A DNA stretch of 64,000 nt from an uncultured bacterium (lineage in GTDB: Bacteria; Actinomycetota; Acidimicrobiia; Spongiisociales; UBA5794). Each line of letters starts with the position of its first letter. Position 1 is the first letter of the stretch. The notes under the pieces were generated by a model. That model had not been told where the DNA came from. It saw nothing but the letters and a program-made list of their open reading frames with translations, and searched no databases. This document shows, piece by piece, positions 1 through 64,000 of the stretch. The position numbers and the translations under genes were made by a program. Location of the stretch: positions 416,001 to 480,000 of the forward strand of contig CAWDDT010000005.1 in assembly GCA_963801165.1 (NCBI GenBank). The letters are read 5' to 3'.

Positions 1-53
1 TCGAGGCCCATCATCCCCGTGCCAATCACGCCGTAGCGGATCTTGTCCGTCAT
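1..53 (-). CDS. 5' end of a Gfo/Idh/MocA-family NAD-binding oxidoreductase, running off the left edge (possibly an NAD+-dependent sulfoquinovosidase)
   Basis: Reverse complement reads MTDKIRYGVIGTGMMGL, a Rossmann GxGxxG start, with an AAGGAG RBS just upstream. Not in the ORF track because it is truncated. Confidence 0.7.
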   Translation of the reverse strand, partial: MTDKIRYGVIGTGMMGL

Positions 54-82
54 CACTGTCTCCTTGTGCTCGGCCCGAGCAC

Positions 83-1105
83 CTAGTCAGGAATGCCGAG
101 ATACTTGTTGGTCGTCGCCACGGCCTCGGCACCGGTGGCGTGCATTTCCATCGCGGCGCGGACCGCGTCGATCGTCTCGGGGATCGTCACCGACTCCTGT
201 GGGATGTTGATCCCCCACACGACGTCATCGCCGGAGAGACCCACCATCTCTTCCCACAAGCCGATCTCATACATATCGGCCCGTGGGTACTCCATGTACC
301 GCGCCCACTGGAACAGCGAGGCGTTCGAGTTGAAGCCGTCGGCGATCCGGACGACCTTGATGCGCGGGTAGGCCTTGAACGCTTCGAGAGCTCGGTCTAC
401 CGAGATCTTCGCCTTCGGCGTCGCACACAAAGTGATGATGTGTCCGTGGGTGACCGGGGTGTGGATCAAGAGGCCGGTGGCGTCGACACCCTCCATGATG
501 TTCGACAGGTCGACGGCCTGGTGGTTGGGGATCGGCTCCACCTGGAGCACGTTGGTGAGACCACGGTGCGTATCGCCCGGGTCGGCGACACGGCGGATGA
601 TCGTGATGAATACCTTCTCGACCCCCACAGCCTTGTGGATGGCGTCGACGGCGCGGATCAAGCCGGTGGTGTTACACGAGGTCAGCTTGAGGTAGTCCTT
701 ACCGAGACCCTTCTCGTAGTTGACGGTTCCGTGGAAGAACACATCTGCGACAGATCCTGCTTCGCCGCCCTGGAAGACGGCCTTGACGCCCGCGGCGACA
801 TACTTCTCCTTGTTTTTCGCACCGATCCCGCCGGGGGCGGCGTCGAGCATCACATCGACCTCACCGAGGAGATCGTCGAAGTTCCCCGAGACCGGGATAC
901 CCGCTGCTTCCAGCGCCTTTTCGGCACCGTCCATCGCGGTGAACAGCTTGTAGGGCATACCGCGCGCCGCGAGCGCACGCACCGGCAGCGTTGGAGCGAC
1001 ATCGGCCACACCGACCAACTCCATGTCCTCTTGCCGGGCAACGCCGGCGGCGAGCCGGTTGCCGATCACTCCATACCCGGCAACGCCGACCTTCACCTTG
1101 CTCAT
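83..1105 (-). CDS. Type II (archaeal-like) phosphorylating glyceraldehyde-3-phosphate dehydrogenase family protein
   Basis: GYGVIG Rossmann motif, catalytic SCNTTG, RRVADP and C-terminal QESVTIPETIDA match class II GAPDH rather than bacterial GapA. Confidence 0.88.
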   Translation of the reverse strand: MSKVKVGVAGYGVIGNRLAAGVARQEDMELVGVADVAPTLPVRALAARGMPYKLFTAMDGAEKALEAAGIPVSGNFDDLLGEVDVMLDAAPGGIGAKNKEKYVAAGVKAVFQGGEAGSVADVFFHGTVNYEKGLGKDYLKLTSCNTTGLIRAVDAIHKAVGVEKVFITIIRRVADPGDTHRGLTNVLQVEPIPNHQAVDLSNIMEGVDATGLLIHTPVTHGHIITLCATPKAKISVDRALEAFKAYPRIKVVRIADGFNSNASLFQWARYMEYPRADMYEIGLWEEMVGLSGDDVVWGINIPQESVTIPETIDAVRAAMEMHATGAEAVATTNKYLGIPD

Positions 1106-1118
1106 TGCTGTCTCCTCT

Positions 1119-2531
1119 CTATAGATCGATAACGGGGATACCCCAGCGAGCCGCCAGGGCTTCTAGCTCCTCGCGATAGTCGCCGTACACGATTCCGAAG
1201 TGGTGTTCCAGGCCTTCTCTGGCGATGGTCGCGACGATCTCGGGTGCGGGCACGTCGAACTCGACAACGCCTGCAGTTCCCGAGAATGCAAGCGGTTCTT
1301 CGAGCATCGTACCGCCCCCTATGACCAGCGACTGCATCCCTCCTGCCTGGCTCAGCCGGCAGATCGTCACCCTGCCGGGACGCAGGGCGAACTCATTGAG
1401 CAGGGGCAGCTTCCGGTTCGAGTGAATCGTGCCGACCGCGGAACCGTCGTCAGGCGCCATGTGCATCGGGGCGAGCCCGCAGTGCCACATCACACCCGTC
1501 CTGCCCACGATGTCCATCTCCACCAGATCTGCGACAAAGGCAGGCTCGCCTGCGATGTACTGGAGCAACAGAGCAGTTACGTTTCCATAGACGTCGGCCT
1601 CGCAGGTTCCCGGCGTCCCATCGTCGATGAGCATGCTCTGTGGCGAGCAGGCGGCGCCGCCGAACTCGGTGAAGCACTCAGGCCAGCATCTCGTGGCGAC
1701 ACCGGCCCAGGACCGCTCGTCGATCATCTTCTTCAGCCCGCCGTAGAGGCTCAGCGACCTGCCGAGCGACATCTGGTCGAGGCCGTCGAGATCGCCGAGC
1801 GAGGATTCGGCGCGCCTCCTGGTCGCCGCGATGGTCTCGGCAGGTGTTGCGGCCGCCGCGGCGAACATGTCGGCGAGCTGGCTGCGTTCCACCGTCACCC
1901 CGGTCACCGCGGCAAGCGTCCCCGCGTCGTAGCCGCAGGGGTCGAAGCCGGTTGGCCGATCACCGATGACCCCGATCGTCGTCTCCGCCAGACGGGCGGC
2001 AACACCCGCCGCGGTTGTGGCGGCCGCTGCTGTCGTCTCCCGCGCCGGTCTTCTGCGGCTGGCTTCCTGCGTGATGCCCCGGGAGAGAATCTGCTCGATG
2101 TCGGCAACGGCGCCGGGATCGTCTGCGGCGCGGTGAACGTAGGCGAAGCTGCTCGCCGCCCGCACGAGAGCGAACGCGGCCAGGTTCAACCCGCAGAACG
2201 AGTTGAGCCTCAGCCTCCCTCCGGTCCTGGCCTCGGGGAAAGACCAGATGATGATCGGCGTCTCGAACCTCGCCCCGATTGCCTCGGTCATCGACGAGTC
2301 GGTGAACGAAACCTGGAGCAGCAGCAACGCATCGAGGTCGCCGTCGCTGAATTGCTCTAGTGCCAATTCGGTGCTGGCGGCGTCGAAAAGCAGGTCCGTC
2401 GTCCCGATCAACTCGGCATCGAGACCACCCAGGGTCGCCAGCGCCGCGGCCGCTACCTCTTCTGCGTACGGAACGTCGAACGTGGGGCGGGCAAGCGCCA
2501 GCACGCCGAGTCGTCTCCGGGACCGGGTCAT
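1119..2531 (-). CDS. sqvD: L-fucose-isomerase-like protein, probable sulfoquinovose isomerase (SqvD/SftI type)
   Basis: Motifs RPTFD, GGRLRLNS, RCWPE, CEADVYG, WHCG, HSNRK, FSGT and HFGIVYGD resemble Bacillus SqvD as I recall it. Start moved to ATG 2531 (MTRSRRR); the longer ORF overlaps the transaldolase. Confidence 0.75.
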   Translation of the reverse strand: MTRSRRRLGVLALARPTFDVPYAEEVAAAALATLGGLDAELIGTTDLLFDAASTELALEQFSDGDLDALLLLQVSFTDSSMTEAIGARFETPIIIWSFPEARTGGRLRLNSFCGLNLAAFALVRAASSFAYVHRAADDPGAVADIEQILSRGITQEASRRRPARETTAAAATTAAGVAARLAETTIGVIGDRPTGFDPCGYDAGTLAAVTGVTVERSQLADMFAAAAATPAETIAATRRRAESSLGDLDGLDQMSLGRSLSLYGGLKKMIDERSWAGVATRCWPECFTEFGGAACSPQSMLIDDGTPGTCEADVYGNVTALLLQYIAGEPAFVADLVEMDIVGRTGVMWHCGLAPMHMAPDDGSAVGTIHSNRKLPLLNEFALRPGRVTICRLSQAGGMQSLVIGGGTMLEEPLAFSGTAGVVEFDVPAPEIVATIAREGLEHHFGIVYGDYREELEALAARWGIPVIDL

Positions 2532-2535
2532 GGCA

Positions 2536-3198
2536 CTACTCGTAGGGGGTCTCGTCCCAGAATGACTGGAACTTGGCGAGACCCACGTCGGTGTAGGGAT
2601 GGGCGAACGCATCCTGGAAGACAGGCATCCCTGCGGTGACGATGTCGGCACCGACCACGGCGGAGTTGACTATCTGCCTGGCGTTGCGGGCTGCCGCAAC
2701 GATAATCTCGGTCTCGAAGCCGTATACGTCGCGGATCGCCGCCACTTCGTCGACGAAGTGGGTGATCTCCTCACCGTTGCTCTCCTTCCAACCGATGAAC
2801 GGGGAGACGAACGCCGCCCCCATCCGCATCGCCTGGAGGGCTTGGGCCGCTGAGAAGACCAGGGTGAGATTCGAACGGATGCCCTGGTCGGCAAGCTCGA
2901 AGACTGCCTTGAACCCGGGCTCGGTTGCGGGCAGCTTGATGACGAAGTTGGGTGACATGGCGGAGAGCTTCTTCCCCTCGGCGACCATCGTCTTCCAATC
3001 ATCGAGGTGAGGGTTGACCTCCACCGAGATCGGCTTGTCGGTGCCGTCGAAGATGGTGGCGATCTCGTTGATCACCTTGAGGAACGGCTTGCCCGACACC
3101 TGGACGTGACGGGGGTTGGTCGTGACGCCGTCGATATTCCACATCTCGAGGGCGTACTCGATGTCATCGGTCTTGGCACTGTCGAGGAAAAACTTCAC
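2536..3198 (-). CDS. sqvA: Small transaldolase/FSA family protein, probable 6-deoxy-6-sulfofructose transaldolase (SqvA/SftT)
   Basis: FLDSA, DGVTTNPRH, Schiff-base Lys in VIKLP, SPFIGWKE and AARN. The NPRH Arg, GWKE Trp and RN Arg differ from ordinary TalC/FSA (NPSL, GR.DD) and match the sulfonate-binding Arg-Trp-Arg set of SqvA as recalled. Confidence 0.82.
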   Translation of the reverse strand: MKFFLDSAKTDDIEYALEMWNIDGVTTNPRHVQVSGKPFLKVINEIATIFDGTDKPISVEVNPHLDDWKTMVAEGKKLSAMSPNFVIKLPATEPGFKAVFELADQGIRSNLTLVFSAAQALQAMRMGAAFVSPFIGWKESNGEEITHFVDEVAAIRDVYGFETEIIVAAARNARQIVNSAVVGADIVTAGMPVFQDAFAHPYTDVGLAKFQSFWDETPYE

Positions 3199-3207
3199 GT
3201 TTTGCTC

Positions 3208-4140
3208 CTAACTTGTCGTGAGAGTCTGTAGAACGTTGGCAACCGTCACCTCGCTGACGCGGGTGTTCGATTCGGCGGTGAGGCCGGCGATATGGGGGGT
3301 GAGGACGATGTTGTCGAGCCCGGCGAACTTCAGGGCGCCCTCCTCGGTCAGCGGCTCCTCCTCGAATACGTCGAGCGCCGCCCCCGCGAGATGACCCCGG
3401 CGGACGGCATCGGCGAGGGCTACATCGTCGACGACCCCACCCCGGGACGTGTTGATGACCACAGCAGCGGGTGCCAGCCACGCCAGTGCGGCGGCATCGA
3501 GGATGTGCCGGGTATCGGCGGTGAGCGGGACGTGAATGCTCACTGCGTCGCGGCCGGTGAGCAACGACTTCACCGTGTCGTATCTCGTGATCCCCTGCCA
3601 GACAGGGTCGTCGGCAGCTAGGAAGGGGTCGTATGCGGAGACCGTCATGCCGAGGGCGGTCGCCCGCTCGGCGACGAGCCGAGCGATTTCGCCGAAGCCG
3701 ACGAGAGCCAGGCTCTTGCCCGCTGTCTCCCTGCCCTGGAGGTCCGCCCGTGGCCATGATCCACTCAGCATCCGCACCTTCGAGGCATACGCACCCCGAA
3801 ACAACATGAGAAGGGCGGCGATGACGTACTCGGCAACGGCGACGGCGTTGGCTCCGGTGGCCGGATGGACAGCTACCCCACGCCGGGCACAAGCGTCCAG
3901 ATCGATGTTGTCGAGACCGACGCCGAGCCGGCCGACGACACGCAAGCGCGGGGCAGCATCAAGCAGCTCCTCGTCGACCCTGGTTCGGTTGCGAACGATG
4001 ATCGCCTCGGCTTCGGCGAGCTCGGATAGCAACCGGGATCGGTCATCTACGAGGCCGGGATCGAAAGAAAGACTGAACTTTCCCTGCAACGGCTCGAGAG
4101 CATCTCGGCTCATGAATTCGGATACGACTATCTGTGACAT
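3208..4140 (-). CDS. slcC: D-isomer-specific 2-hydroxyacid dehydrogenase, (S)-sulfolactate dehydrogenase SlcC-like
   Basis: N-terminal IVVSEFM, DPGLVDD, IVRNRT, GRLGVGLDNID, PATGANA and TPHIAGLT.ESN.RVS as in the SlcC subfamily; 310 aa with no SerA ACT domain. Confidence 0.7.
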   Translation of the reverse strand: MSQIVVSEFMSRDALEPLQGKFSLSFDPGLVDDRSRLLSELAEAEAIIVRNRTRVDEELLDAAPRLRVVGRLGVGLDNIDLDACARRGVAVHPATGANAVAVAEYVIAALLMLFRGAYASKVRMLSGSWPRADLQGRETAGKSLALVGFGEIARLVAERATALGMTVSAYDPFLAADDPVWQGITRYDTVKSLLTGRDAVSIHVPLTADTRHILDAAALAWLAPAAVVINTSRGGVVDDVALADAVRRGHLAGAALDVFEEEPLTEEGALKFAGLDNIVLTPHIAGLTAESNTRVSEVTVANVLQTLTTS

Positions 4141-4176
4141 CGAGAAACCTCACTGATCTCAACTTAGACTACTACT

Positions 4177-4188
4177 GGAACCGGTTCC
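4177..4188. promoter_or_regulatory. Candidate LacI-family operator
   Basis: Perfect palindrome GGAACCGGTTCC with central CG between the divergent operons; a related half-site TGGAAACGCG lies near 4279-4288. Confidence 0.55.
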
Positions 4189-4323
4189 GTTTTTCAACCG
4201 GAAATCTACGGCAGCTCTCGTCCTCTGGCAGTACATGGATGGACGTGACTTTGAGACAGCGAGGGTCGTCGTTATTGTTGGAAACGCGTCGGCGCTCGGC
4301 CGGCGCTCAAGGAGGAGGACTCC

Positions 4324-5733
4324 ATGAAGCAACTCAAGTGGTTGCTGCTGGTAGTTGTGTTTGCCATGCTCGCTGCGGCGTGCGGCAACGACAGCTCTGG
4401 GGACACAACGACGGCAGCTCCATCGAATACAACTGCGGCGGCTACAACGACAACTGCAGGCAGTACAGAAACCACAATGGCCGAGACCACGACCACCGCA
4501 GGAATGGTCGATCTCACCGGCACCAAGGTGACGGTGTTTGGTCCCGAAGAGACCGCGGCTGAGGCAGGATCGCTGCAGGCGACCCTCGATCTCTTCGCCG
4601 CACAAACCGGCATAGAGATCGTCTACACCGGTGCTCGCGACGCGTCGGATCAGATCAACGCACAGGTAGCCGGCGGCAACCCGCCGGACATCTTCGTGTT
4701 CCCGCAGCCAGGCAAACTGGCCGACTTCGCCCGGCAGGGTGCTCTGTACCCGCTGCCTGACGATGTGCTGGCAACGGTCGCGGCAAACCAGAGTGATGCG
4801 TGGACTTCGTTCGGCAACGTCGACGGTGTCCAGTACGGCATCCCGACCAAGGCCGACCTCAAGTCGCTCGTCTGGTATCAGCCGGCGCGTTTCGCAGCCG
4901 CCGGCTACACGATCCCGCAGACGTGGGACGAGCTCAAGGCCCTCAGCAACCAGATGATCGCCGACGGCAACACGCCGTGGTGTGTCGGCATCGAGTCCGG
5001 CGCCGCCACCGGGTGGCCGTTCACGGACTGGGTCGAGGATCTGATGCTCCGTTACTACGGGCCCGATGTCTACGACCAGTGGGTCTCGCACGAAGTTCCG
5101 TTCTCGGACCAGCGCGTCATCGACGTGTTCAATCAGATCAGGGACCTCTGGGATACCCCCGGAGCGGTATATGCAGCAGGCGGTTCCATCGCTTCCACCG
5201 CTTTTGGTGACAACGGCGAGCCGCTCGTCAACGGCGACTGCTTCATGCACCGCCAGGCGTCGTTCTTCTCGGCCTTCTTCCCGGATGGGACCCCGGTCGC
5301 CGACGGTAGTGATGGCGCAGTTGACGTCTTCTACTTCCCGGCTGTTGATCCGAACACCCACCCGGTGCTTGGTGCCGGTACGTTGGTCGGTGCGTTCCGC
5401 GACGCTCCCGAGGTGTGGGCAGTGATGAACTACTTCGCCACCTCGGAGTACGGTCAGAACCGGCAGAAGCTGCAGGCACTCTCTAAGGGTGGCGGCGGCG
5501 CACTGTCCGGCTTCCTGTCGCCGGCAACGCAGCAGGACATGAGCGTGTACAACCCGCTCGAGCAGTCGTTCCTCGACATTCTGGCGAGTGCGGATGTTGT
5601 CCGATTCGACGGATCCGACCTGATGCCGACAGCCGTCGGCTCGGGCGCCTTCTGGACCGAAGGAACCAGCTTCATCAATGGCCAGGAGGACGCTGCAGCA
5701 GCAACCGCGGCCATCGATGCGGCGTGGCCGTAA
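4324..5733 (+). CDS. Carbohydrate ABC transporter substrate-binding lipoprotein (AglE/GgtB alpha-glucoside type)
   Basis: GGAGG RBS, lipobox LAAAC, Thr-rich linker, PQPG, KSLVWY, WCVGIESGAATGWP.TDWVED, HRQASF and FDGSDLMP. Confidence 0.9.
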   Translation: MKQLKWLLLVVVFAMLAAACGNDSSGDTTTAAPSNTTAAATTTTAGSTETTMAETTTTAGMVDLTGTKVTVFGPEETAAEAGSLQATLDLFAAQTGIEIVYTGARDASDQINAQVAGGNPPDIFVFPQPGKLADFARQGALYPLPDDVLATVAANQSDAWTSFGNVDGVQYGIPTKADLKSLVWYQPARFAAAGYTIPQTWDELKALSNQMIADGNTPWCVGIESGAATGWPFTDWVEDLMLRYYGPDVYDQWVSHEVPFSDQRVIDVFNQIRDLWDTPGAVYAAGGSIASTAFGDNGEPLVNGDCFMHRQASFFSAFFPDGTPVADGSDGAVDVFYFPAVDPNTHPVLGAGTLVGAFRDAPEVWAVMNYFATSEYGQNRQKLQALSKGGGGALSGFLSPATQQDMSVYNPLEQSFLDILASADVVRFDGSDLMPTAVGSGAFWTEGTSFINGQEDAAAATAAIDAAWP

Positions 5734-5762
5734 ACCGATATCGACCGAATAGTTGAGTAAAG

Positions 5763-5796
5763 GCAGGGCGCCGGCACGAAGGTGCCGGCGCCCTGC
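5763..5796 (+). terminator. Intercistronic stem-loop after the binding-protein gene (mRNA stabiliser or attenuator)
   Basis: Perfect 15-bp stem GCAGGGCGCCGGCAC-GAAG-GTGCCGGCGCCCTGC. Confidence 0.75.
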
Positions 5797-5895
5797 GACT
5801 TTCGAGGGTCCGTGCGGGAGAGAAACGGACCGGGCGGCGAGCCGGCGTGAGTCGAATCTTGCGTCTGTTGGTCACCCCCCGAGGATGGGAGGACG

Positions 5896-8004
5896 ATGGA
5901 TCGAGTATTCGCAACATTGATCAGCATCGTGGCCGCGGTCGGCGGTAGCGCGGGGCTGTTCGTCGGAGCCAACAAGCTCTTTGACCTGGCACGAAGCCGG
6001 TACCCGGTCTTTAGCTCCATGATTGGAGCGCTGCTCGGCTTCAGTACCGGGCTCTTGATGTGGGCCAACCGTGTTTCCATAGTGGGCCACGGGCCGCTGG
6101 TCGGTGCCCCGAACCCAACCGGGTTCGTCGCAGCCGTCGACTTCGTGGTGACGCTGGTTGCCAACACCATCGTGCCGACGCTCATCGGTCTGGCCGGGGG
6201 CTGGCTGTACGCCAGGGTGAGCGGGTCGGCCGTCACCTCGACCCAGTACCAGCTCGGTGACCGTGAGGCCGAAGATACGCCCACGACGATGTCGGACAGT
6301 GTCCGGAGGAATCGGTTGCTGGTGGCCATGGCCACCACCGGACTGCTGGGGCTGTGGTTTGCGCTCTTCTACGAGCTGGCCCTGGTGCCGGCGTTCGAGA
6401 TCGGCAAACTCATCATCTGGACGGTTATCGGGCTGGCCATTGCCGCGGCACTCTGGTACACGGGTAAGCGGAGATCGCCGCTCGGAGCCTCACTCGCCCT
6501 CGGCGGAGGCCTCGGTTGGCTCATCGGCACGATGGTCGCCCCCCAACTGGGGGACTTCAAACGGGTGCTGTCTATTGCCGGCATGGATCTAGACGGTGAC
6601 CAGATCTGGACAATTCTGGCGATGGTGATCGGCTTCGTTGCCGTCGGTGCATACATCGGCCTCAAGCCCGTCGCCAGATATCCAACGAGAGACAGAATCG
6701 CCCGGAATTCGCGCGTGTACATATTCCTCGGCCCGGCGCTGCTATTCATCTTCGCCTCGCTGATGCTGCCTGCGTTGCGCACCATCTGGCTGTCGTTCCT
6801 TGGTCCCGACGCGACGCTGCCGCCCACCGAGCGTGCCGCCGGTGGCGTTGACAAGCTTGTCGGGTTGACCAACTACAAGGACGTGTTCAGCGACCCGAAC
6901 AACTGGAATCTGAGCAACTGGTCCGACATCTTTGGCAGTACGCTGTTCTGGGGCGCGATCATCCTGATCGTAGGCGGGGTCATAGCCGGTATCGTGCTGG
7001 GTCGGCAGCGCGGGATGTCGTTCGAGAAATCAGGCGGCTCGCTGGCCCCGATCTCAATCGGTGCGTTCCTGCTGCTCACCTCCCTGTTCGCCGCATTGCG
7101 GGGAACCGTGTTCAACAACCTGTGGTGGGTGGTTGCGGTCACCACCCTGGCAAGCGTGTTCGGTTTGGCAGTCGCCGTGCTGGCGGACAGGGCCAAAATG
7201 GAGAACATCGCCAAATCGCTGATCTTCATGCCGATGGCGATCTCGTTTGTCGGCGCCGGCATCATATGGCGGTTCGTCTACAACGCCAGGGAAGTTCGTC
7301 AGGATCAGACGGGTGTGCTGAATGCCATCTGGGTCGCTCTTGGCCAGCTGTCAAACAGCGGTTGGCCCAAGGTCCTAGCGGCATTGCTGCTTGCAGCCGT
7401 CATCGCAGGCCTGGGTTACATGAGCTGGCGGGGTTATAAGGCAGGGGCGACCGGGCTTTTCGCCGGCTCGCTGGTAACGGCGCTGCCGTTCCTGTACATC
7501 CTGGTACGGCTCCTCACCAACGGTATCGGCGGGTTCTCGGTAGCCGACGACGGCACGATACTCAAAGAGACGATCCTCGTTCGTGAGTCCAGCCCGTACA
7601 ACAACCTGTTCCTGATGGTGGTCCTGATCTGGATCCAGACCGGATTCACGATGGTCATCTTCTCGGCAGCGATCAAGGCGGTCCCCTCTGATCTGATCGA
7701 AGCGTCGAAGGTTGACGGCGCTACCGAGTCGCAGACGTTCTGGCGGGTCACCATCCCGCAGATCGCACCGACGATCGGCGTGGTGATAACAACGCTGATC
7801 GTGTTGGTGATGAAGGTCTTCGACATCGTCAAGGTCATGACAAACGGGAACTTCGACACCCAGGTACTAGCCAACGCCATGTTCACAACCGCCTTCACGA
7901 ACTTCAACTTCGGTAAAGGTTCGGCGCTGGCGGTGCTGATCCTCCTATCGGTGCTCCCGGTGATGATCTTGAACATACGCCGCATGCAGAAGGAGGCCCG
8001 CTGA
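5896..8004 (+). CDS. Sugar ABC transporter permease (AglF-like), enlarged with extra TM segments
   Basis: IFMPMAISFVGAGIIWRF, WIQTGF and EAA loop (EASKVDGA); 702 aa. Confidence 0.88.
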   Translation: MDRVFATLISIVAAVGGSAGLFVGANKLFDLARSRYPVFSSMIGALLGFSTGLLMWANRVSIVGHGPLVGAPNPTGFVAAVDFVVTLVANTIVPTLIGLAGGWLYARVSGSAVTSTQYQLGDREAEDTPTTMSDSVRRNRLLVAMATTGLLGLWFALFYELALVPAFEIGKLIIWTVIGLAIAAALWYTGKRRSPLGASLALGGGLGWLIGTMVAPQLGDFKRVLSIAGMDLDGDQIWTILAMVIGFVAVGAYIGLKPVARYPTRDRIARNSRVYIFLGPALLFIFASLMLPALRTIWLSFLGPDATLPPTERAAGGVDKLVGLTNYKDVFSDPNNWNLSNWSDIFGSTLFWGAIILIVGGVIAGIVLGRQRGMSFEKSGGSLAPISIGAFLLLTSLFAALRGTVFNNLWWVVAVTTLASVFGLAVAVLADRAKMENIAKSLIFMPMAISFVGAGIIWRFVYNAREVRQDQTGVLNAIWVALGQLSNSGWPKVLAALLLAAVIAGLGYMSWRGYKAGATGLFAGSLVTALPFLYILVRLLTNGIGGFSVADDGTILKETILVRESSPYNNLFLMVVLIWIQTGFTMVIFSAAIKAVPSDLIEASKVDGATESQTFWRVTIPQIAPTIGVVITTLIVLVMKVFDIVKVMTNGNFDTQVLANAMFTTAFTNFNFGKGSALAVLILLSVLPVMILNIRRMQKEAR

Positions 8005-8975
8005 TGACCGCAGTCGACGGACGCGCCATGGCCGAGAGGGCGGCAAGCTCCGAGGGTGGCGTCGGGAAACGGATCTACCGCTTCCTGAAGGCAATCCCCA
8101 CGTGGGTCCTTTGGATGCTGGTCATCCTGTGGACCATCCCCAGCTTGGGCCTGCTTGTCAACAGCTTCAGGCCCCGCGACGCCCAAAGGGCGACCGGCTG
8201 GTGGACCACGTTCACCGGCCACGGCGGCGGGTTGACCCTGGCCAACTACAAGGAGGTGCTGAGCGCAGGAGCGACGGGTGGTCTTGGGCAAGCGTTGCTC
8301 AACTCGATGGCGATCGCGATCCCTGCGACCATCATCCCGATTGCAGTAGCGGCCTTCGCCGCATACGCATTCGCCTGGATCGACTTCCGGGGGCGGGAGT
8401 GGCTGTTCATCGCAACGGTCGCCTTGATGTCGATCCCGCTCCAGGTGGCGCTGATCCCGCTGCTCACCACCTACTCGGGCGGTGCGCACTGGACAATCCC
8501 GCTGCTTCACCGAACGCTGACGTTCTTCCCCGACTTCTCCTTATCGGGGACGGTGACGGCAGTGTGGTTGACGCACACCGGATTCGCCTTACCGTTCGCC
8601 ATCTTCCTGCTGCACAACTACATATCCGGCCTACCGGCAGATGTGTTCGAGTCGGCGCGGATCGATGGCGCTGATCACTACAGGATCTTCTGGAGTCTCG
8701 TAGTCCCGCTGTCGGTTCCCGTGCTTGCGGCGTTTGCGATCTTCCAGTTCCTCTGGACTTGGAACGACTACCTGATCGCCTTGACGATGATCGGAGGTAA
8801 TGGCCCAGCCTTCCCGATAACGGTCAAGATCGCCTCGCAGGCGGGCTCGTTCGGTCAGAACGAGCACTTGCTGACGGCGGGTGCGTTCGTCTCGACCGTG
8901 GTACCGCTGGTGGTGTTCTTCTCGCTGCAGCGATACTTCGTCAGAGGGATCCTGGCCGGGTCGGTCAAGGGATAG
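8004..8975 (+). CDS. Sugar ABC transporter permease (AglG-like)
   Basis: AAYAFAW, ESARIDGA, QFLWTWND and LQRYFVRGILAGSVKG; 1-nt overlap with the upstream stop. Confidence 0.9.
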   Translation: MTAVDGRAMAERAASSEGGVGKRIYRFLKAIPTWVLWMLVILWTIPSLGLLVNSFRPRDAQRATGWWTTFTGHGGGLTLANYKEVLSAGATGGLGQALLNSMAIAIPATIIPIAVAAFAAYAFAWIDFRGREWLFIATVALMSIPLQVALIPLLTTYSGGAHWTIPLLHRTLTFFPDFSLSGTVTAVWLTHTGFALPFAIFLLHNYISGLPADVFESARIDGADHYRIFWSLVVPLSVPVLAAFAIFQFLWTWNDYLIALTMIGGNGPAFPITVKIASQAGSFGQNEHLLTAGAFVSTVVPLVVFFSLQRYFVRGILAGSVKG

Positions 8976-8993
8976 AGAAGTTCGAGTCTATGC

Positions 8994-9030
8994 AGAAGGG
9001 CCCCGGGAACCCGGGGCCCTTCTCGTTTTG
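8994..9030. terminator. Intrinsic terminator between the convergent ABC operon and panB
   Basis: 13-bp stem AGAAGGGCCCCGG-GAAC-CCGGGGCCCTTCT followed by CGTTTTG. Confidence 0.8.
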
Positions 9031-9082
9031 TGACTCGAGGAGCCGCTGCCGCCGTATGCGGCCGCGGCGGGCACGTGAGGGA

Positions 9083-9991
9083 CTACTGCTCCATAGCCTC
9101 GTCGGCGAGGAAATCGTCTGTGACTATCCCGTCACCGGGTAGCCCACCTGACATCTGGCGCATCTCATGCAAGATGTCGGCGGAATCCACCGGCATGTGA
9201 TAGGTCTCGTCGTCTCCGGGGAAAGTCCCACCGCGGATGTCTGCGATGAACTCCTCGAGGGCGGCAACGGCCGTATCGGCGAGATGGGCGTACTGGCGGA
9301 CGAACTTTGCGGTAGGGCGACCGTGTAACCCGAGCACGTCGTGAAACACGAGCACCTGCCCGTCACAAGCAGCACCCGCACCGATCCCGATCGTAGGAAC
9401 CGCGATCTCATCGGTCACGATCTCAGCGACGACGTCCGGCACCCCTTCGAGCACGATGGCGAACACGCCGGCATCGGCCAGCAGCTTCGCCTCGGTCACG
9501 AGCTCATATGCGGCGGCCGCTCGCTTGCCCTGAACCCGGTAGCCACCCATGGCATTGACCGACTGCGGGGTGAGCCCGAGATGACCCATTACGGGGATCT
9601 CGGCGTCGAGAACAGCCTTGATGACATCGAGACGTTTCCGCCCGCCTTCCAGCTTGACGGCTTCGGCGCCCTCACGCACCAGCCGACCGGCGTTGTGCAC
9701 AGCCTCTTTTCCGTTGGTGTGGTAGCTGAGCCACGGCATGTCGCCGACGACCAGCGCATTGGGATTTGCCGAGGTGACCGCCTTGGTGTGGTAGGCCATC
9801 TCGTCGATGGTCATCGCCAGGGTGTCCGAGCGGCCGAGCACGACGTTGGCCACCGAATCTCCGACGAGGATGATGTCTACTCCGGCACGGTCGGCGATGC
9901 GTGCCGTCGGCTCGTCGTAGGCGGTGAGCATCGTGATCTTCTCGCCACCCTTACGACCGCGGATGGCGGGTACGGTGATCTTTCCTGTCAT
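9083..9991 (-). CDS. panB: 3-methyl-2-oxobutanoate hydroxymethyltransferase
   Basis: MLTAYD, ILVGDS, VGDMP, VKLEGG, GHLGLTPQS, IGIGAG and DGQVLV. Start ATG 9991 follows an AAAGGGA RBS. Confidence 0.95.
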   Translation of the reverse strand: MTGKITVPAIRGRKGGEKITMLTAYDEPTARIADRAGVDIILVGDSVANVVLGRSDTLAMTIDEMAYHTKAVTSANPNALVVGDMPWLSYHTNGKEAVHNAGRLVREGAEAVKLEGGRKRLDVIKAVLDAEIPVMGHLGLTPQSVNAMGGYRVQGKRAAAAYELVTEAKLLADAGVFAIVLEGVPDVVAEIVTDEIAVPTIGIGAGAACDGQVLVFHDVLGLHGRPTAKFVRQYAHLADTAVAALEEFIADIRGGTFPGDDETYHMPVDSADILHEMRQMSGGLPGDGIVTDDFLADEAMEQ

Positions 9992-10112
9992 AGCAGTTCC
10001 CTTTCTCCCCACTGATCCCAGTTGGGGGACGGACCGGTTGTCGAGTGTCCTCCGCGTCCGCGGTATCGGCCGCCTTCGGGTCGCCCGTACCTACGCGGAT
10101 GTCGGCTCCTCT
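9992..10112 (-). promoter_or_regulatory. Structured 5' leader of panB (candidate cis-regulatory RNA)
   Basis: Likely -10 TATCGT (10119-10124, minus strand), a long bulged hairpin UCCGCGU...ACGCGGA, and a second hairpin with a bulged A next to the RBS. Confidence 0.35.
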
Positions 10113-10159
10113 GCGGGAACGATACCCGGCCGGTTTGGTTCCGGCACTATGTTTCTCCC

Positions 10160-10636
10160 ATGGCACGCAAAGACGTAACTATGACCGCCGAGGAAGTCCA
10201 GAGGTTCCTCACCGACAACCAGATTCTCGAAGTGGCGACGATTGGCGGCGACGGTTGGCCCCACCTCGCCCCGATGTGGTACGTGATGGACGGGGAACAC
10301 GTGGTGTTCCGCTCCTTCACCAAGTCGCAGAAGATCGTCAACCTGCACCGGAACCCCAGGCTCAGCGTGCTGGTGGAGACCGGCAACGAGTACTCGCAGC
10401 TGCGCGGCGTGATGATCAAGGGCACCGCAAACCTGATCACAGACCCGGAGTACGTGTTGTCCATCTACGGCCGGCTGGCGGCCAAGTACCCGATGATCAA
10501 CGACACGCCGATGGACCTCGACCCGGAGGCTCTGCAGACCGCATTCGGCCGGTTCGCCGCCAAGAACACGGCCGTCCTGGTCGAGCCGGTTAGGACCATC
10601 ACCTGGGACCACACCAAGCTGGGTGGCGACTATTAG
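10160..10636 (+). CDS. Pyridoxamine-5'-phosphate-oxidase-like (PPOX class, probably F420-dependent) oxidoreductase
   Basis: VATIG.DG.PHLAPMWY, SQKIVNL.RNPR, LRGVMIKG and WDHTKL. Leaderless start: TATGTT, 6 nt, ATG 10160. Confidence 0.85.
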   Translation: MARKDVTMTAEEVQRFLTDNQILEVATIGGDGWPHLAPMWYVMDGEHVVFRSFTKSQKIVNLHRNPRLSVLVETGNEYSQLRGVMIKGTANLITDPEYVLSIYGRLAAKYPMINDTPMDLDPEALQTAFGRFAAKNTAVLVEPVRTITWDHTKLGGDY

Positions 10637-10668
10637 GGACGGCCGCTGGAACATGACATACTTGCCAC

Positions 10669-11838
10669 ATGTTCGGTGTGATCATCGTCATTGCCGTCAT
10701 CGGCCTGATCGTGGCGGCCGCCAATCAGCAGCATAAGCGGATCGCGTCATCCTGGGGGGAGGTGGCCCGCCGGCTGGGGATCCAGATGGAGTCAGGGTCG
10801 TGGTTCTCGAACCCCAAGCTGACCGGCACCCTCAACGGCATCCCGCTCTACGTCGACAGCTACAGCCGCCGCCACAACAACAGCTCGACCACCTACACGC
10901 GGTACCAGGTCCGCTACCCCACCCCCGGATTCGACTTCACATTGCGGCGGGAAGGGGGCCTCACCAAGATCGGCAAGCTCTTCGGAATCAGAGACGCAGA
11001 GGTCGGTGACCCTGCGTTCGACGGGGCGTTCAAGATCAAGACCGACGATCAAACCCGGATCCAGCAATACCTGACACCTTCTGTGCGCGCCGGTCTGTTC
11101 CGTCTCATGGCGTCGTTCCCGACGGTTGTTATCTCGGCGGGACACATCGGGTTGGAGCAGGCTCGCCTCGAGAAGAACCCGGACAGGCTCGAGTCAGTCA
11201 TCAGGCGTCTAGTGGGAACCGCTCAACTTCTCGCATCTCCGGACGGTGGCGTCAGCGACCAGGACGTCACCGACCGCCAACACGGCATGCTCGACGACGT
11301 CGCCGGCAGCGTGCGCAAATCCGTAGAGCAGAACCCTGAGGACGTCGACCAACGCCTCTTCGAGATCGAGACGCTTGCCGCGGCGGGACGGGACGAGCAG
11401 GCGGGACGGCGTCTCGAGGAGCTAGAGAAGATGGCTCCCGCCGACCCCGATGTGGTGGGCTGGAAAAAGACGCTCGAGACCCCGAGCAGGCAGCCGGTCG
11501 CCAGAGAGGTCAACCTCGACGAGATGGCGGCCGACCTCTTCGGAGGCAGCGATCTGAGCTTCGAGACCAGGACCAAGTTCAACGATCAGTACGCCGGAGC
11601 AACCGTCAGTTGGCAAGGGACGGTGAAAGAAGTTCGGGAATCCCCAACCGGCGCCAGGGTGACCGTGACGGTGGCCAACGTCGACAACGATCTATACGGC
11701 AACACCGACATCGACGTCGTCGTCGACGCCACAACGCCGCCACCGGCCAAAGGGGCGACGGTAACCGTCTCCGGCATGCTCGACCGCATCGACCCGCTGA
11801 TGCGCAACCTGTATCTGGCGGCAGCCAGGGTCAGCTAG
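10669..11838 (+). CDS. Hypothetical membrane-anchored protein (N-terminal TM, TPR-like helix pair, C-terminal OB-fold-like domain)
   Basis: Hydrophobic N-terminus, EQAGRRLEELEKMAPADPDV, and YAGATVSWQGTV...VTVSG. Confidence 0.75.
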   Translation: MFGVIIVIAVIGLIVAAANQQHKRIASSWGEVARRLGIQMESGSWFSNPKLTGTLNGIPLYVDSYSRRHNNSSTTYTRYQVRYPTPGFDFTLRREGGLTKIGKLFGIRDAEVGDPAFDGAFKIKTDDQTRIQQYLTPSVRAGLFRLMASFPTVVISAGHIGLEQARLEKNPDRLESVIRRLVGTAQLLASPDGGVSDQDVTDRQHGMLDDVAGSVRKSVEQNPEDVDQRLFEIETLAAAGRDEQAGRRLEELEKMAPADPDVVGWKKTLETPSRQPVAREVNLDEMAADLFGGSDLSFETRTKFNDQYAGATVSWQGTVKEVRESPTGARVTVTVANVDNDLYGNTDIDVVVDATTPPPAKGATVTVSGMLDRIDPLMRNLYLAAARVS

Positions 11839-11858
11839 TGCCCTGGCCAGGGCACTAG
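11835..11858. repeat. Perfect 24-bp palindrome bounded by CTAG
   Basis: CTAGTGCCCTGGCCAGGGCACTAG is its own reverse complement; the first CTAG supplies the stop of the upstream gene. Confidence 0.85.
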
Positions 11859-11869
11859 GGAGCGTCTCG

Positions 11870-13108
11870 CTAGACCCTCCGCCGCAGAAGGATCTCGACG
11901 CGTCTGATCCTGCGTCCGCTCATCGCAGTTACCTTGAACCGAAGGTGTCCGGCGTCTACCTCCGTGCCTACTGCCGGCAGGTCGCCGGCGATGCCCATCA
12001 CCATGCCACCTACGGTGGTCCAGTCCCCTGCGGGGAGCCGAACACCGATCGCACCCTCCAGGTCCTCGGTGAGCATGCCCCCGTCGGCAACCCACCTGTC
12101 TTGTCCCACTTTGCGCAACGGCGGCACCAGCGCGATCTTCTCCTCGCTGACGGCACCGAAGATCTCCTCGACGATGTCCTCGATCGTGACCATGCCAGAG
12201 GTGCCGCCGTGCTCGTCGATGACGATGGCGACGTGTGTCCCTTCGCTCTGCATCTCCCTGAGCAGCTCGAGGACACGCTTGTTCTCGGCGACGAGCAGCG
12301 GCTGATACGCGACATCGCTCACCTCGGTCTCGATGTTGACCACGAGATCGCGCTGGCGCACGACGCCGACGATGTTGTCGATTGTCCCGTCGTATACCGG
12401 GAGCCGCCGGTGGCCGCTACGGAGACCGATGTCGAGAGCCTCGGCCGCGGTTGCCGATACGGGTACGGCGACTATGTCGACGCGGGGAACCATGACCTCG
12501 TCGGCGACCCGGTCGCCCAACCGGAAGACCCCTTCGATGAGGTCCAGGTCGGCGTCGGTGATCTCGCCTTCGGTGGCGGCGGCCGCGGCCAGGCTGCGCA
12601 GCTCGCGCTCGGTCACGGTAGGAGCCGTCGCGATGCCCCGACCGGGGGCGTGCAGATCCGCAAACTTCACCAGGACGGTGACTATCGGTCTCAGCAGCGT
12701 CGTGAGCCAGCCGATGGGGAACGCGAGAGCCATCACGACGCGGGCGGCGGCCCGGTAGGCAAATGTCTTCGGGATTGCCTCCGTGTAGACAAAAAGGAAG
12801 AGGGTGAGGGCAAACGACGCGATGGTGACCCCTCCATTGCCGAACCATCGGTCCGCGAGGATGCCTGTGACGGTCGCCGCCCCGATCTGGACCAGCAGCA
12901 CCGAGAGCAGGATCGTGTTGAGTACGCGGGGCAGATCATCGAGTAGCCGGAGGGTTCGCCTACCACGCCGGCTTCCTTCGTCCGCGATGGCGGCGATACG
13001 AACACGGGATACCCGCACCAGCGCGGTCTCGGCGGCCGCGAGAAAGACGGCGATCAGCACAAGGGCCACGAACAGGATGATCAGGCTGCCGTCGCGATTC
13101 CACTCCAT
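11870..13108 (-). CDS. HlyC/CorC (CNNM-CBS-CorC) family Mg2+/Co2+ transport-associated protein
   Basis: AAETAL, EAIPK, VMVPRVDI, RLPVY, DEHGGTSGMVTIEDIVEEIFG and TVGG. Confidence 0.9.
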   Translation of the reverse strand: MEWNRDGSLIILFVALVLIAVFLAAAETALVRVSRVRIAAIADEGSRRGRRTLRLLDDLPRVLNTILLSVLLVQIGAATVTGILADRWFGNGGVTIASFALTLFLFVYTEAIPKTFAYRAAARVVMALAFPIGWLTTLLRPIVTVLVKFADLHAPGRGIATAPTVTERELRSLAAAAATEGEITDADLDLIEGVFRLGDRVADEVMVPRVDIVAVPVSATAAEALDIGLRSGHRRLPVYDGTIDNIVGVVRQRDLVVNIETEVSDVAYQPLLVAENKRVLELLREMQSEGTHVAIVIDEHGGTSGMVTIEDIVEEIFGAVSEEKIALVPPLRKVGQDRWVADGGMLTEDLEGAIGVRLPAGDWTTVGGMVMGIAGDLPAVGTEVDAGHLRFKVTAMSGRRIRRVEILLRRRV

Positions 13109-13141
13109 GCGGCAAGTCTGGCACAGGCGAAGCGCCGTGCC

Positions 13142-13744
13142 TCACCCCGCGGTCGAGACGGGCACCCACCCGACCTGACGAAGCCAACGTTCCGTGTGTT
13201 GCCGCACGTAGTCGGGAGGTATCGGCTCGCCGAGCACGACGCGCTTGTAAAAGATCGCACCCGCCAGCTCGGCGACGGAGTCGCTTGCGTCGATATCGGC
13301 GGGCAGCTCGCCACGACTCTTGCCCCTCTCGATCAACTGCACGAGATGATTGCGTCGCGCCTTGGTTGCTTCGAAGTGCAATCGGCTCATGGCCGCGTTG
13401 CGGTGGGCCGCGCTCAGCATGGAGAGGGCGATGGTGACGACATCGTCGTTGCTGAACCACTCGACCAACTGACCGAGGAAGCACTCGATGTCGCCCTGCA
13501 CGGAACCGGTGTCGATATCGGGATCGAGAACGAGACGGCTCTTGACCGCCTCGACAATGAGGTGCTGCTTATCGGGCCAGTGGCGGTAGATGGTCGATCG
13601 AGCCACCCCGCAACGATCACTGACACCCTCGATGGTGGTTTTGTCGTACCCTCGCTCGGCGACCAGGTCGGCCGTCGCGCCGAGCACGAGGCGGCGTGTA
13701 CGCTCAATCCTGGGATCGCATTCGTTTTCGATCTCGTCGGTCAT
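13142..13744 (-). CDS. TetR/AcrR family transcriptional regulator
   Basis: DPRIERTR...TIEGVSDRCGVARSTIYRHWPDK HTH; divergent from an MFS pump. Confidence 0.9.
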   Translation of the reverse strand: MTDEIENECDPRIERTRRLVLGATADLVAERGYDKTTIEGVSDRCGVARSTIYRHWPDKQHLIVEAVKSRLVLDPDIDTGSVQGDIECFLGQLVEWFSNDDVVTIALSMLSAAHRNAAMSRLHFEATKARRNHLVQLIERGKSRGELPADIDASDSVAELAGAIFYKRVVLGEPIPPDYVRQHTERWLRQVGWVPVSTAG

Positions 13745-13769
13745 GGCGCACCCATTCTATCAAACAAAC

Positions 13770-13843
13770 CTGTAGCGCTCCACTACAAGTGTGTTGCATA
13801 GTAGGTCAGATGTGTTCTATAGTGCAACACCGCTGTCCTACAG
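13770..13843. promoter_or_regulatory. Inverted-repeat operator region between TetR and the MFS pump
   Basis: GTGTTGCA (13791-13798) and TGCAACAC (13823-13830), nested inside CTGTAG...CTACAG, in an AT-richer intergenic region. Confidence 0.5.
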
Positions 13844-13855
13844 AGGAGACCGCCG

Positions 13856-15421
13856 ATGCGAATAACACCCGAGCAGAAGTACGAGCGCCGCTGGTTCACG
13901 CTTGTTGTCCTGTCGCTGAGCCTGGTGATAATCGGGCTCGACAACACCATCCTCAATGTCGCGCTGCCGACGTTGCAGCGTGACCTCAGCGCCAACGCAT
14001 CCCAGCTGCAATGGATGGTCGATAGCTACGTGCTGGTGTATGCAGGCCTGCTGCTCACCGTCGGTGCCCTCGGTGACCGTTTTGGCCGGGGAGGGGCTCT
14101 CACTTCCGGGCTGGCCATCTTCGGTCTTGCCAGCCTGGTCGCGTCGCAGACCGGATCGGCGGATCAACTGATCGCAGCCAGGGCAGTGATGGGAGTCGGC
14201 GGCGCACTCATCATGCCGGCCACACTCTCGATCATCACCGACGTCTTTCCCCGCGAGGAGCGGGGCCGGGCGATCGGGATCTGGGCCGGAGTGGCTGGTG
14301 CCGGGATCGGGCTTGGCCCCATTGTCGGTGGCGTTCTACTCCAGTACTTCTGGTGGGGCTCGGTGTTCCTGGTCAACATCCCGATAGTGATCACGGCACT
14401 GGTCGCCGGCTACATCCTGGTTCCGACCAGCCGCGATCCAAACGCAACGCCACTCGACATCCCGGGCGCCTTCCTCTCCATGCTCGCCATCTCGTCGCTG
14501 GTGTACGCCATCATCGAGGGACCAAGCGAGGGATGGACGTCCGGTCTGGTGCTCAGCGGGTTCCTCGCTGCGATCGTGTTCGGGATCGTCTTCCTCGTTG
14601 TCGAGCTCCGCACCAACCATCCGATGCTCAATCTGTCCTTCTTCGCCAACCGGCGTTTCTCGGGAGGGGCAACTGCCATCGGGATCGCGTTCTTCTCCCT
14701 GTTCGGGGTCGTCTTCGTGCTCACCCAGTATCTCCAGTTCGTCCAGGGTTACACCGCCCTCCAGGCTGGAGTGCGCACCGCGCCGATCGCCCTCGGGATG
14801 ATGATCGGGTCATCAATGGCGCCCCGGATCGTGGAACGCATTGGGACGACCCGGGTCGTTTCCGCCGGGCTCGTGGTGCTGGCCCTAACCCTTGCTTCGT
14901 ACTCGCTACTCACTCCTGACACGAGCTACTGGCTGGTGCTTCTGGCCCTCCTCGTCATGACCCTGGCGATGGGGTCGATCATGGCCCCTTCCACCGATGC
15001 GGTGATGGGGGCAGTGCCGCGGGCCAAGGCGGGCGTGGCCTCGGCTACCAATGACGTGGCCCGGCAGGTCTCGGGCGCCATCGGCGTCGCTCTGGTAGGT
15101 TCGGCGCTCAACTCGGCGTATGCGACCCGGATGACCGATGCCGTCACCCAGCTCCCTACCCAGGCTGCGGAGGCCGCACGCAATTCCATCGGGGCCGCAA
15201 TCGCCGTTGCCGCGAACCTCCCGGGCGAGGCCGGATCGCAGCTGATCACCGCGGCACGACACGCGTTCGTCGATTCGATGGGCATGGCCGTCTTCATCGG
15301 AGCCGGGGCGGCGCTCATCGGCGCTTTCCTGGTCGCCCGCTTCATGCCTCCGCAGCATCTGCCTGAGGAGGACGAACCGGACGAATATGGAGCGCCAGAG
15401 CCGGAGCCCGTGTTCGACTGA
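13856..15421 (+). CDS. DHA2 (EmrB/QacA) family MFS efflux pump
   Basis: LDNTILNVALPT, LQWMVDSY, GALGDRFGR, GPIVGG and WGSVFLVNIP; about 14 TM segments. Confidence 0.93.
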   Translation: MRITPEQKYERRWFTLVVLSLSLVIIGLDNTILNVALPTLQRDLSANASQLQWMVDSYVLVYAGLLLTVGALGDRFGRGGALTSGLAIFGLASLVASQTGSADQLIAARAVMGVGGALIMPATLSIITDVFPREERGRAIGIWAGVAGAGIGLGPIVGGVLLQYFWWGSVFLVNIPIVITALVAGYILVPTSRDPNATPLDIPGAFLSMLAISSLVYAIIEGPSEGWTSGLVLSGFLAAIVFGIVFLVVELRTNHPMLNLSFFANRRFSGGATAIGIAFFSLFGVVFVLTQYLQFVQGYTALQAGVRTAPIALGMMIGSSMAPRIVERIGTTRVVSAGLVVLALTLASYSLLTPDTSYWLVLLALLVMTLAMGSIMAPSTDAVMGAVPRAKAGVASATNDVARQVSGAIGVALVGSALNSAYATRMTDAVTQLPTQAAEAARNSIGAAIAVAANLPGEAGSQLITAARHAFVDSMGMAVFIGAGAALIGAFLVARFMPPQHLPEEDEPDEYGAPEPEPVFD

Positions 15422-15427
15422 GTAACG

Positions 15428-15865
15428 ATGACAAACCCCATGGATCCGGAGAACCCCGTCAACGCCTTGTGCATCCAGGGCATGGAGGCCGAGGGACGGG
15501 GCGATCCGGAGTCCGCCCGGGTGTTGTTCTCTCAGGCTTGGGAACGGCGGTCGAACCCCGTCGAGGCCGCGGTCGCCGCCCACTACGTGGCGCGGCATCA
15601 GGACACGGCCGCCGGGACGCTTCTGTGGAACCAGCGTGCCCTCGATGAGGCGACGGCAGGAGAGCCTGGGGCGATCGCCGGCTTTCTGCCTTCCCTACAC
15701 CTCAACCTCGGCAAGAGCCACGAGGACGTCGGCGACCTCGCCGCAGCTCGCGGACAGTACCTCCTGGCGCAGCACGCCTCCTCGGCGCTCGGCGACGACG
15801 GTTACGGCCGCATGATCCGGGGCGGTATCGGCGCGGCCCTGGAGCGGACCGCCACAGCCGGGTAA
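15428..15865 (+). CDS. Small TPR-like hypothetical protein
   Basis: DPENPV..LC..GM..E, AAHYVARHQ and PSLHLNLGK.HED. Start may be ATG 15440. Confidence 0.75.
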   Translation: MTNPMDPENPVNALCIQGMEAEGRGDPESARVLFSQAWERRSNPVEAAVAAHYVARHQDTAAGTLLWNQRALDEATAGEPGAIAGFLPSLHLNLGKSHEDVGDLAAARGQYLLAQHASSALGDDGYGRMIRGGIGAALERTATAG

Positions 15866-15889
15866 TGCCACGCTCGTTGCAGCCGGCGG

Positions 15890-17557
15890 CTACGGACGGG
15901 GAGTGGCGTGGCCGGCGCAGTCCAGACCCTCGCCGGGGCGGTACAGGGCATTCACCGAGTCTTCGAATGTCTCGCCTTCGGGGTTGGTCCGGGACCGGTC
16001 GGTCTCCACTGCGGTACAAGCACCGGACCGCCAGCTGCTCTGACCGGTCTGCTCTACGTCCCAATAGTGAGTCGAGTACATCTGGACGGTGATCGAGGTG
16101 TCGGTGTACTCGGTCCAGATGAGGATCGCATACGGGGTGTTGTTGATGACGGCGAGGTCTACGTCCGGGTAGTTGAGCGTCGCCTCCCGGCCGTAGGGAT
16201 AGCGGCTGATGTAGATGGAGTGCGCCTTGTAGTCGTCGAGCTCGAGACCGGCGAAGAACGAGGCGTTGAACATCGTCGTGGCGAATTGGGAGATGCCACC
16301 GCCAACGTCGTCCTTGTAGTGACCTTGCTGGATGGTGCCCGCCGAGACAAATCCCTTCTCCCTGGTGCGCGGCCCGATGAAGTCATTGACCGAGAAACGC
16401 TCCCCGGGCATGATCACAACGCCTCGCATGAGATCTGCGATCCGGTGGATGTTCTCCACCCGGTTCTGACAGCAGGCATGATTCGTGGTGAACTCGCTCA
16501 CCTGCTCGCTGACTCCCAAGGCATCGATCCGGGCCTTTCCAAAGTCGTCCTCGACCAGCCTGGTGGGGAGGAAGACGAGCGAGCGGCCACCGGCTTGGGC
16601 CTCGTCGTAGAGGGCGGCGGCGGCCCCCTCGCCGCAACAGGTCCGGGCTGGATCGCCGTCGATCCCGTAGGTCACCTTCCCGTTCACCACGGTGTAGACC
16701 GGCTGCGGGAGCGGGGTGGCGTACCCGTCGAGGAGGCTCTCCAGCGAGTCGGTGACCCGTTGCTCGTTAAAGACCGGCACAAGCCCGTCGCTGGTTATCG
16801 CTGAGTCGATCCAGCGCCGAATCGTCGTGCTGCCTACGTGTGCGGTTTTGCCGTTGATCCGCACCGCAAGATCGTGTGCCGCAAGCTGCTCAGCAGCAGA
16901 GAGCCCTGCGACCAGATCCTCATTGTCGAACTGCGGCTTCATAGGGCTCCACGGAACGTCGACCGAGAATGGCGTTGTCCCGAACTGCACCTCGGCAGCG
17001 AGCGCCTCTGCGGCCTCCCCCGGGTCGACGTAGATACCGTCCGCACCCTCGGTGACGACGGGCTCGCCGGACTTGTAGGTGAAGCCGGGCTCGACCGGAG
17101 GCTGCTGCACAGTGTCGGGCAGGGCGGCGACCGCGGCGCTCGCAACGGCGGCATCAACGGTGAACACCGGCTCGACCGCCACCGGATCGGCCAGGCCGCC
17201 GACCCAGGTGCCGAAAGCAGTCACCGGGTTCCCCTGACGCCCTGCGGCAAACACGGCATCCCTGGTTGCCTCCCGGTCCACGCTGACGCCCGCCTCCGCT
17301 CGTGTCAGCACGATGTCGAGACCCGGCGCCGAGATCATCACAGTGTCGGCCGCACTCTCGGTTGCGATACGGTCGATGGTCGCGTCCAGCTCGGAATCGG
17401 TCATCCCCCCGACCTCAACACCGGCGAGCGTGACGTTTCGGTTCACCCGGTCGACGTGGGCGACCCGATCAACACCCCAGGCAGCAACGGTGCTGAGGAG
17501 AAGACCGAGAACGACGAACGCGGCGACTACAAGGGTGCGCCCCAACCAGCGTGGCAT
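15890..17557 (-). CDS. VanW family protein with peptidoglycan-binding (PG_binding_4) region
   Basis: N-terminal TM, LAGVEVGG, RVENI, FSVNDFIGPRT, VGGGISQFATTMFNA and HSIYISRYPYGREAT. Confidence 0.88.
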   Translation of the reverse strand: MPRWLGRTLVVAAFVVLGLLLSTVAAWGVDRVAHVDRVNRNVTLAGVEVGGMTDSELDATIDRIATESAADTVMISAPGLDIVLTRAEAGVSVDREATRDAVFAAGRQGNPVTAFGTWVGGLADPVAVEPVFTVDAAVASAAVAALPDTVQQPPVEPGFTYKSGEPVVTEGADGIYVDPGEAAEALAAEVQFGTTPFSVDVPWSPMKPQFDNEDLVAGLSAAEQLAAHDLAVRINGKTAHVGSTTIRRWIDSAITSDGLVPVFNEQRVTDSLESLLDGYATPLPQPVYTVVNGKVTYGIDGDPARTCCGEGAAAALYDEAQAGGRSLVFLPTRLVEDDFGKARIDALGVSEQVSEFTTNHACCQNRVENIHRIADLMRGVVIMPGERFSVNDFIGPRTREKGFVSAGTIQQGHYKDDVGGGISQFATTMFNASFFAGLELDDYKAHSIYISRYPYGREATLNYPDVDLAVINNTPYAILIWTEYTDTSITVQMYSTHYWDVEQTGQSSWRSGACTAVETDRSRTNPEGETFEDSVNALYRPGEGLDCAGHATPRP

Positions 17558-17682
17558 AACCCGGCGATGATAGGCGATTGCCTCCTGATTCCCAGTTTCG
17601 GATCGCCTGTCCGTAGGTGGGCCCCGAACCCGGTATCGATCCTCTCCGCTGCGTAAGGTGTTGACCCCGCGCGGAGATTGCC

Positions 17683-17720
17683 TATATCGATTCGATACAT
17701 CTATATCGAATCGATATACT
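17683..17720 (+). promoter_or_regulatory. Tandem palindromic PadR operator overlapping the -10 box
   Basis: TATATCGATTCGATACA and TATATCGAATCGATATA; -10 TATACT lies 6 nt before the ATG (leaderless). Confidence 0.75.
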
Positions 17721-17726
17721 CAGACC

Positions 17727-18266
17727 ATGATCGATCTTGCCATCCTCGGGTTGCTCCACGAGCGTCCCCGCCACGGCTACGAGTTGAAGACATGTCTGCT
17801 CGATCTCGGATCCACGCGGGTTTCGTTCGGCACGCTCTACCCGGCATTGCGCCGGCTGGAGAGACGCGGCTTCATCGCCGCTCTACGAGAGTCGGGCCGA
17901 CGCAAGGCGTACCGTCTCACCGAGACGGGCAAGATCGAGCTGGACCGAATCCTCAATGCGGCCGACAGCGACGAGGACCGAGACTTCAATATGAAGCTGG
18001 CGTTCTTCCGTCACCTCGAACCGCCTGCCCGGATGCGCACCCTGAAGCGGCGCCGTCGCCAGCTCGCTGAGCGGCTCCGAACCGCCCAGGACGCAATGCA
18101 GCGCTCGATCAGCCACAGGGAAGACGATCCGTATGCCGGAGCCCTGCTCCGGCACAACATCCAGACGACGGAGGCCGATATCGAGTGGCTCGACCGGTTG
18201 ATCGCCTTCGCCCGCACCGAACAAGAAATCGAGATCCCCAGATCCCTCCGAGGAGGTAGGAAATGA
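17727..18266 (+). CDS. PadR family regulator upstream of ino1 (Rv0047c-like)
   Basis: [10 protein letters not shown]...HGYEL...[12 protein letters not shown]; ATGA coupling to ino1. Confidence 0.9.
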
Positions 18267-19369
18267 GCAAAGTGAAAGTGGCCATCGCCGGTGTCGGCAA
18301 CTGCGCGAACTCCCTGATCCAAGGTGTTACGTATTACCGCGACGCCGACCCCGAGACACAGGTTCCCGGGCTGATGCACGTCAACTTCGCCGGCTACCAC
18401 GTTGGTGACGTCGAGTTCGTCGCGGCATTCGACGTAGACATCACCAAGGTGGGCCAGGACCTGTCGAAAGCTATGTGGGCGGGCGAGAACAACACGATCA
18501 AGTTCGCCGACGTCACCGACCTCGGTGTCGAGGTCCAGCGTGGTCCAACCCTCGACGGTCTCGGCAAGTACTACGTGAGGGCGATCGAGGAGTCCCCGGA
18601 GGCCCCGGTTGACGTCGCCCAAGCGCTTCGAGACTGCGGTGCCGATGTGCTGGTCTCCTACCTCCCTGTCGGCTCGGAGCTGGCGCAGAAGGGTTACGCC
18701 CAGGCCGCGCTCGACGCCGGCGTGGGATTCGTCAACGCCATCCCGGTCTTCATCGCGTCCGATCCCGAGTGGGCGAGGAAGTTCCGCGACGCCAACCTCC
18801 CCATCGTCGGCGACGACATCAAGTCACAGGTTGGGTCGACGATTCTGCACCGCAACCTGGCCCGTCTGTTCGAGGACCGCGGCGTGGTTGTCGAGCGCAC
18901 TTACCAACTCAACGTCGGCGGCAACATGGACTTCATGAACATGCTGGAACGGGAGCGGCTCGAGTCGAAGAAGATCTCGAAGACCCAGGCGGTCACTTCG
19001 CAGATCGACAACGGGATCGCCGACAAGAACGTGCACATCGGGCCTTCCGACCACGTGCCATGGCTGACGGACCGCAAGTGGGCATACATCCGCATCGAAG
19101 GCACTACCTTTGGCGACGTGCCGCTCAACGCCGAGGTGAAGCTCGAGGTATGGGACTCCCCCAACTCGGCCGGGGTCATCATCGATGCGATACGCGCCGC
19201 CAAGGTCGCCCTCGACCGCGGCATCGGCGGACCACTGCTGGCGGCGTCTTCGTACTTCATGAAGAGCCCCCCGGTGCAGTACCGCGACGCGGTTGCCGTC
19301 CAGAACCTCGAAGCGTTCATCGCAGGCGAGGACCGCACCGCAGCAGAGTTTGCGGACTACCTCGCGTAG
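18263..19369 (+). CDS. ino1: myo-inositol-1-phosphate synthase
   Basis: [45 protein letters not shown] and YFMKSPP. Confidence 0.96.
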
Positions 19370-19372
19370 CGC

Positions 19373-19420
19373 TTCTGGCGTCCAGGACACGACCGTTGTC
19401 GGCCCGATTGGACGCCAGAA
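19373..19420. repeat. REP-like palindromic element, copy 1
   Basis: 12-bp arms TTCTGGCGTCCA/TGGACGCCAGAA around an inner CCGTTGTCGGCC core; a related element lies at 27414-27450. Confidence 0.6.
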
Positions 19421-19422
19421 AA

Positions 19423-19525
19423 GGGTCCGGGCTCGCACCTACCGTGACGATTGCATCGTTGTAGGAGCTTCCGACCCTGATCGCAGAAGGCTGCTGACGG
19501 ATAGCCGGACTGTGCTTCGGCAACT
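19423..19525 (+). ncRNA. Candidate structured RNA in the ino1/SLH convergent spacer
   Basis: Nested pairings (GGGTC/GACCC, CTAC/GTAG, ACGAT/ATCGT, GCAG/CTGC, GCAC/GTGC) directly upstream of a 16-bp hairpin. No family recognised and strand is uncertain. Confidence 0.3.
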
Positions 19526-19560
19526 AGATGCCTCCGCCGTCATCGACGGCGGAGGCATCT
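19526..19560. terminator. Strong stem-loop (probable terminator)
   Basis: Perfect 16-bp stem AGATGCCTCCGCCGTC-ATC-GACGGCGGAGGCATCT. Confidence 0.7.
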
Positions 19561-19709
19561 TCATGGCAGCCTGTCGCAGGCTGACCATCGCCCCCCAACT
19601 TGCCCGCCGTGCGAAGGTGTTTGGGTTCGACGCCGTTACTGGGAACGACCCCTACCACCACAAACGAGCAATGTTCAGCTACCGGGCGGGCTAGGTGTTA
19701 GCCATCGTC

Positions 19710-21626
19710 TCACCCGCCCAACGCTCGGTGCAGGAATGCCGCCATCTGACCACGGGTCACAGCACCATTAGGACAGAACATGTCGTTGGTAGGCGGATTA
19801 CAGCCACGAGTTATGTTGGCTGCCGCCAGCTTGGCGATATCGGACTCGAACACTGACCCGTCGTCATCGACGAAATGGTTTCCGCCGCCATCGTCGGTGA
19901 GCTGCAAAGCCCGCACCAAGAACGCCGCCATCTGACCACGGGTCACCGCACCATCAGGACAGAACATGTCATTGGTAGGCGGATTACAGCCACGAGTTAT
20001 GTTGGCTGCCGCCAGCTTGGCGATATCGGACTCGAACACTGACCCGTCGTCATCGACGAAATGGTTTCCGCCGCCATCGTCGGTGAGCTGCAAAGCCCGC
20101 ACCAAGAACGCCGCCATCTGACCACGGGTCACCGCACCATCAGGACAGAACATGTCATTGGTAGGCGGATTACAGCCACGAGTTATGTTGGCGTCGGCGA
20201 GCCACTCGATGTCGGATGCGAATACCGATCCGTCGATATCTTGGAAGGTGCTCGGTCCAGGCCCGGGACTTGGCGCGGTGCCGATCGTCGCAACGAAAAC
20301 GTCTGCTACCCCGTTTGTATCGCCGGCCACCAAGTCTGACGAGCTCGAGTAGTAGGAGACCGTCGATCCGTCCGCGGCAATCGCCGGATCGAAGCTCCCA
20401 CCGTTCGGTGTCGATCCATCGGCTGTCACCGAGAGGCGGACGGTCTCCCCTGTCCCCATGTCATGAGCAAAGACGTCGTTGAAGGTCCCCGAGTCGCCTG
20501 CTACCAGGTTGGAGGCGTTGGATTCGAAGGCGACCAGCGCGCCGTCCGCGGAGATCGATGCGCCGCTGCTCGCGTCGTTCGCCTCGCTACCGTCGGATGC
20601 CACGGACACCCGTGTCGTCACGTCGTTGGCGATGTCGTAGTGGAAGACATCCCACGTGTCGTTGGTGTCATCGGCAACCAGGTTCGGGGCAAGCGACTCG
20701 TACGCTACCGCAGAGCCGTCATCTGAAATTACCGCCCACTGGCTGACGTCGTATGCTTCGGTACCATCTGGTGCTTCTGATACGCGGGTATATTCACCGC
20801 TGGTGACGTCGTACAGGAACACGTCGTACAAGTCGTTCGGGAAGTCCCCCGGCACGAAATTCCACGCATACGATTCGAACACGATCAGGTTGCCGTCGCC
20901 GGACACATCCGGGTTGAAGCTGCCGGGATGATGATCCGTGGCAGGCGTTGCAGAAATGAGCGTCGTCTCCTTGGTACCCACGTCGTAGCGGAAGATATTG
21001 GTCTTTAGATCGTCTTCCATGCCCGGCACGAGATTGGTGGCACCCGACTCGTACACCACTACCGAGCCATCGGCTGAGATCGACGGATTAGAGCTGTGGT
21101 TGTTTGCCGCTTGGCCGTCGCTCGTTTCCGACACTCGAGTCGTGATTCCGGTGTCGACGTCGTACAGGAACACGTCCGCGAGAACTGTGTCTCCCGGCAC
21201 TAGATTCGTAGCTTCTGAGAAGTAGACGATCTTGCTGCCGTCGGCGGAGATCGACGGTGAGAAGCTGTTTCCGTTTCCTCCGGTCCCGTCGGGTGCCTGC
21301 GAGATTCGGACCGTCTCGCCGGTGGTCAGCTTGCGCATGAACACGTCTCGGAACCCGTTGCTGTCTCCCGGAACCAGGTTCGAGGCGTCCGAAATGAACA
21401 CGACGACCGACCCATCGCCCGAGATCTCCGCGCTGTTGCTGAAGCTGTTGGCCGGGGTGCCGTCCGACGCCACCGAGACGAGGGTGGTCGAGACGTCTTC
21501 GGCCGCCATCCCGGGAATGGGCGCAACCGATAACACCGTCAACATGGTGGCGACGAGTACCAGCACCCTGGCACTACGGAACGCCCGCCAATCCCCAGCC
21601 GTAGATCTCTCTCTTCTGTACATCAT
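19710..21626 (-). CDS. Secreted TolB/PD40-like beta-propeller protein with three C-terminal S-layer homology (SLH) domains
   Basis: Signal peptide, repeated PSISADG..V.F.S.A.NLV.GD units, and three ITRGCNPP...FCP...VTRGQMAAFL repeats. Start ATG 21626 follows an AGGAGAG RBS. Confidence 0.88.
   Translation of the reverse strand: MMYRRERSTAGDWRAFRSARVLVLVATMLTVLSVAPIPGMAAEDVSTTLVSVASDGTPANSFSNSAEISGDGSVVVFISDASNLVPGDSNGFRDVFMRKLTTGETVRISQAPDGTGGNGNSFSPSISADGSKIVYFSEATNLVPGDTVLADVFLYDVDTGITTRVSETSDGQAANNHSSNPSISADGSVVVYESGATNLVPGMEDDLKTNIFRYDVGTKETTLISATPATDHHPGSFNPDVSGDGNLIVFESYAWNFVPGDFPNDLYDVFLYDVTSGEYTRVSEAPDGTEAYDVSQWAVISDDGSAVAYESLAPNLVADDTNDTWDVFHYDIANDVTTRVSVASDGSEANDASSGASISADGALVAFESNASNLVAGDSGTFNDVFAHDMGTGETVRLSVTADGSTPNGGSFDPAIAADGSTVSYYSSSSDLVAGDTNGVADVFVATIGTAPSPGPGPSTFQDIDGSVFASDIEWLADANITRGCNPPTNDMFCPDGAVTRGQMAAFLVRALQLTDDGGGNHFVDDDGSVFESDIAKLAAANITRGCNPPTNDMFCPDGAVTRGQMAAFLVRALQLTDDGGGNHFVDDDGSVFESDIAKLAAANITRGCNPPTNDMFCPNGAVTRGQMAAFLHRALGG
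19738..20192. repeat. Near-identical 186-bp tandem repeat (~2.4 copies) encoding the SLH domains
   Basis: GCCGCCATCTGACCACGGGTCA recurs at 19738, 19924 and 20110; copies differ at only a few positions. Confidence 0.92.
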
Positions 21627-21666
21627 CTCTCTCCTTTGCATTGCGGCAACCGTGCCGCTGGGCTCG

Positions 21667-22785
21667 TCATCGAACAGGGAAGGTGCTGATAATCGGGTTG
21701 AGGCACTGGTCGCTGGGCTCGGCCGTATCGGAAACAAAGGTCTCGTCAAAGCTGGCCGTCTCGGCAGGTTCCAGACGATCCGTCGAGATCGCATACGAGC
21801 GGCCGGACTGGCCGACGTAATAGAAGACAAACGAGACAACGACGCCCACCGCGAGGTCGGAGGTGTTCGTAACAGTGGCAGAGAACGCATCGGTGGCACA
21901 GGTCGCAACATCAACGGTGATGGCATCGGCTAGCTCGAAGACGTCACCGGCCCCGGCCACCTCTCCGGCATTTACATCCGTGCCAAAAGACACGGCGCAG
22001 AGCGCCTCGCGGTTGCCGGCATCCCATTCCGCAACGGGTGTGACCCTCATCAACATCGAAGTGCGGGTGCTGCCAACGTAGGACTCGGCGAGCTCCAAGC
22101 ACTTGGAGTGCACCTCCTCCTGTGCGTGTTGGTCGGCATCAACCGGTTCACCGTCGACGATGTGCTGATACGGGTAACCGAGCGCGTCGATCGCGACCGT
22201 CCCAATCACCTCAGCACCATGTGGTTCTGCACAGTCGACGGCCAACATGTCGATGCTGGTCGCCGTGCCGAGACAGGTACCCGGCGCAACGTCGACGGAT
22301 TCGATGGTGTTTGCCCACTGCTCGGATGAGTAGGCCAGACCGTCGGCGTACTCCGGACAAAGGCTCTCGACCGCCGTCGAGACGAACCTACGCGACAGCG
22401 CGGTGGGAACGAATTGCGTCGGTTCGAGTTCCCGCGCGGCGACGAAGGCCGTAGATAGCTCGAGCGGGCCGGACATCGACGCCGGGTCGAGGCCTGCAGC
22501 CTCGTCGCACACCGCCTCACCTGCCGCGAGCAGCGTGTCGGTGGTCACGCCGGCGGGTGCCCAGCCCTCGGTTGCCGCCACCAGCGCCTCCACGGGGGTC
22601 GGCGCTGCAGTGGTGGTGGCCTCTGCCAAGGTGGTGGTGGTCAGCGGTGGTGCCGTGGTGCCGGGTGCAGATGTCGATTCTGCCGCGACGGTCGTCGTGG
22701 TATTGGCAGCCGCCTCTGTAGTCGCTGCGCTCTGCGCACCGCAGGCAGTGGCAAACAGGGCCAAGGCGACAATCACTTTCTTCAT
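21667..22785 (-). CDS. Lipoprotein with Thr-rich linker, septum-formation-like Cys domain and a small C-terminal Ig-like domain
   Basis: Lipobox FATAC, VDCAEPHGAEV...C....ESYVG...W..GNREALC, and ATVTNTSD...LEPAETASF. Confidence 0.8.
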   Translation of the reverse strand: MKKVIVALALFATACGAQSAATTEAAANTTTTVAAESTSAPGTTAPPLTTTTLAEATTTAAPTPVEALVAATEGWAPAGVTTDTLLAAGEAVCDEAAGLDPASMSGPLELSTAFVAARELEPTQFVPTALSRRFVSTAVESLCPEYADGLAYSSEQWANTIESVDVAPGTCLGTATSIDMLAVDCAEPHGAEVIGTVAIDALGYPYQHIVDGEPVDADQHAQEEVHSKCLELAESYVGSTRTSMLMRVTPVAEWDAGNREALCAVSFGTDVNAGEVAGAGDVFELADAITVDVATCATDAFSATVTNTSDLAVGVVVSFVFYYVGQSGRSYAISTDRLEPAETASFDETFVSDTAEPSDQCLNPIISTFPVR

Positions 22786-22876
22786 ACGTTTCCTCTTTGC
22801 CGTGACCGGCCCGTCCCTCGTGGCTCATCCACAGGGCGGAGGTCGGTTCTCCCGTCCAAGATGCTGGGTCATCGTC

Positions 22877-22894
22877 CTTACACAGCGCTTACAC
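22877..22894 (-). promoter_or_regulatory. Candidate SARP/AfsR-type direct-repeat binding site
   Basis: CTTACAC repeated with 11-bp period (22877, 22888); an inverse copy GTGTAAG lies at 22966-22972. Confidence 0.45.
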
Positions 22895-23182
22895 GCCTGC
22901 AAGGCGAACGGCTACGTCGAGCCGCTGGGCTCACAACAACGACGAGACGTTGCCGACGGGCGCCGGTGTAAGTGCTCGATAAGCGGTCGATCGCACGATG
23001 TCGTATGCCAAGCCAGCACTTTGACGGCCGCGGTCGGGTTACCGGGATTGGAAGCGTCGCAGGTCGGGCCACAGCCGTTGCGTTCGTTGCCCATTGGGTG
23101 GCCCTCGACCTGACCTATCCGTCACCCCACCCCGGCTGTCGCCACGGTTTCCTGTGTATTGTCCGGGCTCGGGAGGCGGTCA

Positions 23183-26083
23183 GTGAGGATCAGACTGCTC
23201 GGTTCACCCGTCGGTACCGAGGAAGGGCGCAAGGTCGAGTTGAGGGGCGCAGCCGGGGGGCTGCTGTGTCTGCTCGCCGTCCACATGGGCTCCGATGTAT
23301 CGACAGATCGCATCGCCCAGTTCATCTGGGGAGACGAACAGCCCCGCTCTTCTCGGACAGGGATCCAGGTCACCGTCCACCGGTTGCGACGCATCCTCGA
23401 CCCGGATCAGTCTGCGCCCCACACGTCGTCGATGGTCGTCACAACCGATGGTGGATACCGCCTCGAGGTCGCGCCACATGAGATCGACATTTTCGTGTTC
23501 GAGCGTCGCTTGGCCGAAGCCAAGCAACTGGCATTCGAGGGGTCGTGGGCGGAGTCGATCGCCGTCCTTCAAGACGCGCTGGAGTTGTGGCGAGGAGTGC
23601 CTTTTGGCGAGTACGGCGACAGGCCCGAGCTGATGGTGGAGGTTCACCGGCTCTCGGAGCTTCGTCTCGAGGCAGAGGACACGCTGAGCGAAGCCATGGT
23701 GCAGATCGGGCGAGCATCATCGGCGAGGCTACGAAAGCTCGCAGAAGAAGAACCTCTGCGGGAACGTCGCTGGCACCATCTCATGGTCACTCTGTATCGC
23801 GAGGGCCGCCACGCGGAGTCGCTGCAGGCTTTCAAGGCGGCTACGGACGCGCTCGAGGACTCAGGTCTCGAACCGAGCCCTGAGTTGTACCGCCTCGAGA
23901 AGCGCATCCTGCTCCACGATCAGAGCCTCCGAGCTGTTGTGCCGATGCCCGCTCGCCGCAGTTCGGGGGCGCGGTTGATCGGCCGGGAGACCGAGCTGGC
24001 GACCCTGAAGCAGGCTGTGGCGTCCTTCCGGATCACCTCCGTTATCGGCCCCCCCGGGGTCGGTAAGACCAGTCTCGTCCGAGAACTCCTTGATCACGTC
24101 GGCGGAAGAACATTCTCCATCGAAGTCAACGAGTCGAGTGGAGACATAACAACGGCCCTCGTGGCCGAGCTGGAATGCGATGTCGACACCTCAACTACAC
24201 CTATCAACCGACTTGCGGAAGTGCTCGGGGGACAGGACACCGTTCTAGTTCTTGACGGAATCGACGAGTCAATCGATGGAGTCCGGACTCTCGCCGTCGC
24301 CCTGGTCGAAGAGTGCCCCCGACTTCACCTCATCGTCACCGGGTCCGAAGCTCTGGATCTTGTCTTGGAGCGGGTTGTCCGGCTCGCACCCCTACCCACT
24401 CCATCCCCACTGTCTGATCATGAGACGATCCTGGCGAGCCCGGCAGTCCGGCTGTTCATGCAGCTGGCGGCCGTTCGCGGGGTCGACCTGAGCTCGGATC
24501 GTGAGAGTGTCGCCGAACTGACCCGTGAACTCGACGGTCTTCCGCTGGCACTGGAACTGGCGGCAGCGCTAACCGATGCCCTCGCTCCGTCCACCATCCT
24601 GGAACTCATCAGCCGAGGTGCCGATCCTCGCGGCTCCGAGCTCACTGCAGTGTTCACCAGCGCGTTCGATCGCCTGAGCAACGAGGCGAAGAACGTCCTC
24701 ATGCTCGCCGCGGAGTTCCAGGGCTGGATGACCGCAGCCGAAGTCGAATGCGTGGCCCGCCATGCCGACGACCAATCCGACGTCACATCCGCACTCATTG
24801 AACTCGCCAGGAAGTCACTACTGGTTCGCGACGACGCTACCTACCGGTTGCTCGCACCGTTGCGCACGGAGGTGCGAGCCATGACGCGAGACCATGCCAT
24901 GACGCCGAAACGCCACTTTGCCTTTCGGGAAGCCGTGGCCGAGATGGTTGAGACCGCCGATCGCTACCTGAAAACGAGCTTGCCGGGTCCTCCGATGGCG
25001 ATACTCGACCGCCTTCGTGGCGACGCACGCAAGGTGGTGCACGACGCGTTCGAAGCCGGCGAAGGATCTGTCGCCTGGCGGGTCTTTGCGGCAATGACCC
25101 TGTATTGGTGGATCCGTCAAGCTCGCGACGAAGCGACAGAAATCCGCCAGCTGGTCATGCAGATGAATCGGTCGGCGCTCGACGATGAGACGGAGCTAGC
25201 CGGACTGGCGTGTGCTGCGATCGCGGACTTCTCTCTCGCCGAGATCGCGAGAAACCATCCGCTTCTCGAGGAAGCCGCCGAGCGGGCACGCCGCACCGAA
25301 GCGAGCGGTTGGGCGTCCTTTACCCTGGCCCAATATGCGACGGCCCTGGTCACATCCGACCGGTTCCATCCTGATGCCCTTTCCGTAGCCGACGAAGCCG
25401 TAGCACACGCGGAGGCATCAGGTGAACCGTTTGCCACTATGTACGCCATGTTGACGATGGGCCTGGTGCACGCAGCTCGACTCGATTTCACCAATTCGAC
25501 CCGTTACCTCAACCGGTCCGCGGCCATGGCGGAGGCGTCGGGGCTGGAGGCGCTCGGAGCATACGCCTGGATGTGGCAGGGCCACATCTCGACATATGCG
25601 GGAGAGCCGGCTCGAGCTGTGGAGGCCTATGAGAGTGCGCTGGCCGCCTCGAAGGAGATAGCTTGGGTCCACCACAGTTCGCTTCTCGGGCTCGCCGAGG
25701 CCGGGGAGCTTCTGGGAGACCTCGACACGCTCGACAGGTATCGCTCGGCGGCGGTGACGTTACGCGACATGGGCGACATCCGTGGCGCGGCGACGGCAGC
25801 CTTTCGGGCGGCGGCGCTCGAGATCGAGATCGGCCATCTCGAGCGGGCGGAACGTCTGCTGGCAACTGCTGTCCCGGATCTGCAGCGGTGGGGAGACGCG
25901 GCCGTGCAGGCTGCCTCGGTGGTGACGCTGGCCACTCTCGACCTTGCCCTGGGAGACGTCTCTGCTGCCACCGAGCACCTCACCGAGGCAGAGAACCTCT
26001 TCATCAGGGTCGGGGTGCCGCCCGATCCGCTCACACTGCGTGCCCTCGATCGGTTGAGAAGCGGTCTGGCGGGGTCACAGTGA
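23183..26083 (+). CDS. AfsR/SARP-family regulator (wHTH-BTAD-NB-ARC-like ATPase-TPR)
   Basis: IRLLG, ALELWRG, PLRERRW..LM..LYR.GR..E, Walker A GPPGVGKT, LDGLPLALELAA and a TPR-rich C-terminus. GTG start follows GGAGG. Confidence 0.9.
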   Translation: MRIRLLGSPVGTEEGRKVELRGAAGGLLCLLAVHMGSDVSTDRIAQFIWGDEQPRSSRTGIQVTVHRLRRILDPDQSAPHTSSMVVTTDGGYRLEVAPHEIDIFVFERRLAEAKQLAFEGSWAESIAVLQDALELWRGVPFGEYGDRPELMVEVHRLSELRLEAEDTLSEAMVQIGRASSARLRKLAEEEPLRERRWHHLMVTLYREGRHAESLQAFKAATDALEDSGLEPSPELYRLEKRILLHDQSLRAVVPMPARRSSGARLIGRETELATLKQAVASFRITSVIGPPGVGKTSLVRELLDHVGGRTFSIEVNESSGDITTALVAELECDVDTSTTPINRLAEVLGGQDTVLVLDGIDESIDGVRTLAVALVEECPRLHLIVTGSEALDLVLERVVRLAPLPTPSPLSDHETILASPAVRLFMQLAAVRGVDLSSDRESVAELTRELDGLPLALELAAALTDALAPSTILELISRGADPRGSELTAVFTSAFDRLSNEAKNVLMLAAEFQGWMTAAEVECVARHADDQSDVTSALIELARKSLLVRDDATYRLLAPLRTEVRAMTRDHAMTPKRHFAFREAVAEMVETADRYLKTSLPGPPMAILDRLRGDARKVVHDAFEAGEGSVAWRVFAAMTLYWWIRQARDEATEIRQLVMQMNRSALDDETELAGLACAAIADFSLAEIARNHPLLEEAAERARRTEASGWASFTLAQYATALVTSDRFHPDALSVADEAVAHAEASGEPFATMYAMLTMGLVHAARLDFTNSTRYLNRSAAMAEASGLEALGAYAWMWQGHISTYAGEPARAVEAYESALAASKEIAWVHHSSLLGLAEAGELLGDLDTLDRYRSAAVTLRDMGDIRGAATAAFRAAALEIEIGHLERAERLLATAVPDLQRWGDAAVQAASVVTLATLDLALGDVSAATEHLTEAENLFIRVGVPPDPLTLRALDRLRSGLAGSQ

Positions 26084-27414
26084 CGCCCGACCGTCTCTCC
26101 CGGCGCGCCCTCGTGCCCTACTCGGTAGGGGCGGTCGGCCCGTCGATTGTGTTCGCTCTGCAGGGTTTGTTCCTTCTCTACTTCCTCACCGACGTGGCAC
26201 TCATCCCGGCTGCCACGGTGACAGTCGCGCTTGCTCTGGGGCGTATCTGGGACATTCTCAATGACCCTCTAGTGGGATGGGTATCCGATCGGACGGTTTC
26301 TCGGCTGGGACGCCGCCGACCCTACATGCTGTGGGGCGCGGTTCCGCTAGCCGTCTCGACATATTTCATGTTCGCCATCCCTCGGGGATTGACCGGGTCA
26401 TGGGCCGTTCTTGTCGTGTTCGGTGCCTTCTTCTTCTGGGATCTGGCGCTCACGGTGGTGCACGTCCCGTTCGTCGCTCTCGGAGCCGAGATGACCACCG
26501 TCTACGACGGGCGAACACGAGTCGTCGCGTATGGAGCAGCCGGTGCGGTCCTCGGCTACCTACTCGGAGGAGTAGGCACCCCGACGCTCGTGTCCTTCTT
26601 CACCAGTGATGTGGCCGGCTATCGCGTCGCGGGCGCATTCTGCGGGATCATCGCCGGAGCAACTGCGGCCGGGGCGGCATGGAAGGTGACGGAGGTCGAA
26701 CGCGTCCCTACAACGCTCTCCATACGTCGTACTGCAGAGGTCATACTGACAAATCGTCCGTTTCGGGTGCTGGTCATCAGTCTCGCTCTCGTTTCGTTTG
26801 CGTTCACCGCGGCCACGGCGGCGCTCCCGTACTTCGTGGCTCATCAGCTCCTGGCCGGTGAGCAATTCACCGGGGCTCTTGTGTTCGAGCTACTCGGTGT
26901 TGTCGCGCTGGGAATTCCGGTATGGAGGTGGATTTCGGTCCGCACCACGAAACATGAGGCATACGCCTACGGTCTCGGCATCATGTCAACGGCCCTGGCC
27001 GCCGTGCTTCTCATCCCGTCACAGGGGATCATCGCCGCGTTCGTGTTGGTCGCATTCATCGGGTTCGGCAACGCGGCCCACTGGGTTCTGCCCTGGTCAA
27101 TGATTCCAGACGCCGTCGATGTATCCGACGCGGGCGACGCCGTCGGCACGCATTTCGGCGTATACGGGGTTGTGGAGAAGGTGGCGGGAAGCGTGTCCAT
27201 CGTGGCCATGGGCGGAGCGCTGGCACTATTTGGTTATCGAGGCGGCGTTGATCCATCGCATACCGCGGTGCTCGGAATACGGCTACTCGTCGGGCCGATC
27301 CCGGCAATGTTTGTTGCCGGCGCAGCACTCGTCATGCGGAGATACCCGATCGAGACCCACCGCAGCCCGCGGCTTGCTCGGTCCGTCGAGCCCGACCCGG
27401 AACTCGGCTCCTAA
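26080..27414 (+). CDS. Glycoside-pentoside-hexuronide (MelB/GPH) MFS symporter
   Basis: LLYFLTDV, RIWDILNDPLVGWVSDRT.SRLGRRRPY and WSMIPDAVD; GTGA overlap with the regulator stop. Confidence 0.88.
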   Translation: MTPDRLSRRALVPYSVGAVGPSIVFALQGLFLLYFLTDVALIPAATVTVALALGRIWDILNDPLVGWVSDRTVSRLGRRRPYMLWGAVPLAVSTYFMFAIPRGLTGSWAVLVVFGAFFFWDLALTVVHVPFVALGAEMTTVYDGRTRVVAYGAAGAVLGYLLGGVGTPTLVSFFTSDVAGYRVAGAFCGIIAGATAAGAAWKVTEVERVPTTLSIRRTAEVILTNRPFRVLVISLALVSFAFTAATAALPYFVAHQLLAGEQFTGALVFELLGVVALGIPVWRWISVRTTKHEAYAYGLGIMSTALAAVLLIPSQGIIAAFVLVAFIGFGNAAHWVLPWSMIPDAVDVSDAGDAVGTHFGVYGVVEKVAGSVSIVAMGGALALFGYRGGVDPSHTAVLGIRLLVGPIPAMFVAGAALVMRRYPIETHRSPRLARSVEPDPELGS

Positions 27415-27450
27415 GCGTCCAGACGGCCGTTGTCGGCCGAATCGGACGCT
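27414..27450. repeat. REP-like palindromic element, copy 2
   Basis: AGCGTCC...GGCCGTTGTCGGCC...GGACGCT, similar to 19373-19420 and also immediately after a stop codon. Confidence 0.55.
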
Positions 27451-27789
27451 GGAGGCGGGCTTGAGAGGTTCGTATCCTGGTTCCGTTCTCGTGATGCTCG
27501 ATCTCGACACACGCTGTTCGATCGACAGGCGGCGTTGCCCGCCTCCGTTGGCCGGTAGCAGGACGAGGCGGGGTCACTAATCGTCGCCGTGTGGGCGTAC
27601 GAGAGCCGGGAGAGCGACGAGACCATCCGGGACCGGGTGCGCTTCGACCCCGCGTCGATCCGGGCGAGGACGGTGCGCCGGGAACGATACGATCCGTTGT
27701 TCATCTCCAGCGAGGAGCATCTCATGGAATCGACGGTCCTGCTGGAATGGACCGAACTGCGACACCTCGGGTGACCGACCGTGCCGTGC

Positions 27790-28034
27790 TCAGTCGGCGA
27801 GATGCTCCGAAATGATCTCGACGGTTGCTCGGGCCTATCTCGAGACCAGGCGGCTCGTTCCCGCTGACGCCCGCACCCTATATACGCCGCCGCACCCTCG
27901 ACGAGCCTGTACTCGATGATCTCGGATCCATCGGGGTCGACGACCCAATACCGCTGCAGCCCTGCTGCGGCGCATTTGTGTGCCTTGCGGAGAAGGTCCG
28001 CAGCTCGGTCCGTCGACAGAACCTCGATCGCTGG
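27790..28034 (-). pseudogene. Uma2 (DUF820) endonuclease-like remnant
   Basis: PAIEVLSTDRAADLLRK...AGLQRYWVVDP is the C-terminal half of a Uma2 protein. The N-terminus is missing and the tail (ATVEIISEHLAD*) is in another frame. Confidence 0.65.
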
Positions 28035-28216
28035 GAAACGCCGGTCATCATCACCCGCCGGGAAGGCTTCAATACGGTGTCGTTTGGGGAGCAACGAGGA
28101 CCAATCACCGGACCCTTGCCCGCCCGTGTCCGGACAGCCAAGCGGGCGTACCGGTGTCTGCGGGTTCCGGTTCTGACCATCGATTTCGTGTCATACCCGC
28201 TTGGTACGTTGTCTTC

Positions 28217-29326
28217 ATGTTGTTCACGGATCCTGATCTGGTTACAGATTTCAAGACCGAGTTGGCGGAGAACTCTGCCGAGATCGCCCGGCTCGAGGCG
28301 CGGCGGTTGACCCTACTGAACCAGCTGCAACGCGCCGGCGCCGCCGAAGCCGGCGGGGCCAGAACGATGGTGGACTGGACGGCAACCACGCTCGATGTGA
28401 CCCATCGCCACGCCCAACAGTTGGTCGCTGCGGCCAACAACCTGTGTCGCAAGGACCCGTACCTGTTCGAACAACTCGAAGACGGCGAGATCAGTTTCGA
28501 CCGCGCCATGACCACTCTGACGCTGATGGGGGCCGATGCCCCGATGGGTGTCGTTGACCTAAGCCTGGACCTCGATCTGGCTGCGGTGAACCGGCTCATC
28601 AACCAGTACCGGCGCATCACCCACAAAGACGAACAGCAAGCTTTCAACGATCGCCACTTCTCGATACAACCGACCCTGGACAACTCGATGTGGCGAGGCT
28701 CCCTCGAGCTCCCGGCAGTCGAGGGCTCCATCGTCGACCAAGCCATCGCGGCAAAGGCAGATGAACTACGGCAGCTCCCCGGCGGCGACCACTACACCCG
28801 CAGCCAACTCAACGCCGACGCTCTCGTGATGATCTCCCAAGACTCCCTCACCAACAACGAGGAAGCCACCTCTGGTGGGGTCGCGGCTACGGTGTTTGTC
28901 GACCTCGACCGTGCCAACGGCACCGGTGGCGAGCTGGGTGTCGAACTGCAATACGGACCCAGGGTCGGACCGAACGTACTCGACGAGGTCCTATGCGGCG
29001 GCACCGTCCGCGTGGTCGGCTTGGAGGACGGCCAACCGGTGGTGACCTCCCACGCGGCGTCAGCGATACCACCTGCGATGCGCGACTTTGTCGCCTGGCG
29101 TGACAAAGGCTGCGTCGTCAAAGGTTGCCACAGCCGCTACCGGCTCCAGATCCACCACATCAAACATCGTGCTCACCACGGGGATCATGATCCATCGAAC
29201 CTCGCCGTGTTGTGCTGGTTTCACCATCACATAGCCATCCACCAAACCGGGTTCTCCATCGACGTGAGCGACCCGCCAAGCTGTCGGAGACTCATCCCAC
29301 CCGGCCATGGATCCGACCCGCCTTAG
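28217..29326 (+). CDS. DUF222 (REP13E12-like) HNH endonuclease
   Basis: QLNADALV, RDKGCVVKGC, QIHHIKH, HDPSNLAVLCWFHH and terminal DPP. Leaderless start: TACGTT, 6 nt, ATG. Confidence 0.88.
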   Translation: MLFTDPDLVTDFKTELAENSAEIARLEARRLTLLNQLQRAGAAEAGGARTMVDWTATTLDVTHRHAQQLVAAANNLCRKDPYLFEQLEDGEISFDRAMTTLTLMGADAPMGVVDLSLDLDLAAVNRLINQYRRITHKDEQQAFNDRHFSIQPTLDNSMWRGSLELPAVEGSIVDQAIAAKADELRQLPGGDHYTRSQLNADALVMISQDSLTNNEEATSGGVAATVFVDLDRANGTGGELGVELQYGPRVGPNVLDEVLCGGTVRVVGLEDGQPVVTSHAASAIPPAMRDFVAWRDKGCVVKGCHSRYRLQIHHIKHRAHHGDHDPSNLAVLCWFHHHIAIHQTGFSIDVSDPPSCRRLIPPGHGSDPP

Positions 29327-29558
29327 TAGGCGTGACACCACTTCCCCACTGGGTTTCTGTCACCCAGCCTGGTCTCCCGATACCAAGCCATCGCTCAGAT
29401 CTCCGTTCCTCCCGATTCCGGCTGGGTTGGCGCGCTCCGCCACGGACCTATCCGCGGCGACGCTGACGTGTGCCACATACAACGCATCCGGCTTTTCCTT
29501 CAGCGGTTGAATCGCACCGAGCGTGGCTGACGCCACTCCGCCAGCAGCGAGATTCCGG

Positions 29559-30047
29559 TCAGACGTCGTGCTCAGCGATGACCTCAAAACCTGCCCGGGT
29601 GAACACGGTCTCGGAGGGCAGGTTTCCCGTTGTGATGAAAGCCCGCAAGTCGTCGTACCCGTCTGCCCACACCGATGCCGCAGCCCGATCGAGCAACACG
29701 CCGGCCAGGCCGCGGTTCTTCACAGCCGCACGGGTCATGATGTAGCCGACCATCGGCGCACCGGCCAACTTGCCCAACAATGCCGCCGCCTGTAGCTCCC
29801 CGTTGCGCTCAGCGACAACAGATGCACCCAGATAGGCTTCATTGTGAAGGTAGCGATCCACCTCGTCGCGGGCGTCGTCGAGGTCCTCGCCCTCGTAGTC
29901 GATCGTGCCCGTGTAGGCGTCGAGCATCAAGGACGCCAACTGCTCAGTGTCCTCCGCCGCCAGCGCTCGGACGGTCACGCCGTCGGGCAGCATACGACCG
30001 GACGGTATGAAGGCAGGCCGGGTCACCAGGTATTCACGTTTCGTCAT
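29559..30047 (-). CDS. GNAT family N-acetyltransferase
   Basis: LMLDAYTGTIDYEGE, KNRGLAGVLL (motif A) and ITTGNLPSE.VF..AGF. Confidence 0.82.
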   Translation of the reverse strand: MTKREYLVTRPAFIPSGRMLPDGVTVRALAAEDTEQLASLMLDAYTGTIDYEGEDLDDARDEVDRYLHNEAYLGASVVAERNGELQAAALLGKLAGAPMVGYIMTRAAVKNRGLAGVLLDRAAASVWADGYDDLRAFITTGNLPSETVFTRAGFEVIAEHDV

Positions 30048-30086
30048 CGGGTGCACCCTACCCACGCCGGCACCTCAGAACACGAT

Positions 30087-30118
30087 GAAGCCCCCACCCG
30101 GATCCGGGTGGGGGCTTC
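30087..30118 (-). terminator. Intrinsic terminator-like palindrome downstream of the 30166-30876 gene
   Basis: Perfect 32-bp palindrome GAAGCCCCCACCCGGATCCGGGTGGGGGCTTC; a second hairpin lies at ~30130-30155. Confidence 0.75.
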
Positions 30119-30165
30119 TGTGTTACCCACGGGTCAAAGGTCGGGGTTTGACCCGCGAGGAGGTT

Positions 30166-30876
30166 CTACACGCCCGCTGTCGTGAGTTCTCTCTCGACTT
30201 CGCGGTCGGTAGCAATGCTGATTTCCTTCTTGCCGTCACCGCTGGACGCCCAGACGAGGCCGGCGCCTGCGATGATCACAACCAGGCCGAGAGCGGCGAA
30301 CAGACCGGACAGGGCCAGAGCCAGCTTCAGCGCAGAGTGCGTGACGGTGCCGACACCGAGCTCACCGATCATGCCCAGCACAACTCCGCTCCATGCTGCG
30401 CTGCGAACCTCAGAGTTCACCGGGTTGCTGCGGTCGAACTGGCTGTAGTACCGACCGGCGACCGCCGCGTCGATCGGGTCGCCCGCCTCGTAATGCACAC
30501 CCTCGTAGTCAATGGGCTCGTCCAGGAAGACGGTCTGGGTGCCGTCGAGGACGTGCGTGCTGATTGTGGCCATCTGGTACATGTACTCGCTCGCCGTGTT
30601 GACCAGCGGATCGCTCGGGTTCATCTCGCTCGGGACGACTTTGTAGCCCCACTCGTTCTCGAGACGGTTCATGATCTCCTCGGCCCCCTCGACGGTGCCG
30701 TGGTCCAGAAGCTGTCCTTCTTCGTTGTAGGTGAGCGTGACACCCTGCGCCTCGCTGAACTTCTGCAGCGAGTGGTAGCCGCTCTGGGTCTGCGAATAGC
30801 CGACTCCACCCGCGACCACGAAACCGAGCCCCAGTACAACGAGTACGTAGCCGAGCTTCTTGAGACGGTCTTTCAT
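30166..30876 (-). CDS. Hypothetical membrane protein (N- and C-terminal TM helices, extracytoplasmic loop)
   Basis: Strong codon bias, GAGG RBS, two or three hydrophobic segments. Confidence 0.82.
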   Translation of the reverse strand: MKDRLKKLGYVLVVLGLGFVVAGGVGYSQTQSGYHSLQKFSEAQGVTLTYNEEGQLLDHGTVEGAEEIMNRLENEWGYKVVPSEMNPSDPLVNTASEYMYQMATISTHVLDGTQTVFLDEPIDYEGVHYEAGDPIDAAVAGRYYSQFDRSNPVNSEVRSAAWSGVVLGMIGELGVGTVTHSALKLALALSGLFAALGLVVIIAGAGLVWASSGDGKKEISIATDREVERELTTAGV

Positions 30877-30968
30877 TTGATACTTCCTCTCGTATCCGAC
30901 CAGACAACTGAGACGAATGCGTATTTACTTACCCAACGTCTCTGGGATTGTGGCGGGAGAGAGCACCA

Positions 30969-31026
30969 GGGCCTATCGGCCATAGCGACGTTCCTGAGGT
31001 CCCGAACGGCCCGGGCCGTTAGTCCC
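30969..31026. promoter_or_regulatory. DosR/DevR-like boxes (GGGAC-N4-GTCCC type)
   Basis: GGGCC-TATC-GGCCA (30969), GTTCC-TGAG-GTCCC (30990) and GGGCC-GTTA-GTCCC (31013), spaced 21-23 bp apart. Confidence 0.5.
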
Positions 31027-31134
31027 TGGAGGGGGATCCAAGAGACCTAGTCGTTTACTACACAATTAGACAAAGTGTGCGCCACGGCCGCTGCAAGCAG
31101 CCCGGAGCTCGCTCAATCGAACTCCACAGGAGCC

Positions 31135-31896
31135 CTACAAACGCGCCCGAAGCCAGGCGATGTCCTTCTTCTGACCGTCGTCATCGCTGGGCGTCTCGAC
31201 CACAACTGGAGCGCCGGCCGCTCGGACCGTCCCAATGATCAGCTCCTCGGGGATCTCACCGCGACCCAGGTTGGTGTGACGGTCTCGCCTGCTGTCGAAC
31301 GGGTCTCGCGAATCGTTGCAATGGACCAGGTCCACCTTCCCGGTAGCGGCAACGATCCGGTCGACCGCCGTCATCAGGTCCTCTCCGGACGCCCACGCAT
31401 GACAGGTGTCCAGACAGACACCAACGTTGTAGCTTCCGATCTCTCCCCACAGCCGCCCGTAGTTGTCCAACTCGCGCACAACGGCATTGCCCCCGCCCGC
31501 CGTGTTCTCGATGAGCAACGGCACCGTCGCCTCGAACGTATCGAGTGCCTTGCGCCAGCGCTCGAAGCCCACAGCGACATCCTCGTCGTCACCGACGTGG
31601 CCGCCGTGCACGATCACCCCCGCGGCGCCCAGCTCCCCGGCGGCCTCGACGGTTTGGGCGAGCGTCTTCCGGCTGGGGATGCGGATCCGGTTGTTCGGCG
31701 ACGCCGGGTTCATGATGTAGGGGGCATGAACGTACAGGGGTATACCCGAGGCGATCATCTCTGCCGCATCTTCCCGCGGCACCGGGTTCTTGTACGACTG
31801 CGGGTTGGAGATGAACATCTGGATGACCTCGGCCCCGCGCTCTCTTGCGTCGGCCAGCGGGTCCGTGGCTCCAACATGTGCTCCGATCAAGATCAT
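31135..31896 (-). CDS. nfo: Endonuclease IV (AP endonuclease)
   Basis: [38 protein letters not shown] and VETP. Confidence 0.93.
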
Positions 31897-32459
31897 TGAT
31901 ACTCACCCCGTGGTCGATCCAGCTGCAGCTCGGCGCGGACGACCACGTCCTCAACAGGGGTCTCCCACCCGTCTGCATCCACGTAGAGGGTGTTGCCCCG
32001 CCACACCGCCCCCCACAGACCATCGGGATACTTGCCCCGATCGTCCACGTCGACCAGAAACACAGGGATGGGGACGCGGCCATCGTCGTCGTAGTCGCTC
32101 CCCGAACGAACCGAGACGATGTCCTCCCAGGGGATATCCATCATCGAGAGCGGGCCGGCAACCCTGAGTCGGATCGACTCATCGGTCAGCTCGACCATGG
32201 GTCGCGCCGCCACCAGGCCCCCGAGACCGACCACGATGAGCGAGGCTCCCACCGCGGTGAAAAGCGATCCCCAGGCAATGTCGGTGCGGCGCTCGGTCTG
32301 CCCCTTAGAGGTGAGAACACCGTCTGCGTTTGTCGTCGGCGGATCGGAGAGGCGGTGCAAGCTCACGATGTCCAAAGCGGCAACCAGAAGCAGGATGCCG
32401 GCCGCAGCCATGAGCAACTGGCGAGTCGCCGACCGTTTGGAAGCAAACACCGTCGTCAC
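31893..32459 (-). CDS. Hypothetical two-TM membrane protein with PH-like C-terminal region
   Basis: Two hydrophobic helices and IPWEDIVSV; translationally coupled to pyrE and nfo. Confidence 0.75.
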
Positions 32460-33004
32460 GCGGTCACCCCCAGATCCTCGGGCAGCAGCAAAGCCACCAG
32501 CGGTACTCCCAGGCTCGCCAGCAGATCCCGGGCGGCACCATCGCTGCGATCGACGAGGACAATCGCCTGGATGACGTCGACGCCCTCGGCTCGCAGCGCC
32601 TCGATCGCCGCTGCCATCGATGCACCCGTCGTAACCGCATCCTCAACGACCACGGCGCGATCGCCCGCAAAGATCGGCCCGACGAGCCGGCCGCCGGTGC
32701 CGTGCTCCTTCGCCTCCTTGCGCACGCTGAAGGCCCGCAGCGGTCGGTCCGCCAGGACCGCCGTGGCAACCGCAATCGGATCTGCCCCCATGGTCATACC
32801 TCCGACAACGTCTACCGAGTCGTCGAGGACCTCGAGGACACATGCGGCGACGATGCGGGCTCCGGCGCCGTCGAAAGTGGTCTGCCGTCCGTCGACGTAC
32901 CAGCCGGACTCCAGGCCGGAGCTCAACCGGTAGGGGCCTTCTGTGTACAGCCCGTTGGCCTGGAGATGAGCTACTAGTTCGTTTTGGTTCTCCGTGAGAT
33001 TCAT
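32456..33004 (-). CDS. pyrE: Orotate phosphoribosyltransferase
   Basis: LSSG..S.WYVD, GGMTMGADP, VRKEAKEHG and PRPP motif VVEDAVTTGAS. Confidence 0.93.
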   Translation of the reverse strand: MNLTENQNELVAHLQANGLYTEGPYRLSSGLESGWYVDGRQTTFDGAGARIVAACVLEVLDDSVDVVGGMTMGADPIAVATAVLADRPLRAFSVRKEAKEHGTGGRLVGPIFAGDRAVVVEDAVTTGASMAAAIEALRAEGVDVIQAIVLVDRSDGAARDLLASLGVPLVALLLPEDLGVTA

Positions 33005-33019
33005 CAAGGAAAAAACCCC

Positions 33020-33047
33020 TAAAGGATTTGGCAACGCGGACCGATAT
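33020..33047 (+). promoter_or_regulatory. Sigma28 (FliA/WhiG)-like promoter 1
   Basis: TAAA-N16-ACCGATAT. Confidence 0.6.
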
Positions 33048-33054
33048 GGTACTC

Positions 33055-33125
33055 AGACTGGATGCCTTCCTACCTCCCGTCTAAAGCCCAGAAAGAGACC
33101 GCCGCCAGGCGGTCTCTTTCTTTGT
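33055..33125 (+). ncRNA. Candidate small RNA 1 (CU-rich loop hairpin plus terminator)
   Basis: AGAC..GGA/TCC.GTCT stem with a UGCCUUCCUACC loop, then a 14-bp terminator AGAAAGAGACCGCC-GCCA-GGCGGTCTCTTTCT followed by TTGT. Confidence 0.55.
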
Positions 33126-33170
33126 GCACTCTGTCTCCGGAGAATCCCGAGAAAATATCTCAGAAATTCC

Positions 33171-33198
33171 TCAAGGTTCTCATTATCGGGACCGACAT
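33171..33198 (+). promoter_or_regulatory. Sigma28 (FliA/WhiG)-like promoter 2
   Basis: TCAA-N16-ACCGACAT, same spacing as promoter 1. Confidence 0.55.
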
Positions 33199-33205
33199 AT
33201 TCGCT

Positions 33206-33270
33206 CGGGAAGACTCCTTCTCCTTCCGTACTCGCACCGGAGGCCGCCGTCAGGCGGCCTCTAGTGTTTT
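33206..33270 (+). ncRNA. Candidate small RNA 2 (paralog of sRNA 1)
   Basis: GGAAG/CTTCC stem with an ACUCCUUCUC loop, then terminator GAGGCCGCC-GTCA-GGCGGCCTC followed by TAGTGTTTT. Confidence 0.5.
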
Positions 33271-33284
33271 CCGAGGAGCTCCGA

Positions 33285-36200
33285 TCAGCCGGATGGTTCC
33301 CCGTCCTGATCACGCCCGTTATAGATCTGGCTCGCCAGCACCAGACCGATCCCGAACATGGTCAGCAGCGCACCCCATAGAGCCAGGACATCCACGTCGA
33401 ACCCGGTCAGAGGCAAACCGGCCTGAAAGCCGAAGTTGGCGTCGAGGACATGGACGCCACCGGTGAGATCCACCGTGGTAACCATATCGATGACCCCGTC
33501 CCGATCCCACGTAGGTCGCAGATGGCCGGGAACGGATGCGTAGTCGATCTGGACCACATATGTTCCGGGGAACAGATCGTCGAACCCGTACGACCCGCCC
33601 CCGTCCGTGCCGGTGAATGCGACAAGACTGCCGAGCTCGTCATAGAGGTTGACCAGGACCGCGGACACACCATCCTCCCCGGCATCCACCACCCCGTTGC
33701 CGTTTCCGTCGACCCACACCTTCGAACCGACCCGGAGCATCAGGGCGATCCCGAAGTCCGCCGCTGCCGTACCCGCCGGATCCACGACGATTGGCACGTC
33801 CGTGGCAGTTGTCGGGCTCATCCCGAGAGGCACAGACAGAGGATCGATCGCCGTGTCGTATATGCCCGGGGGCAGATTCTCGATCCGCCAGGCTCCGAAC
33901 GCGTCGGTCTCGCCAGCAAGCAAGACGTCGCCCGACTGATCTCGCCAGACCACGTCGATCCCCACCGAGGCGACCCCGACCTCGGCGTCGCCGCGCAACT
34001 CGTCCCCGTCGCGATCGTTCCAAACGGTCCCGCCTATCGTGCCGGTGCCGGTCGTCCTGAAGTCGATGCCGGCAACGGTCGCTCCTGCGCCCAGAGTCAC
34101 CGGAATCGGGTTGTCGCCGGTCAGCGCCAGCCCATCGGGAAGCGAAGCCTCGTCGAACTCGATCTCGTAGAACCCCGACGGCAGACCGGGTACGTGATAC
34201 GTACCGTCGGTTCCGGTCACGGCGGTGAAGACCGCATCGGTACCGGTGGGGGCGTCCGGACCGAGGTACGTGATGGTGACGACCCCGTCCCGGACACCGG
34301 GTTCCCCGGTTTGCCGGTCGCCGTCGCTATCGACATCGATCCATATCGTGCCGGCAGCCGTTCCGTCGCCCCTCAGCCCGAAATCGATCTCGCGATGAGT
34401 CTCGTAGGGGCCGATAACCAGCTGGGTCGCGCCGTCCGTCACCGTATCCGGATCAGATGCGGGACCCACTCCTGGGGGCACGGCGGTACCGTCGATCGCC
34501 ACCAGGCAGGTGCCCGGGGGCAGGTCGGTGAAGAGATAGCCGCCCGTGCCGTCCGTCGTTGCCGCCCAGGTGACGTCGTCACCGGTCGCCAATGACCCGT
34601 CCCACCCCGCCCATGTGAGAGACACCGGGACGTCGCTCATTCCCGGCTCCCGCGGCGACTGCATGCCGTCGGCGTCGAGATCCCAGAAGACGGAGTCGCC
34701 AACGGTACCGCCACCCGCATAACCGAAATCGATCGCGGTCTCGGTATCACCCGGGTTGACACCGGCTATGACCGTCCGCCCGTCCCCGTTGCCGTCGGGG
34801 TCCCCGCTGTTGCCCAGCCCGTCGGCGATGCCCGACACGACGGCAACCTCGAAGTTGCCCGCCGGGAGCCCTGTGGCGACATAGCCGCCGTCGAGGTCGG
34901 AGGTGGTCGCTACCGCAACGAAATCGTCTCCGCCTCCGGCGACCCCGTCGCCTCCCAGCCACGTCACCGTGATACCGGCATCAGGCACCCCGGGCTCCCC
35001 GGCGTCCGTGCTCCCGTCGGCGTCGACGTCGAGCCACACCAGGTCGCCTATCTGCGCGGTGCCGTGATAGCCGAAGTCGCTGCCGTGGTCGGTGGCGCCG
35101 CCCGCCAGGGTGACATCGACACCCGAGTTGTGGTCGCCGTCCTCGTCATAGGTGTTGTCTGCCCGTGAGACGATCACACCGGTGATCGCGATGCGATATG
35201 TCCCCGGTGGCAGGTTGGCAAACAGGTAGCTGCCGTCTCCATCGGTCGCCAGGTCGTAGATCTCGTCGTCGGCCGTACCGATCACGTTGTCGCCGCCGGC
35301 CGCGATCATCTCGACGTCCTGGCCCGGGATCCCCGGCTCATCGGCGCCCACCGTCCCGTCGCCGTTCTGGTCGAACCAGACGAGATCACCGATCGACCCG
35401 GTTCCGTAGTAGCCGAAATCAGCGCTCAGGTGGGTCTCGCCTTCGGCCACAGCAAATAGGGTCCGGTCGTCGAGCACGCCGTCTTCGTCATTGGAACCGA
35501 CCATCCCCGAGGGGAGCGATGCCGGGTCGACAACAACGGCGTAGTTGCCGGGCGGCAGATTCGACACAAGGTAGCTGCCGTCGGGGCCTGTCGTGGCGGT
35601 GAAGGTCTCGTCGTCTGCGGTGGCGTGGATCCCGTCGGGGCCCGCCCAGATCACGTCGACCACCACACCCTCGATCCCGTACTCGGCCGTACCGGGCGCG
35701 CCGTCACCGTCCTGGTCGAACCAGATCAAGTCGCCGATGTCGGCACCGCCGTCGTACCCGAAGTCCTGGGTATCGTCGGTGGCGCCGCCGGCAAGCGTCG
35801 TCACCGATCGGTGCAAGGTCGATAGACCGTCGTAGTCGTGGGTTGGGATTACGCCGGTTGGGAGCGAACCCGGATCGACCGCCACCCCATAACCGCCCGC
35901 GGGCAGACCGGAGACGCCGTAGTTGCCGTCGATATCGGTTGTCGTGTCCAGAGTGAAGTCATCGGCCGTTGCCGGCGTCCCGTCGACACCGAACCATGTC
36001 ACCGCAACGTCGACAGCGGGGAGACCGGGCTCGGCCACGTCCTGGACACCGTCCGAATCGATATCGAGCCAGATGTAGTCGCCGATCGATCCGGTGCCTT
36101 CGTACCCGAAGTCGGCGGTGAGATGGATCTCGTCGACCGTCAGACCCGCGACGAGGCTGACCCCATCGAGGCCTCCGTCTTCGTCATACGTCTGCACCAA

Positions 36201-39200
36201 GCCGCCCGGGACTCCCGAGTCGATCACCACCCGGTAGTCACCCGCCGGGAGGTCCGCGAGAAGAAAGCCGCCGCCGGCACCGGTCGTAGTTGCGAACGAC
36301 AAGTCGTCGCCGTTGCCGAACGTACCGTCGAGACCGGCGTAAGTGAGAGCCACGGCCACTCCCGGGATGCCCGGTTCCCCGGCGTCGAGGGCACCGTTGC
36401 CGTCGAGGTCCCACCAGACGATGTCACCGATTGAGGCCGTACCGTGAAAACCGAAGTCGGCGGTGAGATGGGTCTCCCCGTCGCTGAGGGTGACCACCGC
36501 CGTTGCATCGCTCCCCCCGTCCTCGTCAAACGTGTTGGGGGCGGCCTCAGGAAGCCCCGCGAGGATCGTCACCTGGTACTCGCCGGGCGGCATGTTGGCG
36601 AATGTGTACAGCCCGTCTGAGTCGGTTGAGGTCAAGAACGGCTCGTCGTCACCACCCCCGAGCACACCATCCTCGCCGGGCCATGTCAGCTGAACGGGCA
36701 CGCCGACGATCCCCGGTTCGGTGCCATCCTGCACACCGTCTCCGTCGCGGTCGAGCCACACAAAGTCGCCGAGGGTGCCAGTGCCGGCATAGCCGAAGTC
36801 CTCGTCCGGGTCGACGGTACCGCCCCCAAGGATGACGACTGTGGACCCCGGCGTCCCCACCCCGTCGGTGTCGTACGTGGCCCCCATCCCGGCGGGCACC
36901 GTCGCATCGTCGATGTCGATCGTGTAGATGCCTCCGGGGAGACGGGAGATCAGGAACCCGCCGGAGCCGTCTGTCGCCGTCGTGTAGACGACGTCGTCTC
37001 CGCCCGGAACACCGTCCAGGCCGAGCCACGTGACGGTCAGCGTGACGCCCTCCAAGCGATACTCGGCGCCGTCGAGCATCCCATCCCGGTCGCTGTCGAA
37101 CCAGACCGTGCCACCGATGCTCCCGCTTCCGGTGTAGCCGAAGTCGACGTCGAGCTTGTCCTCGCTCTCCCCCAGCGGGCCCGGTCCCCAGCCGCCGTCC
37201 GGACTCAGCGTCCCCCCGTCGAGGTCGTATGAGGGGACAAAGCCGGCCGGGATGTCGGAGGCATCCACCACCACGGTGTACGAGCCACCCGGCAGGTGCT
37301 CGACCAGAGCTGAGCCGTCGCTTGCAGTGGTCACGAGATGCGGCTCGTCGTCGCCGCTGACCACCCCATCGAGACCCAGATACGTCATTGTGAGATCGAC
37401 GCCCGGGAACGGCGGCTCGCCTGCGTCCCACACGCCGTCGGCGTCGACGTCGAACCACACTGCGCTCCCGATGGACGCCAGATCGAGCTCGACTTGCACC
37501 GTATCGGCCGTCACGTTGTCGTAGTTGCGATACGTGAAGGTCGGATTTGCGGCCCGCGCCGCAGCCGCTACCGCGTAGTACGACGTGATGTCCGCAGTAT
37601 TGGTTGCCTCCCTGCTCCCGTCGTCTTCATCGCTCGAGTTGAGACTCGCATCCACCGTCGCCTCATAGGTTCGGGTCAGCGAAGCGCCGGGGGCGAGCGG
37701 GCCGGGATCGGTCCAGGTGATGGTCCCGCCGACACCATCACCCGGAGTCGGGTCGGCCACCCACACCCCGCCGCCGGGGACGGGCAGCGTGACGGCGAGA
37801 CCTTCGGGCAAGGTGTCGACGATCACCAGGTCATACGCCGCTGATGTGTGGCTTGCGCTCGAGCCCGTTGCGACGATCGTGAACGACAAATTCTCGCCGG
37901 GGACCGCCCGGCGATAGTCGCCATCTCCGACCTGGCCGGCTACGTCCTTGTCGATCGTCAATCGCGGCTCGACAACGGTGACCGTGTCCGTCGCAGGCCC
38001 GACGGCGACATCGAACGAAGACGGGAGCGGTACCGACGACGGCGTTCCCGCGATCTTGTCAGTCTGGTTGCCGTACACCGACGCCGAGCTCACCCGGGTG
38101 TTGCCCGCCACTCCGGAATCCAGCAGGTGCGCCCGGTACTCGATCGTGACGACTCGCTCTTCTCCGGTTGCACTCGAAATGTCGATGTCCCCGAAGAAGA
38201 ACGCGGCAGTCGTCGATCCCGCAATACCGATCTCGGTTGCGGTGACCATCGGGTCACACGGCCCGCCTCCCATGTCACAGTTCGACGAAACGAGCCCGTC
38301 GAACTCCATCCCGGCGGGCAGCGAGTCGATCACAGTGGCGTCATACATGATGGTTCCGGGTGGCATCGTGACGTCGAGGGTGTAGGTGACGACGTCGCCG
38401 ATCGTTGCCGACCCGGGATCGACATCGCGCGACAACCCGGCGAGCGGGGTGTTGAGGATGCGCCCGGCTGAGGCGTGGTAGCCGGTCCCTGCCGAACGCT
38501 CTACCGCGGCGGCCCCGGCTATCGACGAACCATCGACGGTCACCGTGTTGACAAAGGTCGTGCTGACGACAACCGGATCGTCGATCGTGACCTCATACGT
38601 GCGAGCCAGCGACGACGCTGCCGCAAGCGATGCGACCGACCAGGTTATCGTGCCGCCGACGCCGTCACCGGGTGTGCCGTCGGCCGCCCACACGCCGCCG
38701 TCGGGCACCGGGATGGTGAGCGTCACTCCCTCGGGAAGCGTGTCGACGATCTCCAGGTCATGGGCGGTGCCGACGCTGGTGGTCGCCGGGTTCGTGACGG
38801 TGAGGGTGTAATCGACCGTCTCGTTGCCCACAACCGTGCCGTTGTTGCCGATGCTGTCCACGCTCGTCTTGGCGATGCTCAGCAGCGGCTCCACCACAGT
38901 CGTGCTGACCGAGGTTCCCTTCGTGTGAAAAACGGCGTTCTGGTCGAGCCAGGTGAACGCCGCGGAGTTGCCGATCGATGTGCCCCGGCTGTTGGCCGGG
39001 ACATCGATAACCCGCGCCACCAGAGTGAGCACGAGGGTGTCGTTCCCTGTCCCGGGCGCGTTTCTGTAAGACGGATCGGGAAAGTCGATGGTGACGCTGT
39101 CGGCCGCTCCGTCCTCCGTCAACACCAGAGCTTCCTCACCGTCGAAGGTGTGGCTCGACGACACGAGATCGAGGTTGGCAGGGAGATCATCGAACAGCCG

Positions 39201-40889
39201 CGCGTCCCAGACGGTGGTGCCCTCGGGGACGGCGAGGGTCACTGTGTAGGTGATCAACTCACCGATAGTCGCCTGGCTAGAGGCGTTGTTCCCCGACTCG
39301 GTGATCCCGGTGGTACGAGTGCTGGCGAGCGTCACCGCAGGGGTGACGACGTTCGAGGCATCGTCGGCCGACGCCGTGTTGCTGCTTCCTGCACCCGCGT
39401 CGACATTGCTGCTGGGAACGTAGGAGAAGGGATCGTTGTTCGTGGCCGAGGTGTAGGACACCACCCCGGCGTGATTGCCCAGCGTGGTCGACGGAGCGAT
39501 CCCGGAGGGAATCGTGGCGTCGTACGTGACCGCGACGGTGGCTCCCGCGCCAACCGAGAGCGTGCTGGGCCCCGTCCACTCGACACGGTTGGCTGCGTCG
39601 TCGCACGCCCCGCCGTCGCTGATGGTCGAGATCTGGGAGGTGCACGGCGCCAGCAAATCCGGGAGCAGATCCCAGACCACCACATCGGCCGCGTCGACAC
39701 CACCGGAGTTGCTGACAGACAGGCGGTAGGTGACGACGTCGTCTTCCTTCACCGTGACTCCGTCGAGGCTGCCTCCCGTACTCACCGTATTCACCGCGAT
39801 GACACCCTTGGTCAGATGCACCTCGGGTTCCAGGACCTTCACGATGGCCGCGTCCGAGTTAGTGATGGTCGACCCGCTCGTGGTGTGGTGGTAGTGGTTG
39901 GCGATACTGGTGACGTTCTGCCCCGATGACGTTGCTGCGGGTTTGGTGATCGTGGTTGACACGACCACTTCCAGACGTTCCCCGGACGCCACGTAGCCGG
40001 CGCCGTCACCGATGTTCCAGGTCAGCGTGCCGGCTCCGGTGACGACGCCCGCTCCGTCGACATCGGAGACCGGGACGGTGTTGCCCGATCCGGGTGCCCA
40101 GGTGTCGTTGGCCGTGTAGGTCTGCCCTGTCGGCACCGGAAACGTGACCTGCGAGTCGGCGGTGGTGAGACCGCTCGGGTAGACGACGCTGATCCGCCAG
40201 CAGACCTGGTCACCGACCCGGTAGCTCGTGGCGGCCGTGTCGTTCCACGTCAGTCCCGCCCCGTCGGAGCAAACAGCCGGCTGGGTCAGGGTCGCGGGTC
40301 GGGTGGCGATCTCCTCGGTGACCGCCACCCCGCCCGCGGTCTGGCCGACCGTGGCGGTGTCGTTGACGTCGGTTCCGTCCACCGTGCCGTCCACCCTGGC
40401 GGCATTGGTCCACGAATCCCGTGCCAGAACGGGCGTGTCATCGGCGAAGCCCTCCTGGTAGTACGCCCCGGCCTCGGTGGAGAAGGTGATCTGGGTCTGG
40501 GTCGATGGCCCCATGTCTGCCAGATACCAGATCAACGTCCATGTTCCGTTGCTGTTCTCGGTGGCTGTGGTGTAGTCGGGCGAAGCGGCCACCCCCCCGG
40601 TGCAGTCGGGGTCGCCCGCTCCGTCAGGACACAACCCGTCGGGCAGCGTGTCGGTGACAACGATGCCCGTGGCCATGGTCATATCGGCCGAGGTACCCAC
40701 TGTCAGCGTCCAGTTGCTCACAGCACCCTGGAAGATGGCGTTGTTGTCGACGGCGACGGCGACGGTGAGGTCGTCGACAGCCGCCTCCGCTCGCGGGGAG
40801 CCCGGAATGAGCACGACAGCGCCCAGGAACGTGAGGAAGGCGAGGACGACGCGCAGCACACGCGCTAGGTATCCAGGCTTCGCAGTCAC
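33285..40889 (-). CDS. Giant (~2530 aa) LPXTG-anchored surface adhesin: DUF11/fimbrial isopeptide (D2-like) domains plus SdrD B-like repeats
   Basis: Signal peptide (..RAEAA), repeated G..VTYTL.V.N...D.LP.G units, 12 IGD.VW.D.D.DG..D.GEPG repeats, and C-terminal GLPLTG plus TM. GTG start 40889 follows GAGG. Confidence 0.88.
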   Translation of the reverse strand: MTAKPGYLARVLRVVLAFLTFLGAVVLIPGSPRAEAAVDDLTVAVAVDNNAIFQGAVSNWTLTVGTSADMTMATGIVVTDTLPDGLCPDGAGDPDCTGGVAASPDYTTATENSNGTWTLIWYLADMGPSTQTQITFSTEAGAYYQEGFADDTPVLARDSWTNAARVDGTVDGTDVNDTATVGQTAGGVAVTEEIATRPATLTQPAVCSDGAGLTWNDTAATSYRVGDQVCWRISVVYPSGLTTADSQVTFPVPTGQTYTANDTWAPGSGNTVPVSDVDGAGVVTGAGTLTWNIGDGAGYVASGERLEVVVSTTITKPAATSSGQNVTSIANHYHHTTSGSTITNSDAAIVKVLEPEVHLTKGVIAVNTVSTGGSLDGVTVKEDDVVTYRLSVSNSGGVDAADVVVWDLLPDLLAPCTSQISTISDGGACDDAANRVEWTGPSTLSVGAGATVAVTYDATIPSGIAPSTTLGNHAGVVSYTSATNNDPFSYVPSSNVDAGAGSSNTASADDASNVVTPAVTLASTRTTGITESGNNASSQATIGELITYTVTLAVPEGTTVWDARLFDDLPANLDLVSSSHTFDGEEALVLTEDGAADSVTIDFPDPSYRNAPGTGNDTLVLTLVARVIDVPANSRGTSIGNSAAFTWLDQNAVFHTKGTSVSTTVVEPLLSIAKTSVDSIGNNGTVVGNETVDYTLTVTNPATTSVGTAHDLEIVDTLPEGVTLTIPVPDGGVWAADGTPGDGVGGTITWSVASLAAASSLARTYEVTIDDPVVVSTTFVNTVTVDGSSIAGAAAVERSAGTGYHASAGRILNTPLAGLSRDVDPGSATIGDVVTYTLDVTMPPGTIMYDATVIDSLPAGMEFDGLVSSNCDMGGGPCDPMVTATEIGIAGSTTAAFFFGDIDISSATGEERVVTIEYRAHLLDSGVAGNTRVSSASVYGNQTDKIAGTPSSVPLPSSFDVAVGPATDTVTVVEPRLTIDKDVAGQVGDGDYRRAVPGENLSFTIVATGSSASHTSAAYDLVIVDTLPEGLAVTLPVPGGGVWVADPTPGDGVGGTITWTDPGPLAPGASLTRTYEATVDASLNSSDEDDGSREATNTADITSYYAVAAAARAANPTFTYRNYDNVTADTVQVELDLASIGSAVWFDVDADGVWDAGEPPFPGVDLTMTYLGLDGVVSGDDEPHLVTTASDGSALVEHLPGGSYTVVVDASDIPAGFVPSYDLDGGTLSPDGGWGPGPLGESEDKLDVDFGYTGSGSIGGTVWFDSDRDGMLDGAEYRLEGVTLTVTWLGLDGVPGGDDVVYTTATDGSGGFLISRLPGGIYTIDIDDATVPAGMGATYDTDGVGTPGSTVVILGGGTVDPDEDFGYAGTGTLGDFVWLDRDGDGVQDGTEPGIVGVPVQLTWPGEDGVLGGGDDEPFLTSTDSDGLYTFANMPPGEYQVTILAGLPEAAPNTFDEDGGSDATAVVTLSDGETHLTADFGFHGTASIGDIVWWDLDGNGALDAGEPGIPGVAVALTYAGLDGTFGNGDDLSFATTTGAGGGFLLADLPAGDYRVVIDSGVPGGLVQTYDEDGGLDGVSLVAGLTVDEIHLTADFGYEGTGSIGDYIWLDIDSDGVQDVAEPGLPAVDVAVTWFGVDGTPATADDFTLDTTTDIDGNYGVSGLPAGGYGVAVDPGSLPTGVIPTHDYDGLSTLHRSVTTLAGGATDDTQDFGYDGGADIGDLIWFDQDGDGAPGTAEYGIEGVVVDVIWAGPDGIHATADDETFTATTGPDGSYLVSNLPPGNYAVVVDPASLPSGMVGSNDEDGVLDDRTLFAVAEGETHLSADFGYYGTGSIGDLVWFDQNGDGTVGADEPGIPGQDVEMIAAGGDNVIGTADDEIYDLATDGDGSYLFANLPPGTYRIAITGVIVSRADNTYDEDGDHNSGVDVTLAGGATDHGSDFGYHGTAQIGDLVWLDVDADGSTDAGEPGVPDAGITVTWLGGDGVAGGGDDFVAVATTSDLDGGYVATGLPAGNFEVAVVSGIADGLGNSGDPDGNGDGRTVIAGVNPGDTETAIDFGYAGGGTVGDSVFWDLDADGMQSPREPGMSDVPVSLTWAGWDGSLATGDDVTWAATTDGTGGYLFTDLPPGTCLVAIDGTAVPPGVGPASDPDTVTDGATQLVIGPYETHREIDFGLRGDGTAAGTIWIDVDSDGDRQTGEPGVRDGVVTITYLGPDAPTGTDAVFTAVTGTDGTYHVPGLPSGFYEIEFDEASLPDGLALTGDNPIPVTLGAGATVAGIDFRTTGTGTIGGTVWNDRDGDELRGDAEVGVASVGIDVVWRDQSGDVLLAGETDAFGAWRIENLPPGIYDTAIDPLSVPLGMSPTTATDVPIVVDPAGTAAADFGIALMLRVGSKVWVDGNGNGVVDAGEDGVSAVLVNLYDELGSLVAFTGTDGGGSYGFDDLFPGTYVVQIDYASVPGHLRPTWDRDGVIDMVTTVDLTGGVHVLDANFGFQAGLPLTGFDVDVLALWGALLTMFGIGLVLASQIYNGRDQDGEPSG
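33420..37480 (-). repeat. Array of 12 diverged SdrD B-like coding repeats (boundaries approximate)
   Basis: Repeats begin S/TIG..VW.D and end DFGY/F, with EF-hand-like DxDxDG loops. Confidence 0.8.
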
Positions 40890-41010
40890 ATTCACCTCAC
40901 GGCGGCGGGAGATTCCGGTTACTCCGACCACCATCCCTGTCGGCATGGACGAGGCGGAGATAACGCCAGGAACACGGGGGCGACACCGTGGGGTGCGCTT
41001 GGCGACGGGG

Positions 41011-41601
41011 CTAGACGGACATACCCCGGATCAGGAACTCGACTGCGATTTCTGCGATCTCATGGACCTGGCCCTTGGGGTCGGCGGTGTCCATGATGGT
41101 CCGGCCAGCGCCCATGATGATTTGGAACATGAGCTGGCCGGCTACCCGGTGCGGCAGGTCCCGGAAGACACCTGCAGCGACACCGTCCGCGTACACCCCG
41201 GCCAGCGCCCCAACCAGACCGGCATGAGCCGCGGCCACCCGCTGTTGCGCGTCGTCGGAGAGTTGCATGGCTTCGGTGTGAAGGATGAGACCGAGGTGGT
41301 CCAGCCCTACGAACTCCACCGTCCTGGTCCCAAGCTCCCGCATCCGTGCGACCGGATCGGCGTCAGCCGGGATGCCGCCGACGATCTCAGCAATGAGCGC
41401 GGGAAGCCGCTCTTCGACGAGCTGCACGAGAAGGTCCTCGGTACTTTCGAAGTACTCGTAGAACGTGGTGCGCCCGATCCCGATCTCGGCAGCCAGATCC
41501 GCATGCGTAGTGTCCCGAAAGCCGTGGTTCACGAACGACTCGAGCGCCGCGTCGAATAGGGCAACCCGTGTCTCTTCACGTGAAGACCGGCGACTCGGCA
41601 T
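41011..41601 (-). CDS. TetR/AcrR family regulator
   Basis: GFRDTT.ADLAAEIGIGRTTFYEYF; ATG 41601 follows GGAGG. Confidence 0.88.
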   Translation of the reverse strand: MPSRRSSREETRVALFDAALESFVNHGFRDTTHADLAAEIGIGRTTFYEYFESTEDLLVQLVEERLPALIAEIVGGIPADADPVARMRELGTRTVEFVGLDHLGLILHTEAMQLSDDAQQRVAAAHAGLVGALAGVYADGVAAGVFRDLPHRVAGQLMFQIIMGAGRTIMDTADPKGQVHEIAEIAVEFLIRGMSV

Positions 41602-41611
41602 CAGACCTCCG

Positions 41612-42403
41612 TCATTTACCGTAGCGCCGGTTGCTGTGTGTGAAATCCCGAAGCGCGCGGAGAAAGTCGACTCTGCGGAACTCCGGCCAGTAGACATCGA
41701 CGAACGAGAACTCGGCGTAGGCGGCCTGCCAGAGCAAGAACCCCGAGAGCCGGGTCTCGCCGCTCGTACGGATGACGAGATCCGGGTCGGGGAGATCCGG
41801 TGTGTACATGTAGGAGCTGAGGGTGGCGACATCAATGTGCTCAGCCATCTCTTCGGGGGCGACTCCATTAGCAGCGAGGCTGCTCACCATCTCGCGGGTG
41901 GCATCGATGATCTCCTGACGCCCTCCGTAAGCGAGAGCGATGGTTACGTGGCGGCTCCCCTTATTACAGGTGGCGGCCAGCCGCTTGGCGGCGTCGGTCA
42001 GCCGTTGTGGCAGCAGGTCGAGGCTGCCGACGAACCTGACGGCAACGTCGTGGCCCGTGATCCTTTCCGGTATCGAATCGAACAGGTCGATGAGCACCTC
42101 GTAGTAGGGCTCCAACTCCTCGACCGGCCGGGACAGGTTCTCGGTTGACAGCAACCAACAGCTGATTGCGTGGATCTTGAGCTCGTCGGCCCAACCGAGG
42201 AACTCGACGACCTTGTCCATTCCCTCTCGATAGCTCGCCGCATAGTCCGGCAGCCTCTCGGCGCGGGCATAGCGCCGGTGGCCGTCGTGAATGACCCCGA
42301 TGTGCTTAGGAAGTTTGTCCCGATCGAGGAACTTCAAGATACGCGCTTCGTAGATGCGATAGAGCGGCTTCTTGGCGATCCTCTTGAGCTTGTTCAGATT
42401 CAC
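41612..42403 (-). CDS. uppS: cis-isoprenyl transferase (short-chain Z-prenyl diphosphate synthase, Rv1086-like)
   Basis: PKHIGVIHDGHRRYA, LSTENL.R, YGGRQEI, PDLVIRTSGE.RLSGFLLWQ and RRYG. Leaderless start: TAGACT, 6 nt, GTG. Confidence 0.9.
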   Translation of the reverse strand: MNLNKLKRIAKKPLYRIYEARILKFLDRDKLPKHIGVIHDGHRRYARAERLPDYAASYREGMDKVVEFLGWADELKIHAISCWLLSTENLSRPVEELEPYYEVLIDLFDSIPERITGHDVAVRFVGSLDLLPQRLTDAAKRLAATCNKGSRHVTIALAYGGRQEIIDATREMVSSLAANGVAPEEMAEHIDVATLSSYMYTPDLPDPDLVIRTSGETRLSGFLLWQAAYAEFSFVDVYWPEFRRVDFLRALRDFTHSNRRYGK

Positions 42404-42512
42404 CCGCAAAGTCTACGCCCCAATCCGTTTATGCCGACACCGATATATCGAAGCTCTGGAGACCCCGCTTGAGCCACTACCGTTTGAGCGAATCGCCCGG
42501 TAGCCTCGTCGC

Positions 42513-43184
42513 GTGCAACTCAACGACGACCTGAAACGCTGGACGCTGGGCCCGATGCAGAACCCCGTGCGGGGTATTCTCCACGGCACCGCCGCCGTCA
42601 TCTCATTGCTGGGGACGGTTCTGCTGGTGGCCAGGGCCAACACCGGCAAGGCGGTGATAGCCGCGATCGTCTTCGGCATCGGGCTGCTCGGTCTCTACAC
42701 AACGAGCTCGCTGTACCACTCGATCCCATGGCGAGACGGATGGAAACGGCGCATGCAGCGTCTCGACCATTCCATGATCTTCGTCCTCATCGCCTCCACC
42801 TACACCCCGATCGCGCTGATCATCCTCAATGGCGTATGGGAGTGGCTCGCTCTTGCCGTGGCGTGGGGGATCGCCCTCGTCGGGATCATAAATCGGCTCC
42901 TCGGGTCGATGGAGCGCCACGTGTTCTCGTTCAGCCTGATGCTGATCCTCGGGTGGCTCTCCATCCCGCTCCTGTTCCCGCTGGCGCACCGTGCGGGGAC
43001 ATCAGCCGTGGTGCTGATCGCGGTGGGCGGCGGTCTCTACACGATGGGGATGATCTTCAAGGTGACGCGCTGGCCGCGGCTGTGGCCCCGCGTCTTTTCG
43101 GCCCACGAGCTCTTCCACGTATGTGTGGTCGCCGCCTCGGTGCTGCACTGGACCGCGACCTACCGGTACGTTCTCTCGCCCTGA
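42513..43184 (+). CDS. trhA: PAQR/hemolysin III family membrane protein
   Basis: SSLYH, RLDHSMIFVLIA.TYTP, GGGLYT.G and HELFH; divergent from uppS as is common in actinobacteria. Confidence 0.9.
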   Translation: MQLNDDLKRWTLGPMQNPVRGILHGTAAVISLLGTVLLVARANTGKAVIAAIVFGIGLLGLYTTSSLYHSIPWRDGWKRRMQRLDHSMIFVLIASTYTPIALIILNGVWEWLALAVAWGIALVGIINRLLGSMERHVFSFSLMLILGWLSIPLLFPLAHRAGTSAVVLIAVGGGLYTMGMIFKVTRWPRLWPRVFSAHELFHVCVVAASVLHWTATYRYVLSP

Positions 43185-43191
43185 ACGGGTC

Positions 43192-43527
43192 CTACGGGGT
43201 GCGGTCTCGATGGGGTTCCTGTAGGACCAGCAGTCGGCCTACCTCGTAGCCGCCGTTGTGATATGAGTACTGCTCGCCACCCTCGAAAACGAGAACGTCT
43301 CCCGGTGTCACCAATGCGGTCTCACCGTCGCAGGTGAAAAGCACCTCGCCGCGCAGACCTACGTAGATCTTCTCATTGCGCTGCTCGGCGAAGGGCGGGT
43401 GCTCTCCCCCGATCGGCACTTCGACGACTCCGATCGACAGCTCGGCGAAAGTCTGCGGGGTCATGTTGCGGACGTTGAGCGTTCCAAACGGGAATGGGGC
43501 TTCGTCGCGGTACGTCTTCAGTTCCAC
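43192..43527 (-). CDS. Cupin domain protein
   Basis: EKIYVGLRGEV...PGDVLVF.GGEQYSYHN cupin pattern; GGAGG RBS. Confidence 0.75.
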   Translation of the reverse strand: MELKTYRDEAPFPFGTLNVRNMTPQTFAELSIGVVEVPIGGEHPPFAEQRNEKIYVGLRGEVLFTCDGETALVTPGDVLVFEGGEQYSYHNGGYEVGRLLVLQEPHRDRTP

Positions 43528-43671
43528 CTGAGTACCTCCATGGAGATAACTCTACGGACGACGACGCAGCGTGTGAAATCTGACCGCGGTGATCCGGTGT
43601 CAGTTGCCGGAGCCGTAGAGCCGACGCCTAGTCTTGAAGCCGGAAGTTCGCCTCAGATCGAGACGCCGGTA

Positions 43672-45093
43672 ATGACCACCACCCACCGCGCCAAGCAACG
43701 AGATCGCAGGCTGCCCACACGGGCGCTGTGGTTGCTGCTCGCTGCCGTGGTGTTCATCATCCCGCTCGTCGTTCATTTCCCCGACCTGTCCCCGGCAGGG
43801 CATCGCATGCTGGCGATCTTCTTTGTCGCCATCGTGTTGTGGGTCACAGAGGCGATCCCGCTATACGGCACGGCCGTCCTCATCATCTTTCTCGAGATCC
43901 TCATGATCAGCGACCAGGCGATCGTGACTCTCCCGGCCGGTTTCGAGCCGAGCAGCTACCGCAACTACTACTCGGCGCTGGCGGACCCCGTTCTGATGCT
44001 CGTGCTCGGCGGCTTCTTTCTCGCCATCGGTGCGGCACGATTCCAGCTCGACAGAGCGGTAGGCAGGATCATGCTGCGGCCGTTCGGTGACCGCCCGACC
44101 CGCATCATGCTCGGTCTCATGCTGGTTACGGCGACGTTCTCGATGTTCATGTCGAACACCGCTACAACTGCAACGATGATGGCGGTCGTCCTTCCGGTGG
44201 TGGCGGCGCTGCCCGAGACCGACCGCCTGCGCGTCGCCATGATCCTGTCGATTCCGTTCGCCGCGAACATCGGCGGGATCGGCACCCCGGTCGGTACTCC
44301 GCCGAACGCGATCGCCATCGGACAGCTCGCCGAGGTCGGGATCTCGGTCAGCTTCGGCAAGTGGATGGTGATGGCTGTGCCCGGCGTCGTGGTCATCATC
44401 CTCATCGCCTGGTGGGTGTTGCGTCTGATGTTCCCGTCCGACACGGAGTCGATGACGGTGCGGATCGAGGGTGAGTTCGTGCATTCCCGTGATGCCCACA
44501 TCTTCTACGGGGTGTTCATCGTCACCGTTCTCCTCTGGCTCACCGAGTCGTTGCACGGGGTGTCCTCGACCATCGTCGGCTTCATCCCCGTAGTCGCCTT
44601 GCTGGTGACGGGGGTCTTCAACGAGAAGGACCTCCAGAAGGTCCAGTGGCACGTCTTGTGGCTGATCGCAGGTGGCATGGCGTTGGGCCGGGGAATCCTC
44701 GATTCGGGCCTCGACCGGTGGGTCATCGGTCTCATCTCCTGGGAGAACATCGGGCCGACCGTCGTCGTTGCCCTTTTCGCTCTTGCCGCGCTCTCGCTCG
44801 CCACGGTCATGTCGCACAGCGCCAGCGCCAATCTGATCATCCCGCTCGGCATCTCGGTTGCCACCTCCCCGGTACTCGACCTGGATCCACTCGTGGTTGG
44901 TTTCATGATCGCCATCGGGGCATCGCTGGCCATGTCGCTGCCCATCTCGACTCCGCCAAACGCCATTGCCTACAGCTCGGGACTCATCAAGACGGGGGAC
45001 ATGGCCAAAACCGGCATCCTCATCGGCATCATCGGTCTGATCATCTACCTCGTAGTGTCACCACTTCTGTGGTCTGTGCTCGGTGTGACATGA
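43672..45093 (+). CDS. SLC13/DASS family anion permease
   Basis: WVTEAIP, SMFMSNTAT, ANIGGIGTPVGTPPNAI and LPISTPPNAIAY. Start probably ATG 43672. Confidence 0.9.
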   Translation: MTTTHRAKQRDRRLPTRALWLLLAAVVFIIPLVVHFPDLSPAGHRMLAIFFVAIVLWVTEAIPLYGTAVLIIFLEILMISDQAIVTLPAGFEPSSYRNYYSALADPVLMLVLGGFFLAIGAARFQLDRAVGRIMLRPFGDRPTRIMLGLMLVTATFSMFMSNTATTATMMAVVLPVVAALPETDRLRVAMILSIPFAANIGGIGTPVGTPPNAIAIGQLAEVGISVSFGKWMVMAVPGVVVIILIAWWVLRLMFPSDTESMTVRIEGEFVHSRDAHIFYGVFIVTVLLWLTESLHGVSSTIVGFIPVVALLVTGVFNEKDLQKVQWHVLWLIAGGMALGRGILDSGLDRWVIGLISWENIGPTVVVALFALAALSLATVMSHSASANLIIPLGISVATSPVLDLDPLVVGFMIAIGASLAMSLPISTPPNAIAYSSGLIKTGDMAKTGILIGIIGLIIYLVVSPLLWSVLGVT

Positions 45094-47081
45094 CTTCTGA
45101 GGCGATCGTCGACATCGTGTTCTGCGCCTCGAGTGATGCGACCACGTGCTCGCAACTCGAACGCGACCTGGTGGCGCTCGCCGAAGGTGCCTTCTCGGTC
45201 CGGACGGTTACCTCGGCTGCCGACCTGGTGCGCGACGCCGGCTCTGCTGTAGCCAAGGGGGCTATCGTCCCGCTTGTGTTTGTCGACGAGGTCCTGCGCG
45301 ACGCCAGCGGCCTGGCCACCCTGGAACGTCTTCGCGACACCCCGGGCCTCGAGATGGCGCGCCGCATCCTCATCACGGAGAACCCTCCCGACGTGACCGG
45401 TGTGAGCGACGGGCTCCTCACTGTCCCGTGGAACCCGCAACGGCTGAAATCGCTCGTCTCCCGGTTGGTAACCGAGTACTTCGTAGAGGAGGCCCCACAG
45501 GAGGTCGACGAGGTCGCCGACGTTGTCGACGTTGACGTCCTCTCCCGGGCATTTGTCGAGGTCGAGGAACGCGCCCAGGCAGTCACCGAGCGTCTCGCCC
45601 TTCTGCAGCGCTCGTTTCTCGAGGACCGCGCTCTCTCCGACGATGAGGTCGAGGAGGAGATGATCGCGGAGATCGACCGCTCTCTCGGTGACCCGCCGCG
45701 CGTCACCGTCCCCACCGGGACGAGGATCCTCACCGCAGGCGAGCCCGTCGACGGGATCCGCGTCGTCGTCTCCGGCCGGGTACATCTGACCCTCGAGGTG
45801 GATGGGCGCGAGATCGTATTCCATGCCCGGACCGCGGGGCGCGTGATCGGGCTCAACGCCATCGCCCTCTCCGAGACCGCGGCGTTCTTCAACGTCGACA
45901 CCATCGAGGAGACAACGTTCATCCCGCTTACCCTGGAGCAATTCGACGATGCCCTCCGTCACAGCCCCACTCTTGCCATTCACTTCGTCTCGGTGGCGTT
46001 GCGGGCGATGGCGCGACGAAACCAGCGATCGATCGAGCTACGCACAACCGTCGACCGTCTCGCCCGCGACCTCGAGCAAGAGCGCGACGAGCTGGCGGTC
46101 GCGATCGACCGTCTCAATGAGACCCAGGCCCGGCTCGTCGAGTCCGAGAAACTCGCCACGCTCGGGCAACTCGCCGCCGGGATCGGTCACGAGCTGAACA
46201 ACCCCGCCGCTGTGGTCAGTCGTGCCGCCGATTTCCTCACCGAGGACATCGAGGCGCTGACGGCAAGCGTGCCCGGGGCCGACATGTTCATCGACGCAGT
46301 CAGGGTCGCCAGAAGCCGGCCGCCCGTGTCCACCCGCGTGCTGCGGCACCAGACCAAACAACTCGCCGATGATCTCGGTGACGATGCTCTGGCGCGCCGT
46401 CTGGTCCGGATTGGAATCACCACCCGGGCCGAGTACGAGAGGCATTTCGAGGACATTCCAGACGCCGAGGTACAGCTCGACCGCATGGAGCGGTTCCACC
46501 GTATCGGTACCTCGATCCGCAACATCGACACCGCCGCCGAGCGGATTGTCAGACTGGTCGGCTCAGTACGCTCGTACGCCAGGGGAAACCAGGAGCAGGC
46601 CGTTGCCTGCGACATCCGCCCGGGGATCGAGGAGACTCTGCTTCTCCTCGGTCACGAGCTGGTATCCGTCACAGTCGAGACCTCATATCCCGACGAGACA
46701 CCTTGTGTCGACGGCTACCCGGGCGACTTGAACCAGGTTTGGACGAACCTCATCACCAACGCCATCCAGGCTATGGACCAGAGCGACGCCCGGCTGGCCA
46801 TCGATGTTTCCATGTCGCCCGAAGGTGACGTCGCCGTCGCCATCACCGACAACGGTCACGGCATCGCACCCGAGAACCTGGAGCGGATCTTCGAGCCGGC
46901 GTTCACCACCAAGTCGGGCAGGATCGAGTTTGGCCTCGGTCTCGGGCTTCAGATCGTCAAGGACATCGTCGTGCGTCACCGTGGCTCGATCTCGGTCGAG
47001 TCGGAACCGGGCCGCACCTGCTTCACGGTGGCGCTGCCTGCTTCCCGCACCGGATGCGGCGACAATGGAGGCGTCACATGA
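45090..47081 (+). CDS. Soluble sensor histidine kinase: degenerate receiver, cNMP-binding domain, HisKA/HATPase
   Basis: GEPVDGIRVVVSGRV (cNMP fold), GHELNNP, LNQVWTNLITNA, DNGHGI, FTTK and GLGLGL; ATGA-coupled to the permease. Confidence 0.88.
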   Translation: MTSEAIVDIVFCASSDATTCSQLERDLVALAEGAFSVRTVTSAADLVRDAGSAVAKGAIVPLVFVDEVLRDASGLATLERLRDTPGLEMARRILITENPPDVTGVSDGLLTVPWNPQRLKSLVSRLVTEYFVEEAPQEVDEVADVVDVDVLSRAFVEVEERAQAVTERLALLQRSFLEDRALSDDEVEEEMIAEIDRSLGDPPRVTVPTGTRILTAGEPVDGIRVVVSGRVHLTLEVDGREIVFHARTAGRVIGLNAIALSETAAFFNVDTIEETTFIPLTLEQFDDALRHSPTLAIHFVSVALRAMARRNQRSIELRTTVDRLARDLEQERDELAVAIDRLNETQARLVESEKLATLGQLAAGIGHELNNPAAVVSRAADFLTEDIEALTASVPGADMFIDAVRVARSRPPVSTRVLRHQTKQLADDLGDDALARRLVRIGITTRAEYERHFEDIPDAEVQLDRMERFHRIGTSIRNIDTAAERIVRLVGSVRSYARGNQEQAVACDIRPGIEETLLLLGHELVSVTVETSYPDETPCVDGYPGDLNQVWTNLITNAIQAMDQSDARLAIDVSMSPEGDVAVAITDNGHGIAPENLERIFEPAFTTKSGRIEFGLGLGLQIVKDIVVRHRGSISVESEPGRTCFTVALPASRTGCGDNGGVT

Positions 47082-47563
47082 ACCGGCTGGTCATTCTCTG
47101 CATAGAAGACGAGGACGAGGTCCGCGAGGCTGTGATGCGCGACCTCGAGGTGTTCGAGCCTGCTTTTGTGGTCGAGATGGCCGAGGACGCCGCCGACGCC
47201 AGGCAAGCCACCGCGGAGATCGCGGCCGCAGGAGACACGATCGCGCTGGTGATCGCCGACCACCGACTACCCGGGATGCAGGGGACCGACTTCCTGATCG
47301 AGCTTCACCACAGCCCGGCGACGGCGCCCGCCCGCAAGGTGCTGCTGACCGGGCAAGCGGGGCACGAGGACACCATACGCGCCATCAACGAGGCGGGCCT
47401 CGACCATTACATCTCCAAGCCGTGGACGCCTGAGGAACTGCACGCCGTAGTCCGAGAGCAGCTCACCGAATTCGTGCTCGAGAACGTCGTAGATGTACTG
47501 CCTTACGTGGCGGTCCTCGACGGACCCCGACTGTTGGAGCGCCTGGCCGACGACTCGGTGTGA
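47078..47563 (+). CDS. Stand-alone response regulator (receiver only)
   Basis: IEDE, IADHRLPG..G, LLTGQA and YISKPW. Confidence 0.9.
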   Translation: MNRLVILCIEDEDEVREAVMRDLEVFEPAFVVEMAEDAADARQATAEIAAAGDTIALVIADHRLPGMQGTDFLIELHHSPATAPARKVLLTGQAGHEDTIRAINEAGLDHYISKPWTPEELHAVVREQLTEFVLENVVDVLPYVAVLDGPRLLERLADDSV

Positions 47564-47696
47564 CCGCTCGGGGCCCCGTCGATCTCGACGGGCGCTGCCA
47601 TTGGAAGTGACAGATTCGGGACATAGTCCTCTTTTCCGGCCCTCTCGGAGTGACGTACGTTGAGATGACAGCGAGACCCGCAGCTCGGAGGACTAG

Positions 47697-49400
47697 ATGG
47701 CCTGGTGGAGGCGGATCACCGATCCGGACGAGGTGATCGTGGTCGACCGCGTAGAGACCGTGGCTCGCGGTATCGCCCGCACCTGGAGCCTGCTGGCCAT
47801 TGCCGTGTTCGTCGTCCTCGGCCTCACGGTAGGCATCCCGCACACACCGGATATGGAGCAGTGGGAGAAGACCGTGCAATTGGCCACCCTCGGCGTGATC
47901 GTCGCCGGCGCCGTGGTCGCATGGCTCCTCGAAGGCGTGGGCGGAGCGGTCATGCTCGTGGGGGCCGCCGCTCTTGGGGATATGGCAACGCTCGAGCATC
48001 AACCGGTGGTGGCGCTCATTCCCGCATTGGTGTTCTCGATCCCGGCCATCTGCTTCCTGATCGCCTGGAAGCGCACCCGCTCGATGCTGTCCCTCCTGAT
48101 CCTCGGTGCAGCCATCGTCGTCGTGCTCGGTGCCGGTGGGACCGTCGCCTACTCCACTTATCAGCACGGCTACGGTCCCAGCCACCCGCAATCGGCGCTC
48201 CCGCCACTTCCCGAAACGCCTGTCGTCTGGATGTGGTCCGGTGGCGTCACGGACTCGGCCGCCGTCGTCACCGCCCGTATCGATGGCGACGACGCTGAGC
48301 TCGAGCTCGCGACAGAGGCCGGCGGCGCCGGCACGTACACGGGAACACAGACCGACGGCGTGTGGCGATTCTCGCTCTCGGACCTCACCCCGATCACCAC
48401 TTACAGCTACCGATTCGTCGTCGACGGCGTCCTCGAGCCGCTTCGGGTTGGGCAGTTCCGGACGTTCTCTACCGACCCGATGAGCTTCACCATCGCCCTC
48501 GGCTCCTGCGCCCGACTCGGGTCAGCAGGCAAGGTCTTCGAGACCATCCTCGCCATGGACCCCGACCTCTTCATTTCGACCGGCGACTTCTTCTACGCCG
48601 ACTACATCACTACCGCCTCACAATTCGCGGCAGCCTACGACGACACGCTCACAAGCCCCCCGCAAGCTGCCCTCTACGCCGCCGTGCCGATCGCATACAC
48701 GTGGGACGATCACGACTACGGTGGCAACGACTCCGACTCCACCGCTCCGGCACGGGACCAGGCCCTCTCCGCCTACGAAAACCTCGTTCCGCACTATCCG
48801 CTCACCGACACCGGCGCCATCAACCAGACGTTCTCGATCGGTCGGGTCCGGATCATCCTGCTCGACGGTCGCTCTGCCCGGGAGCCCGACACGCTCCCCG
48901 ACGGACCGAACAAGACGATGCTCGGAACAGCGCAGCTCGACTGGTTCGAGAACGAGCTCCTCACCTCGTCGCAGAACCATGCCCTCGTCATCGTCACCAC
49001 CTCAGTTCCGTGGATCTCGGCACCGATCGACGGTGGGGACGATTGGGGTGGCTTCACCACCGAACGTCGTACCATCGCCAACTTCCTCGCCGACAACGAC
49101 ATCGACAACGTGATGATGATCGCCGGTGACGCTCATATGCTCGCCATCGACGACGGCACCAACACCGACTACTCGGATAGAGGCGGCCACGGTTTCCCTC
49201 TGTTCCATGCGGCGGCGCTCGATCGGCCCGGCAGCTTCAAAGGCGGCCCGTACAGCGAAGGGGCCTTTCCCGGAGGAGGGCAATTCGGTGTGATCACGGT
49301 GACCGACGACGGCGGCCCGATTCTCCACGTCACACTGGCGGGGTACAACTGGACCGGCGCCCGGCTAATCGACTACAACTTCGAGGTGGCGTCACCATGA
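47697..49400 (+). CDS. phoD: PhoD-family alkaline phosphatase with N-terminal multi-TM anchor
   Basis: GSC, GDFFY, WDDHDY, LDGRS.R, MLG..QL.W and GDAH; the first ~150 aa hold about 4-5 TM helices. Confidence 0.82.
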   Translation: MAWWRRITDPDEVIVVDRVETVARGIARTWSLLAIAVFVVLGLTVGIPHTPDMEQWEKTVQLATLGVIVAGAVVAWLLEGVGGAVMLVGAAALGDMATLEHQPVVALIPALVFSIPAICFLIAWKRTRSMLSLLILGAAIVVVLGAGGTVAYSTYQHGYGPSHPQSALPPLPETPVVWMWSGGVTDSAAVVTARIDGDDAELELATEAGGAGTYTGTQTDGVWRFSLSDLTPITTYSYRFVVDGVLEPLRVGQFRTFSTDPMSFTIALGSCARLGSAGKVFETILAMDPDLFISTGDFFYADYITTASQFAAAYDDTLTSPPQAALYAAVPIAYTWDDHDYGGNDSDSTAPARDQALSAYENLVPHYPLTDTGAINQTFSIGRVRIILLDGRSAREPDTLPDGPNKTMLGTAQLDWFENELLTSSQNHALVIVTTSVPWISAPIDGGDDWGGFTTERRTIANFLADNDIDNVMMIAGDAHMLAIDDGTNTDYSDRGGHGFPLFHAAALDRPGSFKGGPYSEGAFPGGGQFGVITVTDDGGPILHVTLAGYNWTGARLIDYNFEVASP

Positions 49401-51976
49401 CCCTTGTCGCCCGCCCTCGCAATCGTCTGTTCACCTACCTCGAGGGCTCGGGCCATACCGTGGAAGAGGTCGGAGGCAAGGGCGCCGGTCTCGATCGGCT
49501 CGTCGCGGCCGGTCTGCCCGTCCCCACCGCCGCCGTACTGACAACAGACGCCTACCGGCTGGCGACCGAAGAGCGCAGCCTGCACCTCCTGATCGAGGAT
49601 CTCCGAACGTCGTCGCTACCCGCCCCCGACGGTCTCGCAGCCGAGGGTGCCGCCATCGAGCGGACCTTCCTGGCTGCGCCACTCCCGGAAACGATCACCA
49701 CTGCCATAGCCAGGATCGGCAGAGAAATGCTCCCCGACGGGCCGGTGGCCGTCCGCTCCTCCGCCACCACAGAGGACACGACATCGGCCTCATTCGCCGG
49801 GCAATACCTGACCATCACGGGGGTGAGCGGGCTACGCGAGCTGGAGCGGGCCATCCGCCGGTGCTGGGCGTCGCTTTGGGCTCCGGCGGCTCGCGCGTAC
49901 AGGAGACATCAGACGATAGACGAGCAGCATGTCGCCATGGCGGTGGTGATACAAACGATGGTCGACCCTATTTGGTCCGGGGTCGCCTTCACCAGTGATC
50001 CCGAACGCGGCCGGCATCTGATCCGCGTGGAGGCCGTCGCCGGGCCCGGCGAGGCCCTCGTATCGGGGCGCGTAACCCCCGACGACTACACGATCCGTAA
50101 GGACACGCTCCAAATCGTGCCCGGCAACGGCGCCGAACCACTCGACTTCCTTGAAGACCTGAGCCGGCTCGCTATCGACATCGAGCGCATGGCACACGCT
50201 CCTCAGGACATCGAGTGGGCCTACACGCTGACCGGGTTGACCCTACTCCAGACCCGGCCGATCACAGCGGCCGCAGACATCTCCACATACACCGACCGTC
50301 TCGCCACGACTGCTCACCCGCAAGCGGTCTACACCCCCCACGGCATCATCGAGATGCTGCCCGGCGTCCTGTCACCACTGCTGTGGACGATCAATGCCCC
50401 GATGCTCGAGGATGCGTTGCGCACCACGCTCGCCTGCCTCGGCGGCGAGACGCCCGACCGGTCCCGCAGACTCGTTTGCCGGTTCCGCGGCAGGGCCGCC
50501 CTCGATCTCTCGGCGCTCGGCGATATCGCAGCCTCGCTCCCCGGGGGGAGCGCAGCAGAAGTGGAGCGCCAGTACCTGGGACGACCACTCTCTGCAGAGG
50601 TCGTACCCGGAAAGAGCGGGATCCACATGCCCGCGGCGTTTCGTATGCGCGGGGTGCATAACCGGATTGCCGACGAGGTTGCCCTCGTTGCCGCGGCGGC
50701 CCGCGGGCTCAACGCCATCGGTCTCGACCTCGAGGCGTTGCCGGTGCGGCGGCTGGTCGCCTACCGCCGGCGAATCCGCGATCTCGCCTGGCGGGGATAT
50801 GCGGCAGAAGTCGGAGCCTCCAGTGCGGCGGCGACGGCCTACCACGCCCTCGAACTGCTGCTTGCCAGGTGGTACCCGAAAGACGAGGCCGCACGGTGGG
50901 CACAACGGACCACCAGCGGCAAAAGCGCAGTCGGGGCGGCCAGAGCGAAAGCGCTCGCCGATGTGCTCTCCGAACATGCGACAAACACGATAAGGGACGT
51001 GATCACGGGGGACGCAGAGGACAGGAGGGAGCGCATCGCTGCCACCGGGCCGGATGGATCGCGGTTCCTCACAGCACTCGACACCGTCGTCAATTCCATG
51101 GGATCACAGGCGCTCTACGGCGACATCACCTGGGCCGAAAACGAATGGTGGATCTGGCGTCAACTACAACTCCTCGTGGCCGCACGGGATCCCGGCCACC
51201 ACCGGGATGCGGATGAGATTGCCTTGCTGTGCCGCGAGCTAGCGTCTCGCCCCGGCTGGCGACGTACCCGGATCCTCACCGGTCAGTTCGTCGATGTCCG
51301 GATCCGTCTGCTCCGCCGGCAGGTAGCCGAGACGGCACGGTTGCTCGAGCTTCGGGAGAAGGCCAAGGACGCGCTGCTCGTGCTCGGTGGGGAAGAGCGT
51401 CGCGCCATCCTGGAAGCAGCGAACCGTATGGTCGACTCCCGGCTGCTGGCTCGTCCCGAGGAAGTCCATTTTCTGACCGATGCCGAACTCGAAGCGATGC
51501 TGTTCGGCGGACAAGGTGCCGACAAGGACGCATTGTCCGATCGACGGCGTGTGGCTGCGAGACAAGCTAGGGACCGCGCCCTCCCCGACTGGTTCCGTGG
51601 CGACCCCGACGATCAGGAACCGATTGCCGTCGTTCCGGGGAACCGGATCTCGGGTTGGGCAGCAAGCCCCGGCCGGGCCGAGGGCACCGTACGCATCGTC
51701 GACTCGTTGGCCGCAGGGACCCGCCTGCAACATGGTGACGTACTCGTGGCGCATGCCACTGACCCGTCATGGACTCCGCTGTTGCTCACGGCCGGTGCGA
51801 TTGTGCTCGAGACCGGGGGCCCGCTGGCACATGTCGCGATTGTCGCCCGGGAGTTCGGGCTTCCCGCGGTACTGAATGTCCCGTCTGCCACCTCCATCCT
51901 CACCGAGGGAGAGACGGTTCGAGTTGACGGCAGCCGCGGCGTGGTCGACAGGATCGGGGACGGGAGCAGCGCATGA
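49397..51976 (+). CDS. PEP/pyruvate-binding (PPDK_N ATP-grasp) plus PEP-utiliser phosphohistidine domain protein (Rph/PigC-like architecture)
   Basis: GGKG, AVRSSA, EDTTSASFAGQY, QDIEWA, LQTRPIT, and C-terminal TDPSWTP...GGPLAHVAIVAREFGLPAV. Confidence 0.88.
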   Translation: MTLVARPRNRLFTYLEGSGHTVEEVGGKGAGLDRLVAAGLPVPTAAVLTTDAYRLATEERSLHLLIEDLRTSSLPAPDGLAAEGAAIERTFLAAPLPETITTAIARIGREMLPDGPVAVRSSATTEDTTSASFAGQYLTITGVSGLRELERAIRRCWASLWAPAARAYRRHQTIDEQHVAMAVVIQTMVDPIWSGVAFTSDPERGRHLIRVEAVAGPGEALVSGRVTPDDYTIRKDTLQIVPGNGAEPLDFLEDLSRLAIDIERMAHAPQDIEWAYTLTGLTLLQTRPITAAADISTYTDRLATTAHPQAVYTPHGIIEMLPGVLSPLLWTINAPMLEDALRTTLACLGGETPDRSRRLVCRFRGRAALDLSALGDIAASLPGGSAAEVERQYLGRPLSAEVVPGKSGIHMPAAFRMRGVHNRIADEVALVAAAARGLNAIGLDLEALPVRRLVAYRRRIRDLAWRGYAAEVGASSAAATAYHALELLLARWYPKDEAARWAQRTTSGKSAVGAARAKALADVLSEHATNTIRDVITGDAEDRRERIAATGPDGSRFLTALDTVVNSMGSQALYGDITWAENEWWIWRQLQLLVAARDPGHHRDADEIALLCRELASRPGWRRTRILTGQFVDVRIRLLRRQVAETARLLELREKAKDALLVLGGEERRAILEAANRMVDSRLLARPEEVHFLTDAELEAMLFGGQGADKDALSDRRRVAARQARDRALPDWFRGDPDDQEPIAVVPGNRISGWAASPGRAEGTVRIVDSLAAGTRLQHGDVLVAHATDPSWTPLLLTAGAIVLETGGPLAHVAIVAREFGLPAVLNVPSATSILTEGETVRVDGSRGVVDRIGDGSSA

Positions 51977-52503
51977 CATTCGCCGTGTTCTTCCCGAGCC
52001 TCATGGGTGTGGGGATCATCGTGTCGGGGACGCTGCTCCTCTCCGACTGGCTGCGGCGACTCTTCCCTCAGGTGCGCTTGCGTAGAGAGCATGCGGTCGC
52101 GGCCGGCGCCTACGGAGCGATCACGGATGCGCTCGCTGCGGCCGGATACCTCCTGGCCGAGCCCGGGTTTCTCCGCCGAGTGTTGCGGCACCGACCCACG
52201 TACGTGGCCGTCGCAATCGCGGGCGCCCTTGTCGCCGCTGCCTCGGTACGGGGTGGTCTGGCACTGCACAACGACCCGCGCGTGCTCCTCGAGAGCCCGT
52301 GGGCTGTCGGCATCGCGTACGTGCTGGGTGGAGCCGCGGCCGTCCTTAGCGTCACCGGTCTGGTCATCGCTCTCTGGTATCGGAGGCTGCCCCGTCTTAT
52401 ACGGGGACTCGTCGAGGCCACGTCGCTGGGCCGCTACAACCTGCCAACCGCCACCGACCAGGCAACCTCACTGAGCAAGATCGAAAAAGGAGTTTCGCCA
52501 TGA
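51973..52503 (+). CDS. Hypothetical membrane protein (about 3 TM)
   Basis: Hydrophobic segments; ATGA overlaps on both sides. Confidence 0.72.
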   Translation: MTFAVFFPSLMGVGIIVSGTLLLSDWLRRLFPQVRLRREHAVAAGAYGAITDALAAAGYLLAEPGFLRRVLRHRPTYVAVAIAGALVAAASVRGGLALHNDPRVLLESPWAVGIAYVLGGAAAVLSVTGLVIALWYRRLPRLIRGLVEATSLGRYNLPTATDQATSLSKIEKGVSP

Positions 52504-52877
52504 AGCGAACCCTGGCAATGGTCGCCCTCATCGTCTTTCTCATCTTCACAGGCATCTACATCTTCGTGTACTTGTTTCGCGCTTTCCGCGAGACCGCACC
52601 GGTCGGTGATCCGGTCCAGATCTGGCATGGGGATCCGTTCGCCCGGGCGATCCTCGTTTCGATCTTCTTCATGATCGGTCTGCTGATCATGTTGTTTGTG
52701 ATGCTGATGCGACCGGGCGCCCATCGCGCCGGCCGGATCTCGGTGCGACCCGATCTGTGGCAGTGGCTCGTCGAACAGGGCAAACGCACCAACGAGCCTC
52801 CCGAGCGCATTGGAGAGCGGGCTATCGCCGTCTATCAAGCACGCCTCGAAGGAACCGACACCGGTGAGCACCGCTAA
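52500..52877 (+). CDS. Hypothetical two-TM protein with ribbon-helix-helix-like C-terminus
   Basis: AAGGAG RBS, two TM helices, then RISVRPDLWQWLVEQGKRTNEPPERIGERAIAVY. Confidence 0.72.
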   Translation: MKRTLAMVALIVFLIFTGIYIFVYLFRAFRETAPVGDPVQIWHGDPFARAILVSIFFMIGLLIMLFVMLMRPGAHRAGRISVRPDLWQWLVEQGKRTNEPPERIGERAIAVYQARLEGTDTGEHR

Positions 52878-52886
52878 TCGAGAGCG

Positions 52887-53354
52887 CTATTCGATCTCGT
52901 AGGCGGGCTTGGCACAGACGGTCCGGAGCGCAAAGCTCGACCGCAGCCTGATAACGCCGGGAAGACGGGACAGATAGGTGCGGTGGATCCTCTCGTAGTC
53001 CTCGACGTCGGCACACAGGATCTGGACGACGTAGTCGGCGTCTCCGGCCATGAGGTGACATGACATCACCCCGGGTACTTCCTTGACGGCCGCCTCGAAC
53101 TCGTCGAGGAGGCCCTCACGCTGGCTCGATAGCGAGATGTCGACAAACACGGACGTCGCCTTGCCGATCGTCGCCGGGTCGATAACCGCTGTGTAGCGGG
53201 CGATCACCCCCTGCTCCTCGAGTCGCCGCACCCGGCGGAGACAGGCGGAGGGGGACAGATGCACCGTCTCGGCAAGAGCAACGTTGCTGATGCGGCCGTC
53301 GTCACCCAACGCAGCCAGAATGGCTCGGTCTGTCCTGTCGAGGCGGTGTGTCAC
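52887..53354 (-). CDS. aldR: Lrp/AsnC family regulator (AldR-like)
   Basis: LDRTDRAIL..L..DGRISN..LA..V.LS.SACLRRVRRLEE.GVI and CHLMAGDADY; divergent from ald. Confidence 0.85.
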   Translation of the reverse strand: MTHRLDRTDRAILAALGDDGRISNVALAETVHLSPSACLRRVRRLEEQGVIARYTAVIDPATIGKATSVFVDISLSSQREGLLDEFEAAVKEVPGVMSCHLMAGDADYVVQILCADVEDYERIHRTYLSRLPGVIRLRSSFALRTVCAKPAYEIE

Positions 53355-53383
53355 AACAATCCTTCGCCTTGAGTCTCAGTTAC

Positions 53384-53406
53384 GCATGATTATTGCACAA
53401 TCATGC
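53384..53406. promoter_or_regulatory. Probable AldR operator
   Basis: GCATGATT-N7-AATCATGC inverted repeat containing GA-N11-TC. Confidence 0.6.
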
Positions 53407-53484
53407 ATTTCTACGCTACAAATCGCAACCACATGTCGGCAATACCGCGATATGTTTGATTCAGCCTCATCGGGAGCTGGTTCT

Positions 53485-54606
53485 GTGATCGTTGGAGTGC
53501 CCAAGGAAATCAAAGTCGCCGAACGACGGGTGGGTCTGAAGCCTCCTTCGGTCCGTGAGCTCGTCAACCACGACCAGCAGGTCATCGTCGAGACGGGTGC
53601 GGGGGCGGGTGTGGGGGCGTCCGATGCGGAGTACGAAGCTGCCGGCGCCCGGATCGTTTCGACTGCCGCCGACGTGTTCGCCACCGCGGACATGCTGGTC
53701 AAGGTCAAGGAACCACAGCCGCAGGAACGCGCCATGCTCCGCGAGGGCCAGATCCTCTTCACCTATCTCCACCTGGCTCCCGATCCGAAGCAGGCGGCCG
53801 ATCTCATCTCGAACAAGTCGATCTGTATCGCATACGAGACCGTGACCGACAACCACGGTGGCTTGCCGTTGCTGGCGCCGATGTCGCGCGTCGCCGGCCG
53901 GCTGTCGGTACAAGCGGGTGCCACCGCGCTCGAGAGCGTCAACGGCGGCTCCGGCATACTCCTCGGTGGGATCCCGGGAGTTGCGCCTGCCCTCGTGGTC
54001 GTCATCGGAGGAGGGGTCGTCGGGGTCAACGCCATCGACGTCGCTCTCGGCATGGGAGCCAACGTCACGGTCCTCGACAACGACGTCGACGTGCTCGACC
54101 GGCTCGGCCGTCACTTCGGTCCGGCGCTGACCACGATCTACTCGACGGCCGCGGCCCTCGACGAGGCCGTCATCAAGGCGGACCTGGTCATCGGAGCGGT
54201 GCTGGTGAAGGGGGCGCGAGCGCCGAAGCTGGTTACGGCGGACATGGTGGCCCGGATGAGCCCGGGCTCGGTCCTCGTCGACGTTGCCATCGATCAAGGC
54301 GGGTGTTTCGAGACGTCACACCCCACTACCCACACCGACCCCACCTTCATCGTCGACGATACCGTTCACTACTGCGTGGCCAACATGCCCGGTGCGGTGC
54401 CGAAGACCTCGACCGCAGCCCTGAACACGGTGACCCTCCCCCGCGTGCTCGCCCTGGCGACGAAGGGTGTCAAGCAGGCCCTTCTCGACGACCCGAACCT
54501 TCGCAACGGGTTGAACGTGTGTGCCGGCATGGTCACCGACGAGGCGGTCGCCAGCGAACTCGGCTACGAGTACGTGGACCCGCTCCAGGCACTCGCTTCG
54601 TTGTAA
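53485..54606 (+). CDS. ald: Alanine dehydrogenase
   Basis: IVGVPKEIK, KVKEP, FTYLHLA, LPLLAPMS, GGGVVG, DVAIDQGGC and YCVANMPG. GTG start 53485. Confidence 0.96.
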   Translation: MIVGVPKEIKVAERRVGLKPPSVRELVNHDQQVIVETGAGAGVGASDAEYEAAGARIVSTAADVFATADMLVKVKEPQPQERAMLREGQILFTYLHLAPDPKQAADLISNKSICIAYETVTDNHGGLPLLAPMSRVAGRLSVQAGATALESVNGGSGILLGGIPGVAPALVVVIGGGVVGVNAIDVALGMGANVTVLDNDVDVLDRLGRHFGPALTTIYSTAAALDEAVIKADLVIGAVLVKGARAPKLVTADMVARMSPGSVLVDVAIDQGGCFETSHPTTHTDPTFIVDDTVHYCVANMPGAVPKTSTAALNTVTLPRVLALATKGVKQALLDDPNLRNGLNVCAGMVTDEAVASELGYEYVDPLQALASL

Positions 54607-54758
54607 GGACTTCCGACGTCCGGCCGGATTTCGCCCACGGTACACAGATGAGGGCACCTGATTCTTTCTCCGCTCCGCTAGGCGGCTGTGATCGAGCCGG
54701 ATACAATCGCAGTGGGACGCTGCAAGTTGCCGATGGTGCTACGAGGAGCGGCACAGCC

Positions 54759-55163
54759 ATGGAGTACACGCTCACGCCGTCTACCGATTCGCAGTACATC
54801 ATCATCAAAGTCGTGGGCGAGTTCACTCGGCCCGAGGCGCTCAAGATAGCCAGCGACGCGTTCGAGCTCGGGCGTGAGCTGGGAATCCGGTGCCACCTGA
54901 ACGACATGACCGAAGCACGCAACGTCGACCGCGTCATCGATGACGTGTACTTCACCAGGAAGGACGTCCGGGACATCGAGGCCCGTGACGATATGGCTTG
55001 CGCCGCGGTTCTGGTCGACCCGTCAGACCATTCCCACGATTTCTACGTAGCGTTCGCCAGAGGCAACGGCATCGACATAACACTGTTCTGGGACCGCGAC
55101 GAGGCGATCGCCCATCTCCTGAAAGCCGCAAAGCGCCTCGCAACCGATCGCAGCGACGAATAG
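54759..55163 (+). CDS. Hypothetical protein (SpoIIAA/STAS-like fold suspected)
   Basis: GAGGAG RBS; YIIIKVVGE...LNDMTEA...AVLV...LFWDRDEAIAHL pattern. Confidence 0.7.
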   Translation: MEYTLTPSTDSQYIIIKVVGEFTRPEALKIASDAFELGRELGIRCHLNDMTEARNVDRVIDDVYFTRKDVRDIEARDDMACAAVLVDPSDHSHDFYVAFARGNGIDITLFWDRDEAIAHLLKAAKRLATDRSDE

Positions 55164-55308
55164 GGAGACGGACGCTCAGACGATGGCCGGTCCATCGGGG
55201 CGACTGGCGTCGAGGGTGGATGTATTCAGGGACGCCGCTGCAACGTCTCCGTCATCACAGCCCGGGTTCGCCGCGGGCCGGTTCAGCCGCGCAGGGCAGG
55301 ACGGGTCG

Positions 55309-55743
55309 TCACGACGACTCGGCGCCGGGGAGAGCCCGCCAGGCGCGATAGCCGCCGATGAGGTCGGTCGCTCCCGGCACACCGAGGTCCTGGAGGCGGG
55401 CCGCAGCAAGTGATGAGCTGTACCCGTCACTGCAGACGAGAATCACCTTCTGTCCCGGAGCGATCTCGAACGTCCTCGTCGTGCTGGAAGGTGCGAGTCG
55501 CCACTCGAGAACGGTCAGATCGACCACATGCGCGCCGGGCAACTCGCCCTCTCGATGACGTATTGCCGTGTCTCTGACATCGACGACCACGGCACCGTCA
55601 CGCATCTCCTCTGCAAGAAGCTCGGGCACGACGCGATCGAGTCGTGCCCGAGCCCGGGCGAGCAGTTCGTCAATCGAGATCGCTCGAACTGGCGATCCTA
55701 AAGCCGTAGCTCGGGACGCGTAACCACCCGGTAGAGCACCCAA
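55309..55743 (-). CDS. Rhodanese-like sulfurtransferase (true start uncertain)
   Basis: IDELL..AR..LDR, VVDVR, LEWRL.P, CSDGYSSSLAA and DLIGGYRAW. No ATG/GTG near the expected start (~55680). Confidence 0.78.
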   Translation of the reverse strand: MGALPGGYASRATALGSPVRAISIDELLARARARLDRVVPELLAEEMRDGAVVVDVRDTAIRHREGELPGAHVVDLTVLEWRLAPSSTTRTFEIAPGQKVILVCSDGYSSSLAAARLQDLGVPGATDLIGGYRAWRALPGAESS

Positions 55744-56162
55744 CCGATCAGCAGGATCACAACGCCGAGGCCGACCGCCATCGCCGACACGCCAAACGCA
55801 ATCACCGACGCATAGAGCGATGCCCTGAGGAACGACGCCGTCATTGCCGTATCACGAAGTGGGTCATCCCGGCCGAGCTGGGCATAGGTGAGCCCGCCGG
55901 TCGCATCCAGCTCGTGGTGCTTGATGGTGAGCGCTTGCTCATATGCGGTGAACGGCCCGTCCACTATCTGGCCGGCGAAGTGGTTGGCGTCGGCTGACAC
56001 GGTGATCTGCTCATCATGAAGATGATGCTTGACGTTGAACCACGTGAAGACCCCGGTTGCGGCCAGGATCAACCCCGCAACCATCACGAGAATTGCGATG
56101 ATCCGCAGAGACGAGCCAGCCGTGGCGGCATCGGGTTTGGATTCGGTGGGTGTGTCGGTCAT
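55698..56162 (-). CDS. Actinobacterial two-TM membrane protein (family often labelled 'aromatic ring-opening dioxygenase LigA')
   Basis: EQITVSADA..FAG..VDGPFTAY.QA..IKHH...TGG.TYAQL...R.T.M.ASFLRASL. Confidence 0.8.
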   Translation of the reverse strand: MTDTPTESKPDAATAGSSLRIIAILVMVAGLILAATGVFTWFNVKHHLHDEQITVSADANHFAGQIVDGPFTAYEQALTIKHHELDATGGLTYAQLGRDDPLRDTAMTASFLRASLYASVIAFGVSAMAVGLGVVILLIGWVLYRVVTRPELRL

Positions 56163-56321
56163 AGGGCCCTCTCTTCGTCGAGCTTTCGACCTGAGGCTAG
56201 GCTTTTGAAACGCGGTCTGCGACGAATCCCGGGCGTGGGATTCTTGCCGGGCCTCTACTCGCCGGTGTGGTGGCCATGGTCGATGTCGACGAGCGCCAGC
56301 ACGAATCCGGCCGTCGAGCCG

Positions 56322-57674
56322 TTAGCCGAGTATCTCGCGAAGTCTGTCGAGCTGAGCCCTCACTGACTCCATGGAACCGCCACCGGCAGTGATCCGGGAC
56401 GCCACCGATGCTCCAGGAGAGAGCTCGGCCAGGTCCTCGGGGATGAGCTGTGTGTGCGCCGCCTCGAGCTCCCCGGCGGTGGCGTCCGAGAGAGTGCGTC
56501 CCTGCGCCGCCAGCCCGGCGACGAGTCGACCGACGGCGTCATGTGCCGCCCGGAAGGGGACCCCGCGCCCCACCAGGAGCTCCGCCAGATCCAATGCGGT
56601 TACCATCGACGACGGCTCCGGTGGATGGAAGCTGGCGCTCTCGATCATCCCTCCCATGGCGACCAGCGCCAGGGCCAGCGTATCGTCGGCGTGGAAGACC
56701 GCCCTCTTGTCCTCTTGGAGATCCCGGTTATAGGTGAGCGGGAGACCTTTCTGCAACGCGAGCAACGTGGTGAGATCGCCGATGACCGCCGCCGCCTTCC
56801 CCCGGGTGAGCTCGGCGATATCGGGGTTCTTTTTCTGCGGCATTGCCGAGGATCCGGTGGTGAAAGCATCGCTGAACGTAGCCCAACCAAACTCCTCGGT
56901 CCCCCACAGGACCATCTCCTCAGAGAGACGCGATAGCGTCACCATGGTCTGCGCACAGCAGAACACATACTCGGCGACGAAGTCCCGTGACGCCACGGCG
57001 TCCATCGAGTTGGCGAACACCGCTTGGAACCCGAGGCTCGCCGCACTTCGCCCGGGATCGATGGGCAGCCGGCTTCCCGCCGAGGCTCCCGCACCGAGAG
57101 GCGATACGTCGATCCGCAGGTACGCATCGAGAAAACGGCTGCGGTCGCGTAACAGCATCCAGGCGTAGGCCAATAGGTGGTGCGCCAATGGCACCGCCTG
57201 AGCCTGCTGAACATGGGTATACGAGGCGACAACGGTGTCGCCCGCATCCTCGGCGCAACCCATCAACACTCGTACCAGATCGGTTATCTCTGCGGCGCGC
57301 TCCCCGGCGGCCCGGCGCAGGTAGAGCCGCAAGTCGAGGCACACCTGATCGTTGCGAGAACGCCCGGTGTGCAGCTTCCCGGCTACCTCGCCGATCAGCT
57401 CATAGAGCCTCCGCTCTACGGCGGAATGCACATCCTCGTCACCATCGGACCAGGCGAACCCACCCGAGGCTGCCTCCGCCAGTGCCGTGGCCAGACCGAG
57501 CTGCAACTGGTCTCGCTCCTCGGCCGTGAGGACGCCCACCTCCGCGAGCATGGCCGCGTGAGCCTTCGATCCCTCGATGTCGTCGACGAGCAGCCGGCGG
57601 TCGGCATGATCGACGGTAAACCGCCACAGCAGCTCGCCCGGGCCCTCCTCGAACCTGCCACCCCACAAGGTCAC
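56322..57674 (-). CDS. argH: Argininosuccinate lyase
   Basis: LWGGRF, EDVH, LHTGRSRNDQV, TGSSAMPQKKNPD and YNRDLQEDK. Confidence 0.96.
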   Translation of the reverse strand: MTLWGGRFEEGPGELLWRFTVDHADRRLLVDDIEGSKAHAAMLAEVGVLTAEERDQLQLGLATALAEAASGGFAWSDGDEDVHSAVERRLYELIGEVAGKLHTGRSRNDQVCLDLRLYLRRAAGERAAEITDLVRVLMGCAEDAGDTVVASYTHVQQAQAVPLAHHLLAYAWMLLRDRSRFLDAYLRIDVSPLGAGASAGSRLPIDPGRSAASLGFQAVFANSMDAVASRDFVAEYVFCCAQTMVTLSRLSEEMVLWGTEEFGWATFSDAFTTGSSAMPQKKNPDIAELTRGKAAAVIGDLTTLLALQKGLPLTYNRDLQEDKRAVFHADDTLALALVAMGGMIESASFHPPEPSSMVTALDLAELLVGRGVPFRAAHDAVGRLVAGLAAQGRTLSDATAGELEAAHTQLIPEDLAELSPGASVASRITAGGGSMESVRAQLDRLREILG

Positions 57675-57676
57675 GG

Positions 57677-58887
<1,211 letters not shown>

Positions 58888-58891
<4 letters not shown>

Positions 58892-59358
58892 TTCCTTGCT
58901 CCCATTTCTTCGATCTTGGCGGCAATCGTGTCCCCGCCGATCTCGGCTGAGGCCACGATCACGATGGTGTCATCACCGGCGATCGTGCCGAGAACACCGC
59001 CGACCAGGGCCCGGTCGATCGCTCCGGCGACGAGGTGGGCTGCTCCAGGCGGGGTGTGCAGCACTACCAGGTTGTCCGATACAGCCATCTCCTCGACAAA
59101 GTCGTTCACGGCGCGGCGCAATCTGATCTCGGCGTCGCTCAACTGCTCGGTGCCCGGTGTCAGGCTGTAGCGCACTGAGCCGTCATCGTCGCGAATCTTG
59201 AGTGCACCCAGCGCATCGAGGTCCCGGGACACCGTCGCCTGTGTCACCGGATAGCCCTCTTCCTCGAGCAACTCGACGAGCTGGCTCTGGCTGGTGATCT
59301 GCCCCTCGGTAAGAAGCTTGCGAATCAAGCGGCGTCGGCCTGCGGTCGCCGGGCTCAC
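58888..59358 (-). CDS. argR: Arginine repressor
   Basis: SQ..L...L...[11 protein letters not shown] and GTIAGDDTI; GTGA overlap with the argB stop. Confidence 0.95.
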
Positions 59359-60263
59359 GGCACCGGCTCCATCGTCACCATTGTTCCTATCCCTTCTGGT
59401 GTGAAGATCTCGAGAAGCAAAGCGTGCTGCATCCGTCCGTCGAGTATGTGGGCCCTCTCCACTCCACCTTCGATCGCAACGATGCAAGACCGCAGCTTGG
59501 GGAGCATCCCTGAAGAAACCGACCCGGAGTCAATCAACTTCTTCAGATCGGGCACGACGATGCGCGCTATCAGCGACTCCTCGTCGCCGAGGTCGCGGTA
59601 CAGACCCTCGACGTCTGTCAGATAGATCACCTTCACCGCGCCCACAGCCTCGGCGAGCGCCCCGGCTGCGGTATCCGCGTTGAGGTTGTACGTCTTGCCG
59701 TCTTCCCCCCGTGCCAGCGGCGCCACCACGGGTACATAGCCCTCAGCCTGGAGACTCTGGATCAGGTCGGGATTGACCCGGGTGATCTCGCCGACGTATC
59801 CCAGCTTCTCGTCCTTCGGTCGGGCGATGAAAGTGTTCCCATCCAGACCGTTCACCCCGGCCGCCACCGAACCGTGGGTGTTGATCAAGCGCACGATGTC
59901 CGGGTTGATCTCGCCGGCGAGCGTCGACTGGACCACCCTGATTGTCTCCCCGTCGGTAACCCGCAAACCCTCGTGCCACACCGGCTCGATACCAAGCTGC
60001 CCCATCGCCCGCGAGATGTGAGGCCCACCCCCGTGGACGATGACCGGCTTGATGCCCACGTAATGCATCATGGCAACGTCGTCGGCAAACGTGCTGCGCA
60101 AGCTCTCGTCGACCATCGCAGATCCGCCGTACTTGATAACGACCGTTTTGCCGCGGAAGTCCTTGATGAAGGGAAGAGCCTCGGAGAAGATACGGGCCTT
60201 GCCCATGGTCTTGGCAATGCGGGGTTTGGCTTCGTGCGGTGTGGAGTGTCCTGTCGTGCTCAT
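59355..60263 (-). CDS. argB: Acetylglutamate kinase
   Basis: VIKYGGSAM, VHGGGP, GLRVTD, NLNADTAA and GMLPKL. Confidence 0.96.
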   Translation of the reverse strand: MSTTGHSTPHEAKPRIAKTMGKARIFSEALPFIKDFRGKTVVIKYGGSAMVDESLRSTFADDVAMMHYVGIKPVIVHGGGPHISRAMGQLGIEPVWHEGLRVTDGETIRVVQSTLAGEINPDIVRLINTHGSVAAGVNGLDGNTFIARPKDEKLGYVGEITRVNPDLIQSLQAEGYVPVVAPLARGEDGKTYNLNADTAAGALAEAVGAVKVIYLTDVEGLYRDLGDEESLIARIVVPDLKKLIDSGSVSSGMLPKLRSCIVAIEGGVERAHILDGRMQHALLLEIFTPEGIGTMVTMEPVP

Positions 60264-61426
60264 CAGCTGTACTCCGCGTTGAACGCTACGTATTCGGGGG
60301 TGAGGTCGGTGGTGATCACCCTGGCCCGGCCCGGGCCGTCACCTACGGTCATCGTCACCGTGAAGTCACCCTTGGCGATGGCCTCGTGGAGAGCGGGCCC
60401 ATCGTGGTCAACAGCGACGCCCGCACGGGCAATGTCGATTCCCTCGTAGGCGACACCAAACCGGGCGGGGTCGAATTCGAAGTCGGTTGCCCCGAGCGCA
60501 CCGAGCAGCCGACCCCAGTTGGGGTCGCCCCCGTAGAACGCCGCCCTGACCAGCGCAGAATCGGCGACGAGCCGCCCGGCGCGACGCGCCTCGGCATCGC
60601 CGGCTGCCCCGACCACCTCGATCAGCACGACCCGGCCGGCACCCTCCGCGTCGGCGGCGAGTTGGTTGGCGAGATCCCAGCACACCCGGGTCATGGCCTC
60701 AGTGAATGAACCGGCGTCCGGAGCCGTCCCGCTCTCCCCCGAGGCGAGGGCGATCACGGTGTCGTTGGTGGAGGGGCACCCGTCGATGTTGAGGGCGTGA
60801 AAAGACTCATCGACAGCAGCTCGCAGTGCGGTTTCCAGCATCCCTGGGTCGACCACGGCGTCGGTGGTCAAGACGGCCAGCATGGTGGCGAGGTCGGGAC
60901 GCACCATACCCGCACCTTTGGCCATCCCGCCGACGGTGTATCCGGGCGCCGCGTACACGCTCTCCTTGGGCACCGTGTCTGTGGTCATGATCGCCCGGGC
61001 CGCCCGGGTACCGGCGTCGGCATCACCCGCCAGTTGCTCACCGGCGGCGAGGATCCCCTCGATCACTCTCTTGATGGGAAGTGGCTTGCCTATGCCGCCG
61101 GTGGAGCACACCAGCACTTCCTCGTGGCTGCACCCGACCACGCTGGCCGTGGCGTTGACCATCGCCCTGGCGTCGGCAACACCGGTCGCGCCCGTGGCTG
61201 CGTTGGCGCACCCCGAGTTGAGAACGACGGCCCGCATTGTCTTGCTACGATCCAGCTGCTCGCGGCTCACCACCACCGGCGCCGCCTGCGCCCGGTTGCG
61301 AGTGAACACTGCAGCAGCGGCCAGCCCGGCGTCGCCGGCGATGACGGCGATGTCCGGCGCACCCGATGCCTTGATGCCGGCGGCCACACCGGCTGCTTTG
61401 AACCCCCTTGCCGCGGTGACGCTCAC
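60263..61426 (-). CDS. argJ: Ornithine acetyltransferase / N-acetylglutamate synthase
   Basis: NSGCANAATG, IMTTDT, KGAGMVRPDLATML, STNDT and DPNWGR; GTGA overlap with the argC stop. Confidence 0.95.
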   Translation of the reverse strand: MSVTAARGFKAAGVAAGIKASGAPDIAVIAGDAGLAAAAVFTRNRAQAAPVVVSREQLDRSKTMRAVVLNSGCANAATGATGVADARAMVNATASVVGCSHEEVLVCSTGGIGKPLPIKRVIEGILAAGEQLAGDADAGTRAARAIMTTDTVPKESVYAAPGYTVGGMAKGAGMVRPDLATMLAVLTTDAVVDPGMLETALRAAVDESFHALNIDGCPSTNDTVIALASGESGTAPDAGSFTEAMTRVCWDLANQLAADAEGAGRVVLIEVVGAAGDAEARRAGRLVADSALVRAAFYGGDPNWGRLLGALGATDFEFDPARFGVAYEGIDIARAGVAVDHDGPALHEAIAKGDFTVTMTVGDGPGRARVITTDLTPEYVAFNAEYS

Positions 61427-62448
61427 GGCATCCACCCCGCCATAGGCAGCCCGGTCGTCTCATCGAGACCGAGCGCGATGTTGACCGATTGGACGGCGGC
61501 GCCTGCGGTGCCCTTGGTGAGGTTGTCGATGGCCACGAGCACGAGCGCGGTCCCGGTGCGAGGGTCGAAGTGCGGTTTGAGCAGCACCCTGTTCGAGTTG
61601 GTGACCCAACGTGTGTTGGGTGACGCCTCGGACACCGAGACAAACGGAGTCTTGGCGTAAGCATCGGCGAAGATGTCGTCGACAGCCTCGCCGTCCGTCC
61701 CTTCGGTCACCGGGATGTAACAGGTCGACAGAATCCCCCTCTGCATGGGGATCAGGTGAGGGGTGAAGATCACCGTCGGTTCGAACGGCCCGTCCTGGCC
61801 GAGCACCTGCTCGATCTCGGGTTGATGGCGGTGGGCGAGCACCCCGTATGCGACGGCACCTTCGTCCACGGCGCCGAACATGAGATGCTCCTTGGCGCCG
61901 CGACCGGCACCAGAGACACCCGAGACCGCGTCAACGATGATGGGACCGGCAACGAGCCCGGCCCGGTGCAAGGGGGCGATGCCGAGCAGCGCCGAGGTCG
62001 GGTAGCAGCCGGGGACCGCGATGCGATCGGCACCGGCGAGCTCGGCGGCGAACAGCTCGGGCAGACCGTAGACCCATTGCCCGAGCTGCTCCGGGTAAGG
62101 GTGGGGCGAGCCGTAAGCCGCCAGGTAGCGCTCGGGCGTGTCGAGACGGAAGTCGCTGCCCATGTCGACGACCTTGGCTCCCGTCTCCCTCATCCGCATC
62201 GCCGGCTCCGCAGAAGCGCCGTGCGGCAATGCGAAGAACGCGACCTCGACGTCGGGCAAGAAATCCGGCTCGTTGGAGCGAAGGATGCGATCCCCTCCCG
62301 CGAGGTGGGGATGAACGTCGCCGAGGGAAGCCCCCGCCCTGGTGTGCGCTCCGAGATAGACTGCCTCCAGATCAGGATGGGCGTCGATCAATCTGATCAA
62401 CTCGCCCCCGCCGTACCCGGATGCTCCGAAGATGGCTGTGCGGATCAT
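61423..62448 (-). CDS. argC: N-acetyl-gamma-glutamyl-phosphate reductase
   Basis: GASGYGG, ALPHG, YGLPE, PGCYPT, SGVSGAG and IDNLTKG. Confidence 0.96.
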   Translation of the reverse strand: MIRTAIFGASGYGGGELIRLIDAHPDLEAVYLGAHTRAGASLGDVHPHLAGGDRILRSNEPDFLPDVEVAFFALPHGASAEPAMRMRETGAKVVDMGSDFRLDTPERYLAAYGSPHPYPEQLGQWVYGLPELFAAELAGADRIAVPGCYPTSALLGIAPLHRAGLVAGPIIVDAVSGVSGAGRGAKEHLMFGAVDEGAVAYGVLAHRHQPEIEQVLGQDGPFEPTVIFTPHLIPMQRGILSTCYIPVTEGTDGEAVDDIFADAYAKTPFVSVSEASPNTRWVTNSNRVLLKPHFDPRTGTALVLVAIDNLTKGTAGAAVQSVNIALGLDETTGLPMAGWMP

Positions 62449-62472
62449 CGTTCCTTCCAACAAAGAGGATGG

Positions 62473-62500
62473 ACTATACGCATATGCACATACTTGTCAA
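62473..62500 (-). promoter_or_regulatory. arg operon sigma70 promoter with overlapping ARG-box-like sequence
   Basis: Minus strand TTGACA-N16-TATAGT; the spacer contains TGTGCATATGCGTATA. Confidence 0.7.
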
Positions 62501-62635
62501 GCCGAACTTCGCTCCATATTCGCTCCCCGTGCCAAATAGGTTCGCCAATTTGAGCCTTGAGAACAAGCGCGGGAGCGCCTGTCGCTACCGCACATGAACC
62601 CCGCCGCGGTATTGTCGCGGCATGATGTGGTTGCC

Positions 62636-62839
62636 ATGATGTGGTTAGTCGCCCACCAGGGCGGGTGGGATGAGATATTGCTCTTTGTCGCACCGCTCGC
62701 GATCGCTTTCATCGCCATCGGCGCGTTCGAGCGCCGCGGTCGTAAGCCCGATGCCGACCGGGATCCGGAGAAGCCGACCGGCCACGCCGACGAACGGCGG
62801 CCCGGGCGTGCTTCGGGAGATACAAAAGAGTCGAGCTGA
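62636..62839 (+). CDS. Small single-TM hypothetical protein
   Basis: MMWLVAHQGGWDEILL, a TM helix and a charged tail. Confidence 0.6.
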   Translation: MMWLVAHQGGWDEILLFVAPLAIAFIAIGAFERRGRKPDADRDPEKPTGHADERRPGRASGDTKESS

Positions 62840-62882
62840 TGCCTCGAGCTGGTGCAATTCGCCAAACTTCTAGACTGAACCC

Positions 62883-64000
62883 GTGATTCACAGCCGGCAC
62901 ACGTGGTTCGCGTTCGCCGTTTCGGCCGGAGCCGCGCTGACGCTCACCAGCGCCGCGACTCTCCTCCTCGCCCTACGTCAAGCGAAGCTCCTCGAGACCG
63001 CGATCCTGATGTTCGTTGTCGGCGCGCTCTCATGGTGGTGGGCAGTCATGCTCGCCTTTTCCGCCGATCAGTCGGAACCGCTGACGGTGGGTCAGACGCG
63101 TGCCGGGGCGGGGCTCGCCGCCACCGTCACCGCCGTTGTCTCGCTCGCCCCCGACCCGAACCGGCTCGGCCGGCTCCAACTCACGGTTCTCGGAGCCGCC
63201 GCTCTTCTCGTGATCGCCACCGTTCTCAGCCCGTGGCTGGTGCGACGAGGCTACGGCGACCGCCTGCTGCATCTGCTGGGACGCAGGTCGCTGCCGGCAC
63301 CGGTGACCCTCACCGGTGAAGACCGGGATCGGCGTGAGCTGCTGTGGGGTCTGGTCATAGTGGCTGTTGCGGCCCTGGCATTCTTCTGGCTGGTCACCGG
63401 CGGTCCTCTTGGACACGACGAGAGCACCTATGCGCTCAAAGCGCGCGCGTGGCGGGAAGGCACGCCCACAACCGGCTACGGTGTCCACCGGCCGGTCGGA
63501 ATGGCCGGGGTCGCCTGGGTCGTGTTGGGCTTTGCCGATGCCGAAGGCGGGCTGCGGATGCTCGCCGCCGCCGTATCGGTACTGACGATCGTGCTCGTGT
63601 GGCGTGCCGGCAGGGCGCTGCTGTCGCCTGGCGCTGCTCTACTTGCGGCCGCACTACTCGTTGAGGCACCGTCGTTCCTTCGCCGCGCGGCTGAGTTTCT
63701 CAACGATATCGCCACCACTGCTTTGGTCGTGCTGATTATCTACCTGCTCTGGCGCCACTTCGAAGAGCGCGCCACCAACCGATGGGAAGTCGTCCTGGTG
63801 GCCCCACTCGCCGCCGCTGCCTTCTACCTCCGGTACGGCGTCGTGTCTACGTACCTGGTCGTGCTTCTGGTTGGCGGCGTCGTCTGGCGCAAGAAGATCG
63901 CCGCGTCTATAGGTCCTCTACTCATCACGGCAGCGGGACTGGTCCTCCTGATCGTCCCCCACGTCGTGTATGCGATCGGCACAACCGGATCACCGGTCGG
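62883..64000 (+). CDS. ArnT/GT39-like (PMT family) membrane glycosyltransferase, 3' truncated
   Basis: Frame from GTG 62883 (TAGACT, 6 nt, leaderless) appears open to the window end; multi-TM with GHDESTY and HRPVG loop motifs. Not in the ORF track because it has no stop. Confidence 0.72.
   Translation, partial: MIHSRHTWFAFAVSAGAALTLTSAATLLLALRQAKLLETAILMFVVGALSWWWAVMLAFSADQSEPLTVGQTRAGAGLAATVTAVVSLAPDPNRLGRLQLTVLGAAALLVIATVLSPWLVRRGYGDRLLHLLGRRSLPAPVTLTGEDRDRRELLWGLVIVAVAALAFFWLVTGGPLGHDESTYALKARAWREGTPTTGYGVHRPVGMAGVAWVVLGFADAEGGLRMLAAAVSVLTIVLVWRAGRALLSPGAALLAAALLVEAPSFLRRAAEFLNDIATTALVVLIIYLLWRHFEERATNRWEVVLVAPLAAAAFYLRYGVVSTYLVVLLVGGVVWRKKIAASIGPLLITAAGLVLLIVPHVVYAIGTTGSPV

What the first reader, a model, noticed from the sequence alone, without database searches (positions are those of the whole stretch)
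1..4140. Variant sulfoquinovose transaldolase (sulfo-TAL) operon in an actinobacterium
Seen: five co-oriented genes separated by 4-29 bp. Knowledge: the transaldolase has NPRH/GWKE/RN residues matching the sulfonate pocket of Bacillus SqvA, and its neighbour has GGRLRLNS/HSNRK motifs of the SqvD isomerase (both recalled, not aligned). Inference: SQ to sulfofructose to sulfolactaldehyde plus F6P. The pathway is best known from Firmicutes. Automated annotation would label these genes FSA, fucose isomerase, GAPDH and SerA and miss it. The usual aldehyde-dehydrogenase or reductase step is absent from the visible part.
Basis: partly seen in the sequence, partly recalled or inferred. Interest (0 to 1): 0.85.

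Follow-up and report, generated by a model that had tools for sequence, protein, structure and literature searches.

The report
Sulfoquinovose-to-sulfite operon in an actinobacterium
This is a gene cluster that should let one bacterium break the abundant plant sulfosugar sulfoquinovose all the way down to pyruvate and sulfite, and it uses a look-alike of a glycolytic enzyme where the usual aldehyde dehydrogenase would be.

Summary
Window 1-4140 carries four complete, co-oriented minus-strand genes and the start of a fifth, 4-26 bp apart. The sulfo-TAL reading is supported and was understated. The transaldolase matches the solved Bacillus sulfofructose transaldolase far better than any ordinary TalC/FSA and keeps its key residues. 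The fifth gene is a GH188 NAD-dependent sulfoquinovosidase (SqgA). The operon runs on left of the window into suyA, suyB and a ComC-like dehydrogenase. The "SerA" gene is the SlcC-like partner found in proteobacterial suy clusters. The whole is therefore an "extended" sulfo-TAL route: SQ glycoside to SQ, SF, SLA plus F6P, sulfolactate, sulfopyruvate, (R)-sulfolactate, then pyruvate plus sulfite. A divergent ABC importer and a conserved operator-like palindrome go with it. The same eight-gene block recurs in Acidimicrobiia assemblies. No SlaB-type aldehyde dehydrogenase or SLA reductase is present. The only candidate for SLA oxidation is a bacterial "type II GAPDH" (GAP2). Elsewhere GAP2 is almost always paired with a divergent PGK and is extra to normal glycolysis. 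I infer that GAP2 oxidises SLA, possibly through an acyl phosphate that yields ATP; this is not shown. The isomerase is assigned by family and context only. Verdict: new variant of a known kind.

The parts
3208..4140 (-). SlcC-like D-2-hydroxyacid dehydrogenase; proposed (S)-sulfolactate dehydrogenase and first gene of the operon.
   Evidence: Pfam gives 2-Hacid_dh_C (168 bits) and 2-Hacid_dh. The nearest solved structures are D-3-phosphoglycerate dehydrogenases. It is 56% identical over 307 aa to the 'hydroxyacid dehydrogenase' in the Paracoccus seriniphilus suyAB-TTT-DH-DH-exporter cluster. It is 58% identical to the gene beside suyAB in Sinorhizobium mexicanum.
2536..3198 (-). Sulfofructose transaldolase (SftT/SqvA ortholog).
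   Evidence: PDB 8bc3 BmSF-TAL scores 265.7 bits (E 2.5e-78); the next hit, 1vpx, scores 156.6 bits. D6, E60, K88, N110, S132, W137 and A-A-A-R168-171 align with BmSF-TAL D6, E61, K89, N111, S133, W138 and its A-A-L-R stretch. The BmSF-TAL residue roles are from PMC11659671.
1119..2531 (-). SftI/SqvD-like aldose-ketose isomerase of the FucI superfamily; proposed SQ to SF isomerase.
   Evidence: Its only NCBIfam hit is NF048012 'sulfoquinovose isomerase' (255 bits, cut-off 700, E 1e-75). Pfam Fucose_iso_C scores 27.3 bits, below its cut-off of 29.3. It has no solved relative. The SQ assignment rests on context, because paralogs in other contexts score 252-282 bits on the same model.
83..1105 (-). 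GAP2, a bacterial-clade type II GAPDH homolog; proposed sulfolactaldehyde dehydrogenase.
   Evidence: NF003251 scores 375 bits against a cut-off of 185. It reaches 210-241 bits against four archaeal GAPDH structures. The catalytic SCNTTG and THGH are kept. The archaeal PSHHGPD is PNHQAVD here, and Asp35 stands where the archaeal enzymes have Lys. It is the only copy in the genome, and a type I GAPDH lies elsewhere.
1..56 (-). Start of sqgA, a GH188 NAD-dependent sulfoquinovosidase. The gene continues left of the window (C5:414974-416056 = L001:14974-16056). Off-window it is followed by suyA (L001:14573-14857), suyB (L001:13398-14579) and a comC-like gene (L001:12393-13388).
   Evidence: SqgA scores 340 bits against PDB 8qc3 ArSqgA, against 90 bits for the best non-SqgA oxidoreductase. 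The PDB codes are confirmed in PMC10755693. K107, Y136, R166, L170, K172, E189, H193 and H321 are kept, read by eye from the alignment with residue roles. SuyB is 65% identical to the C. pinatubonensis suyB that follows hpsN/hpsO and 67% identical to Paracoccus suyB; the next UxaA relatives are at 42%. SuyA is 51% identical to its C. pinatubonensis counterpart. The ComC-like protein is Ldh_2 (309 bits) and 50% identical to the Paracoccus neighbour.
4176..4190 (.). Operator-like palindrome ACGGAACCGGTTCCA in the divergent promoter region.
   Evidence: Its 12-base core occurs exactly once in the 4.55 Mb genome. In the window there is one exact 15-mer match, with 0.23 matches at up to 2 mismatches expected by chance. 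It is kept upstream of the slcC-like gene in 10 of 10 intergenic regions compared, 8 with an exact core. Its likeness to LacI-family operators is recalled, not tested.
4324..5733 (+). Solute-binding lipoprotein of a carbohydrate ABC importer, divergent from the operon; proposed SQ or SQ-glycoside uptake.
   Evidence: Pfam SBP_bac_1 scores 81 bits. It is syntenic in the related loci at 54-60% identity. It has no close solved relative (best PDB hit 56 bits, a chitin-oligosaccharide binder), so its specificity is inferred from position only.
5896..8004 (+). ABC permease 1, with a long N-terminal membrane extension.
   Evidence: Pfam BPD_transp_1 is found at residues 530-692. It is syntenic in the related loci.
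8004..8975 (+). ABC permease 2.
   Evidence: Pfam BPD_transp_1 scores 65 bits. It is 67-79% identical in the syntenic loci.

Best explanation
An eight-gene minus-strand operon (slcC-like, sftT, sftI-like, gap2, sqgA, suyA, suyB, comC-like) with a divergent ABC importer encodes complete breakdown of sulfoquinovose (SQ) in one organism. SqgA frees SQ from its glycosides. The isomerase makes sulfofructose (SF). SftT moves C1-C3 of SF onto glyceraldehyde-3-phosphate, giving fructose-6-phosphate and (S)-sulfolactaldehyde (SLA). GAP2 oxidises SLA to (S)-sulfolactate, probably through a thioester and 3-sulfolactoyl phosphate; the divergent PGK encoded elsewhere in the genome (PGK2) could convert that phosphate to sulfolactate plus ATP. 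The SlcC-like and ComC-like dehydrogenases invert the stereocentre through sulfopyruvate. SuyAB then cleaves (R)-sulfolactate to pyruvate and sulfite. Four assignments rest on close orthology to characterised or structurally solved proteins: SftT, SqgA, SuyA and SuyB. The SlcC-like and ComC-like assignments rest on orthology to genes in the same position in proteobacterial suy clusters. Three are inferred: the isomerase substrate, the GAP2 step and the transporter substrate. My confidence is about 0.85 for the pathway as a whole and about 0.5 for the GAP2 step.
For: SftT scores 265.7 bits against BmSF-TAL, against 156.6 bits for ordinary transaldolases, and keeps the catalytic residues, W138 and an A-A-x-R stretch that I place as the WAR motif. 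SqgA scores 340 bits against ArSqgA with 8 of 8 named ligand residues kept. SuyB is 65-71% identical to suyB genes of C. pinatubonensis (in the hpsNOP-suyAB cluster), Paracoccus and S. mexicanum, and identity then drops to 42%. The SlcC-like and ComC-like proteins are 56-58% and 49-50% identical to the two dehydrogenases beside suyAB in Paracoccus and S. mexicanum; PMC9594981 calls such neighbours close homologs of SlcC and ComC.

Synteny is strong. Of 79 GAP2-seeded loci, 15 carry the block: 6 have all eight genes, 8 are cut by contig ends, and 1 (L016) lacks suyAB-comC. The one other genome of 400 in the class sample that has SftT carries the same block. In the SftT-seeded metagenome scan, 9 of the 9 close loci that reach far enough have GAP2 after the isomerase.

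For GAP2 specifically:
- No Aldedh-family (ALDH) gene was found among the ORFs scanned in the operon or its flanks, and no homolog of known SLA reductases was seen there (recalled as HIBADH/YihU type).
- The genome has a type I GAPDH over the cut-off with a canonical PGK beside it.
- 56 of 72 full-length GAP2 homologs are followed directly by a PGK paralog.
- 5 of 5 such genomes also hold a type I GAPDH and a canonical PGK.
- Two other arrangements link GAP2-PGK2 to sulfonate genes: LarA-like/SuyAB beside GAP2-PGK2 in 6 loci, and an exporter-GAP2-PGK2-x-SftT-GH4-LarA locus whose GAP2 is only 49% identical to this one.
Against: No enzyme was assayed and no growth or induction data exist. The isomerase fails the SftI equivalog cut-off (255 against 700), and paralogs that are not in SQ clusters score as high. 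GAP2 passes NCBI's equivalog model for a true GAPDH. It shows no SQ-specific residue: there are 0 positions at which at least 12 of 13 SQ copies differ from the PGK-linked copies. It sits among PGK-linked copies in the tree, most of which lie in contexts with malate racemase, tartrate-dehydrogenase-like and transketolase genes rather than sulfonate genes. No PGK2 is in the operon. No sulfite exporter or oxidase is linked, and PF03601 was not found in the genome. No SqvB/DUF4867 or mutarotase gene was seen, although that search is uninformative.
Confidence: 0.8

Rival explanations
1. The operon is a sulfo-TAL plus SuyAB pathway, but GAP2 is an ordinary phosphorylating GAPDH. It would manage the triose-phosphate pool around the transaldolase, draining or supplying the acceptor GAP. 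SLA would be oxidised by an unlinked aldehyde dehydrogenase.
For: GAP2 exceeds the curated cut-off of the type II GAPDH equivalog (375 against 185 bits). It keeps the catalytic Cys, the catalytic His and the RR motif. It has no SQ-specific substitution. GAP is a co-substrate of SftT (PMC7491151; passages). The Chloroflexota extended cluster L098 shows no linked SLA dehydrogenase, so an unlinked enzyme is possible.
Against: The genome already has a type I GAPDH-PGK pair. All 5 GAP2-PGK2 genomes tested also have the canonical pair, so the clade is not housekeeping. Its anion-site motif differs from 4 of 4 archaeal GAPDH structures in 72 of 72 members. Its partner PGK2 lacks the Arg of SHLGRP in 54 of 59 sequences. 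GAP2 is fixed in the operon in every locus that covers that position.
Confidence: 0.25
2. The cluster acts on a different sulfosugar or sulfonated glycoside (for example sulfofucose or sulforhamnose derivatives) rather than sulfoquinovose.
For: The isomerase is only a distant relative of the characterised SftI (255 against 700 bits). The binding protein has no relative of known specificity. A sulfofucose pathway feeding SlcC/ComC/SuyAB exists in Paracoccus (PMC12421959; abstract and sections 11-12).
Against: SqgA keeps every SQ-contacting residue named for ArSqgA, including the C4-OH ligand Glu189. SftT keeps the sugar-orienting residues of the SF enzyme. The known sulfofucose route uses Entner-Doudoroff-type enzymes, and none is present here.
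Confidence: 0.05
3. The genes are ordinary central-metabolism paralogs (FSA/TalC, fucose isomerase, GAPDH, SerA) clustered by chance, with no role in sulfonate metabolism.
For: Generic family models hit each gene. NCBIfam fsa_talC_mipB scores 186.8 bits, PGDH 277 bits and GAPDH-II 375 bits.
Against: The FSA and PGDH hits are below their cut-offs of 246 and 454 bits. Specific matches to SF-TAL, SqgA and SuyAB are far stronger. The eight-gene order is conserved across many assemblies.
Confidence: 0.02

Closest known systems
Sulfo-TAL (sulfo-SFT) pathway of Bacillus aryabhattai SOS1 / B. megaterium (SftI/SqvD, SftT/SqvA, SftD/SlaB, SftG)
   Same: It shares the SF transaldolase ortholog (about 57% identity by eye; the catalytic residues, W138 and an A-A-x-R stretch that I place as the WAR motif are kept). 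It shares a FucI-superfamily isomerase directly beside the transaldolase, and it has a sulfoquinovosidase in the cluster.
   Different: There is no ALDH-type SLA dehydrogenase or SLA reductase, and a type II GAPDH homolog stands in that place. The sulfoquinovosidase is a GH188 SqgA rather than GH31. The importer is ABC-type. No DUF4867 gene was found. Sulfolactate is not the end product, because SlcC/ComC/SuyAB are co-encoded. The isomerase is far below the SftI equivalog cut-off.
'Extended' sulfo-TAL clusters with SuyAB predicted in Thermotogae and Chloroflexi (PMC9594981, section 11; the primary BBRC 2020 paper was not seen)
   Same: SftT, the isomerase and SuyAB lie in one cluster, which implies full use of the SQ carbon and release of sulfite. 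I saw such a cluster in a Chloroflexota genome (L098).
   Different: The Chloroflexota cluster has a GH31 enzyme, an MFS transporter and a LarA-like racemase after suyB. It has neither GAP2 nor the SlcC/ComC pair. The window's version has the two-dehydrogenase racemase, SqgA, an ABC importer and GAP2.
SlcC/ComC/SuyAB sulfolactate degradation (Chromohalobacter salexigens, Paracoccus) and the tandem sulfofucolytic-sulfolactate sulfolyase pathway of Paracoccus wurundjeri (PMC12421959)
   Same: It has the same four gene families, at 49-71% identity to the Paracoccus and Sinorhizobium genes. It follows the same logic of coupling sugar cleavage to desulfonation in one organism. The classical SLA dehydrogenase is missing there too.
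   Different: The upstream module here is sulfo-TAL, not Entner-Doudoroff. All steps lie in one operon. The host is a Gram-positive actinobacterium. No TTT transporter, SuyZ exporter or transhydrogenase genes are linked.
Archaeal type II phosphorylating GAPDH (PDB 2czc, 1cf2, 2yyy, 1b7g)
   Same: GAP2 shares the fold family, at 210-241 bits, with the catalytic Cys, the catalytic His and the RR motif kept.
   Different: PSHHGPD becomes PNHQAVD, and the Lys after strand 2 becomes Asp (an NAD-type signature, recalled), in 72 of 72 members. The enzyme is accessory to a type I GAPDH and is usually paired with a PGK that lacks one substrate-site Arg.
GH188 sulfoquinovosidase SqgA of Arthrobacter sp. 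AK01 (PMC10755693)
   Same: The window's protein scores 340 bits against it and keeps the sulfonate triad R166/L170/K172 and the catalytic residues. The paper already reports SqgA genes in sulfo-SFT clusters.
   Different: Nothing essential differs; this is a new member of the family.

Membership tests
Sulfofructose transaldolase (SftT/SqvA) | Closer to the characterised SF transaldolase than to TalC/FSA. | tested here: met
   BmSF-TAL (8bc3) scores 265.7 bits, against 156.6 bits for the best other transaldolase and at most 81.5 bits for FSA.
Sulfofructose transaldolase (SftT/SqvA) | Catalytic D6/E61/K89, sugar-orienting N111/S133 and the sulfonate-orienting W-A-R motif. | tested here: met
   D6, E60, K88, N110, S132, W137 and A168-A170/R171 align with these residues. 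The roles are from PMC11659671, passages only. That paper gives a residue number only for W138, so the placing of A and R is my reading.
Sulfofructose transaldolase (SftT/SqvA) | SF plus GAP to SLA plus F6P activity. | not testable with these tools
   This needs an enzyme assay.
SQ isomerase SftI/SqvD (NCBIfam NF048012 equivalog) | Score over the curated cut-off of 700 bits. | tested here: not met
   The score is 255 bits. Paralogs outside SQ clusters score 252-282 bits. The protein is a member of the wider SftI-like branch of the FucI superfamily, not a shown equivalog.
SQ isomerase SftI/SqvD (NCBIfam NF048012 equivalog) | Adjacent to an SF-cleaving enzyme in an SQ cluster. | tested here: met
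   It lies 4 bp downstream of sftT. The same order is seen in all syntenic loci.
GH188 sulfoquinovosidase (SqgA) | Close similarity to the solved SqgA enzymes, with the SQ-binding residues K107, Y136, R166, L170, K172, E189, H193 and H321. | tested here: met
   It scores 326-340 bits against 8qc3, 8zn9 and 8qc2, against 90 bits for the next hit. All 8 residues are kept, read by eye from the alignment with roles. 8zn9 is named only 'oxidoreductase' in the PDB.
Sulfolactate sulfo-lyase SuyAB | Two subunits: a small SAF-like subunit plus a large UxaA C-terminal subunit. | tested here: met
   A 94-aa ORF overlaps the start of a 393-aa protein carrying GD_AH_second and GD_AH_C. The small subunit has no Pfam hit but is 51% identical to C. 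pinatubonensis SuyA.
Sulfolactate sulfo-lyase SuyAB | Orthology to the SuyB of organisms in which SuyAB was characterised. | tested here: met
   It is 65% identical to the C. pinatubonensis gene that follows hpsN, hpsO and hpsP, and 67% identical to Paracoccus suyB, which lies beside a sulfate-exporter-family gene. The next relatives are at 42%.
SlcC / ComC sulfolactate dehydrogenase pair | Homology to the two dehydrogenases of suyAB clusters. | tested here: inconclusive
   The proteins are 56-58% and 49-50% identical to the genes beside suyAB in P. seriniphilus and S. mexicanum. PMC9594981 says such Paracoccus neighbours are close SlcC/ComC homologs. C. salexigens SlcC itself was not compared. 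The NCBIfam L-sulfolactate dehydrogenase model gives 182 bits against a cut-off of 500.
Sulfo-TAL pathway (as defined in Firmicutes) | An SLA dehydrogenase (ALDH, SftD/SlaB) or an SLA reductase (SftR/YihU) in the cluster. | tested here: not met
   No Aldedh-family (ALDH) gene was found among the ORFs scanned in the 20 kb around the operon, and no homolog of known SLA reductases was seen there (recalled as HIBADH/YihU type). GAP2 is the only unassigned oxidoreductase.
Phosphorylating type II GAPDH (NF003251 / TIGR01546) | HMM score over the cut-off, with the catalytic Cys and His. | tested here: met
   It scores 375 bits (cut-off 185) and 287 bits (cut-off 233). SCNTTG and THGH are kept.
Phosphorylating type II GAPDH (NF003251 / TIGR01546) | The archaeal anion-site motif PSHH and an NADP-type Lys after strand 2. 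| tested here: not met
   The motif is PNHQ, and Asp35 replaces the Lys, in 72 of 72 bacterial-clade sequences; 4 of 4 archaeal structures differ from this. The roles of these residues are recalled, not taken from a call.

The most novel reading that the evidence does not exclude
GAP2 is a phosphorylating sulfolactaldehyde dehydrogenase. It would make 3-sulfolactoyl phosphate, and the divergent kinase PGK2 (in this genome encoded apart, at C7:74911-76092) would pass the phosphate to ADP. Sulfoglycolysis would then gain a substrate-level phosphorylation step that is the sulfonate copy of the GAPDH/PGK step of glycolysis. The SerA-like SlcC would copy the next step. In sister lineages a LarA-type 'malate racemase' homolog would act as a one-enzyme sulfolactate racemase feeding SuyAB. 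The widespread, uncharacterised bacterial GAP2-PGK2 pair would then be a general module for aldehydes of the form OHC-CHOH-CH2-X(-), where X is sulfonate or carboxylate.
Probability: 0.4. Interest if true: 0.8.

Novelty: new variant of a known kind. Interest (0 to 1): 0.62.

Why it matters
Sulfoquinovose is made on a scale of billions of tonnes a year. The usual view is a division of labour: one organism cleaves the sugar and excretes a C3 sulfonate, and another desulfonates it (PMC7491151, PMC13436972, PMC12421959; passages read). Here a single operon holds the glycosidase, the sugar-cleaving steps and the desulfonating steps. It occurs in Acidimicrobiia, a group for which my searches found no paper on SQ degradation. 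Near-identical DNA stands in runs labelled salt-marsh and soil metagenomes. The operon also offers a concrete, testable candidate for the 'missing' SLA dehydrogenase noted in tandem pathways that lack SlaB/GabD. If that candidate proves to be phosphorylating, it adds an ATP-yielding step that no described sulfoglycolytic pathway has; searches for sulfolactyl or sulfolactoyl phosphate, sulfolactate kinase and sulfolactate racemase found 0 papers. Surveys that define sulfo-TAL as isomerase plus transaldolase plus SlaB or YihU (for example the criteria in PMC13372026) would score this cluster as incomplete.

Tried and rejected
1. I considered whether GAP2 supplies NADPH for ComC. I rejected this because Asp35 stands where archaeal NADP-using enzymes have Lys, in 72 of 72 sequences. 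The residue role is recalled.

2. I looked for residues specific to the SQ-operon copies of GAP2 and found none. The tree does not separate them by a long branch.

3. I searched the plasmid collection with SftT to reach the B. megaterium cluster and obtain a reference SqvD. Only hits of 44% identity or less, annotated fsa, were found. No direct alignment with a characterised SftI/SqvD was therefore made.

4. I compared the binding protein with solved structures, including the SQ-glycerol binder family. The best hit is 56 bits to a chitin-oligosaccharide binder, so there is no support for or against SQ specificity.

5. The promoter and terminator scan of L001:11600-20000 found 0 promoter-like and 3 terminator-like sites, no more than in the shuffles.

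6. A second, one-mismatch copy of the palindrome lies between sqgA and suyA in this genome. It is absent from that gap in 10 of 10 related loci, so I treat it as possibly chance.

7. The DUF4867 (SqvB/SftX) search of the genome found nothing, and it also found nothing in the 14 control genomes, so it is uninformative.

8. On RNA evidence, one 256-nt contig of a metatranscriptome run (X20) lies on window 2045-2300, and the other 28 of 30 bins are empty. This shows presence in an RNA library, not transcription. The uncovered parts show nothing.

9. The look-up of earlier scan notes by place and by words found nothing.

10. No structure prediction, complex prediction, profile search of representatives or atlas search was run. 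The sequence-level matches were decisive for the main claims, and none of those tools would settle substrate specificity.

11. The supplements of the cited papers (Table S2 of PMC7491151, Table S3 of PMC10755693, Table S6 of PMC12421959) were not seen. They may already list Acidimicrobiia clusters.

Full report
**Observation**

The window is G000:C5:416001-480000. On the minus strand of window 1-4140 lie four complete ORFs: 3208-4140 (310 aa), 2536-3198 (220 aa), 1119-2531 (470 aa) and 83-1105 (340 aa). The first 56 bases are the start of a fifth gene. The gaps between them are 9, 4, 13 and 26 bp. Three of the four frames have the high third-position GC expected of real genes in this 63% GC DNA. 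The isomerase frame did not pass that filter and was accepted from its family hits and the public gene call.

**The four visible genes**

- The 220-aa protein is a sulfofructose transaldolase. Against all PDB sequences its best hits are the three BmSF-TAL entries, at 261-266 bits (E about 1e-78). Ordinary small transaldolases follow at 133-157 bits and fructose-6-phosphate aldolases at 82 bits or less.
- Passages of PMC11659671 name the BmSF-TAL residues: D6, E61 and K89 (catalytic), N111 and S133 (sugar-orienting), and W138 with a 'WAR' sulfonate motif. They align with D6, E60, K88, N110, S132, W137 and AAAR168-171 of the window protein.
- The 470-aa protein hits one NCBIfam model only, 'sulfoquinovose isomerase SftI', at 255 bits against a cut-off of 700. 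It has no solved relative. All names that public sources give it are 'fucose isomerase', 'L-fucose isomerase-like' or 'hypothetical'.
- The SftI score is not specific. A syntenic ortholog scores 266 bits, while five paralogs of about 50% identity from other contexts score 252-282 bits. Family membership is supported. SQ specificity rests on position, 4 bp downstream of sftT.
- The 310-aa protein is a D-2-hydroxyacid dehydrogenase whose nearest solved relatives are D-3-phosphoglycerate dehydrogenases.
- The 340-aa protein passes NCBI's type II (archaeal-type) GAPDH models.

**The rest of the operon, left of the window**

I fetched C5:400001-420000 as L001.

- The fifth gene (L001:14974-16056) is a Gfo/Idh/MocA protein. 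It scores 340, 331 and 326 bits against PDB 8qc3, 8zn9 and 8qc2, and the next hit has 90 bits. PMC10755693 gives 8QC3, 8QC5 and 8QC6 as ArSqgA and 8QC2 and 8QC8 as FlSqgA, the founding GH188 NAD-dependent sulfoquinovosidases.
- The ligand residues that paper names are K107, Y136, R166, L170, K172, E189, H193 and H321. All are kept in the alignment, which I read by eye.
- A 94-aa ORF (L001:14573-14857) and a 393-aa UxaA-family protein (L001:13398-14579) follow.
- The large subunit has 12 plasmid-borne relatives at 60-71% identity, after which identity falls to 42%. One of the 12 is the Cupriavidus pinatubonensis gene that follows hpsN, hpsO, a transporter gene and a dehydrogenase gene. Another is a Paracoccus gene followed by a 'sulfate exporter family' gene. 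These are the published suyAB contexts. The small subunit is 51% identical to its C. pinatubonensis counterpart.
- The last gene (L001:12393-13388) belongs to the Ldh_2 family, and its best NCBIfam hit is L-sulfolactate dehydrogenase, below the cut-off.
- In a Paracoccus seriniphilus plasmid, suyAB is followed by a TTT transporter, a 'hydroxyacid dehydrogenase', an 'Ldh family oxidoreductase' and an exporter. The window's 2-hydroxyacid dehydrogenase is 56% identical to the first of these two dehydrogenases, and the Ldh_2 protein is 50% identical to the second.
- The same four genes stand together in Sinorhizobium mexicanum. PMC9594981 states that Paracoccus suyAB neighbourhoods hold close homologs of SlcC and ComC.
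By the sequence rules for the stereocentre (my inference), a D-specific dehydrogenase fits (S)-sulfolactate. That compound is the sulfonate isostere of D-3-phosphoglycerate.

**Surroundings**

A carbohydrate ABC importer is transcribed divergently: a binding protein at 4324-5733 and permeases at 5896-8004 and 8004-8975. No ATPase gene, regulator gene or sulfite exporter is linked, and PF03601 was not found in the genome.

In the 183-bp divergent region lies the palindrome ACGGAACCGGTTCCA (4176-4190). Its 12-base core occurs exactly once in the 4.55 Mb genome. It is kept upstream of the slcC-like gene in 10 of 10 related intergenic regions.

**Conservation**

- A scan of one genome per species with the GAPDH-like protein gave 79 loci. 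Fifteen of them carry the SQ block: 6 have all eight genes and the importer, 8 are cut by contig ends, and 1 (L016) lacks suyAB-comC although about 9 kb follow. By their record titles these are Acidimicrobiia assemblies.
- Because that scan was seeded with GAP2, I repeated it from SftT.
- In a sample of 401 genomes of the class, 2 have an SftT ortholog (E at most 1e-60): the window's genome and one other of the same family, which has the same block. The trait is rare and patchy.
- A metagenome scan seeded with SftT gave 80 loci. Seventeen have SftT at 80% identity or more, 9 of these reach at least 1.7 kb past sftT, and 9 of 9 have GAP2 after the isomerase.

**What is GAP2?**

- No Aldedh-family (ALDH) gene and no recognisable SLA reductase is in or near the operon. 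GAP2 is the only unassigned enzyme with aldehyde-oxidising chemistry.
- The genome has a type I GAPDH (442 bits, over the cut-off) beside a canonical PGK (473 bits). It also has a second, divergent PGK ('PGK2', 352 bits) at C7:74911-76092, followed by a split transketolase but with no GAP2 beside it. GAP2 is single-copy in the genome.
- Of 72 full-length GAP2 homologs, 13 are in SQ operons, 56 are followed directly by a PGK paralog and 3 are in other contexts. Eight partial loci were left out of this count.
- Five of 5 genomes with the GAP2-PGK2 pair also have a type I GAPDH over the cut-off and a higher-scoring PGK. The pair is therefore accessory.
- Against four archaeal GAPDH structures, the clade keeps the catalytic Cys, the catalytic His and the RR motif. 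It has PNHQ in place of PSHH and an Asp in place of the Lys after strand 2, in 72 of 72 sequences.
- PGK2 has HQGD where the genome's own canonical PGK has SHLGRP. The Arg is missing in 54 of 59 PGK2 sequences and undetermined in the other 5.
- Evidence against specialisation: no residue separates the SQ-operon copies from the PGK-linked ones, and the tree nests them together.
- Most PGK-linked copies sit with LarA-type proteins that pass NCBI's malate-racemase models, with tartrate-dehydrogenase-like enzymes and with split transketolases.
- Earlier notes of this scan read the pair as an ATP-yielding oxidation of a carboxylate look-alike of GAP to D-malate. Those notes are unchecked. My searches agree with their premises but do not test the substrate.

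**Why I still favour SLA as a GAP2 substrate**

SLA (OHC-CHOH-CH2-SO3-) is isosteric with both GAP and the proposed carboxylate substrate. Three separate arrangements tie the module to sulfonate genes:

1. The SQ operon itself.
2. Six Ilumatobacteraceae or Acidimicrobiales loci in which a LarA-like gene, suyB and suyA are divergent from GAP2-PGK2. The SuyB there is 58-59% identical to C. pinatubonensis SuyB, which places it inside the SuyB group.
3. A metagenome contig (L119) carrying a sulfate-exporter-family gene, GAP2, PGK2, an unknown gene, SftT, a GH4 glycosidase and a LarA-like gene. Its GAP2 is only 49% identical to the window's, so this is a separate recruitment.

Among five genomes with the SQ operon, all have PGK2. 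The PGK2-adjacent GAP2 is intact in 2, broken in 1 and absent in 2, and it is also absent in the window's genome. This fits one GAP2 serving both contexts together with PGK2 in trans. It is inference, and I put the GAP2 step at about 0.5.

**Comparison with the literature**

- Sulfo-TAL was defined in Bacillus and in gut Firmicutes. Its authors found candidate clusters in 'individual genomes' of Actinobacteria, among other phyla (PMC7491151; passages).
- A review reports 'extended' sulfo-TAL clusters with SuyAB in Thermotogae and Chloroflexi (PMC9594981, section 11). I found one such cluster in a Chloroflexota genome: GH31 and MFS genes divergent from SftI-SftT-SuyA-SuyB-LarA-like. LarA-like genes lie next to SftT in 3 of the 5 SftT-positive genomes out of 401 sampled.
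- The GH188 paper reports SqgA genes in sulfo-SFT clusters.
- A 2025 paper calls the coexistence of sulfosugar cleavage and biomineralisation in one bacterium unusual, and it could not find the SLA dehydrogenase (PMC12421959, sections 11-12).
- One paper in the library holds both 'sulfoquinovose' and 'Acidimicrobi-', and from its listing it is on another subject.
- No paper holds sulfolactyl or sulfolactoyl phosphate, sulfolactate kinase or sulfolactate racemase. 'LarA' occurs with 'sulfolactate' in 8 papers. In the one I opened it is an author's name; the others were judged from the listing.

**Environment**

Runs labelled salt-marsh and soil metagenomes hold half or more of the sampled words of the stretch. 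Three runs that I laid cover all 30 bins, mostly at 99% likeness or more. One metatranscriptome run has a single 256-nt contig on the isomerase gene. The best DNA holder may be the source sample, and the RNA contig does not prove transcription.

**Verdict**

The finding is real and the reading is right in kind. This is a new variant of the known sulfo-TAL system, in an Acidimicrobiia-type actinobacterium. It joins a GH188 glycosidase, the transaldolase route and the SlcC/ComC/SuyAB desulfonation route in one operon, and it has a GAPDH look-alike where the SLA dehydrogenase should be.

Noticed in passing
L098:8387-13239; L095:147-2156; L097:4706-6606; metagenome loci L127, L130, L134, L136, L159, L176: LarA-type 'malate racemase' homologs sit directly after SftT or SuyAB in Chloroflexota genomes and in metagenome contigs. 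This makes them candidates for a one-enzyme sulfolactate racemase replacing SlcC/ComC. I found no paper on this.
   Followed up: partly
L023, L025, L026, L027, L029, L036 (for example L026:6961-12267): These loci hold a compact island: a LarA-like gene, suyB and suyA divergent from GAP2 and PGK2, flanked by unrelated genes. It could turn sulfolactaldehyde into pyruvate, sulfite and ATP.
   Followed up: partly
L119:1589-11513: This metagenome contig carries a sulfate-exporter-family gene, a distant GAP2 (49% identity), PGK2, an unknown gene, SftT (75% identity), a GH4 NAD/Mn glycosidase and a LarA-like gene. No SftI-like gene was detected. The GH4 enzyme may be a third kind of sulfoquinovosidase.
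   Followed up: partly
G000:C7:72956-76092 (L087:7000-10092): In the window's own genome, PGK2 is followed by the split transketolase halves but has no GAP2 beside it. In relatives the order is GAP2-PGK2-TKn-TKc.
   Followed up: partly
L032:12291-13727, L076, L074; proteins P0051-P0120: A large second tier of SftI-like isomerases, at 51-57% identity to the window's, exists in Acidimicrobiia. Some lie directly after GAP2-PGK2. Their substrate is unknown.
   Followed up: no
G000:C5:414919 (L001:14919), between sqgA and suyA: A one-mismatch copy of the operator-like palindrome (GGTACCGGTTCC) lies here. It is not found in this gap in 10 of 10 related loci.
   Followed up: yes
L016:1258-6400: This related locus has slcC-like, sftT, sftI, gap2 and sqgA but no suyAB or comC within the roughly 9 kb that follow.
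   Followed up: no
L001:8498-10482 (left of the window): An AmmeMemoRadiSam system, made of a radical SAM enzyme and a Memo-like protein B, lies a few genes downstream of the operon's end.
   Followed up: no
window 33285-41030 (-): A very long open frame of about 2580 aa with coding-like GC3 lies here. It was not examined.
   Followed up: no
L083:9746-12709; L084:13009-15155: The proteobacterial suyAB clusters are followed by NAD(P) transhydrogenase genes. This would fit the NADH/NADPH imbalance of the SlcC/ComC racemase. No such genes are linked in the window's operon.
   Followed up: no

Follow-up and report, generated by a model that had tools for sequence, protein, structure and literature searches.

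The plant sulfosugar sulfoquinovose (SQ) is made in gigaton amounts, and sulfolactaldehyde (SLA) is the sulfonate analogue of D-glyceraldehyde 3-phosphate (GAP). To our knowledge, all described routes oxidize SLA with aldehyde dehydrogenase (ALDH)-type enzymes that discard the energy of the thioester. The described SLA dehydrogenases belong to PF00171, according to the accessible part of 10.1101/2023.03.13.532361. Substrate-level phosphorylation from a sulfonated SQ fragment is found in SqwD with SqwKL, acting on sulfoacetaldehyde, and in the 3-sulfopropionaldehyde system of Enterococcus gilvus, where CoA-acylating dehydrogenases work with ADP-forming CoA ligases (PMC11659671, available portion). 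The sulfo-TAL (SFT) pathway of Bacillus aryabhattai and B. megaterium comprises SftI, SftT and SftD. Biomineralization through SlcC/ComC and SuyAB is described for Chromohalobacter salexigens and for the tandem pathway of Paracoccus wurundjeri; the section of PMC12421959 at hand gives this pathway sequence and leaves the SLA dehydrogenase gene of P. wurundjeri as a gap. Finally, the archaeal type II glyceraldehyde-3-phosphate dehydrogenases (GAPDHs) are treated in a review (PMC12041015), the consulted part of which describes a catalytic Cys140 in Ser-Cys-Asn-Thr, His219 as the base, Arg167/Arg168 as the site for the GAP phosphate, His193 and His194 as parts of a second phosphate site, and a Lys33 tied to NADP+ use.

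The locus described here lies across the left end of a window of 64,000 nt from an uncultured bacterium of the class Acidimicrobiia (contig CAWDDT010000005.1, positions 416,001 to 480,000). With the SFT pathway it shares an isomerase-like gene and an orthologue of the 6-deoxy-6-sulfofructose (SF) transaldolase; it differs in that its isomerase is only distantly SftI-like, SftD is absent, and an SqgA sulfoquinovosidase, an ABC transporter and a fused, full sulfolactate-to-sulfite branch are present. ComC-like, SuyA and SuyB genes are common to this locus and the SlcC/ComC-SuyAB pathway; however, the first dehydrogenase here resembles phosphoglycerate dehydrogenase (PGDH), and the whole branch lies in one operon with sulfoglycolysis. 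Its type II GAPDH (GAPDH II) would carry out the same net step as GabD, SlaB and SftD of PF00171, from SLA to sulfolactate with NAD+, and holds the slot that a GabD-type ALDH takes in sister clusters, although it is unrelated in fold and family to these enzymes, which hydrolyze the thioester and conserve no energy. With an archaeal-type phosphoglycerate kinase (PGK2) it would resemble the SqwD-SqwKL and E. gilvus systems in phosphorylating at the substrate level, but through an acyl phosphate of SLA, whereas those systems, as far as the accessible text describes them, pass C2 or deoxy-C3 sulfonates through CoA.

The sulfoquinovose operon

The SQ genes form a tight eight-gene operon on the minus strand, encoding in 5′ to 3′ order the PGDH-like dehydrogenase, SF transaldolase (SF-TAL), an SQ-isomerase-like protein, GAPDH II, SqgA, SuyA, SuyB and a ComC-like dehydrogenase, with gaps of 9–116 nt between the genes; no terminator-like or minus-strand promoter-like site was found between 1 and 4140. 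The first gene (3208..4140, minus strand) specifies a D-2-hydroxyacid dehydrogenase nearest to PGDH (PF02826, 168 bits; PF00389, 95 bits; TIGR01327, 277 bits, under its cut-off of 454). It is conserved across the cluster in related loci and presumably serves as the (S)-sulfolactate dehydrogenase, in an SlcC-like role. SF-TAL (2536..3198, minus strand, 220 aa; PF00923, 138.6 bits) matches 8bc3, 'BmSF-TAL', at 265.7 bits, whereas no ordinary transaldolase exceeds 156.6 bits. The 510-aa ORF of the SQ-isomerase-like gene (1119..2651, minus strand) is SftI-related and has a fucose-isomerase C-terminal domain (PF02952, 27 bits), its 254.6 bits on the SftI model NF048012 lying under the cut-off of 700; since its relatives align only from residue 42–47, the gene itself probably begins near 2525. 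Relatives at 50–55% identity adjoin SqgA in sulfo-EMP2-like clusters, and the context with SqgA and SF-TAL supports a role as SQ isomerase. One RNA run, with 0.05 of the sampled words, gave a single identical 256-nt contig at 2045–2300, within the isomerase-like gene, plus two fragments of 35 nt; this bears neither on the GAPDH gene nor on co-transcription.

GAPDH II (83..1105, minus strand, 340 aa) follows 13 nt downstream of the isomerase-like gene, and the gene for SqgA, an SqgA-type NAD+-dependent sulfoquinovosidase, begins 26 nt past the GAPDH II stop. The plus strand of 83–1105 is also free of stops, but its translation makes no usable protein; the GAPDH ORF is that of the minus strand. 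The first 18 codons of SqgA lie in the window (1..56, minus strand), and the gene continues left to G000:C5:414975. Against 8qc3 and 8qc2, entries named as ArSqgA and FlSqgA (PMC10755693), the 360-aa protein reaches 340 and 326 bits, respectively; the next unrelated chain gives 90 bits. SuyA is a SAF-domain protein and SuyB is of the UxaA type, close relatives being labeled '(2R)-sulfolactate sulfo-lyase subunit beta' by JGI; the ComC-like Ldh_2 dehydrogenase gives 182 bits on NF040650, under the cut-off.

A divergent promoter region (4141..4323) separates this catabolic operon from ABC transporter genes and contains a perfect palindrome, GGAACCGGTTCC, at 4177–4188 and a promoter-like site for the plus strand at 4251–4278. 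The sugar ABC transporter substrate-binding protein (4324..5733, plus strand; PF01547, 81 bits) is kept beside the cluster in related loci at 55–81% identity and is likely to take part in the uptake of SQ or an SQ glycoside. It is followed by an ABC permease with a 702-aa ORF (5896..8004, plus strand; PF00528, 41 bits), also conserved in related loci, whose start is uncertain because only residues 530–692 match the permease family, and by a second permease (8004..8975, plus strand; PF00528, 65 bits; NF040932, 124 bits, under the cut-off).

As annotated, the operon would take an SQ glycoside all the way to pyruvate and sulfite, with only the conversion of SLA to sulfolactate missing. The genome has 12 PF00171 matches, none of them on the contig of the operon, and no beta-hydroxyacid-type reductase is found among the annotated operon genes. 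Because GAPDH II fills the slot expected of the SLA dehydrogenase, it may give ATP from the sulfonated half of SQ.

A bacterial type II GAPDH and its putative partner kinase

GAPDH II exceeds the cut-offs of two equivalog models for true GAPDH: NF003251, 'type II glyceraldehyde-3-phosphate dehydrogenase' (375.2 bits; cut-off 185), and TIGR01546 (287 bits; cut-off 232.9). With these scores and the 13-nt spacer, the statement of the sequence-only reading that a class II GAPDH sits directly downstream of an SQ-isomerase-like gene is borne out, far beyond chance. The domain search returned only PF02800 and a weak PF01113, with no match to PF00171; the protein may work like an SLA dehydrogenase and is, by its sequence, no member of the PF00171 ALDH family. 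Its top solved relatives are four archaeal GAPDH structures (2czc, 1cf2, 2yyy and 1b7g; 210–241 bits), and both HMMs and whole-length alignment put it in one family with the enzymes of Methanothermus fervidus (1CF2) and Pyrococcus horikoshii (2CZC). The nearest homologues carry the names Acidimicrobiia, Ilumatobacter and Actinomycetota, so that this is an archaeal-type GAPDH in a bacterium; a haloarchaeal origin, guessed from the 64% G+C, was set aside in view of these names and of a bacterial gap-pgk pair. A genome-wide search gave a single type II GAPDH gene. Unlike its archaeal counterparts, the bacterial enzyme is accessory, the clade type being present in only 11 of 401 genomes of the class; it lies in catabolic operons, is not for gluconeogenesis, and has SLA as a candidate substrate.

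The catalytic apparatus is that of the archaeal family. In an alignment of the clade, Ser143-Cys144-Asn145, within the shared SCNTT motif, and His220/His222, which include the His219 equivalent, are present in 71 of 71 sequences, as are Arg171-Arg172, the equivalents of Arg167/Arg168. At the second phosphate site, in contrast, His195 (the His193 equivalent) is retained in GAPDH II but the position of His194 is occupied by Gln196 in all 71, SHHGPD of 1cf2 and 2czc aligning with NHQAVD. Asp35 replaces the archaeal Lys33, aligning with the Lys of 'SKT'/'TKT', and is found in 70 of 71 sequences, the exception being a mis-called ORF; from this substitution we infer a preference for NAD+.

The sequence-only reading had suggested looking for a second pgk-like gene left of the window. 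None lies within 20 kb on that side; the archaeal-type PGK2 is encoded on a different contig from the SQ operon (C7:74911-76092; PF00162, 350.9 bits), and the genome also holds a type I gap-pgk pair on contig C6. In PGK, a basic patch of Arg65, Arg122 and Arg170 binds the 3-phosphate (PMC7729029, accessible part). PGK2 keeps Arg38, His62, Arg122 and Arg170, the equivalents of Arg122 and Arg170 being present in 51 of 51 sequences. The Arg65 position, however, is Asp in 39, Gly in 6 and Ser in 6 of these; PGK1 of the same genome has Arg there.

PGK2 lies in an Iso_dh-PGK2-TktN-TktC operon that carries a TGGAACGTTCCA operator. This operator also stands before IolB/IolC/IolD, IolE-like and IolG-like genes (6 of 8 sites in the genome). 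Inverted repeats of GGAAC/GTTCC occur at the SQ promoter as well as at the PGK2 operon, at different spacings (TGGAACCGGTTCC vs TGGAACGTTCCA). An operator shared by the two was therefore rejected, TGGAACGTTCCA being of an inositol-type site set, and the repeats give no sign of co-regulation of PGK2 with the SQ genes.

Distribution of the GAPDH II-PGK2 pair

The operon order with GAPDH II recurs in 15 of 79 loci from species-representative genomes; of the 17 metagenome loci whose TAL shows at least 80% identity, 9 have it too. The other eight metagenome contigs stop at most 1,594 nt past the TAL gene, where the position cannot appear, so that it is conserved in all nine loci of sufficient length. 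The compared genomes are related, and their counts are not independent events. The sequence-only reading had proposed testing whether the GAPDH clade co-occurs with SQ genes. It does so at these loci, but the entire clade is not specific to SQ: 48 of 74 labeled GAPDH II loci are PGK-linked and have no SQ genes, many of them neighboring transketolase, LarA-like, Iso_dh or inositol genes. Nor do the SQ-linked copies bear an SQ-specific residue signature, a candidate that was rejected: among 340 columns only V295, a conservative difference, and the C-terminal residue separate them from PGK-linked copies, and their branch is short. Since the two groups are alike at the specificity sites, GAPDH II is probably not exclusive to SLA; these sites more likely accommodate D-glyceraldehyde analogues with a monoanionic C3 substituent, either sulfonate or carboxylate. 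Two genomes, G198 and G404, hold both SQ-linked and PGK2-linked copies, the SQ copy there being an extra, retained paralogue.

An archaeal-type PGK2 follows this GAPDH II clade elsewhere. Among the 401 class genomes, both genes are found in one identical set of 11, adjacent in nine and unlinked in the present genome (G000) and in G372. PGK2 is also present in 9 of 10 further genomes with an SQ-linked GAPDH II, G410 giving no match, and it is kept in eight genomes in which the SQ-linked copy is the sole GAPDH II (G000, G401, G402, G403, G406, G407, G408 and G409).

The pair also appears in other sulfoglycolysis-like clusters, into which it seems, from gene content and similarity, to have been recruited independently. 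Three loci (L035, L079 and L077) have the order PfkB-GAPDH II-PGK2-(DeoC aldolase)-isomerase, and their genes resemble SqgA-linked sulfo-EMP2-like clusters as much as those clusters resemble each other. In L119, GAPDH II (49% identity) and PGK2 (55%) lie upstream of SF-TAL (74%) and of genes for a GH4 glycosidase and a LarA-like protein, and share the His-Gln and HQGD motifs; a PDB look-up of two ORFs from this locus gave no match. The equivalent place is taken by a PF00171 ALDH beside SqgA in L091 and directly upstream of TAL in L127, L134, L136 and L139; nothing close to the L091 ALDH is encoded in the genome under study (best match, 39.5% identity). Five of six sulfo-EMP2-like clusters from the class sample have neither an ALDH nor GAPDH II nearby, and a missing SLA dehydrogenase is thus not by itself diagnostic.

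LarA-like genes follow SuyAB in sulfo-TAL clusters (L127, L130, L136, L159 and L176) and lie beside GAPDH II-PGK2 in L119, L028–L030 and L039. No locus combines LarA-like genes (found in 16 loci) with Iso_dh (found in 11), the pattern to be expected if the two handled a single D-2-hydroxyacid in alternative ways.

Candidate substrates and their implications

On balance we lean, by a narrow margin over even, toward GAPDH II being a phosphorylating SLA dehydrogenase that with PGK2 gives sulfolactate and ATP. It would be a bacterial descendant of archaeal GAPDH II recruited into the SQ operon for (S)-SLA oxidation, for which the odds seem to us again just better than even. The operon slot, the co-occurrence with PGK2, the altered anion sites and the independent recruitment make this the best-supported reading. 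What we infer from these observations is that SLA is the substrate, that an acyl phosphate is formed and that ATP results. SqgA would free SQ from its glycoside, the isomerase would make sulfofructose, and SF-TAL would move the C3 unit of sulfofructose to GAP, releasing SLA. GAPDH II would form a thioester on Cys144, reduce NAD+ and phosphorolyze the thioester to 3-sulfolactyl phosphate, from which the unlinked PGK2 would pass the phosphate to ADP, giving (S)-sulfolactate and ATP. The PGDH-like and ComC-like dehydrogenases would then invert sulfolactate via sulfopyruvate, and SuyAB would release sulfite and pyruvate. The sequence-only reading had proposed a phosphorylating SLA dehydrogenase with a PGK-like kinase for ATP; comparative genomics favors this proposal over the others, with the qualification that the clade extends beyond SQ. 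Several observations run against it: the protein passes both GAPDH equivalog models with the catalytic Cys and His and both GAP-phosphate Arg residues intact, nothing in the SQ-linked copies (one conservative column, a short branch) marks a specialization for SLA, and PGK2 in this genome is outside the SQ operon and behind another operator. In the literature searched, with subscription-only papers outside its scope, we found no sulfolactyl phosphate, nothing relevant to a transketolase/LarA/D-malate inositol route, no use of the word sulfoquinovose among the matches listed for SQ in Acidimicrobiia, and no GAPDH-type SLA dehydrogenase, such as the one from anaerobic gut Firmicutes that the sequence-only reading had tentatively mentioned as reported.

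The same intact residues and model scores would suit an ordinary GAP dehydrogenase, which we consider unlikely. With PGK2 it would form a second NAD-linked branch of lower glycolysis, co-expressed with the SQ genes, that handles triose phosphate from the non-sulfonated half of SQ or adjusts the pool of GAP acceptor for the transaldolase, the alternative named in the sequence-only reading, while an unlinked ALDH oxidizes SLA. GAP is the acceptor of both transaldolase and transketolase, and the pair is found with both; the 12 PF00171 matches elsewhere in the genome and the five of six sister clusters that have no local SLA dehydrogenase are likewise in keeping with this view. However, the genome already has its type I gap-pgk pair, and the housekeeping PGK would suffice for 1,3-bisphosphoglycerate, yet a separate PGK2 is kept even where unlinked and is without the Arg65 ligand in all 51 sequences. 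The LarA-like, Iso_dh and malic-enzyme neighbors would also have no role if the product were 3-phosphoglycerate.

In a third possibility, improbable for the SQ-linked gene, the substrate is an aldehyde of a transketolase-dependent inositol or sugar-acid branch, for example D-malate semialdehyde, and the SQ copy has been relocated into the operon without taking part in SQ catabolism. The Firmicutes pair sits with IolD, IolE-like, IolG-like, split transketolase, LarA-like and malic enzyme genes, and both the inositol-type operator of PGK2 and the mutual exclusion of LarA-like genes and Iso_dh agree with such a branch. Against it, GAPDH II is inserted between the isomerase and SqgA with spacers of 13 and 26 nt and no inositol-type operator, this position is conserved in 15 genome and 9 metagenome loci, and G198 and G404 retain the SQ copy as an extra paralogue. 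This reading would also agree with an enzyme of broad specificity that serves both pathways. Oxidation of SLA by GAPDH II with no energy conserved, the acyl-enzyme or acyl phosphate being hydrolyzed and PGK2 uninvolved in SQ catabolism, is very improbable. In its favor, acyl phosphates are labile, PGK2 lies outside the operon and under a different operator, and one of ten SQ-linked genomes (G410, of uncertain completeness) gave no PGK2 match; against it, the genes co-occur perfectly among the 401 genomes, PGK2 is retained in the eight genomes whose only GAPDH II is SQ-linked, and it is adjacent in L119, L035, L077 and L079.

The reading of GAPDH II as a phosphorylating SLA dehydrogenase may be part of a wider one, whose chances we put somewhat short of even. 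The archaeal GAPDH II-PGK pair, acquired by bacteria and with one anion ligand remodeled in each enzyme, would be a portable module, resembling lower glycolysis, that carries out substrate-level phosphorylation with D-glyceraldehyde analogues lacking a phosphate. In sulfoglycolysis it might, at similarly sub-even odds, convert SLA via sulfolactyl phosphate to sulfolactate and ATP, a gain of one ATP per SQ. In transketolase-dependent inositol or sugar-acid catabolism it could, no more probably, take an aldehyde of the D-malate semialdehyde type to D-malate and ATP. The D-malate would then, on the same tentative footing, be handled either by a LarA-type racemase together with malic enzyme or by a decarboxylating dehydrogenase of the Iso_dh type. 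As a corollary held with equal reserve, the LarA-like genes after SuyAB and beside GAPDH II-PGK2 could encode nickel-pincer sulfolactate racemases that replace SlcC/ComC.

If true, the acyl-phosphate route would add an energy-conserving step and a metabolite, both of them new, and would put two textbook glycolytic enzyme families to a new use, and GAPDH II would be a candidate for the SLA dehydrogenases missing from some pathways, one such gap being reported in the accessible part of PMC12421959. It would also point to an unrecognized accessory GAPDH/PGK pair that spans Acidimicrobiia, Chloroflexota and Firmicutes and that automated annotation files under housekeeping glycolysis.

A type II GAPDH in a sulfoquinovose operon

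The 340-residue product of the open reading frame at window 83-1105 (minus strand) scores above the cut-offs of both NF003251, the type II GAPDH model (375.2 bits, cut-off 185), and TIGR01546 (287 bits, cut-off 232.9), and its gene directly follows that of the isomerase in the operon, as the sequence-only reading had it. The archaeal GAPDH structures 2czc, 1cf2, 2yyy and 1b7g are its sole solved relatives at E < 1e-20; because the nearest homologues (72-92% identity) are, where named, from Acidimicrobiia, Ilumatobacter or Actinomycetota, this GAPDH II is an archaeal-type enzyme carried by a bacterium. The window spans C5:416001-480000 of the source genome, G000 (4.55 Mb, 64% G+C, 13 contigs), a search of which found no other type II GAPDH; the type I enzyme (442 bits, cut-off 367) is encoded next to a PGK gene on contig C6. 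A distant second type II GAPDH-like lineage, 36-37% identical to the window protein, is present in three further genomes from the class (G078:C93:9476-10480, G126:C14:2745-3749 and G100:C71:2353-3339).

Reading frames were picked by codon-position G+C and annotated by Pfam, NCBIfam and PDB sequence searches. They form a single tight minus-strand operon with spacers of 9-116 nt and with no terminator-like or minus-strand promoter-like site between window 1 and 4140. In transcription order, with negative coordinates lying left of the window start, it encodes a PGDH-like D-2-hydroxyacid dehydrogenase (3208-4140, from Pfam/NCBIfam), a 6-deoxy-6-sulfofructose transaldolase (SF-TAL; 2536-3198; 265.7 bits to BmSF-TAL, 8bc3, versus 156.6 for ordinary transaldolases), an SftI-like isomerase (1119 to about 2525; NF048012, 254.6 bits, below the model cut-off), GAPDH II, SqgA (-1026 to 56; 340 bits to 8qc3, the Arthrobacter NAD+-dependent sulfoquinovosidase, PMC10755693), a SuyA-like protein with a SAF domain (about -1409 to -1143), a UxaA-type SuyB (-2602 to -1421), whose close relatives in JGI are named '(2R)-sulfolactate sulfo-lyase subunit beta', and a ComC-like dehydrogenase of the Ldh_2 family (-3607 to -2612; NF040650, 182 bits, below cut-off). 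A sugar ABC transporter (4324-8975) is divergent from the operon; its first permease frame (5896-8004) encodes 702 residues, of which only 530-692 match the permease family, reflecting either a mis-set start or a long N-terminal extension. Just left of the operon lies a complete AmmeMemoRadiSam system (G000:C5:408498-411742; L006 12498-15742), comprising a radical SAM enzyme, a Memo-like protein B and an AMMECR1 protein A that has a long extension at its N-terminus.

Judged from sequence, these genes would carry sulfoquinovose (SQ) glycosides through SQ and sulfofructose to sulfolactaldehyde (SLA), and sulfolactate through sulfopyruvate and (R)-sulfolactate to pyruvate and sulfite; the accessible text of PMC12421959 describes SlcC/ComC-SuyAB with the same sulfolactate-to-sulfite sequence. 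Oxidation of SLA to sulfolactate is the sole step of the route without a conventional enzyme in the operon. The usual SLA dehydrogenases (GabD, SlaB, SftD) belong to the aldehyde dehydrogenase family PF00171, and a genome-wide search found none on the 666-kb contig C5, all 12 matches in G000 lying elsewhere.

The arrangement recurs. A GAPDH query against species-representative genomes returned 79 loci, 15 with SQ genes in identical order, these being related genomes whose counts are not independent. A TAL query against metagenomes returned 80 loci; GAPDH II follows the isomerase in 9 of the 17 whose TAL is at least 80% identical, and the remaining 8 contigs stop at most 1,594 nt past the TAL gene, where its position cannot be shown.

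A second PGK and its GAPDH partner

A second, archaeal-type PGK (PGK2; C7:74911-76092), whose best solved relative is that of the archaeon Pyrococcus horikoshii (2cun), lies on another contig in the order Iso_dh-PGK2-TktN-TktC, with no GAPDH between (G000:C7:73000-77213; L086 7000-11213), versus Iso_dh-GAPDH II-PGK2 in relatives. An ARMT1-like damage-control phosphatase gene comes after this operon, and upstream of it (G000:C7:77899-81918) is a 1,339-residue protein with RCC1-like, cadherin-like, bacterial Ig, PKD and RTX repeats.

Of 401 class genomes sampled, 11 hold clade-type GAPDH II (at least 68% identity). Exactly these 11 also hold PGK2 (at least 61%), which is missing from the remaining 390; the genomes are related and the counts not independent. 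The two genes adjoin in 9 of the 11 and are on separate contigs in G000 and G372, which share a genus. PGK2 was also found in 9 of 10 further genomes holding SQ-linked loci. The SQ-linked copy is the sole GAPDH II type in seven of these ten (G401, G402, G403, G406, G407, G408 and G409), and G404 and G198 have a PGK2-adjacent copy besides. In G405, which holds the SQ-linked copy as well, a GAPDH II remnant of 122 residues (residues 2-123; G405:C4:2569-4407) survives 295 nt away from an intact PGK2, apparently as a copy in decay.

Across the clade, GAPDH is SQ-linked in 14 of the 74 loci with a called GAPDH frame, a PGK gene (PF00162, 350 bits) comes immediately downstream in 48, and neither is nearby in 12, mainly short contigs; no locus has both SQ genes and PGK. 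The PGK-linked loci come from Acidimicrobiia, Chloroflexota and Firmicutes; LarA-like genes are common neighbours (16 loci), as are split transketolase genes (12), Iso_dh-family dehydrogenase genes (11) and a SAF gene paired with a UxaA-like one, with LarA-like and Iso_dh genes never together in one of the 74 labelled loci. In the GAPDH II tree the SQ-linked group falls, on short branches, within the Acidimicrobiia PGK-linked sequences; the likely history is that GAPDH II was duplicated into the SQ operon and the original copy lost repeatedly, with PGK2 retained. In G372 (L014/L094), a PF00291-like gene follows GAPDH II, 39% identical (tblastn) to the PLP enzyme of L090/L138, two loci from other Acidimicrobiia.

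For the M. fervidus GAPDH, the accessible part of PMC12041015 gives Cys140 as catalytic, His219 as base, Arg167/Arg168 as binding the phosphate of GAP, a second phosphate site of Ser139, Asn141, Arg167, His193 and His194, and a Lys associated with NADP+ use. All 71 clade sequences keep the catalytic and both sets of phosphate-site residues except His194, which is Gln, and 70 of 71 have Asp at the NADP+-associated Lys. The 3-phosphate ligands of PGK are Arg65, Arg122 and Arg170 (accessible part of PMC7729029); in 51 of 51 PGK2-family sequences Asp, Gly or Ser stands in place of Arg65 and the other ligands are kept. PGK1 of G000 has Arg there, and 2cun has Lys. The loss of one phosphate-site ligand in each partner fits, as a prediction from residues, a substrate whose distal group would be other than a dianionic phosphate ester. 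Specialisation of GAPDH II for SLA is counted against by the comparison of SQ-linked with PGK-linked sequences, which differ in a single, conservative group-specific column of 340.

Related sulfoglycolytic and inositol loci

Other genomes of the class carry SqgA-linked sulfo-EMP2-type clusters (HacidDH, PfkB kinase, DeoC/LacD-type aldolase, isomerase and SqgA) without GAPDH II; one of the six compared, L091, has a GabD-type PF00171 enzyme beside SqgA. Three loci (L035, L079 and L077) read PfkB-GAPDH II-PGK2-(DeoC)-isomerase, and their kinase (41-45%), aldolase (58-61%) and isomerase (54-55%) are as close to those of the SqgA-linked clusters as the latter are to one another. On one strand of L119, a metagenome contig of 59% G+C, GAPDH II (49% identity), PGK2 (55%) and SF-TAL (74%) stand with a GH4-type glycosidase and a LarA-like gene, and the pair shares the His-Gln (GAPDH II) and HQGD (PGK2) motifs. 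A PF00171-like gene is immediately upstream of TAL-SuyA-SuyB in L127, L134, L136 and L139. Set against the GAPDH II clusters, clusters of the L091 and L127 types indicate that aldehyde dehydrogenase and GAPDH II(-PGK2) alternate in one slot of otherwise similar clusters.

The L119 glycosidase (8669-10087), of the NAD+/metal-dependent GH4 family and directly after SF-TAL, may represent a third sulfoquinovosidase type. LarA-like genes of the lactate-racemase family, directly after SuyA-SuyB in the SF-transaldolase clusters L127, L130, L136, L159 and L176 and also beside GAPDH II-PGK2 in L119, L028-L030 and L039, are candidate nickel-dependent sulfolactate racemases in place of SlcC/ComC. In the sulfo-EMP2-like clusters L090 (G110:C2; 5774-17054) and L138, the PLP-dependent PF00291 enzyme is upstream of a PGDH-like dehydrogenase, with a SulP/STAS permease nearby; a cysteate sulfo-lyase-type exit in place of SuyAB is possible.

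Firmicute loci place GAPDH II-PGK2 either beside genes resembling IolD, IolE and IolG or alongside UxaE, malic enzyme and a TRAP transporter; in L056 (1-11264), L080, L072 and L075 GAPDH II-PGK2-LarA-like-split transketolase shares a strand-run with those genes. In G000 the palindromic 12-mer TGGAACGTTCCA has eight copies (C4:14953, C4:462662, C5:395873, C5:399596, C5:405297, C7:77225, C9:129810 and C11:103508), six of them at promoters of inositol-catabolism-like genes, a LacI regulator and the PGK2 operon: the three C5 sites precede an IolB/IolC/IolD/LacI cluster, the C9 site an IolE-like gene with an ABC transporter, one C4 site an IolG-like gene, and the C7 site the Iso_dh-PGK2-transketolase operon. 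The pattern resembles a LacI-type inositol regulon with PGK2 and the split transketolase among its members. Transketolase would cleave a keto-sugar acid, for example 5-dehydro-2-deoxy-D-gluconate, to a C4 carboxylate aldehyde, which GAPDH II-PGK2 would convert to D-malate with gain of ATP; D-malate might then be racemised by the LarA-like enzyme and decarboxylated by malic enzyme, or decarboxylated directly by Iso_dh. The Firmicute loci may encode a branch of inositol or uronate fermentation, as yet undescribed, that depends on transketolase and yields ATP. The C4 aldehyde (OHC-CHOH-CH2-COO-) and SLA (OHC-CHOH-CH2-SO3-) are isosteres, a parallel with a precedent: RlGabD, an aldehyde dehydrogenase-type SLA dehydrogenase, shares 61% identity with the succinate semialdehyde dehydrogenase of E. 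coli (accessible part of 10.1101/2023.03.13.532361).

Proposed sulfolactaldehyde oxidation and energy conservation

The sequence-only reading proposed that the GAPDH could make sulfolactyl-phosphate, from which a PGK-like kinase would give ATP. We lean, at somewhat better than even chances, towards GAPDH II oxidising SLA through an acyl phosphate that PGK2 would turn into ATP, the most economical of the readings weighed. Its weak points are that PGK2 is unlinked in G000 and behind a different operator, that GAPDH II lacks SQ-specific substitutions, that 5 of the 6 sister clusters have no local SLA dehydrogenase and that the compared genomes are related, so their counts are not independent. Its main rival, oxidation of plain GAP, seems unlikely: G000 already has a housekeeping gap-pgk pair, a separate PGK2 whose phosphate site is altered has been strictly kept, and the adjoining genes encode enzymes for 2-hydroxyacids. 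That GAPDH II, sited within the SQ operon, should have no SQ role at all is quite improbable, and SLA oxidation with no conservation of energy, PGK2 standing apart, is very doubtful.

The accessible part of a 2026 review (PMC12890257) lists no GAPDH-type SLA enzyme, with zero occurrences of 'GAPDH' and of 'sulfolactyl', and open-access full text held nothing relevant on sulfolactaldehyde with GAPDH, or on sulfolactyl phosphate or sulfolactyl-CoA. Both type II GAPDH and catabolism by sulfo-TAL and SuyAB are of known kinds; by open-access text, the GAPDH II finding is a new variant. In the accessible text of PMC11659671, CoA thioesters are the only described means of conserving energy from sulfonated aldehydes; in contrast to such ATP-yielding routes, that proposed for GAPDH II and PGK2 would use an acyl phosphate.

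Follow-up and report, generated by a model that had tools for sequence, protein, structure and literature searches.

The open reading frame at positions 3208 to 4140 of the window (the whole stretch of 64,000 nucleotides that was analysed, from an uncultured bacterium of the class Acidimicrobiia) occupies exactly these bounds on the minus strand, starts with ATG and encodes 310 amino acids. It stands at the head of an operon with the order slcC-sftT-sftI-gapII-sqgA-suyA-suyB-comC, all on one strand, from which the genes of an ABC importer are transcribed divergently. The window's left edge passes through sqgA, the whole gene lying at G000:C5:414974-416056 of the host genome (G000; 4.55 Mb, 98% complete). 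The features of the locus are:

3208..4140, minus strand: slcC, predicted (S)-sulfolactate dehydrogenase ortholog (310 aa; PF02826, PF00389), operon gene 1
2536..3198, minus strand: sftT, sulfofructose transaldolase homolog (220 aa; PF00923)
1119..2531, minus strand: sftI-like sulfoquinovose isomerase (470 aa; NCBIfam NF048012)
83..1105, minus strand: gapII, type II (archaeal-type) GAPDH homolog (340 aa; NF003251), putative sulfolactaldehyde dehydrogenase
1..56, minus strand: start of sqgA (56 nt), encoding a GH188-like homolog of NAD-dependent sulfoquinovosidases (360 aa; Gfo/Idh/MocA)
G000:C5:412393-414857, same strand as slcC, just left of the window: suyA, suyB and comC, the operon's final three genes
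4141..4323, no strand: control region (183 nt) separating slcC from the divergent transporter genes
4177..4188, no strand: 12-bp perfect palindrome GGAACCGGTTCC, candidate operator (single genome copy)
4324..5733, plus strand: ABC solute-binding protein, family 1 (469 aa; PF01547)
5896..8004, plus strand: long ABC permease (ORF of 702 aa, start not fixed; PF00528)
8004..8975, plus strand: second ABC permease (323 aa; PF00528)
8994..9023, plus strand: terminator-like hairpin closing the transporter operon (13-pair stem and T-rich tail)

Within the eight-gene operon, neighbouring genes overlap by up to 7 nt or lie at most 26 nt apart, the exception being 116 nt ahead of suyA; the gaps from slcC to sqgA measure 4 to 26 nt. 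A simple scan detected no terminator after comC. The original prediction, that an SlcC-like gene is the first cistron and heads a sulfoglycolysis operon, is borne out by this arrangement, since sftT, sftI, gapII and sqgA follow on the same strand and the start of slcC is separated from the divergent binding-protein gene by a gap of 183 nt. The same eight genes occur in the same order, with a divergent transporter, in a genome from another genus of the same family (G198), at 66-90% identity. Sequencing runs that bear the labels salt marsh and soil contain DNA of the operon.

Transporter genes and control region

The solute-binding protein may be a component of an importer of sulfoquinovose (SQ) or SQ glycosides, as its homologs (47-62% identical) flank slcC/sftI/sqgA clusters in six related genomes. 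None of its matches among solved structures is named SQ-binding; these are generic sugar binders, the best of them a chitin-oligosaccharide binding protein (E 1.8e-14). Homologs of the second permease that are 57-72% identical occur in related clusters. In the long permease, PF00528 is confined to residues 530-692, and ORFs of 643-686 aa occupy the position of this gene in genomes G198, G158 and G033. The stem of the hairpin that follows the second permease includes 10 G-C pairs among its 13, with the T-rich tail directly after it.

Within the control region, the palindrome GGAACCGGTTCC was spotted by eye and then counted genome-wide, revealing it to be the sole copy in 4.55 Mb; an automated inverted-repeat search of the same region reported none. 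In G198, the corresponding intergenic region has the same TGGAACCGGTTCCGTT. No gene for a regulator was found. A sigma-70-like site lies on the plus strand at 4251-4278, although the single site found in the 9.2-kb region, compared with 1.5 expected, represents no excess over chance.

Contigs from the RNA libraries of four salt-marsh runs align to the binding-protein gene and the permeases. Those on the binding-protein gene reach a depth of 12-17 in two runs and are approximately 97.6% identical to it, and thus derive from a relative, and short pieces of 151-256 nt align to comC, sqgA, gapII and sftI. No contig from the four libraries aligns to slcC, sftT, suyA or suyB, contigs of this kind being unable to show absence. 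As DNA carry-over is possible in these libraries, no conclusion about expression is drawn in either direction.

Predicted genes for desulfonation

The adjacent genes suyA and suyB, which overlap by 7 nt, are predicted to encode a split lyase pair of the UxaA type. For SuyA (94 aa), the match is to the N-terminal portion of the model for galactarate dehydratase, with a SAF match of just E 0.055, and SuyB (393 aa) contains PF04295 and PF20629 and is 64% identical to homologs of three Cupriavidus species (strain JMP134 not being among them) and 66% identical to those of two Halomonas. ComC matches PF02615 (Ldh_2) with an E value of 3.5e-92. Its best NCBIfam match is NF040650, sulfolactate dehydrogenase, at 182 bits where the cut-off of 500 is not reached, and its top PDB match is a piperideine-2-carboxylate reductase, the sulfolactate dehydrogenase of M. 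jannaschii scoring 122 bits. ComC is 45-59% identical to the Ldh_2 gene that neighbours the slcC homolog at 47 of the 80 loci (42 with SuyB, five with ComC alone). In the published accounts of such modules, inversion from the S to the R form by SlcC and ComC joins sulfoglycolysis, which yields (S)-sulfolactate, to SuyAB, which acts on (R)-sulfolactate (PMC11193023, PMC13436972, PMC12421959).

It had been proposed that this organism may itself continue to desulfonation, for which second-tier degraders have ComC/SuyAB, CuyA or ComDE/Xsc. Homology and gene order favour the first of these routes, as genes for C-S cleavage (suyAB) and comC lie in the operon that slcC heads. Model searches of the 98% complete genome left the best candidates for the other routes below cut-off: 334 bits against 676 for Xsc, 80 against 221 for ComE, and 263 against 289 for the D-cysteine desulfhydrase/CuyA family. 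The operon contains no gene for a sulfite exporter, a sulfite oxidase or a regulator; candidates for the first two are encoded elsewhere. TauE matches exceed the cut-off at five places in the genome outside the operon, which amount to four genes, three of them whole, as two adjacent pieces represent one frame broken by TAG. A 507-aa protein with Oxidored_molyb and Mo-co_dimer domains, of the sulfite-oxidase type, is also encoded.

The sulfolactaldehyde step

Pfam scans found no sulfolactaldehyde dehydrogenase of the PF00171 aldehyde-dehydrogenase type (SftD/SlaB), and no sulfolactaldehyde reductase, among the genes of the operon. The place usually held by this dehydrogenase is occupied by a type II GAPDH homolog, which scores 375 bits to NF003251 (cut-off 185) and 287 bits to TIGR01546 (cut-off 233), aligns with the archaeal GAPDH 2czc at 240.7 bits and keeps the SCNTT cysteine motif. 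The designation of gapII as a putative sulfolactaldehyde dehydrogenase is made by elimination and is the weakest assignment in the operon. A segment that reads PSHH in the archaeal enzymes is PNHQ in gapII; this change was considered as an adaptation to a sulfonated substrate and rejected, because it occurs in 13 of 13 Acidimicrobiia homologs, four of which lie outside SQ operons.

Relatives of gapII that are 72-75% identical belong, in three of the four loci examined, to strings of Iso_dh, gapII and PGK genes that are unrelated to SQ. The host's own string of this kind has lost its gapII, and the genome retains, at C7:74866-76107, a second PGK of the type found as the partner of gapII in relatives. 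Because its relatives reside in such strings and the string in the host is without one, the operon gapII may simply be a GAPDH. A separate type I GAPDH is encoded at C6:424976.

These observations bear on whether the two halves of the operon are connected. The sulfo-TAL part might lead to excretion of a C3 sulfonate while SlcC, ComC and SuyAB serve imported sulfolactate, such that a primary and a secondary degrader have been fused within one cell. The missing aldehyde dehydrogenase and the non-SQ strings of the gapII relatives would fit such an arrangement, and division of labour is the rule in the literature as represented by two of its papers (PMC7491151, PMC13436972). The missing step, however, could be supplied by any of several other aldehyde dehydrogenases in the genome. 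The locus contains a single importer, whose binding protein is the companion of SQ clusters in the six related genomes described above, whereas Pfam scans covering the operon and the flanking DNA revealed no TRAP or other sulfolactate-type transporter, and the eight genes lie tightly spaced on one strand in an order that is kept in G198. We therefore regard two unconnected modules as improbable and favour one continuous route from SQ to sulfite.

Identity of the SlcC-type dehydrogenase

The protein encoded at 3208-4140 contains both domains of the D-isomer-specific 2-hydroxyacid dehydrogenases (PF02826, E 1.8e-49; PF00389, E 3e-27). There is no SlcC model among its NCBIfam matches, the best of which is phosphoglycerate dehydrogenase (PGDH) at 277 bits against a cut-off of 454. 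It is 55-58% identical over its full length to proteins of Modicisalibacter, Vreelandella, Halomonas and Palleronia named (S)-sulfolactate dehydrogenase, and about 21 among the 120 homologs listed (56-76% identity) bear the same name from JGI; the names of its relatives in NCBI and UniRef are automatic. In a quick tree (LG+G4), an SlcC-like clade of 91 rows, with the window protein inside, separates from 15 SerA-like rows with an SH-aLRT of 100. Homologs of SuyB (63-73%) and ComC (45-59%) are also present at 42 of 80 genome-contig loci of SlcC homologs, including two from Halomonas and three from Cupriavidus, and the SlcC homologs at these loci are 51-60% identical to the window protein.

Residues R233, E262 and H283, which we take to be the catalytic triad, are at least 98% conserved across 105 rows. 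The NAD motif G148-x-G150...D171 is likewise conserved, and by the general Rossmann-fold rule this GxGxxG...D171 pattern presumably indicates NAD rather than NADP as the cofactor. Asn51, which lies in the R-x-x-T loop, is invariant across the SlcC clade; the SerA-like rows have Ser at this site. Taken together, these data identify the window ORF as a predicted (S)-sulfolactate dehydrogenase of the SlcC type, with membership of the clade defined by gene context and automatic names.

A protein of this family could instead be an enzyme of the phosphoglycerate, glycerate or hydroxypyruvate type, or could have sulfolactaldehyde or a different sulfonated hydroxyacid as its substrate, with SlcC ancestry that is merely shared. 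Phosphoglycerate dehydrogenase is the best curated model, the top PDB matches are all PGDH, and the database names are automatic. SlcC orthologs moreover head SQ clusters in five related Acidimicrobiia genomes, where neither SuyB nor, at those loci, a ComC homolog turned up. As these five clusters are without SuyB, an slcC gene alone does not imply the SuyAB route. All PGDH models nonetheless fall far below cut-off, the split of the clade from SerA-like proteins of the same class is fully supported and comes with invariant residues of its own, and ComC and SuyAB, which need the product of SlcC, are encoded in the same operon. A function other than sulfolactate oxidation is thus very unlikely for this dehydrogenase, and we retain its assignment to the SlcC type.

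The quick tree places the window protein and its G198 counterpart beside a Salinisphaera protein and not with the remaining Acidimicrobiia rows (SH-aLRT 98). A proteobacterial origin of slcC by horizontal transfer was considered and is not claimed, as an AU test keeps the tree that unites all 15 Acidimicrobiia sequences (lnL higher by 12.6, p 0.60).

Predicted genes for sulfoglycolysis

SftT aligns over its full length with the sulfofructose transaldolase of B. megaterium (BmSF-TAL, PDB 8bc3) at 265.7 bits, compared with 156.6 bits for the best ordinary transaldolase. This alignment keeps the VIK segment, whose lysine is presumably the one that forms the Schiff base. The start of the sftI-like gene was set at Met41 of a 510-aa ORF (1119-2651). 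Its product has a sole NCBIfam match, NF048012 'sulfoquinovose isomerase', at 254.6 bits against a cut-off of 700 and mainly over the C-terminal 290 residues. No solved relative of this isomerase was found, and its ortholog in G198 is 73% identical and holds the same position in the operon.

SqgA has Gfo/Idh/MocA domains across its full length and matches 8qc3 at 309 bits and 8qc2 at 294.5 bits, the next best structure scoring 67.7 bits. These two entries are ArSqgA and FlSqgA, NAD-dependent sulfoquinovosidases of family GH188 in which Arg166 and Lys172 are reported to bind the sulfonate (PMC10755693). SqgA shares the fold of these enzymes, and it resides in an SQ cluster with no GH31 enzyme, which is the setting reported for GH188 (PMC10755693).

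Action of the operon on another sulfosugar or sulfonated glycoside, for example an SQ epimer such as sulfofucose, might be considered given a binding protein that matches no solved SQ-named binder, an isomerase that falls under its cut-off, and a sulfofucose pathway in Paracoccus that also feeds SlcC/ComC/SuyAB (PMC12421959), but is extremely improbable, since the transaldolase and the glycosidase are far closer to solved SQ-specific enzymes than to any others and the Entner-Doudoroff-type enzymes of the known sulfofucose route, as given in that report, were not found here.

Proposed pathway

Homology and gene order together suggest that the eight-gene operon probably specifies the conversion of an SQ glycoside to pyruvate and sulfite within one cell. 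In such a pathway, SqgA would release SQ from glycosides and SftI would isomerise it to sulfofructose. SftT would then transfer the C3 ketol unit to glyceraldehyde-3-phosphate, giving fructose-6-phosphate and (S)-sulfolactaldehyde, which the type II GAPDH homolog may oxidise to (S)-sulfolactate in what is the weakest step of the scheme. NAD-dependent oxidation by SlcC would yield sulfopyruvate, ComC would reduce this to (R)-sulfolactate, and SuyAB would cleave the latter to pyruvate and sulfite. An exporter of the TauE family may carry the sulfite out of the cell, or the sulfite-oxidase-type enzyme may oxidise it; both are encoded outside the operon. The host would in this manner draw on all six SQ carbons and carry out sulfur release on its own, with no need for oxygenases or a partner in cross-feeding.

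(S)-sulfolactaldehyde is the sulfonate analogue of glyceraldehyde-3-phosphate. It is conceivable, though we judge it rather unlikely, that gapII is a phosphorylating sulfolactaldehyde dehydrogenase that produces sulfolactoyl phosphate, from which PGK would then yield sulfolactate and ATP, and that together with SlcC, ComC and SuyAB it provides an oxygen-independent mineralisation of SQ in a single cell. A phosphorylating sulfolactaldehyde step is not known from any described sulfoglycolysis pathway and, if true, would mean that ATP is gained from the sulfonated half of SQ.

Comparison with known systems

The SlcC-ComC-SuyAB module of Chromohalobacter salexigens, which has homologous counterparts in Paracoccus and Cupriavidus, draws on the same three families, namely a D-2-hydroxyacid dehydrogenase, an Ldh_2 protein and a split UxaA-type lyase. 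The pathway logic described for it, in which (S)-sulfolactate is converted to sulfopyruvate, (R)-sulfolactate and finally pyruvate and sulfite, is also the same (PMC11193023, PMC9594981). Modules of this type occur in organisms that take up the sulfolactate of others, whereas here the module is fused to a sulfoglycolysis operon, with slcC first, comC last and no sulfolactate transporter.

An isomerase and a sulfofructose transaldolase are common to the present operon and the sulfo-TAL pathway of Bacillus aryabhattai and B. megaterium (SftI, SftT, SftD). In the Bacillus pathway as reported, an enzyme of the aldehyde dehydrogenase family oxidises sulfolactaldehyde, and sulfolactate is the export product (PMC7491151, PMC12890257). 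By contrast, the operon studied here has a type II GAPDH homolog where the gene for this enzyme would be and a glycosidase that is GH188-like rather than GH31, and its sulfolactate is predicted to be consumed.

In Thermotogae and Chloroflexi, 'extended' sulfo-TAL clusters identified bioinformatically also include sulfolactate lyase and have been read as allowing complete use of SQ carbon (Wei et al., 2022; PMC9594981). The text of that review names only SuyAB in these clusters; the Acidimicrobiia operon includes both predicted inversion dehydrogenases. The idea of a one-cell route gains support from the present locus, yet it is less new than the original prediction supposed, as SuyAB had been placed in sulfo-TAL clusters by this 2022 review (PMC9594981).

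A tandem pathway in Paracoccus wurundjeri, which combines sulfofucose Entner-Doudoroff enzymes with SlcC/ComC/SuyAB, likewise unites cleavage of a sulfosugar to sulfolactaldehyde with desulfonation in one organism and one cluster (PMC12421959). It differs in its substrate (sulfofucose there, SQ here), in its mode of cleavage (Entner-Doudoroff rather than transaldolase) and in the phylum of its host (PMC12421959). The account of that pathway presents proteomic, metabolite and sulfite-release evidence, whereas the operon described here is known from its genes. The same account calls the sulfolactaldehyde dehydrogenase of the Paracoccus pathway 'missing' (PMC12421959). GapII is a candidate for the enzyme so described in the sulfofucose work.

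Distribution and significance

Predicted clusters of sulfo-TAL genes with SuyAB and a demonstrated tandem pathway for sulfofucose are already known. What is new is that the host belongs to the Acidimicrobiia, that an SlcC/ComC pair is built in, and that a type II GAPDH homolog occupies the position usual for a sulfolactaldehyde dehydrogenase. A metagenome scan for closer relatives of slcC gave a best match that is just 58% identical, and none of 80 metagenome slcC loci has a transaldolase or gapII alongside. Sulfo-EMP2-type genes are joined to suyAB-slcC-comC at eight of the 80 loci from Proteobacteria or MAGs and also in two metagenome contigs, suggesting that clusters combining sulfoglycolysis with desulfonation are not rare; a 2025 paper describes the presence of both pathway types in one bacterium as unusual (PMC12421959).

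Sulfoquinovose is produced on a gigaton scale. The accepted picture of its breakdown is a relay, in which primary degraders excrete sulfolactate or DHPS, leaving release of the sulfur to other bacteria. Combined clusters bear on the share of SQ sulfur that truly passes through cross-feeding of this kind. The operon described here represents a compact candidate for a single-cell route from SQ to sulfite, with eight enzymes that are open to testing in vitro.

An operon joining sulfoglycolysis genes to suyAB and comC

The original prediction held that an SlcC-like gene heads a sulfoglycolysis operon in this acidimicrobiial bacterium, which might itself continue from sulfoquinovose (SQ) to desulfonation. 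The reading frame is present on the minus strand and is the first cistron, separated by a 183-nt spacer (4141-4323) from a divergent solute-binding protein gene. The key test, a search for suyAB and comC, is answered because both sit in the operon itself, as its last three genes (C5:412393-414857, on the contig carrying the window), and the proposed continuation to desulfonation is thus supported at the gene level. Genes left of the window (C5:416001-480000 of the source genome, G000) were defined from the 18 kb adjoining its left edge (L002) and an edge-spanning stretch (L130).

Genes of the operon and the divergent binding-protein gene
Window 3208-4140, minus strand: slcC-like; ATG start, 310 aa; PF02826 (E 1.8e-49), PF00389 (E 3e-27)
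Window 2536-3198, minus strand: sftT, small transaldolase
Window 1119-2531, minus strand: SftI-like isomerase; start set at Met41 of a long ORF
Window 83-1105, minus strand: gapII, type II GAPDH homolog
C5:414974-416056, minus strand: sqgA, Gfo/Idh/MocA gene, 360 aa; begins at window 56 and leaves the window
C5:414573-414857, minus strand: suyA-like, 94 aa
C5:413398-414579, minus strand: suyB-like, 393 aa; PF04295 and PF20629
C5:412393-413388, minus strand: comC, Ldh_2 gene; PF02615 (E 3.5e-92)
Window 4324-5733, plus strand: divergent solute-binding protein gene

From slcC to suyA, in the 5′ to 3′ direction, the genes are separated by 9, 4, 13, 26 and 116 nt; suyA and suyB overlap by 7 nt, the suyB-comC gap is 9 nt, and 22 nt lie between the comC stop codon and the end of a convergent peroxiredoxin gene. 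Two permease genes follow the binding-protein gene on the plus strand, and then a strong terminator-like hairpin (8994-9023). The first permease ORF (window 5896-8004) is of unusual length, 702 aa, with its transporter domain confined to residues 530-692, and ORFs of similar length occupy the same position in three related clusters. Genes for an ATPase, a regulator and a sulfite exporter are all absent from the locus. An inositol-type catabolic cluster is located approximately 7 kb to the left of comC (L002:741-7255; G000:C5:398741-405255). Its genes encode IolD (824 bits), an aldolase of the HpcH type, a Gfo/Idh/MocA protein resembling levoglucosan dehydrogenase and, with 40% identity to SlcC, another D-2-hydroxyacid dehydrogenase.

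Assignment of the first gene to the SlcC family

The best curated model for the slcC product is phosphoglycerate dehydrogenase, at 277 bits well under the cut-off of 454, and its top solved relatives are phosphoglycerate dehydrogenases throughout. The JGI name "(S)-sulfolactate dehydrogenase" appears on about 21 of the best 120 homologs listed (56-100% identity); other listed homologs carry NCBI names for hydroxyacid or 3-phosphoglycerate dehydrogenases, and the nearest named sources among those listed are Acidimicrobiia MAGs. When the Halomonas litopenaei ortholog served as query, the characterised Chromohalobacter protein was not among the matches listed; proteins named (S)-sulfolactate dehydrogenase by NCBI or UniRef were found in Modicisalibacter, Vreelandella, Halomonas and Palleronia, and the window protein is 55-58% identical to these over its full length.

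With an alignment of 15 of the listed homologs, genomes were scanned at one per species, and the best 80 loci were kept (51-60% identity to the slcC product). These belong chiefly to Alpha-, Beta- and Gammaproteobacteria, together with some Desulfobacterota and four Acidimicrobiia. Partner genes were sought in the 80 loci by tblastn with the operon proteins (E ≤1e-8, at least half of the query covered, identity floors). Homologs of SuyB (63-73% identical) and ComC (45-59%) occur together in 42 of the 80, including two Halomonas loci, where roughly 3 kb separates suyA-suyB from slcC-comC, and three Cupriavidus loci; ComC alone was found in 5, SQ genes alone in 14, and none of the queried genes in 19, many of which are short contigs.

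A tree of 106 rows was then built from the window protein, the 80 loci, ten same-class orthologs, 14 same-class SerA-like proteins and the genome's nearest paralog. The split between 91 SlcC-like rows and the 15 others received an SH-aLRT value of 100 (quick search, LG+G4). Residues R233, E262 and H283 and the NAD-binding motif are common to the SlcC-like clade and the SerA-like rows, and five invariant positions set the clade apart. One of these is Asn51, a serine in the SerA-like rows, within an R-x-x-T loop that in phosphoglycerate dehydrogenases is presumably the binder of the substrate's anionic group. Phylogeny, gene context and database names support membership of the predicted product in the SlcC family. 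The six SlcC paralogs in the genome are distant (identity ≤40%).

Partner enzymes and candidate sulfite genes

The operon transaldolase matches the solved sulfofructose transaldolase of Bacillus megaterium over its full length at 265.7 bits, compared with 156.6 for the best ordinary transaldolase. The SqgA homolog matches PDB entries 8qc3 and 8qc2 at 309 and 294.5 bits (next match, 67.7), which the data statement of a JACS paper identifies as ArSqgA and FlSqgA, NAD-dependent GH188 sulfoquinovosidases (PMC10755693). The sole NCBIfam match of the SftI-like isomerase is "sulfoquinovose isomerase SftI" (254.6 bits; cut-off 700), and the best for the ComC-like Ldh_2 protein is "L-sulfolactate dehydrogenase" (182 bits, below the cut-off of 500). 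SuyB, ComC, SftT, SftI and SqgA are single-copy in the genome at E 1e-10, with weak paralogs of ComC (30%) and SqgA (23%).

The other desulfonation routes named in the original prediction gave only genome matches below cut-off: 334 bits for Xsc (cut-off 676), 80 for ComE (221) and 263 for the D-cysteine desulfhydrase/CuyA family (289). Two near-equal matches to the last family, at G000:C2:24002-24949 (226.1) and C3:19566-20513 (226.0), may reflect duplicated contigs; the contamination estimate for the genome is 5.6%. As candidates for sulfite export and oxidation, TauE-family and Oxidored_molyb genes occur in the genome, and none is close to the operon. Five places give TauE-family matches above cut-off; at G000:C6:605852-606612 two of them adjoin, separated by a TAG, and form a single broken frame, possibly a broken exporter gene, which leaves four TauE genes, three of them whole. 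Of the two Oxidored_molyb genes, one has a product of 507 aa with an additional Mo-co dimerisation domain.

The sulfolactaldehyde step

No aldehyde-dehydrogenase-family enzyme is encoded among the operon genes, and gapII is therefore the sole in-operon candidate for converting sulfolactaldehyde to sulfolactate. Against both type II GAPDH models its product scores above cut-off (375 versus 185 and 287 versus 233 bits), and it retains the SCNTT cysteine motif in alignment to archaeal enzymes; an ordinary type I GAPDH is encoded elsewhere in the genome. Relatives of gapII with 72-75% identity were examined at four loci, of which three were readable and the fourth, in G118, was not. Those in G146, G078 and, as a second copy, G198 lie in strings of an Iso_dh-family dehydrogenase, type II GAPDH and a second phosphoglycerate kinase, conserved in related genomes (L131:8142-11685; L132; L133:2630-6298). 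The source genome keeps the Iso_dh and PGK members as a pair at C7:74866-77216, where the two matches are 17 nt apart and gapII is absent; its sole copy of that string's type II GAPDH is the gapII of the SQ operon. This arrangement suggests that gapII encodes a phosphorylating enzyme partnered by a kinase. It may act on sulfolactaldehyde to give sulfolactoyl phosphate and then ATP; the evidence equally allows a plain GAPDH. A PSHH to PNHQ change relative to the archaeal enzymes was considered as SQ-related, and is uninformative on SQ because all 13 of the 13 homologs compared share it. We found no report of a GAPDH-type sulfolactaldehyde dehydrogenase in the literature searched, which takes in few subscription journals.

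Distribution among Acidimicrobiia and beyond

Among 201 sampled genomes of the class, counting the source genome, 11 have an SlcC ortholog at ≥50% identity (remaining matches ≤46%), three have SuyB at ≥67%, five have gapII at ≥72%, and two, the source genome and G198, have the sulfofructose-type transaldolase (others ≤41%). G198, which belongs to the same family and another genus, carries these eight genes in identical order with the divergent transporter, at 66-90% identity. In G158, G033, G138, G110 and G007, slcC is followed by genes for a PfkB kinase, a DeoC/LacD aldolase, an SftI-like isomerase and an SqgA-like protein, which by gene content is a sulfo-EMP2-type set; none of the five genomes (95-99% complete) yielded SuyB. 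Near the SlcC orthologs of the remaining four genomes, the queried genes were not found. Judged from these gene sets, slcC is regularly at the head of predicted SQ operons in the class, and the SuyAB route is limited to the source genome and G198 among those examined.

Elsewhere in the Acidimicrobiia, the slcC ortholog is immediately preceded by a threonine-synthase-like gene, which heads the PfkB kinase, DeoC-LacD aldolase, SftI-like and SqgA-like cluster (L125:8273-14926 in G110; L120, L123, L065, L077). Its product reaches 636 bits against NCBIfam PRK08197, compared with 70 against cysteate synthase; identity among the copies is 70-76%, and a separate paralog of about 36% identity is kept in G110 and G158. 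SuyB was not found in the genomes with this arrangement, and the PLP enzyme may offer another way of releasing sulfite, following on from sulfopyruvate and cysteate.

In proteobacterial and MAG loci, pfkB, aldolase, sftI-like and sqgA-like genes are joined with suyA, suyB, slcC and comC (L070:3202-11900; also L018, L029, L036, L058, L075, L078, L092, L137, L139). Such combined sulfoglycolysis and sulfolactate-lyase clusters account for 8 of the 80 genome loci and two metagenome contigs, and therefore look less rare than recent reviews state.

Control region and environmental relatives

A candidate operator is seen 36 nt ahead of the slcC start codon, at 4177-4188: the perfect 12-bp palindrome GGAACCGGTTCC. 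It has a single copy in the 4.55-Mb genome, and a 16-mer around it recurs in the orthologous G198 spacer, which is elsewhere poorly alignable; no regulator gene was found near it.

Words sampled from window 1-9000 matched 20 runs among the matches listed, labelled soil or salt-marsh metagenome; five contain at least half of the sampled words and six are RNA libraries. When contigs of four RNA libraries were compared with C5:411501-425500, the binding-protein gene was covered at depths of 17.3 and 12.5, with 34 differences over some 1400 nt, and coverage extended to parts of the two permease genes; short pieces matched comC, sqgA, gapII and sftI. Those libraries thus contain close relatives.

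Relation to published systems

SlcC/ComC inversion followed by SuyAB is described in C. salexigens (PMC11193023; PMC9594981). The sulfo-TAL pathway is reported from Bacillus and gut Firmicutes, with clusters in single Actinobacteria, Chloroflexi and Thermotogae genomes (PMC7491151), and a 2022 review describes "extended" pathways in which SuyAB lies inside Thermotogae and Chloroflexi sulfo-TAL clusters (PMC9594981). The text of that section presents SuyAB without mention of SlcC or ComC. For Paracoccus, a 2025 study demonstrates a sulfofucose pathway in tandem with SlcC/ComC/SuyAB; it regards coexistence of this kind as unusual and gives the sulfolactaldehyde dehydrogenase as missing (PMC12421959). 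According to a 2026 review, complete one-organism SQ catabolism has not been demonstrated outside oxygenase routes (PMC13436972). Within the same literature scope, we found no report of this operon under sulfoquinovose and Acidimicrobiia. The operon would encode a form of extended sulfoglycolysis, already known in kind, and a predicted one-cell route from SQ to desulfonation in this organism is supported at the level of genes.
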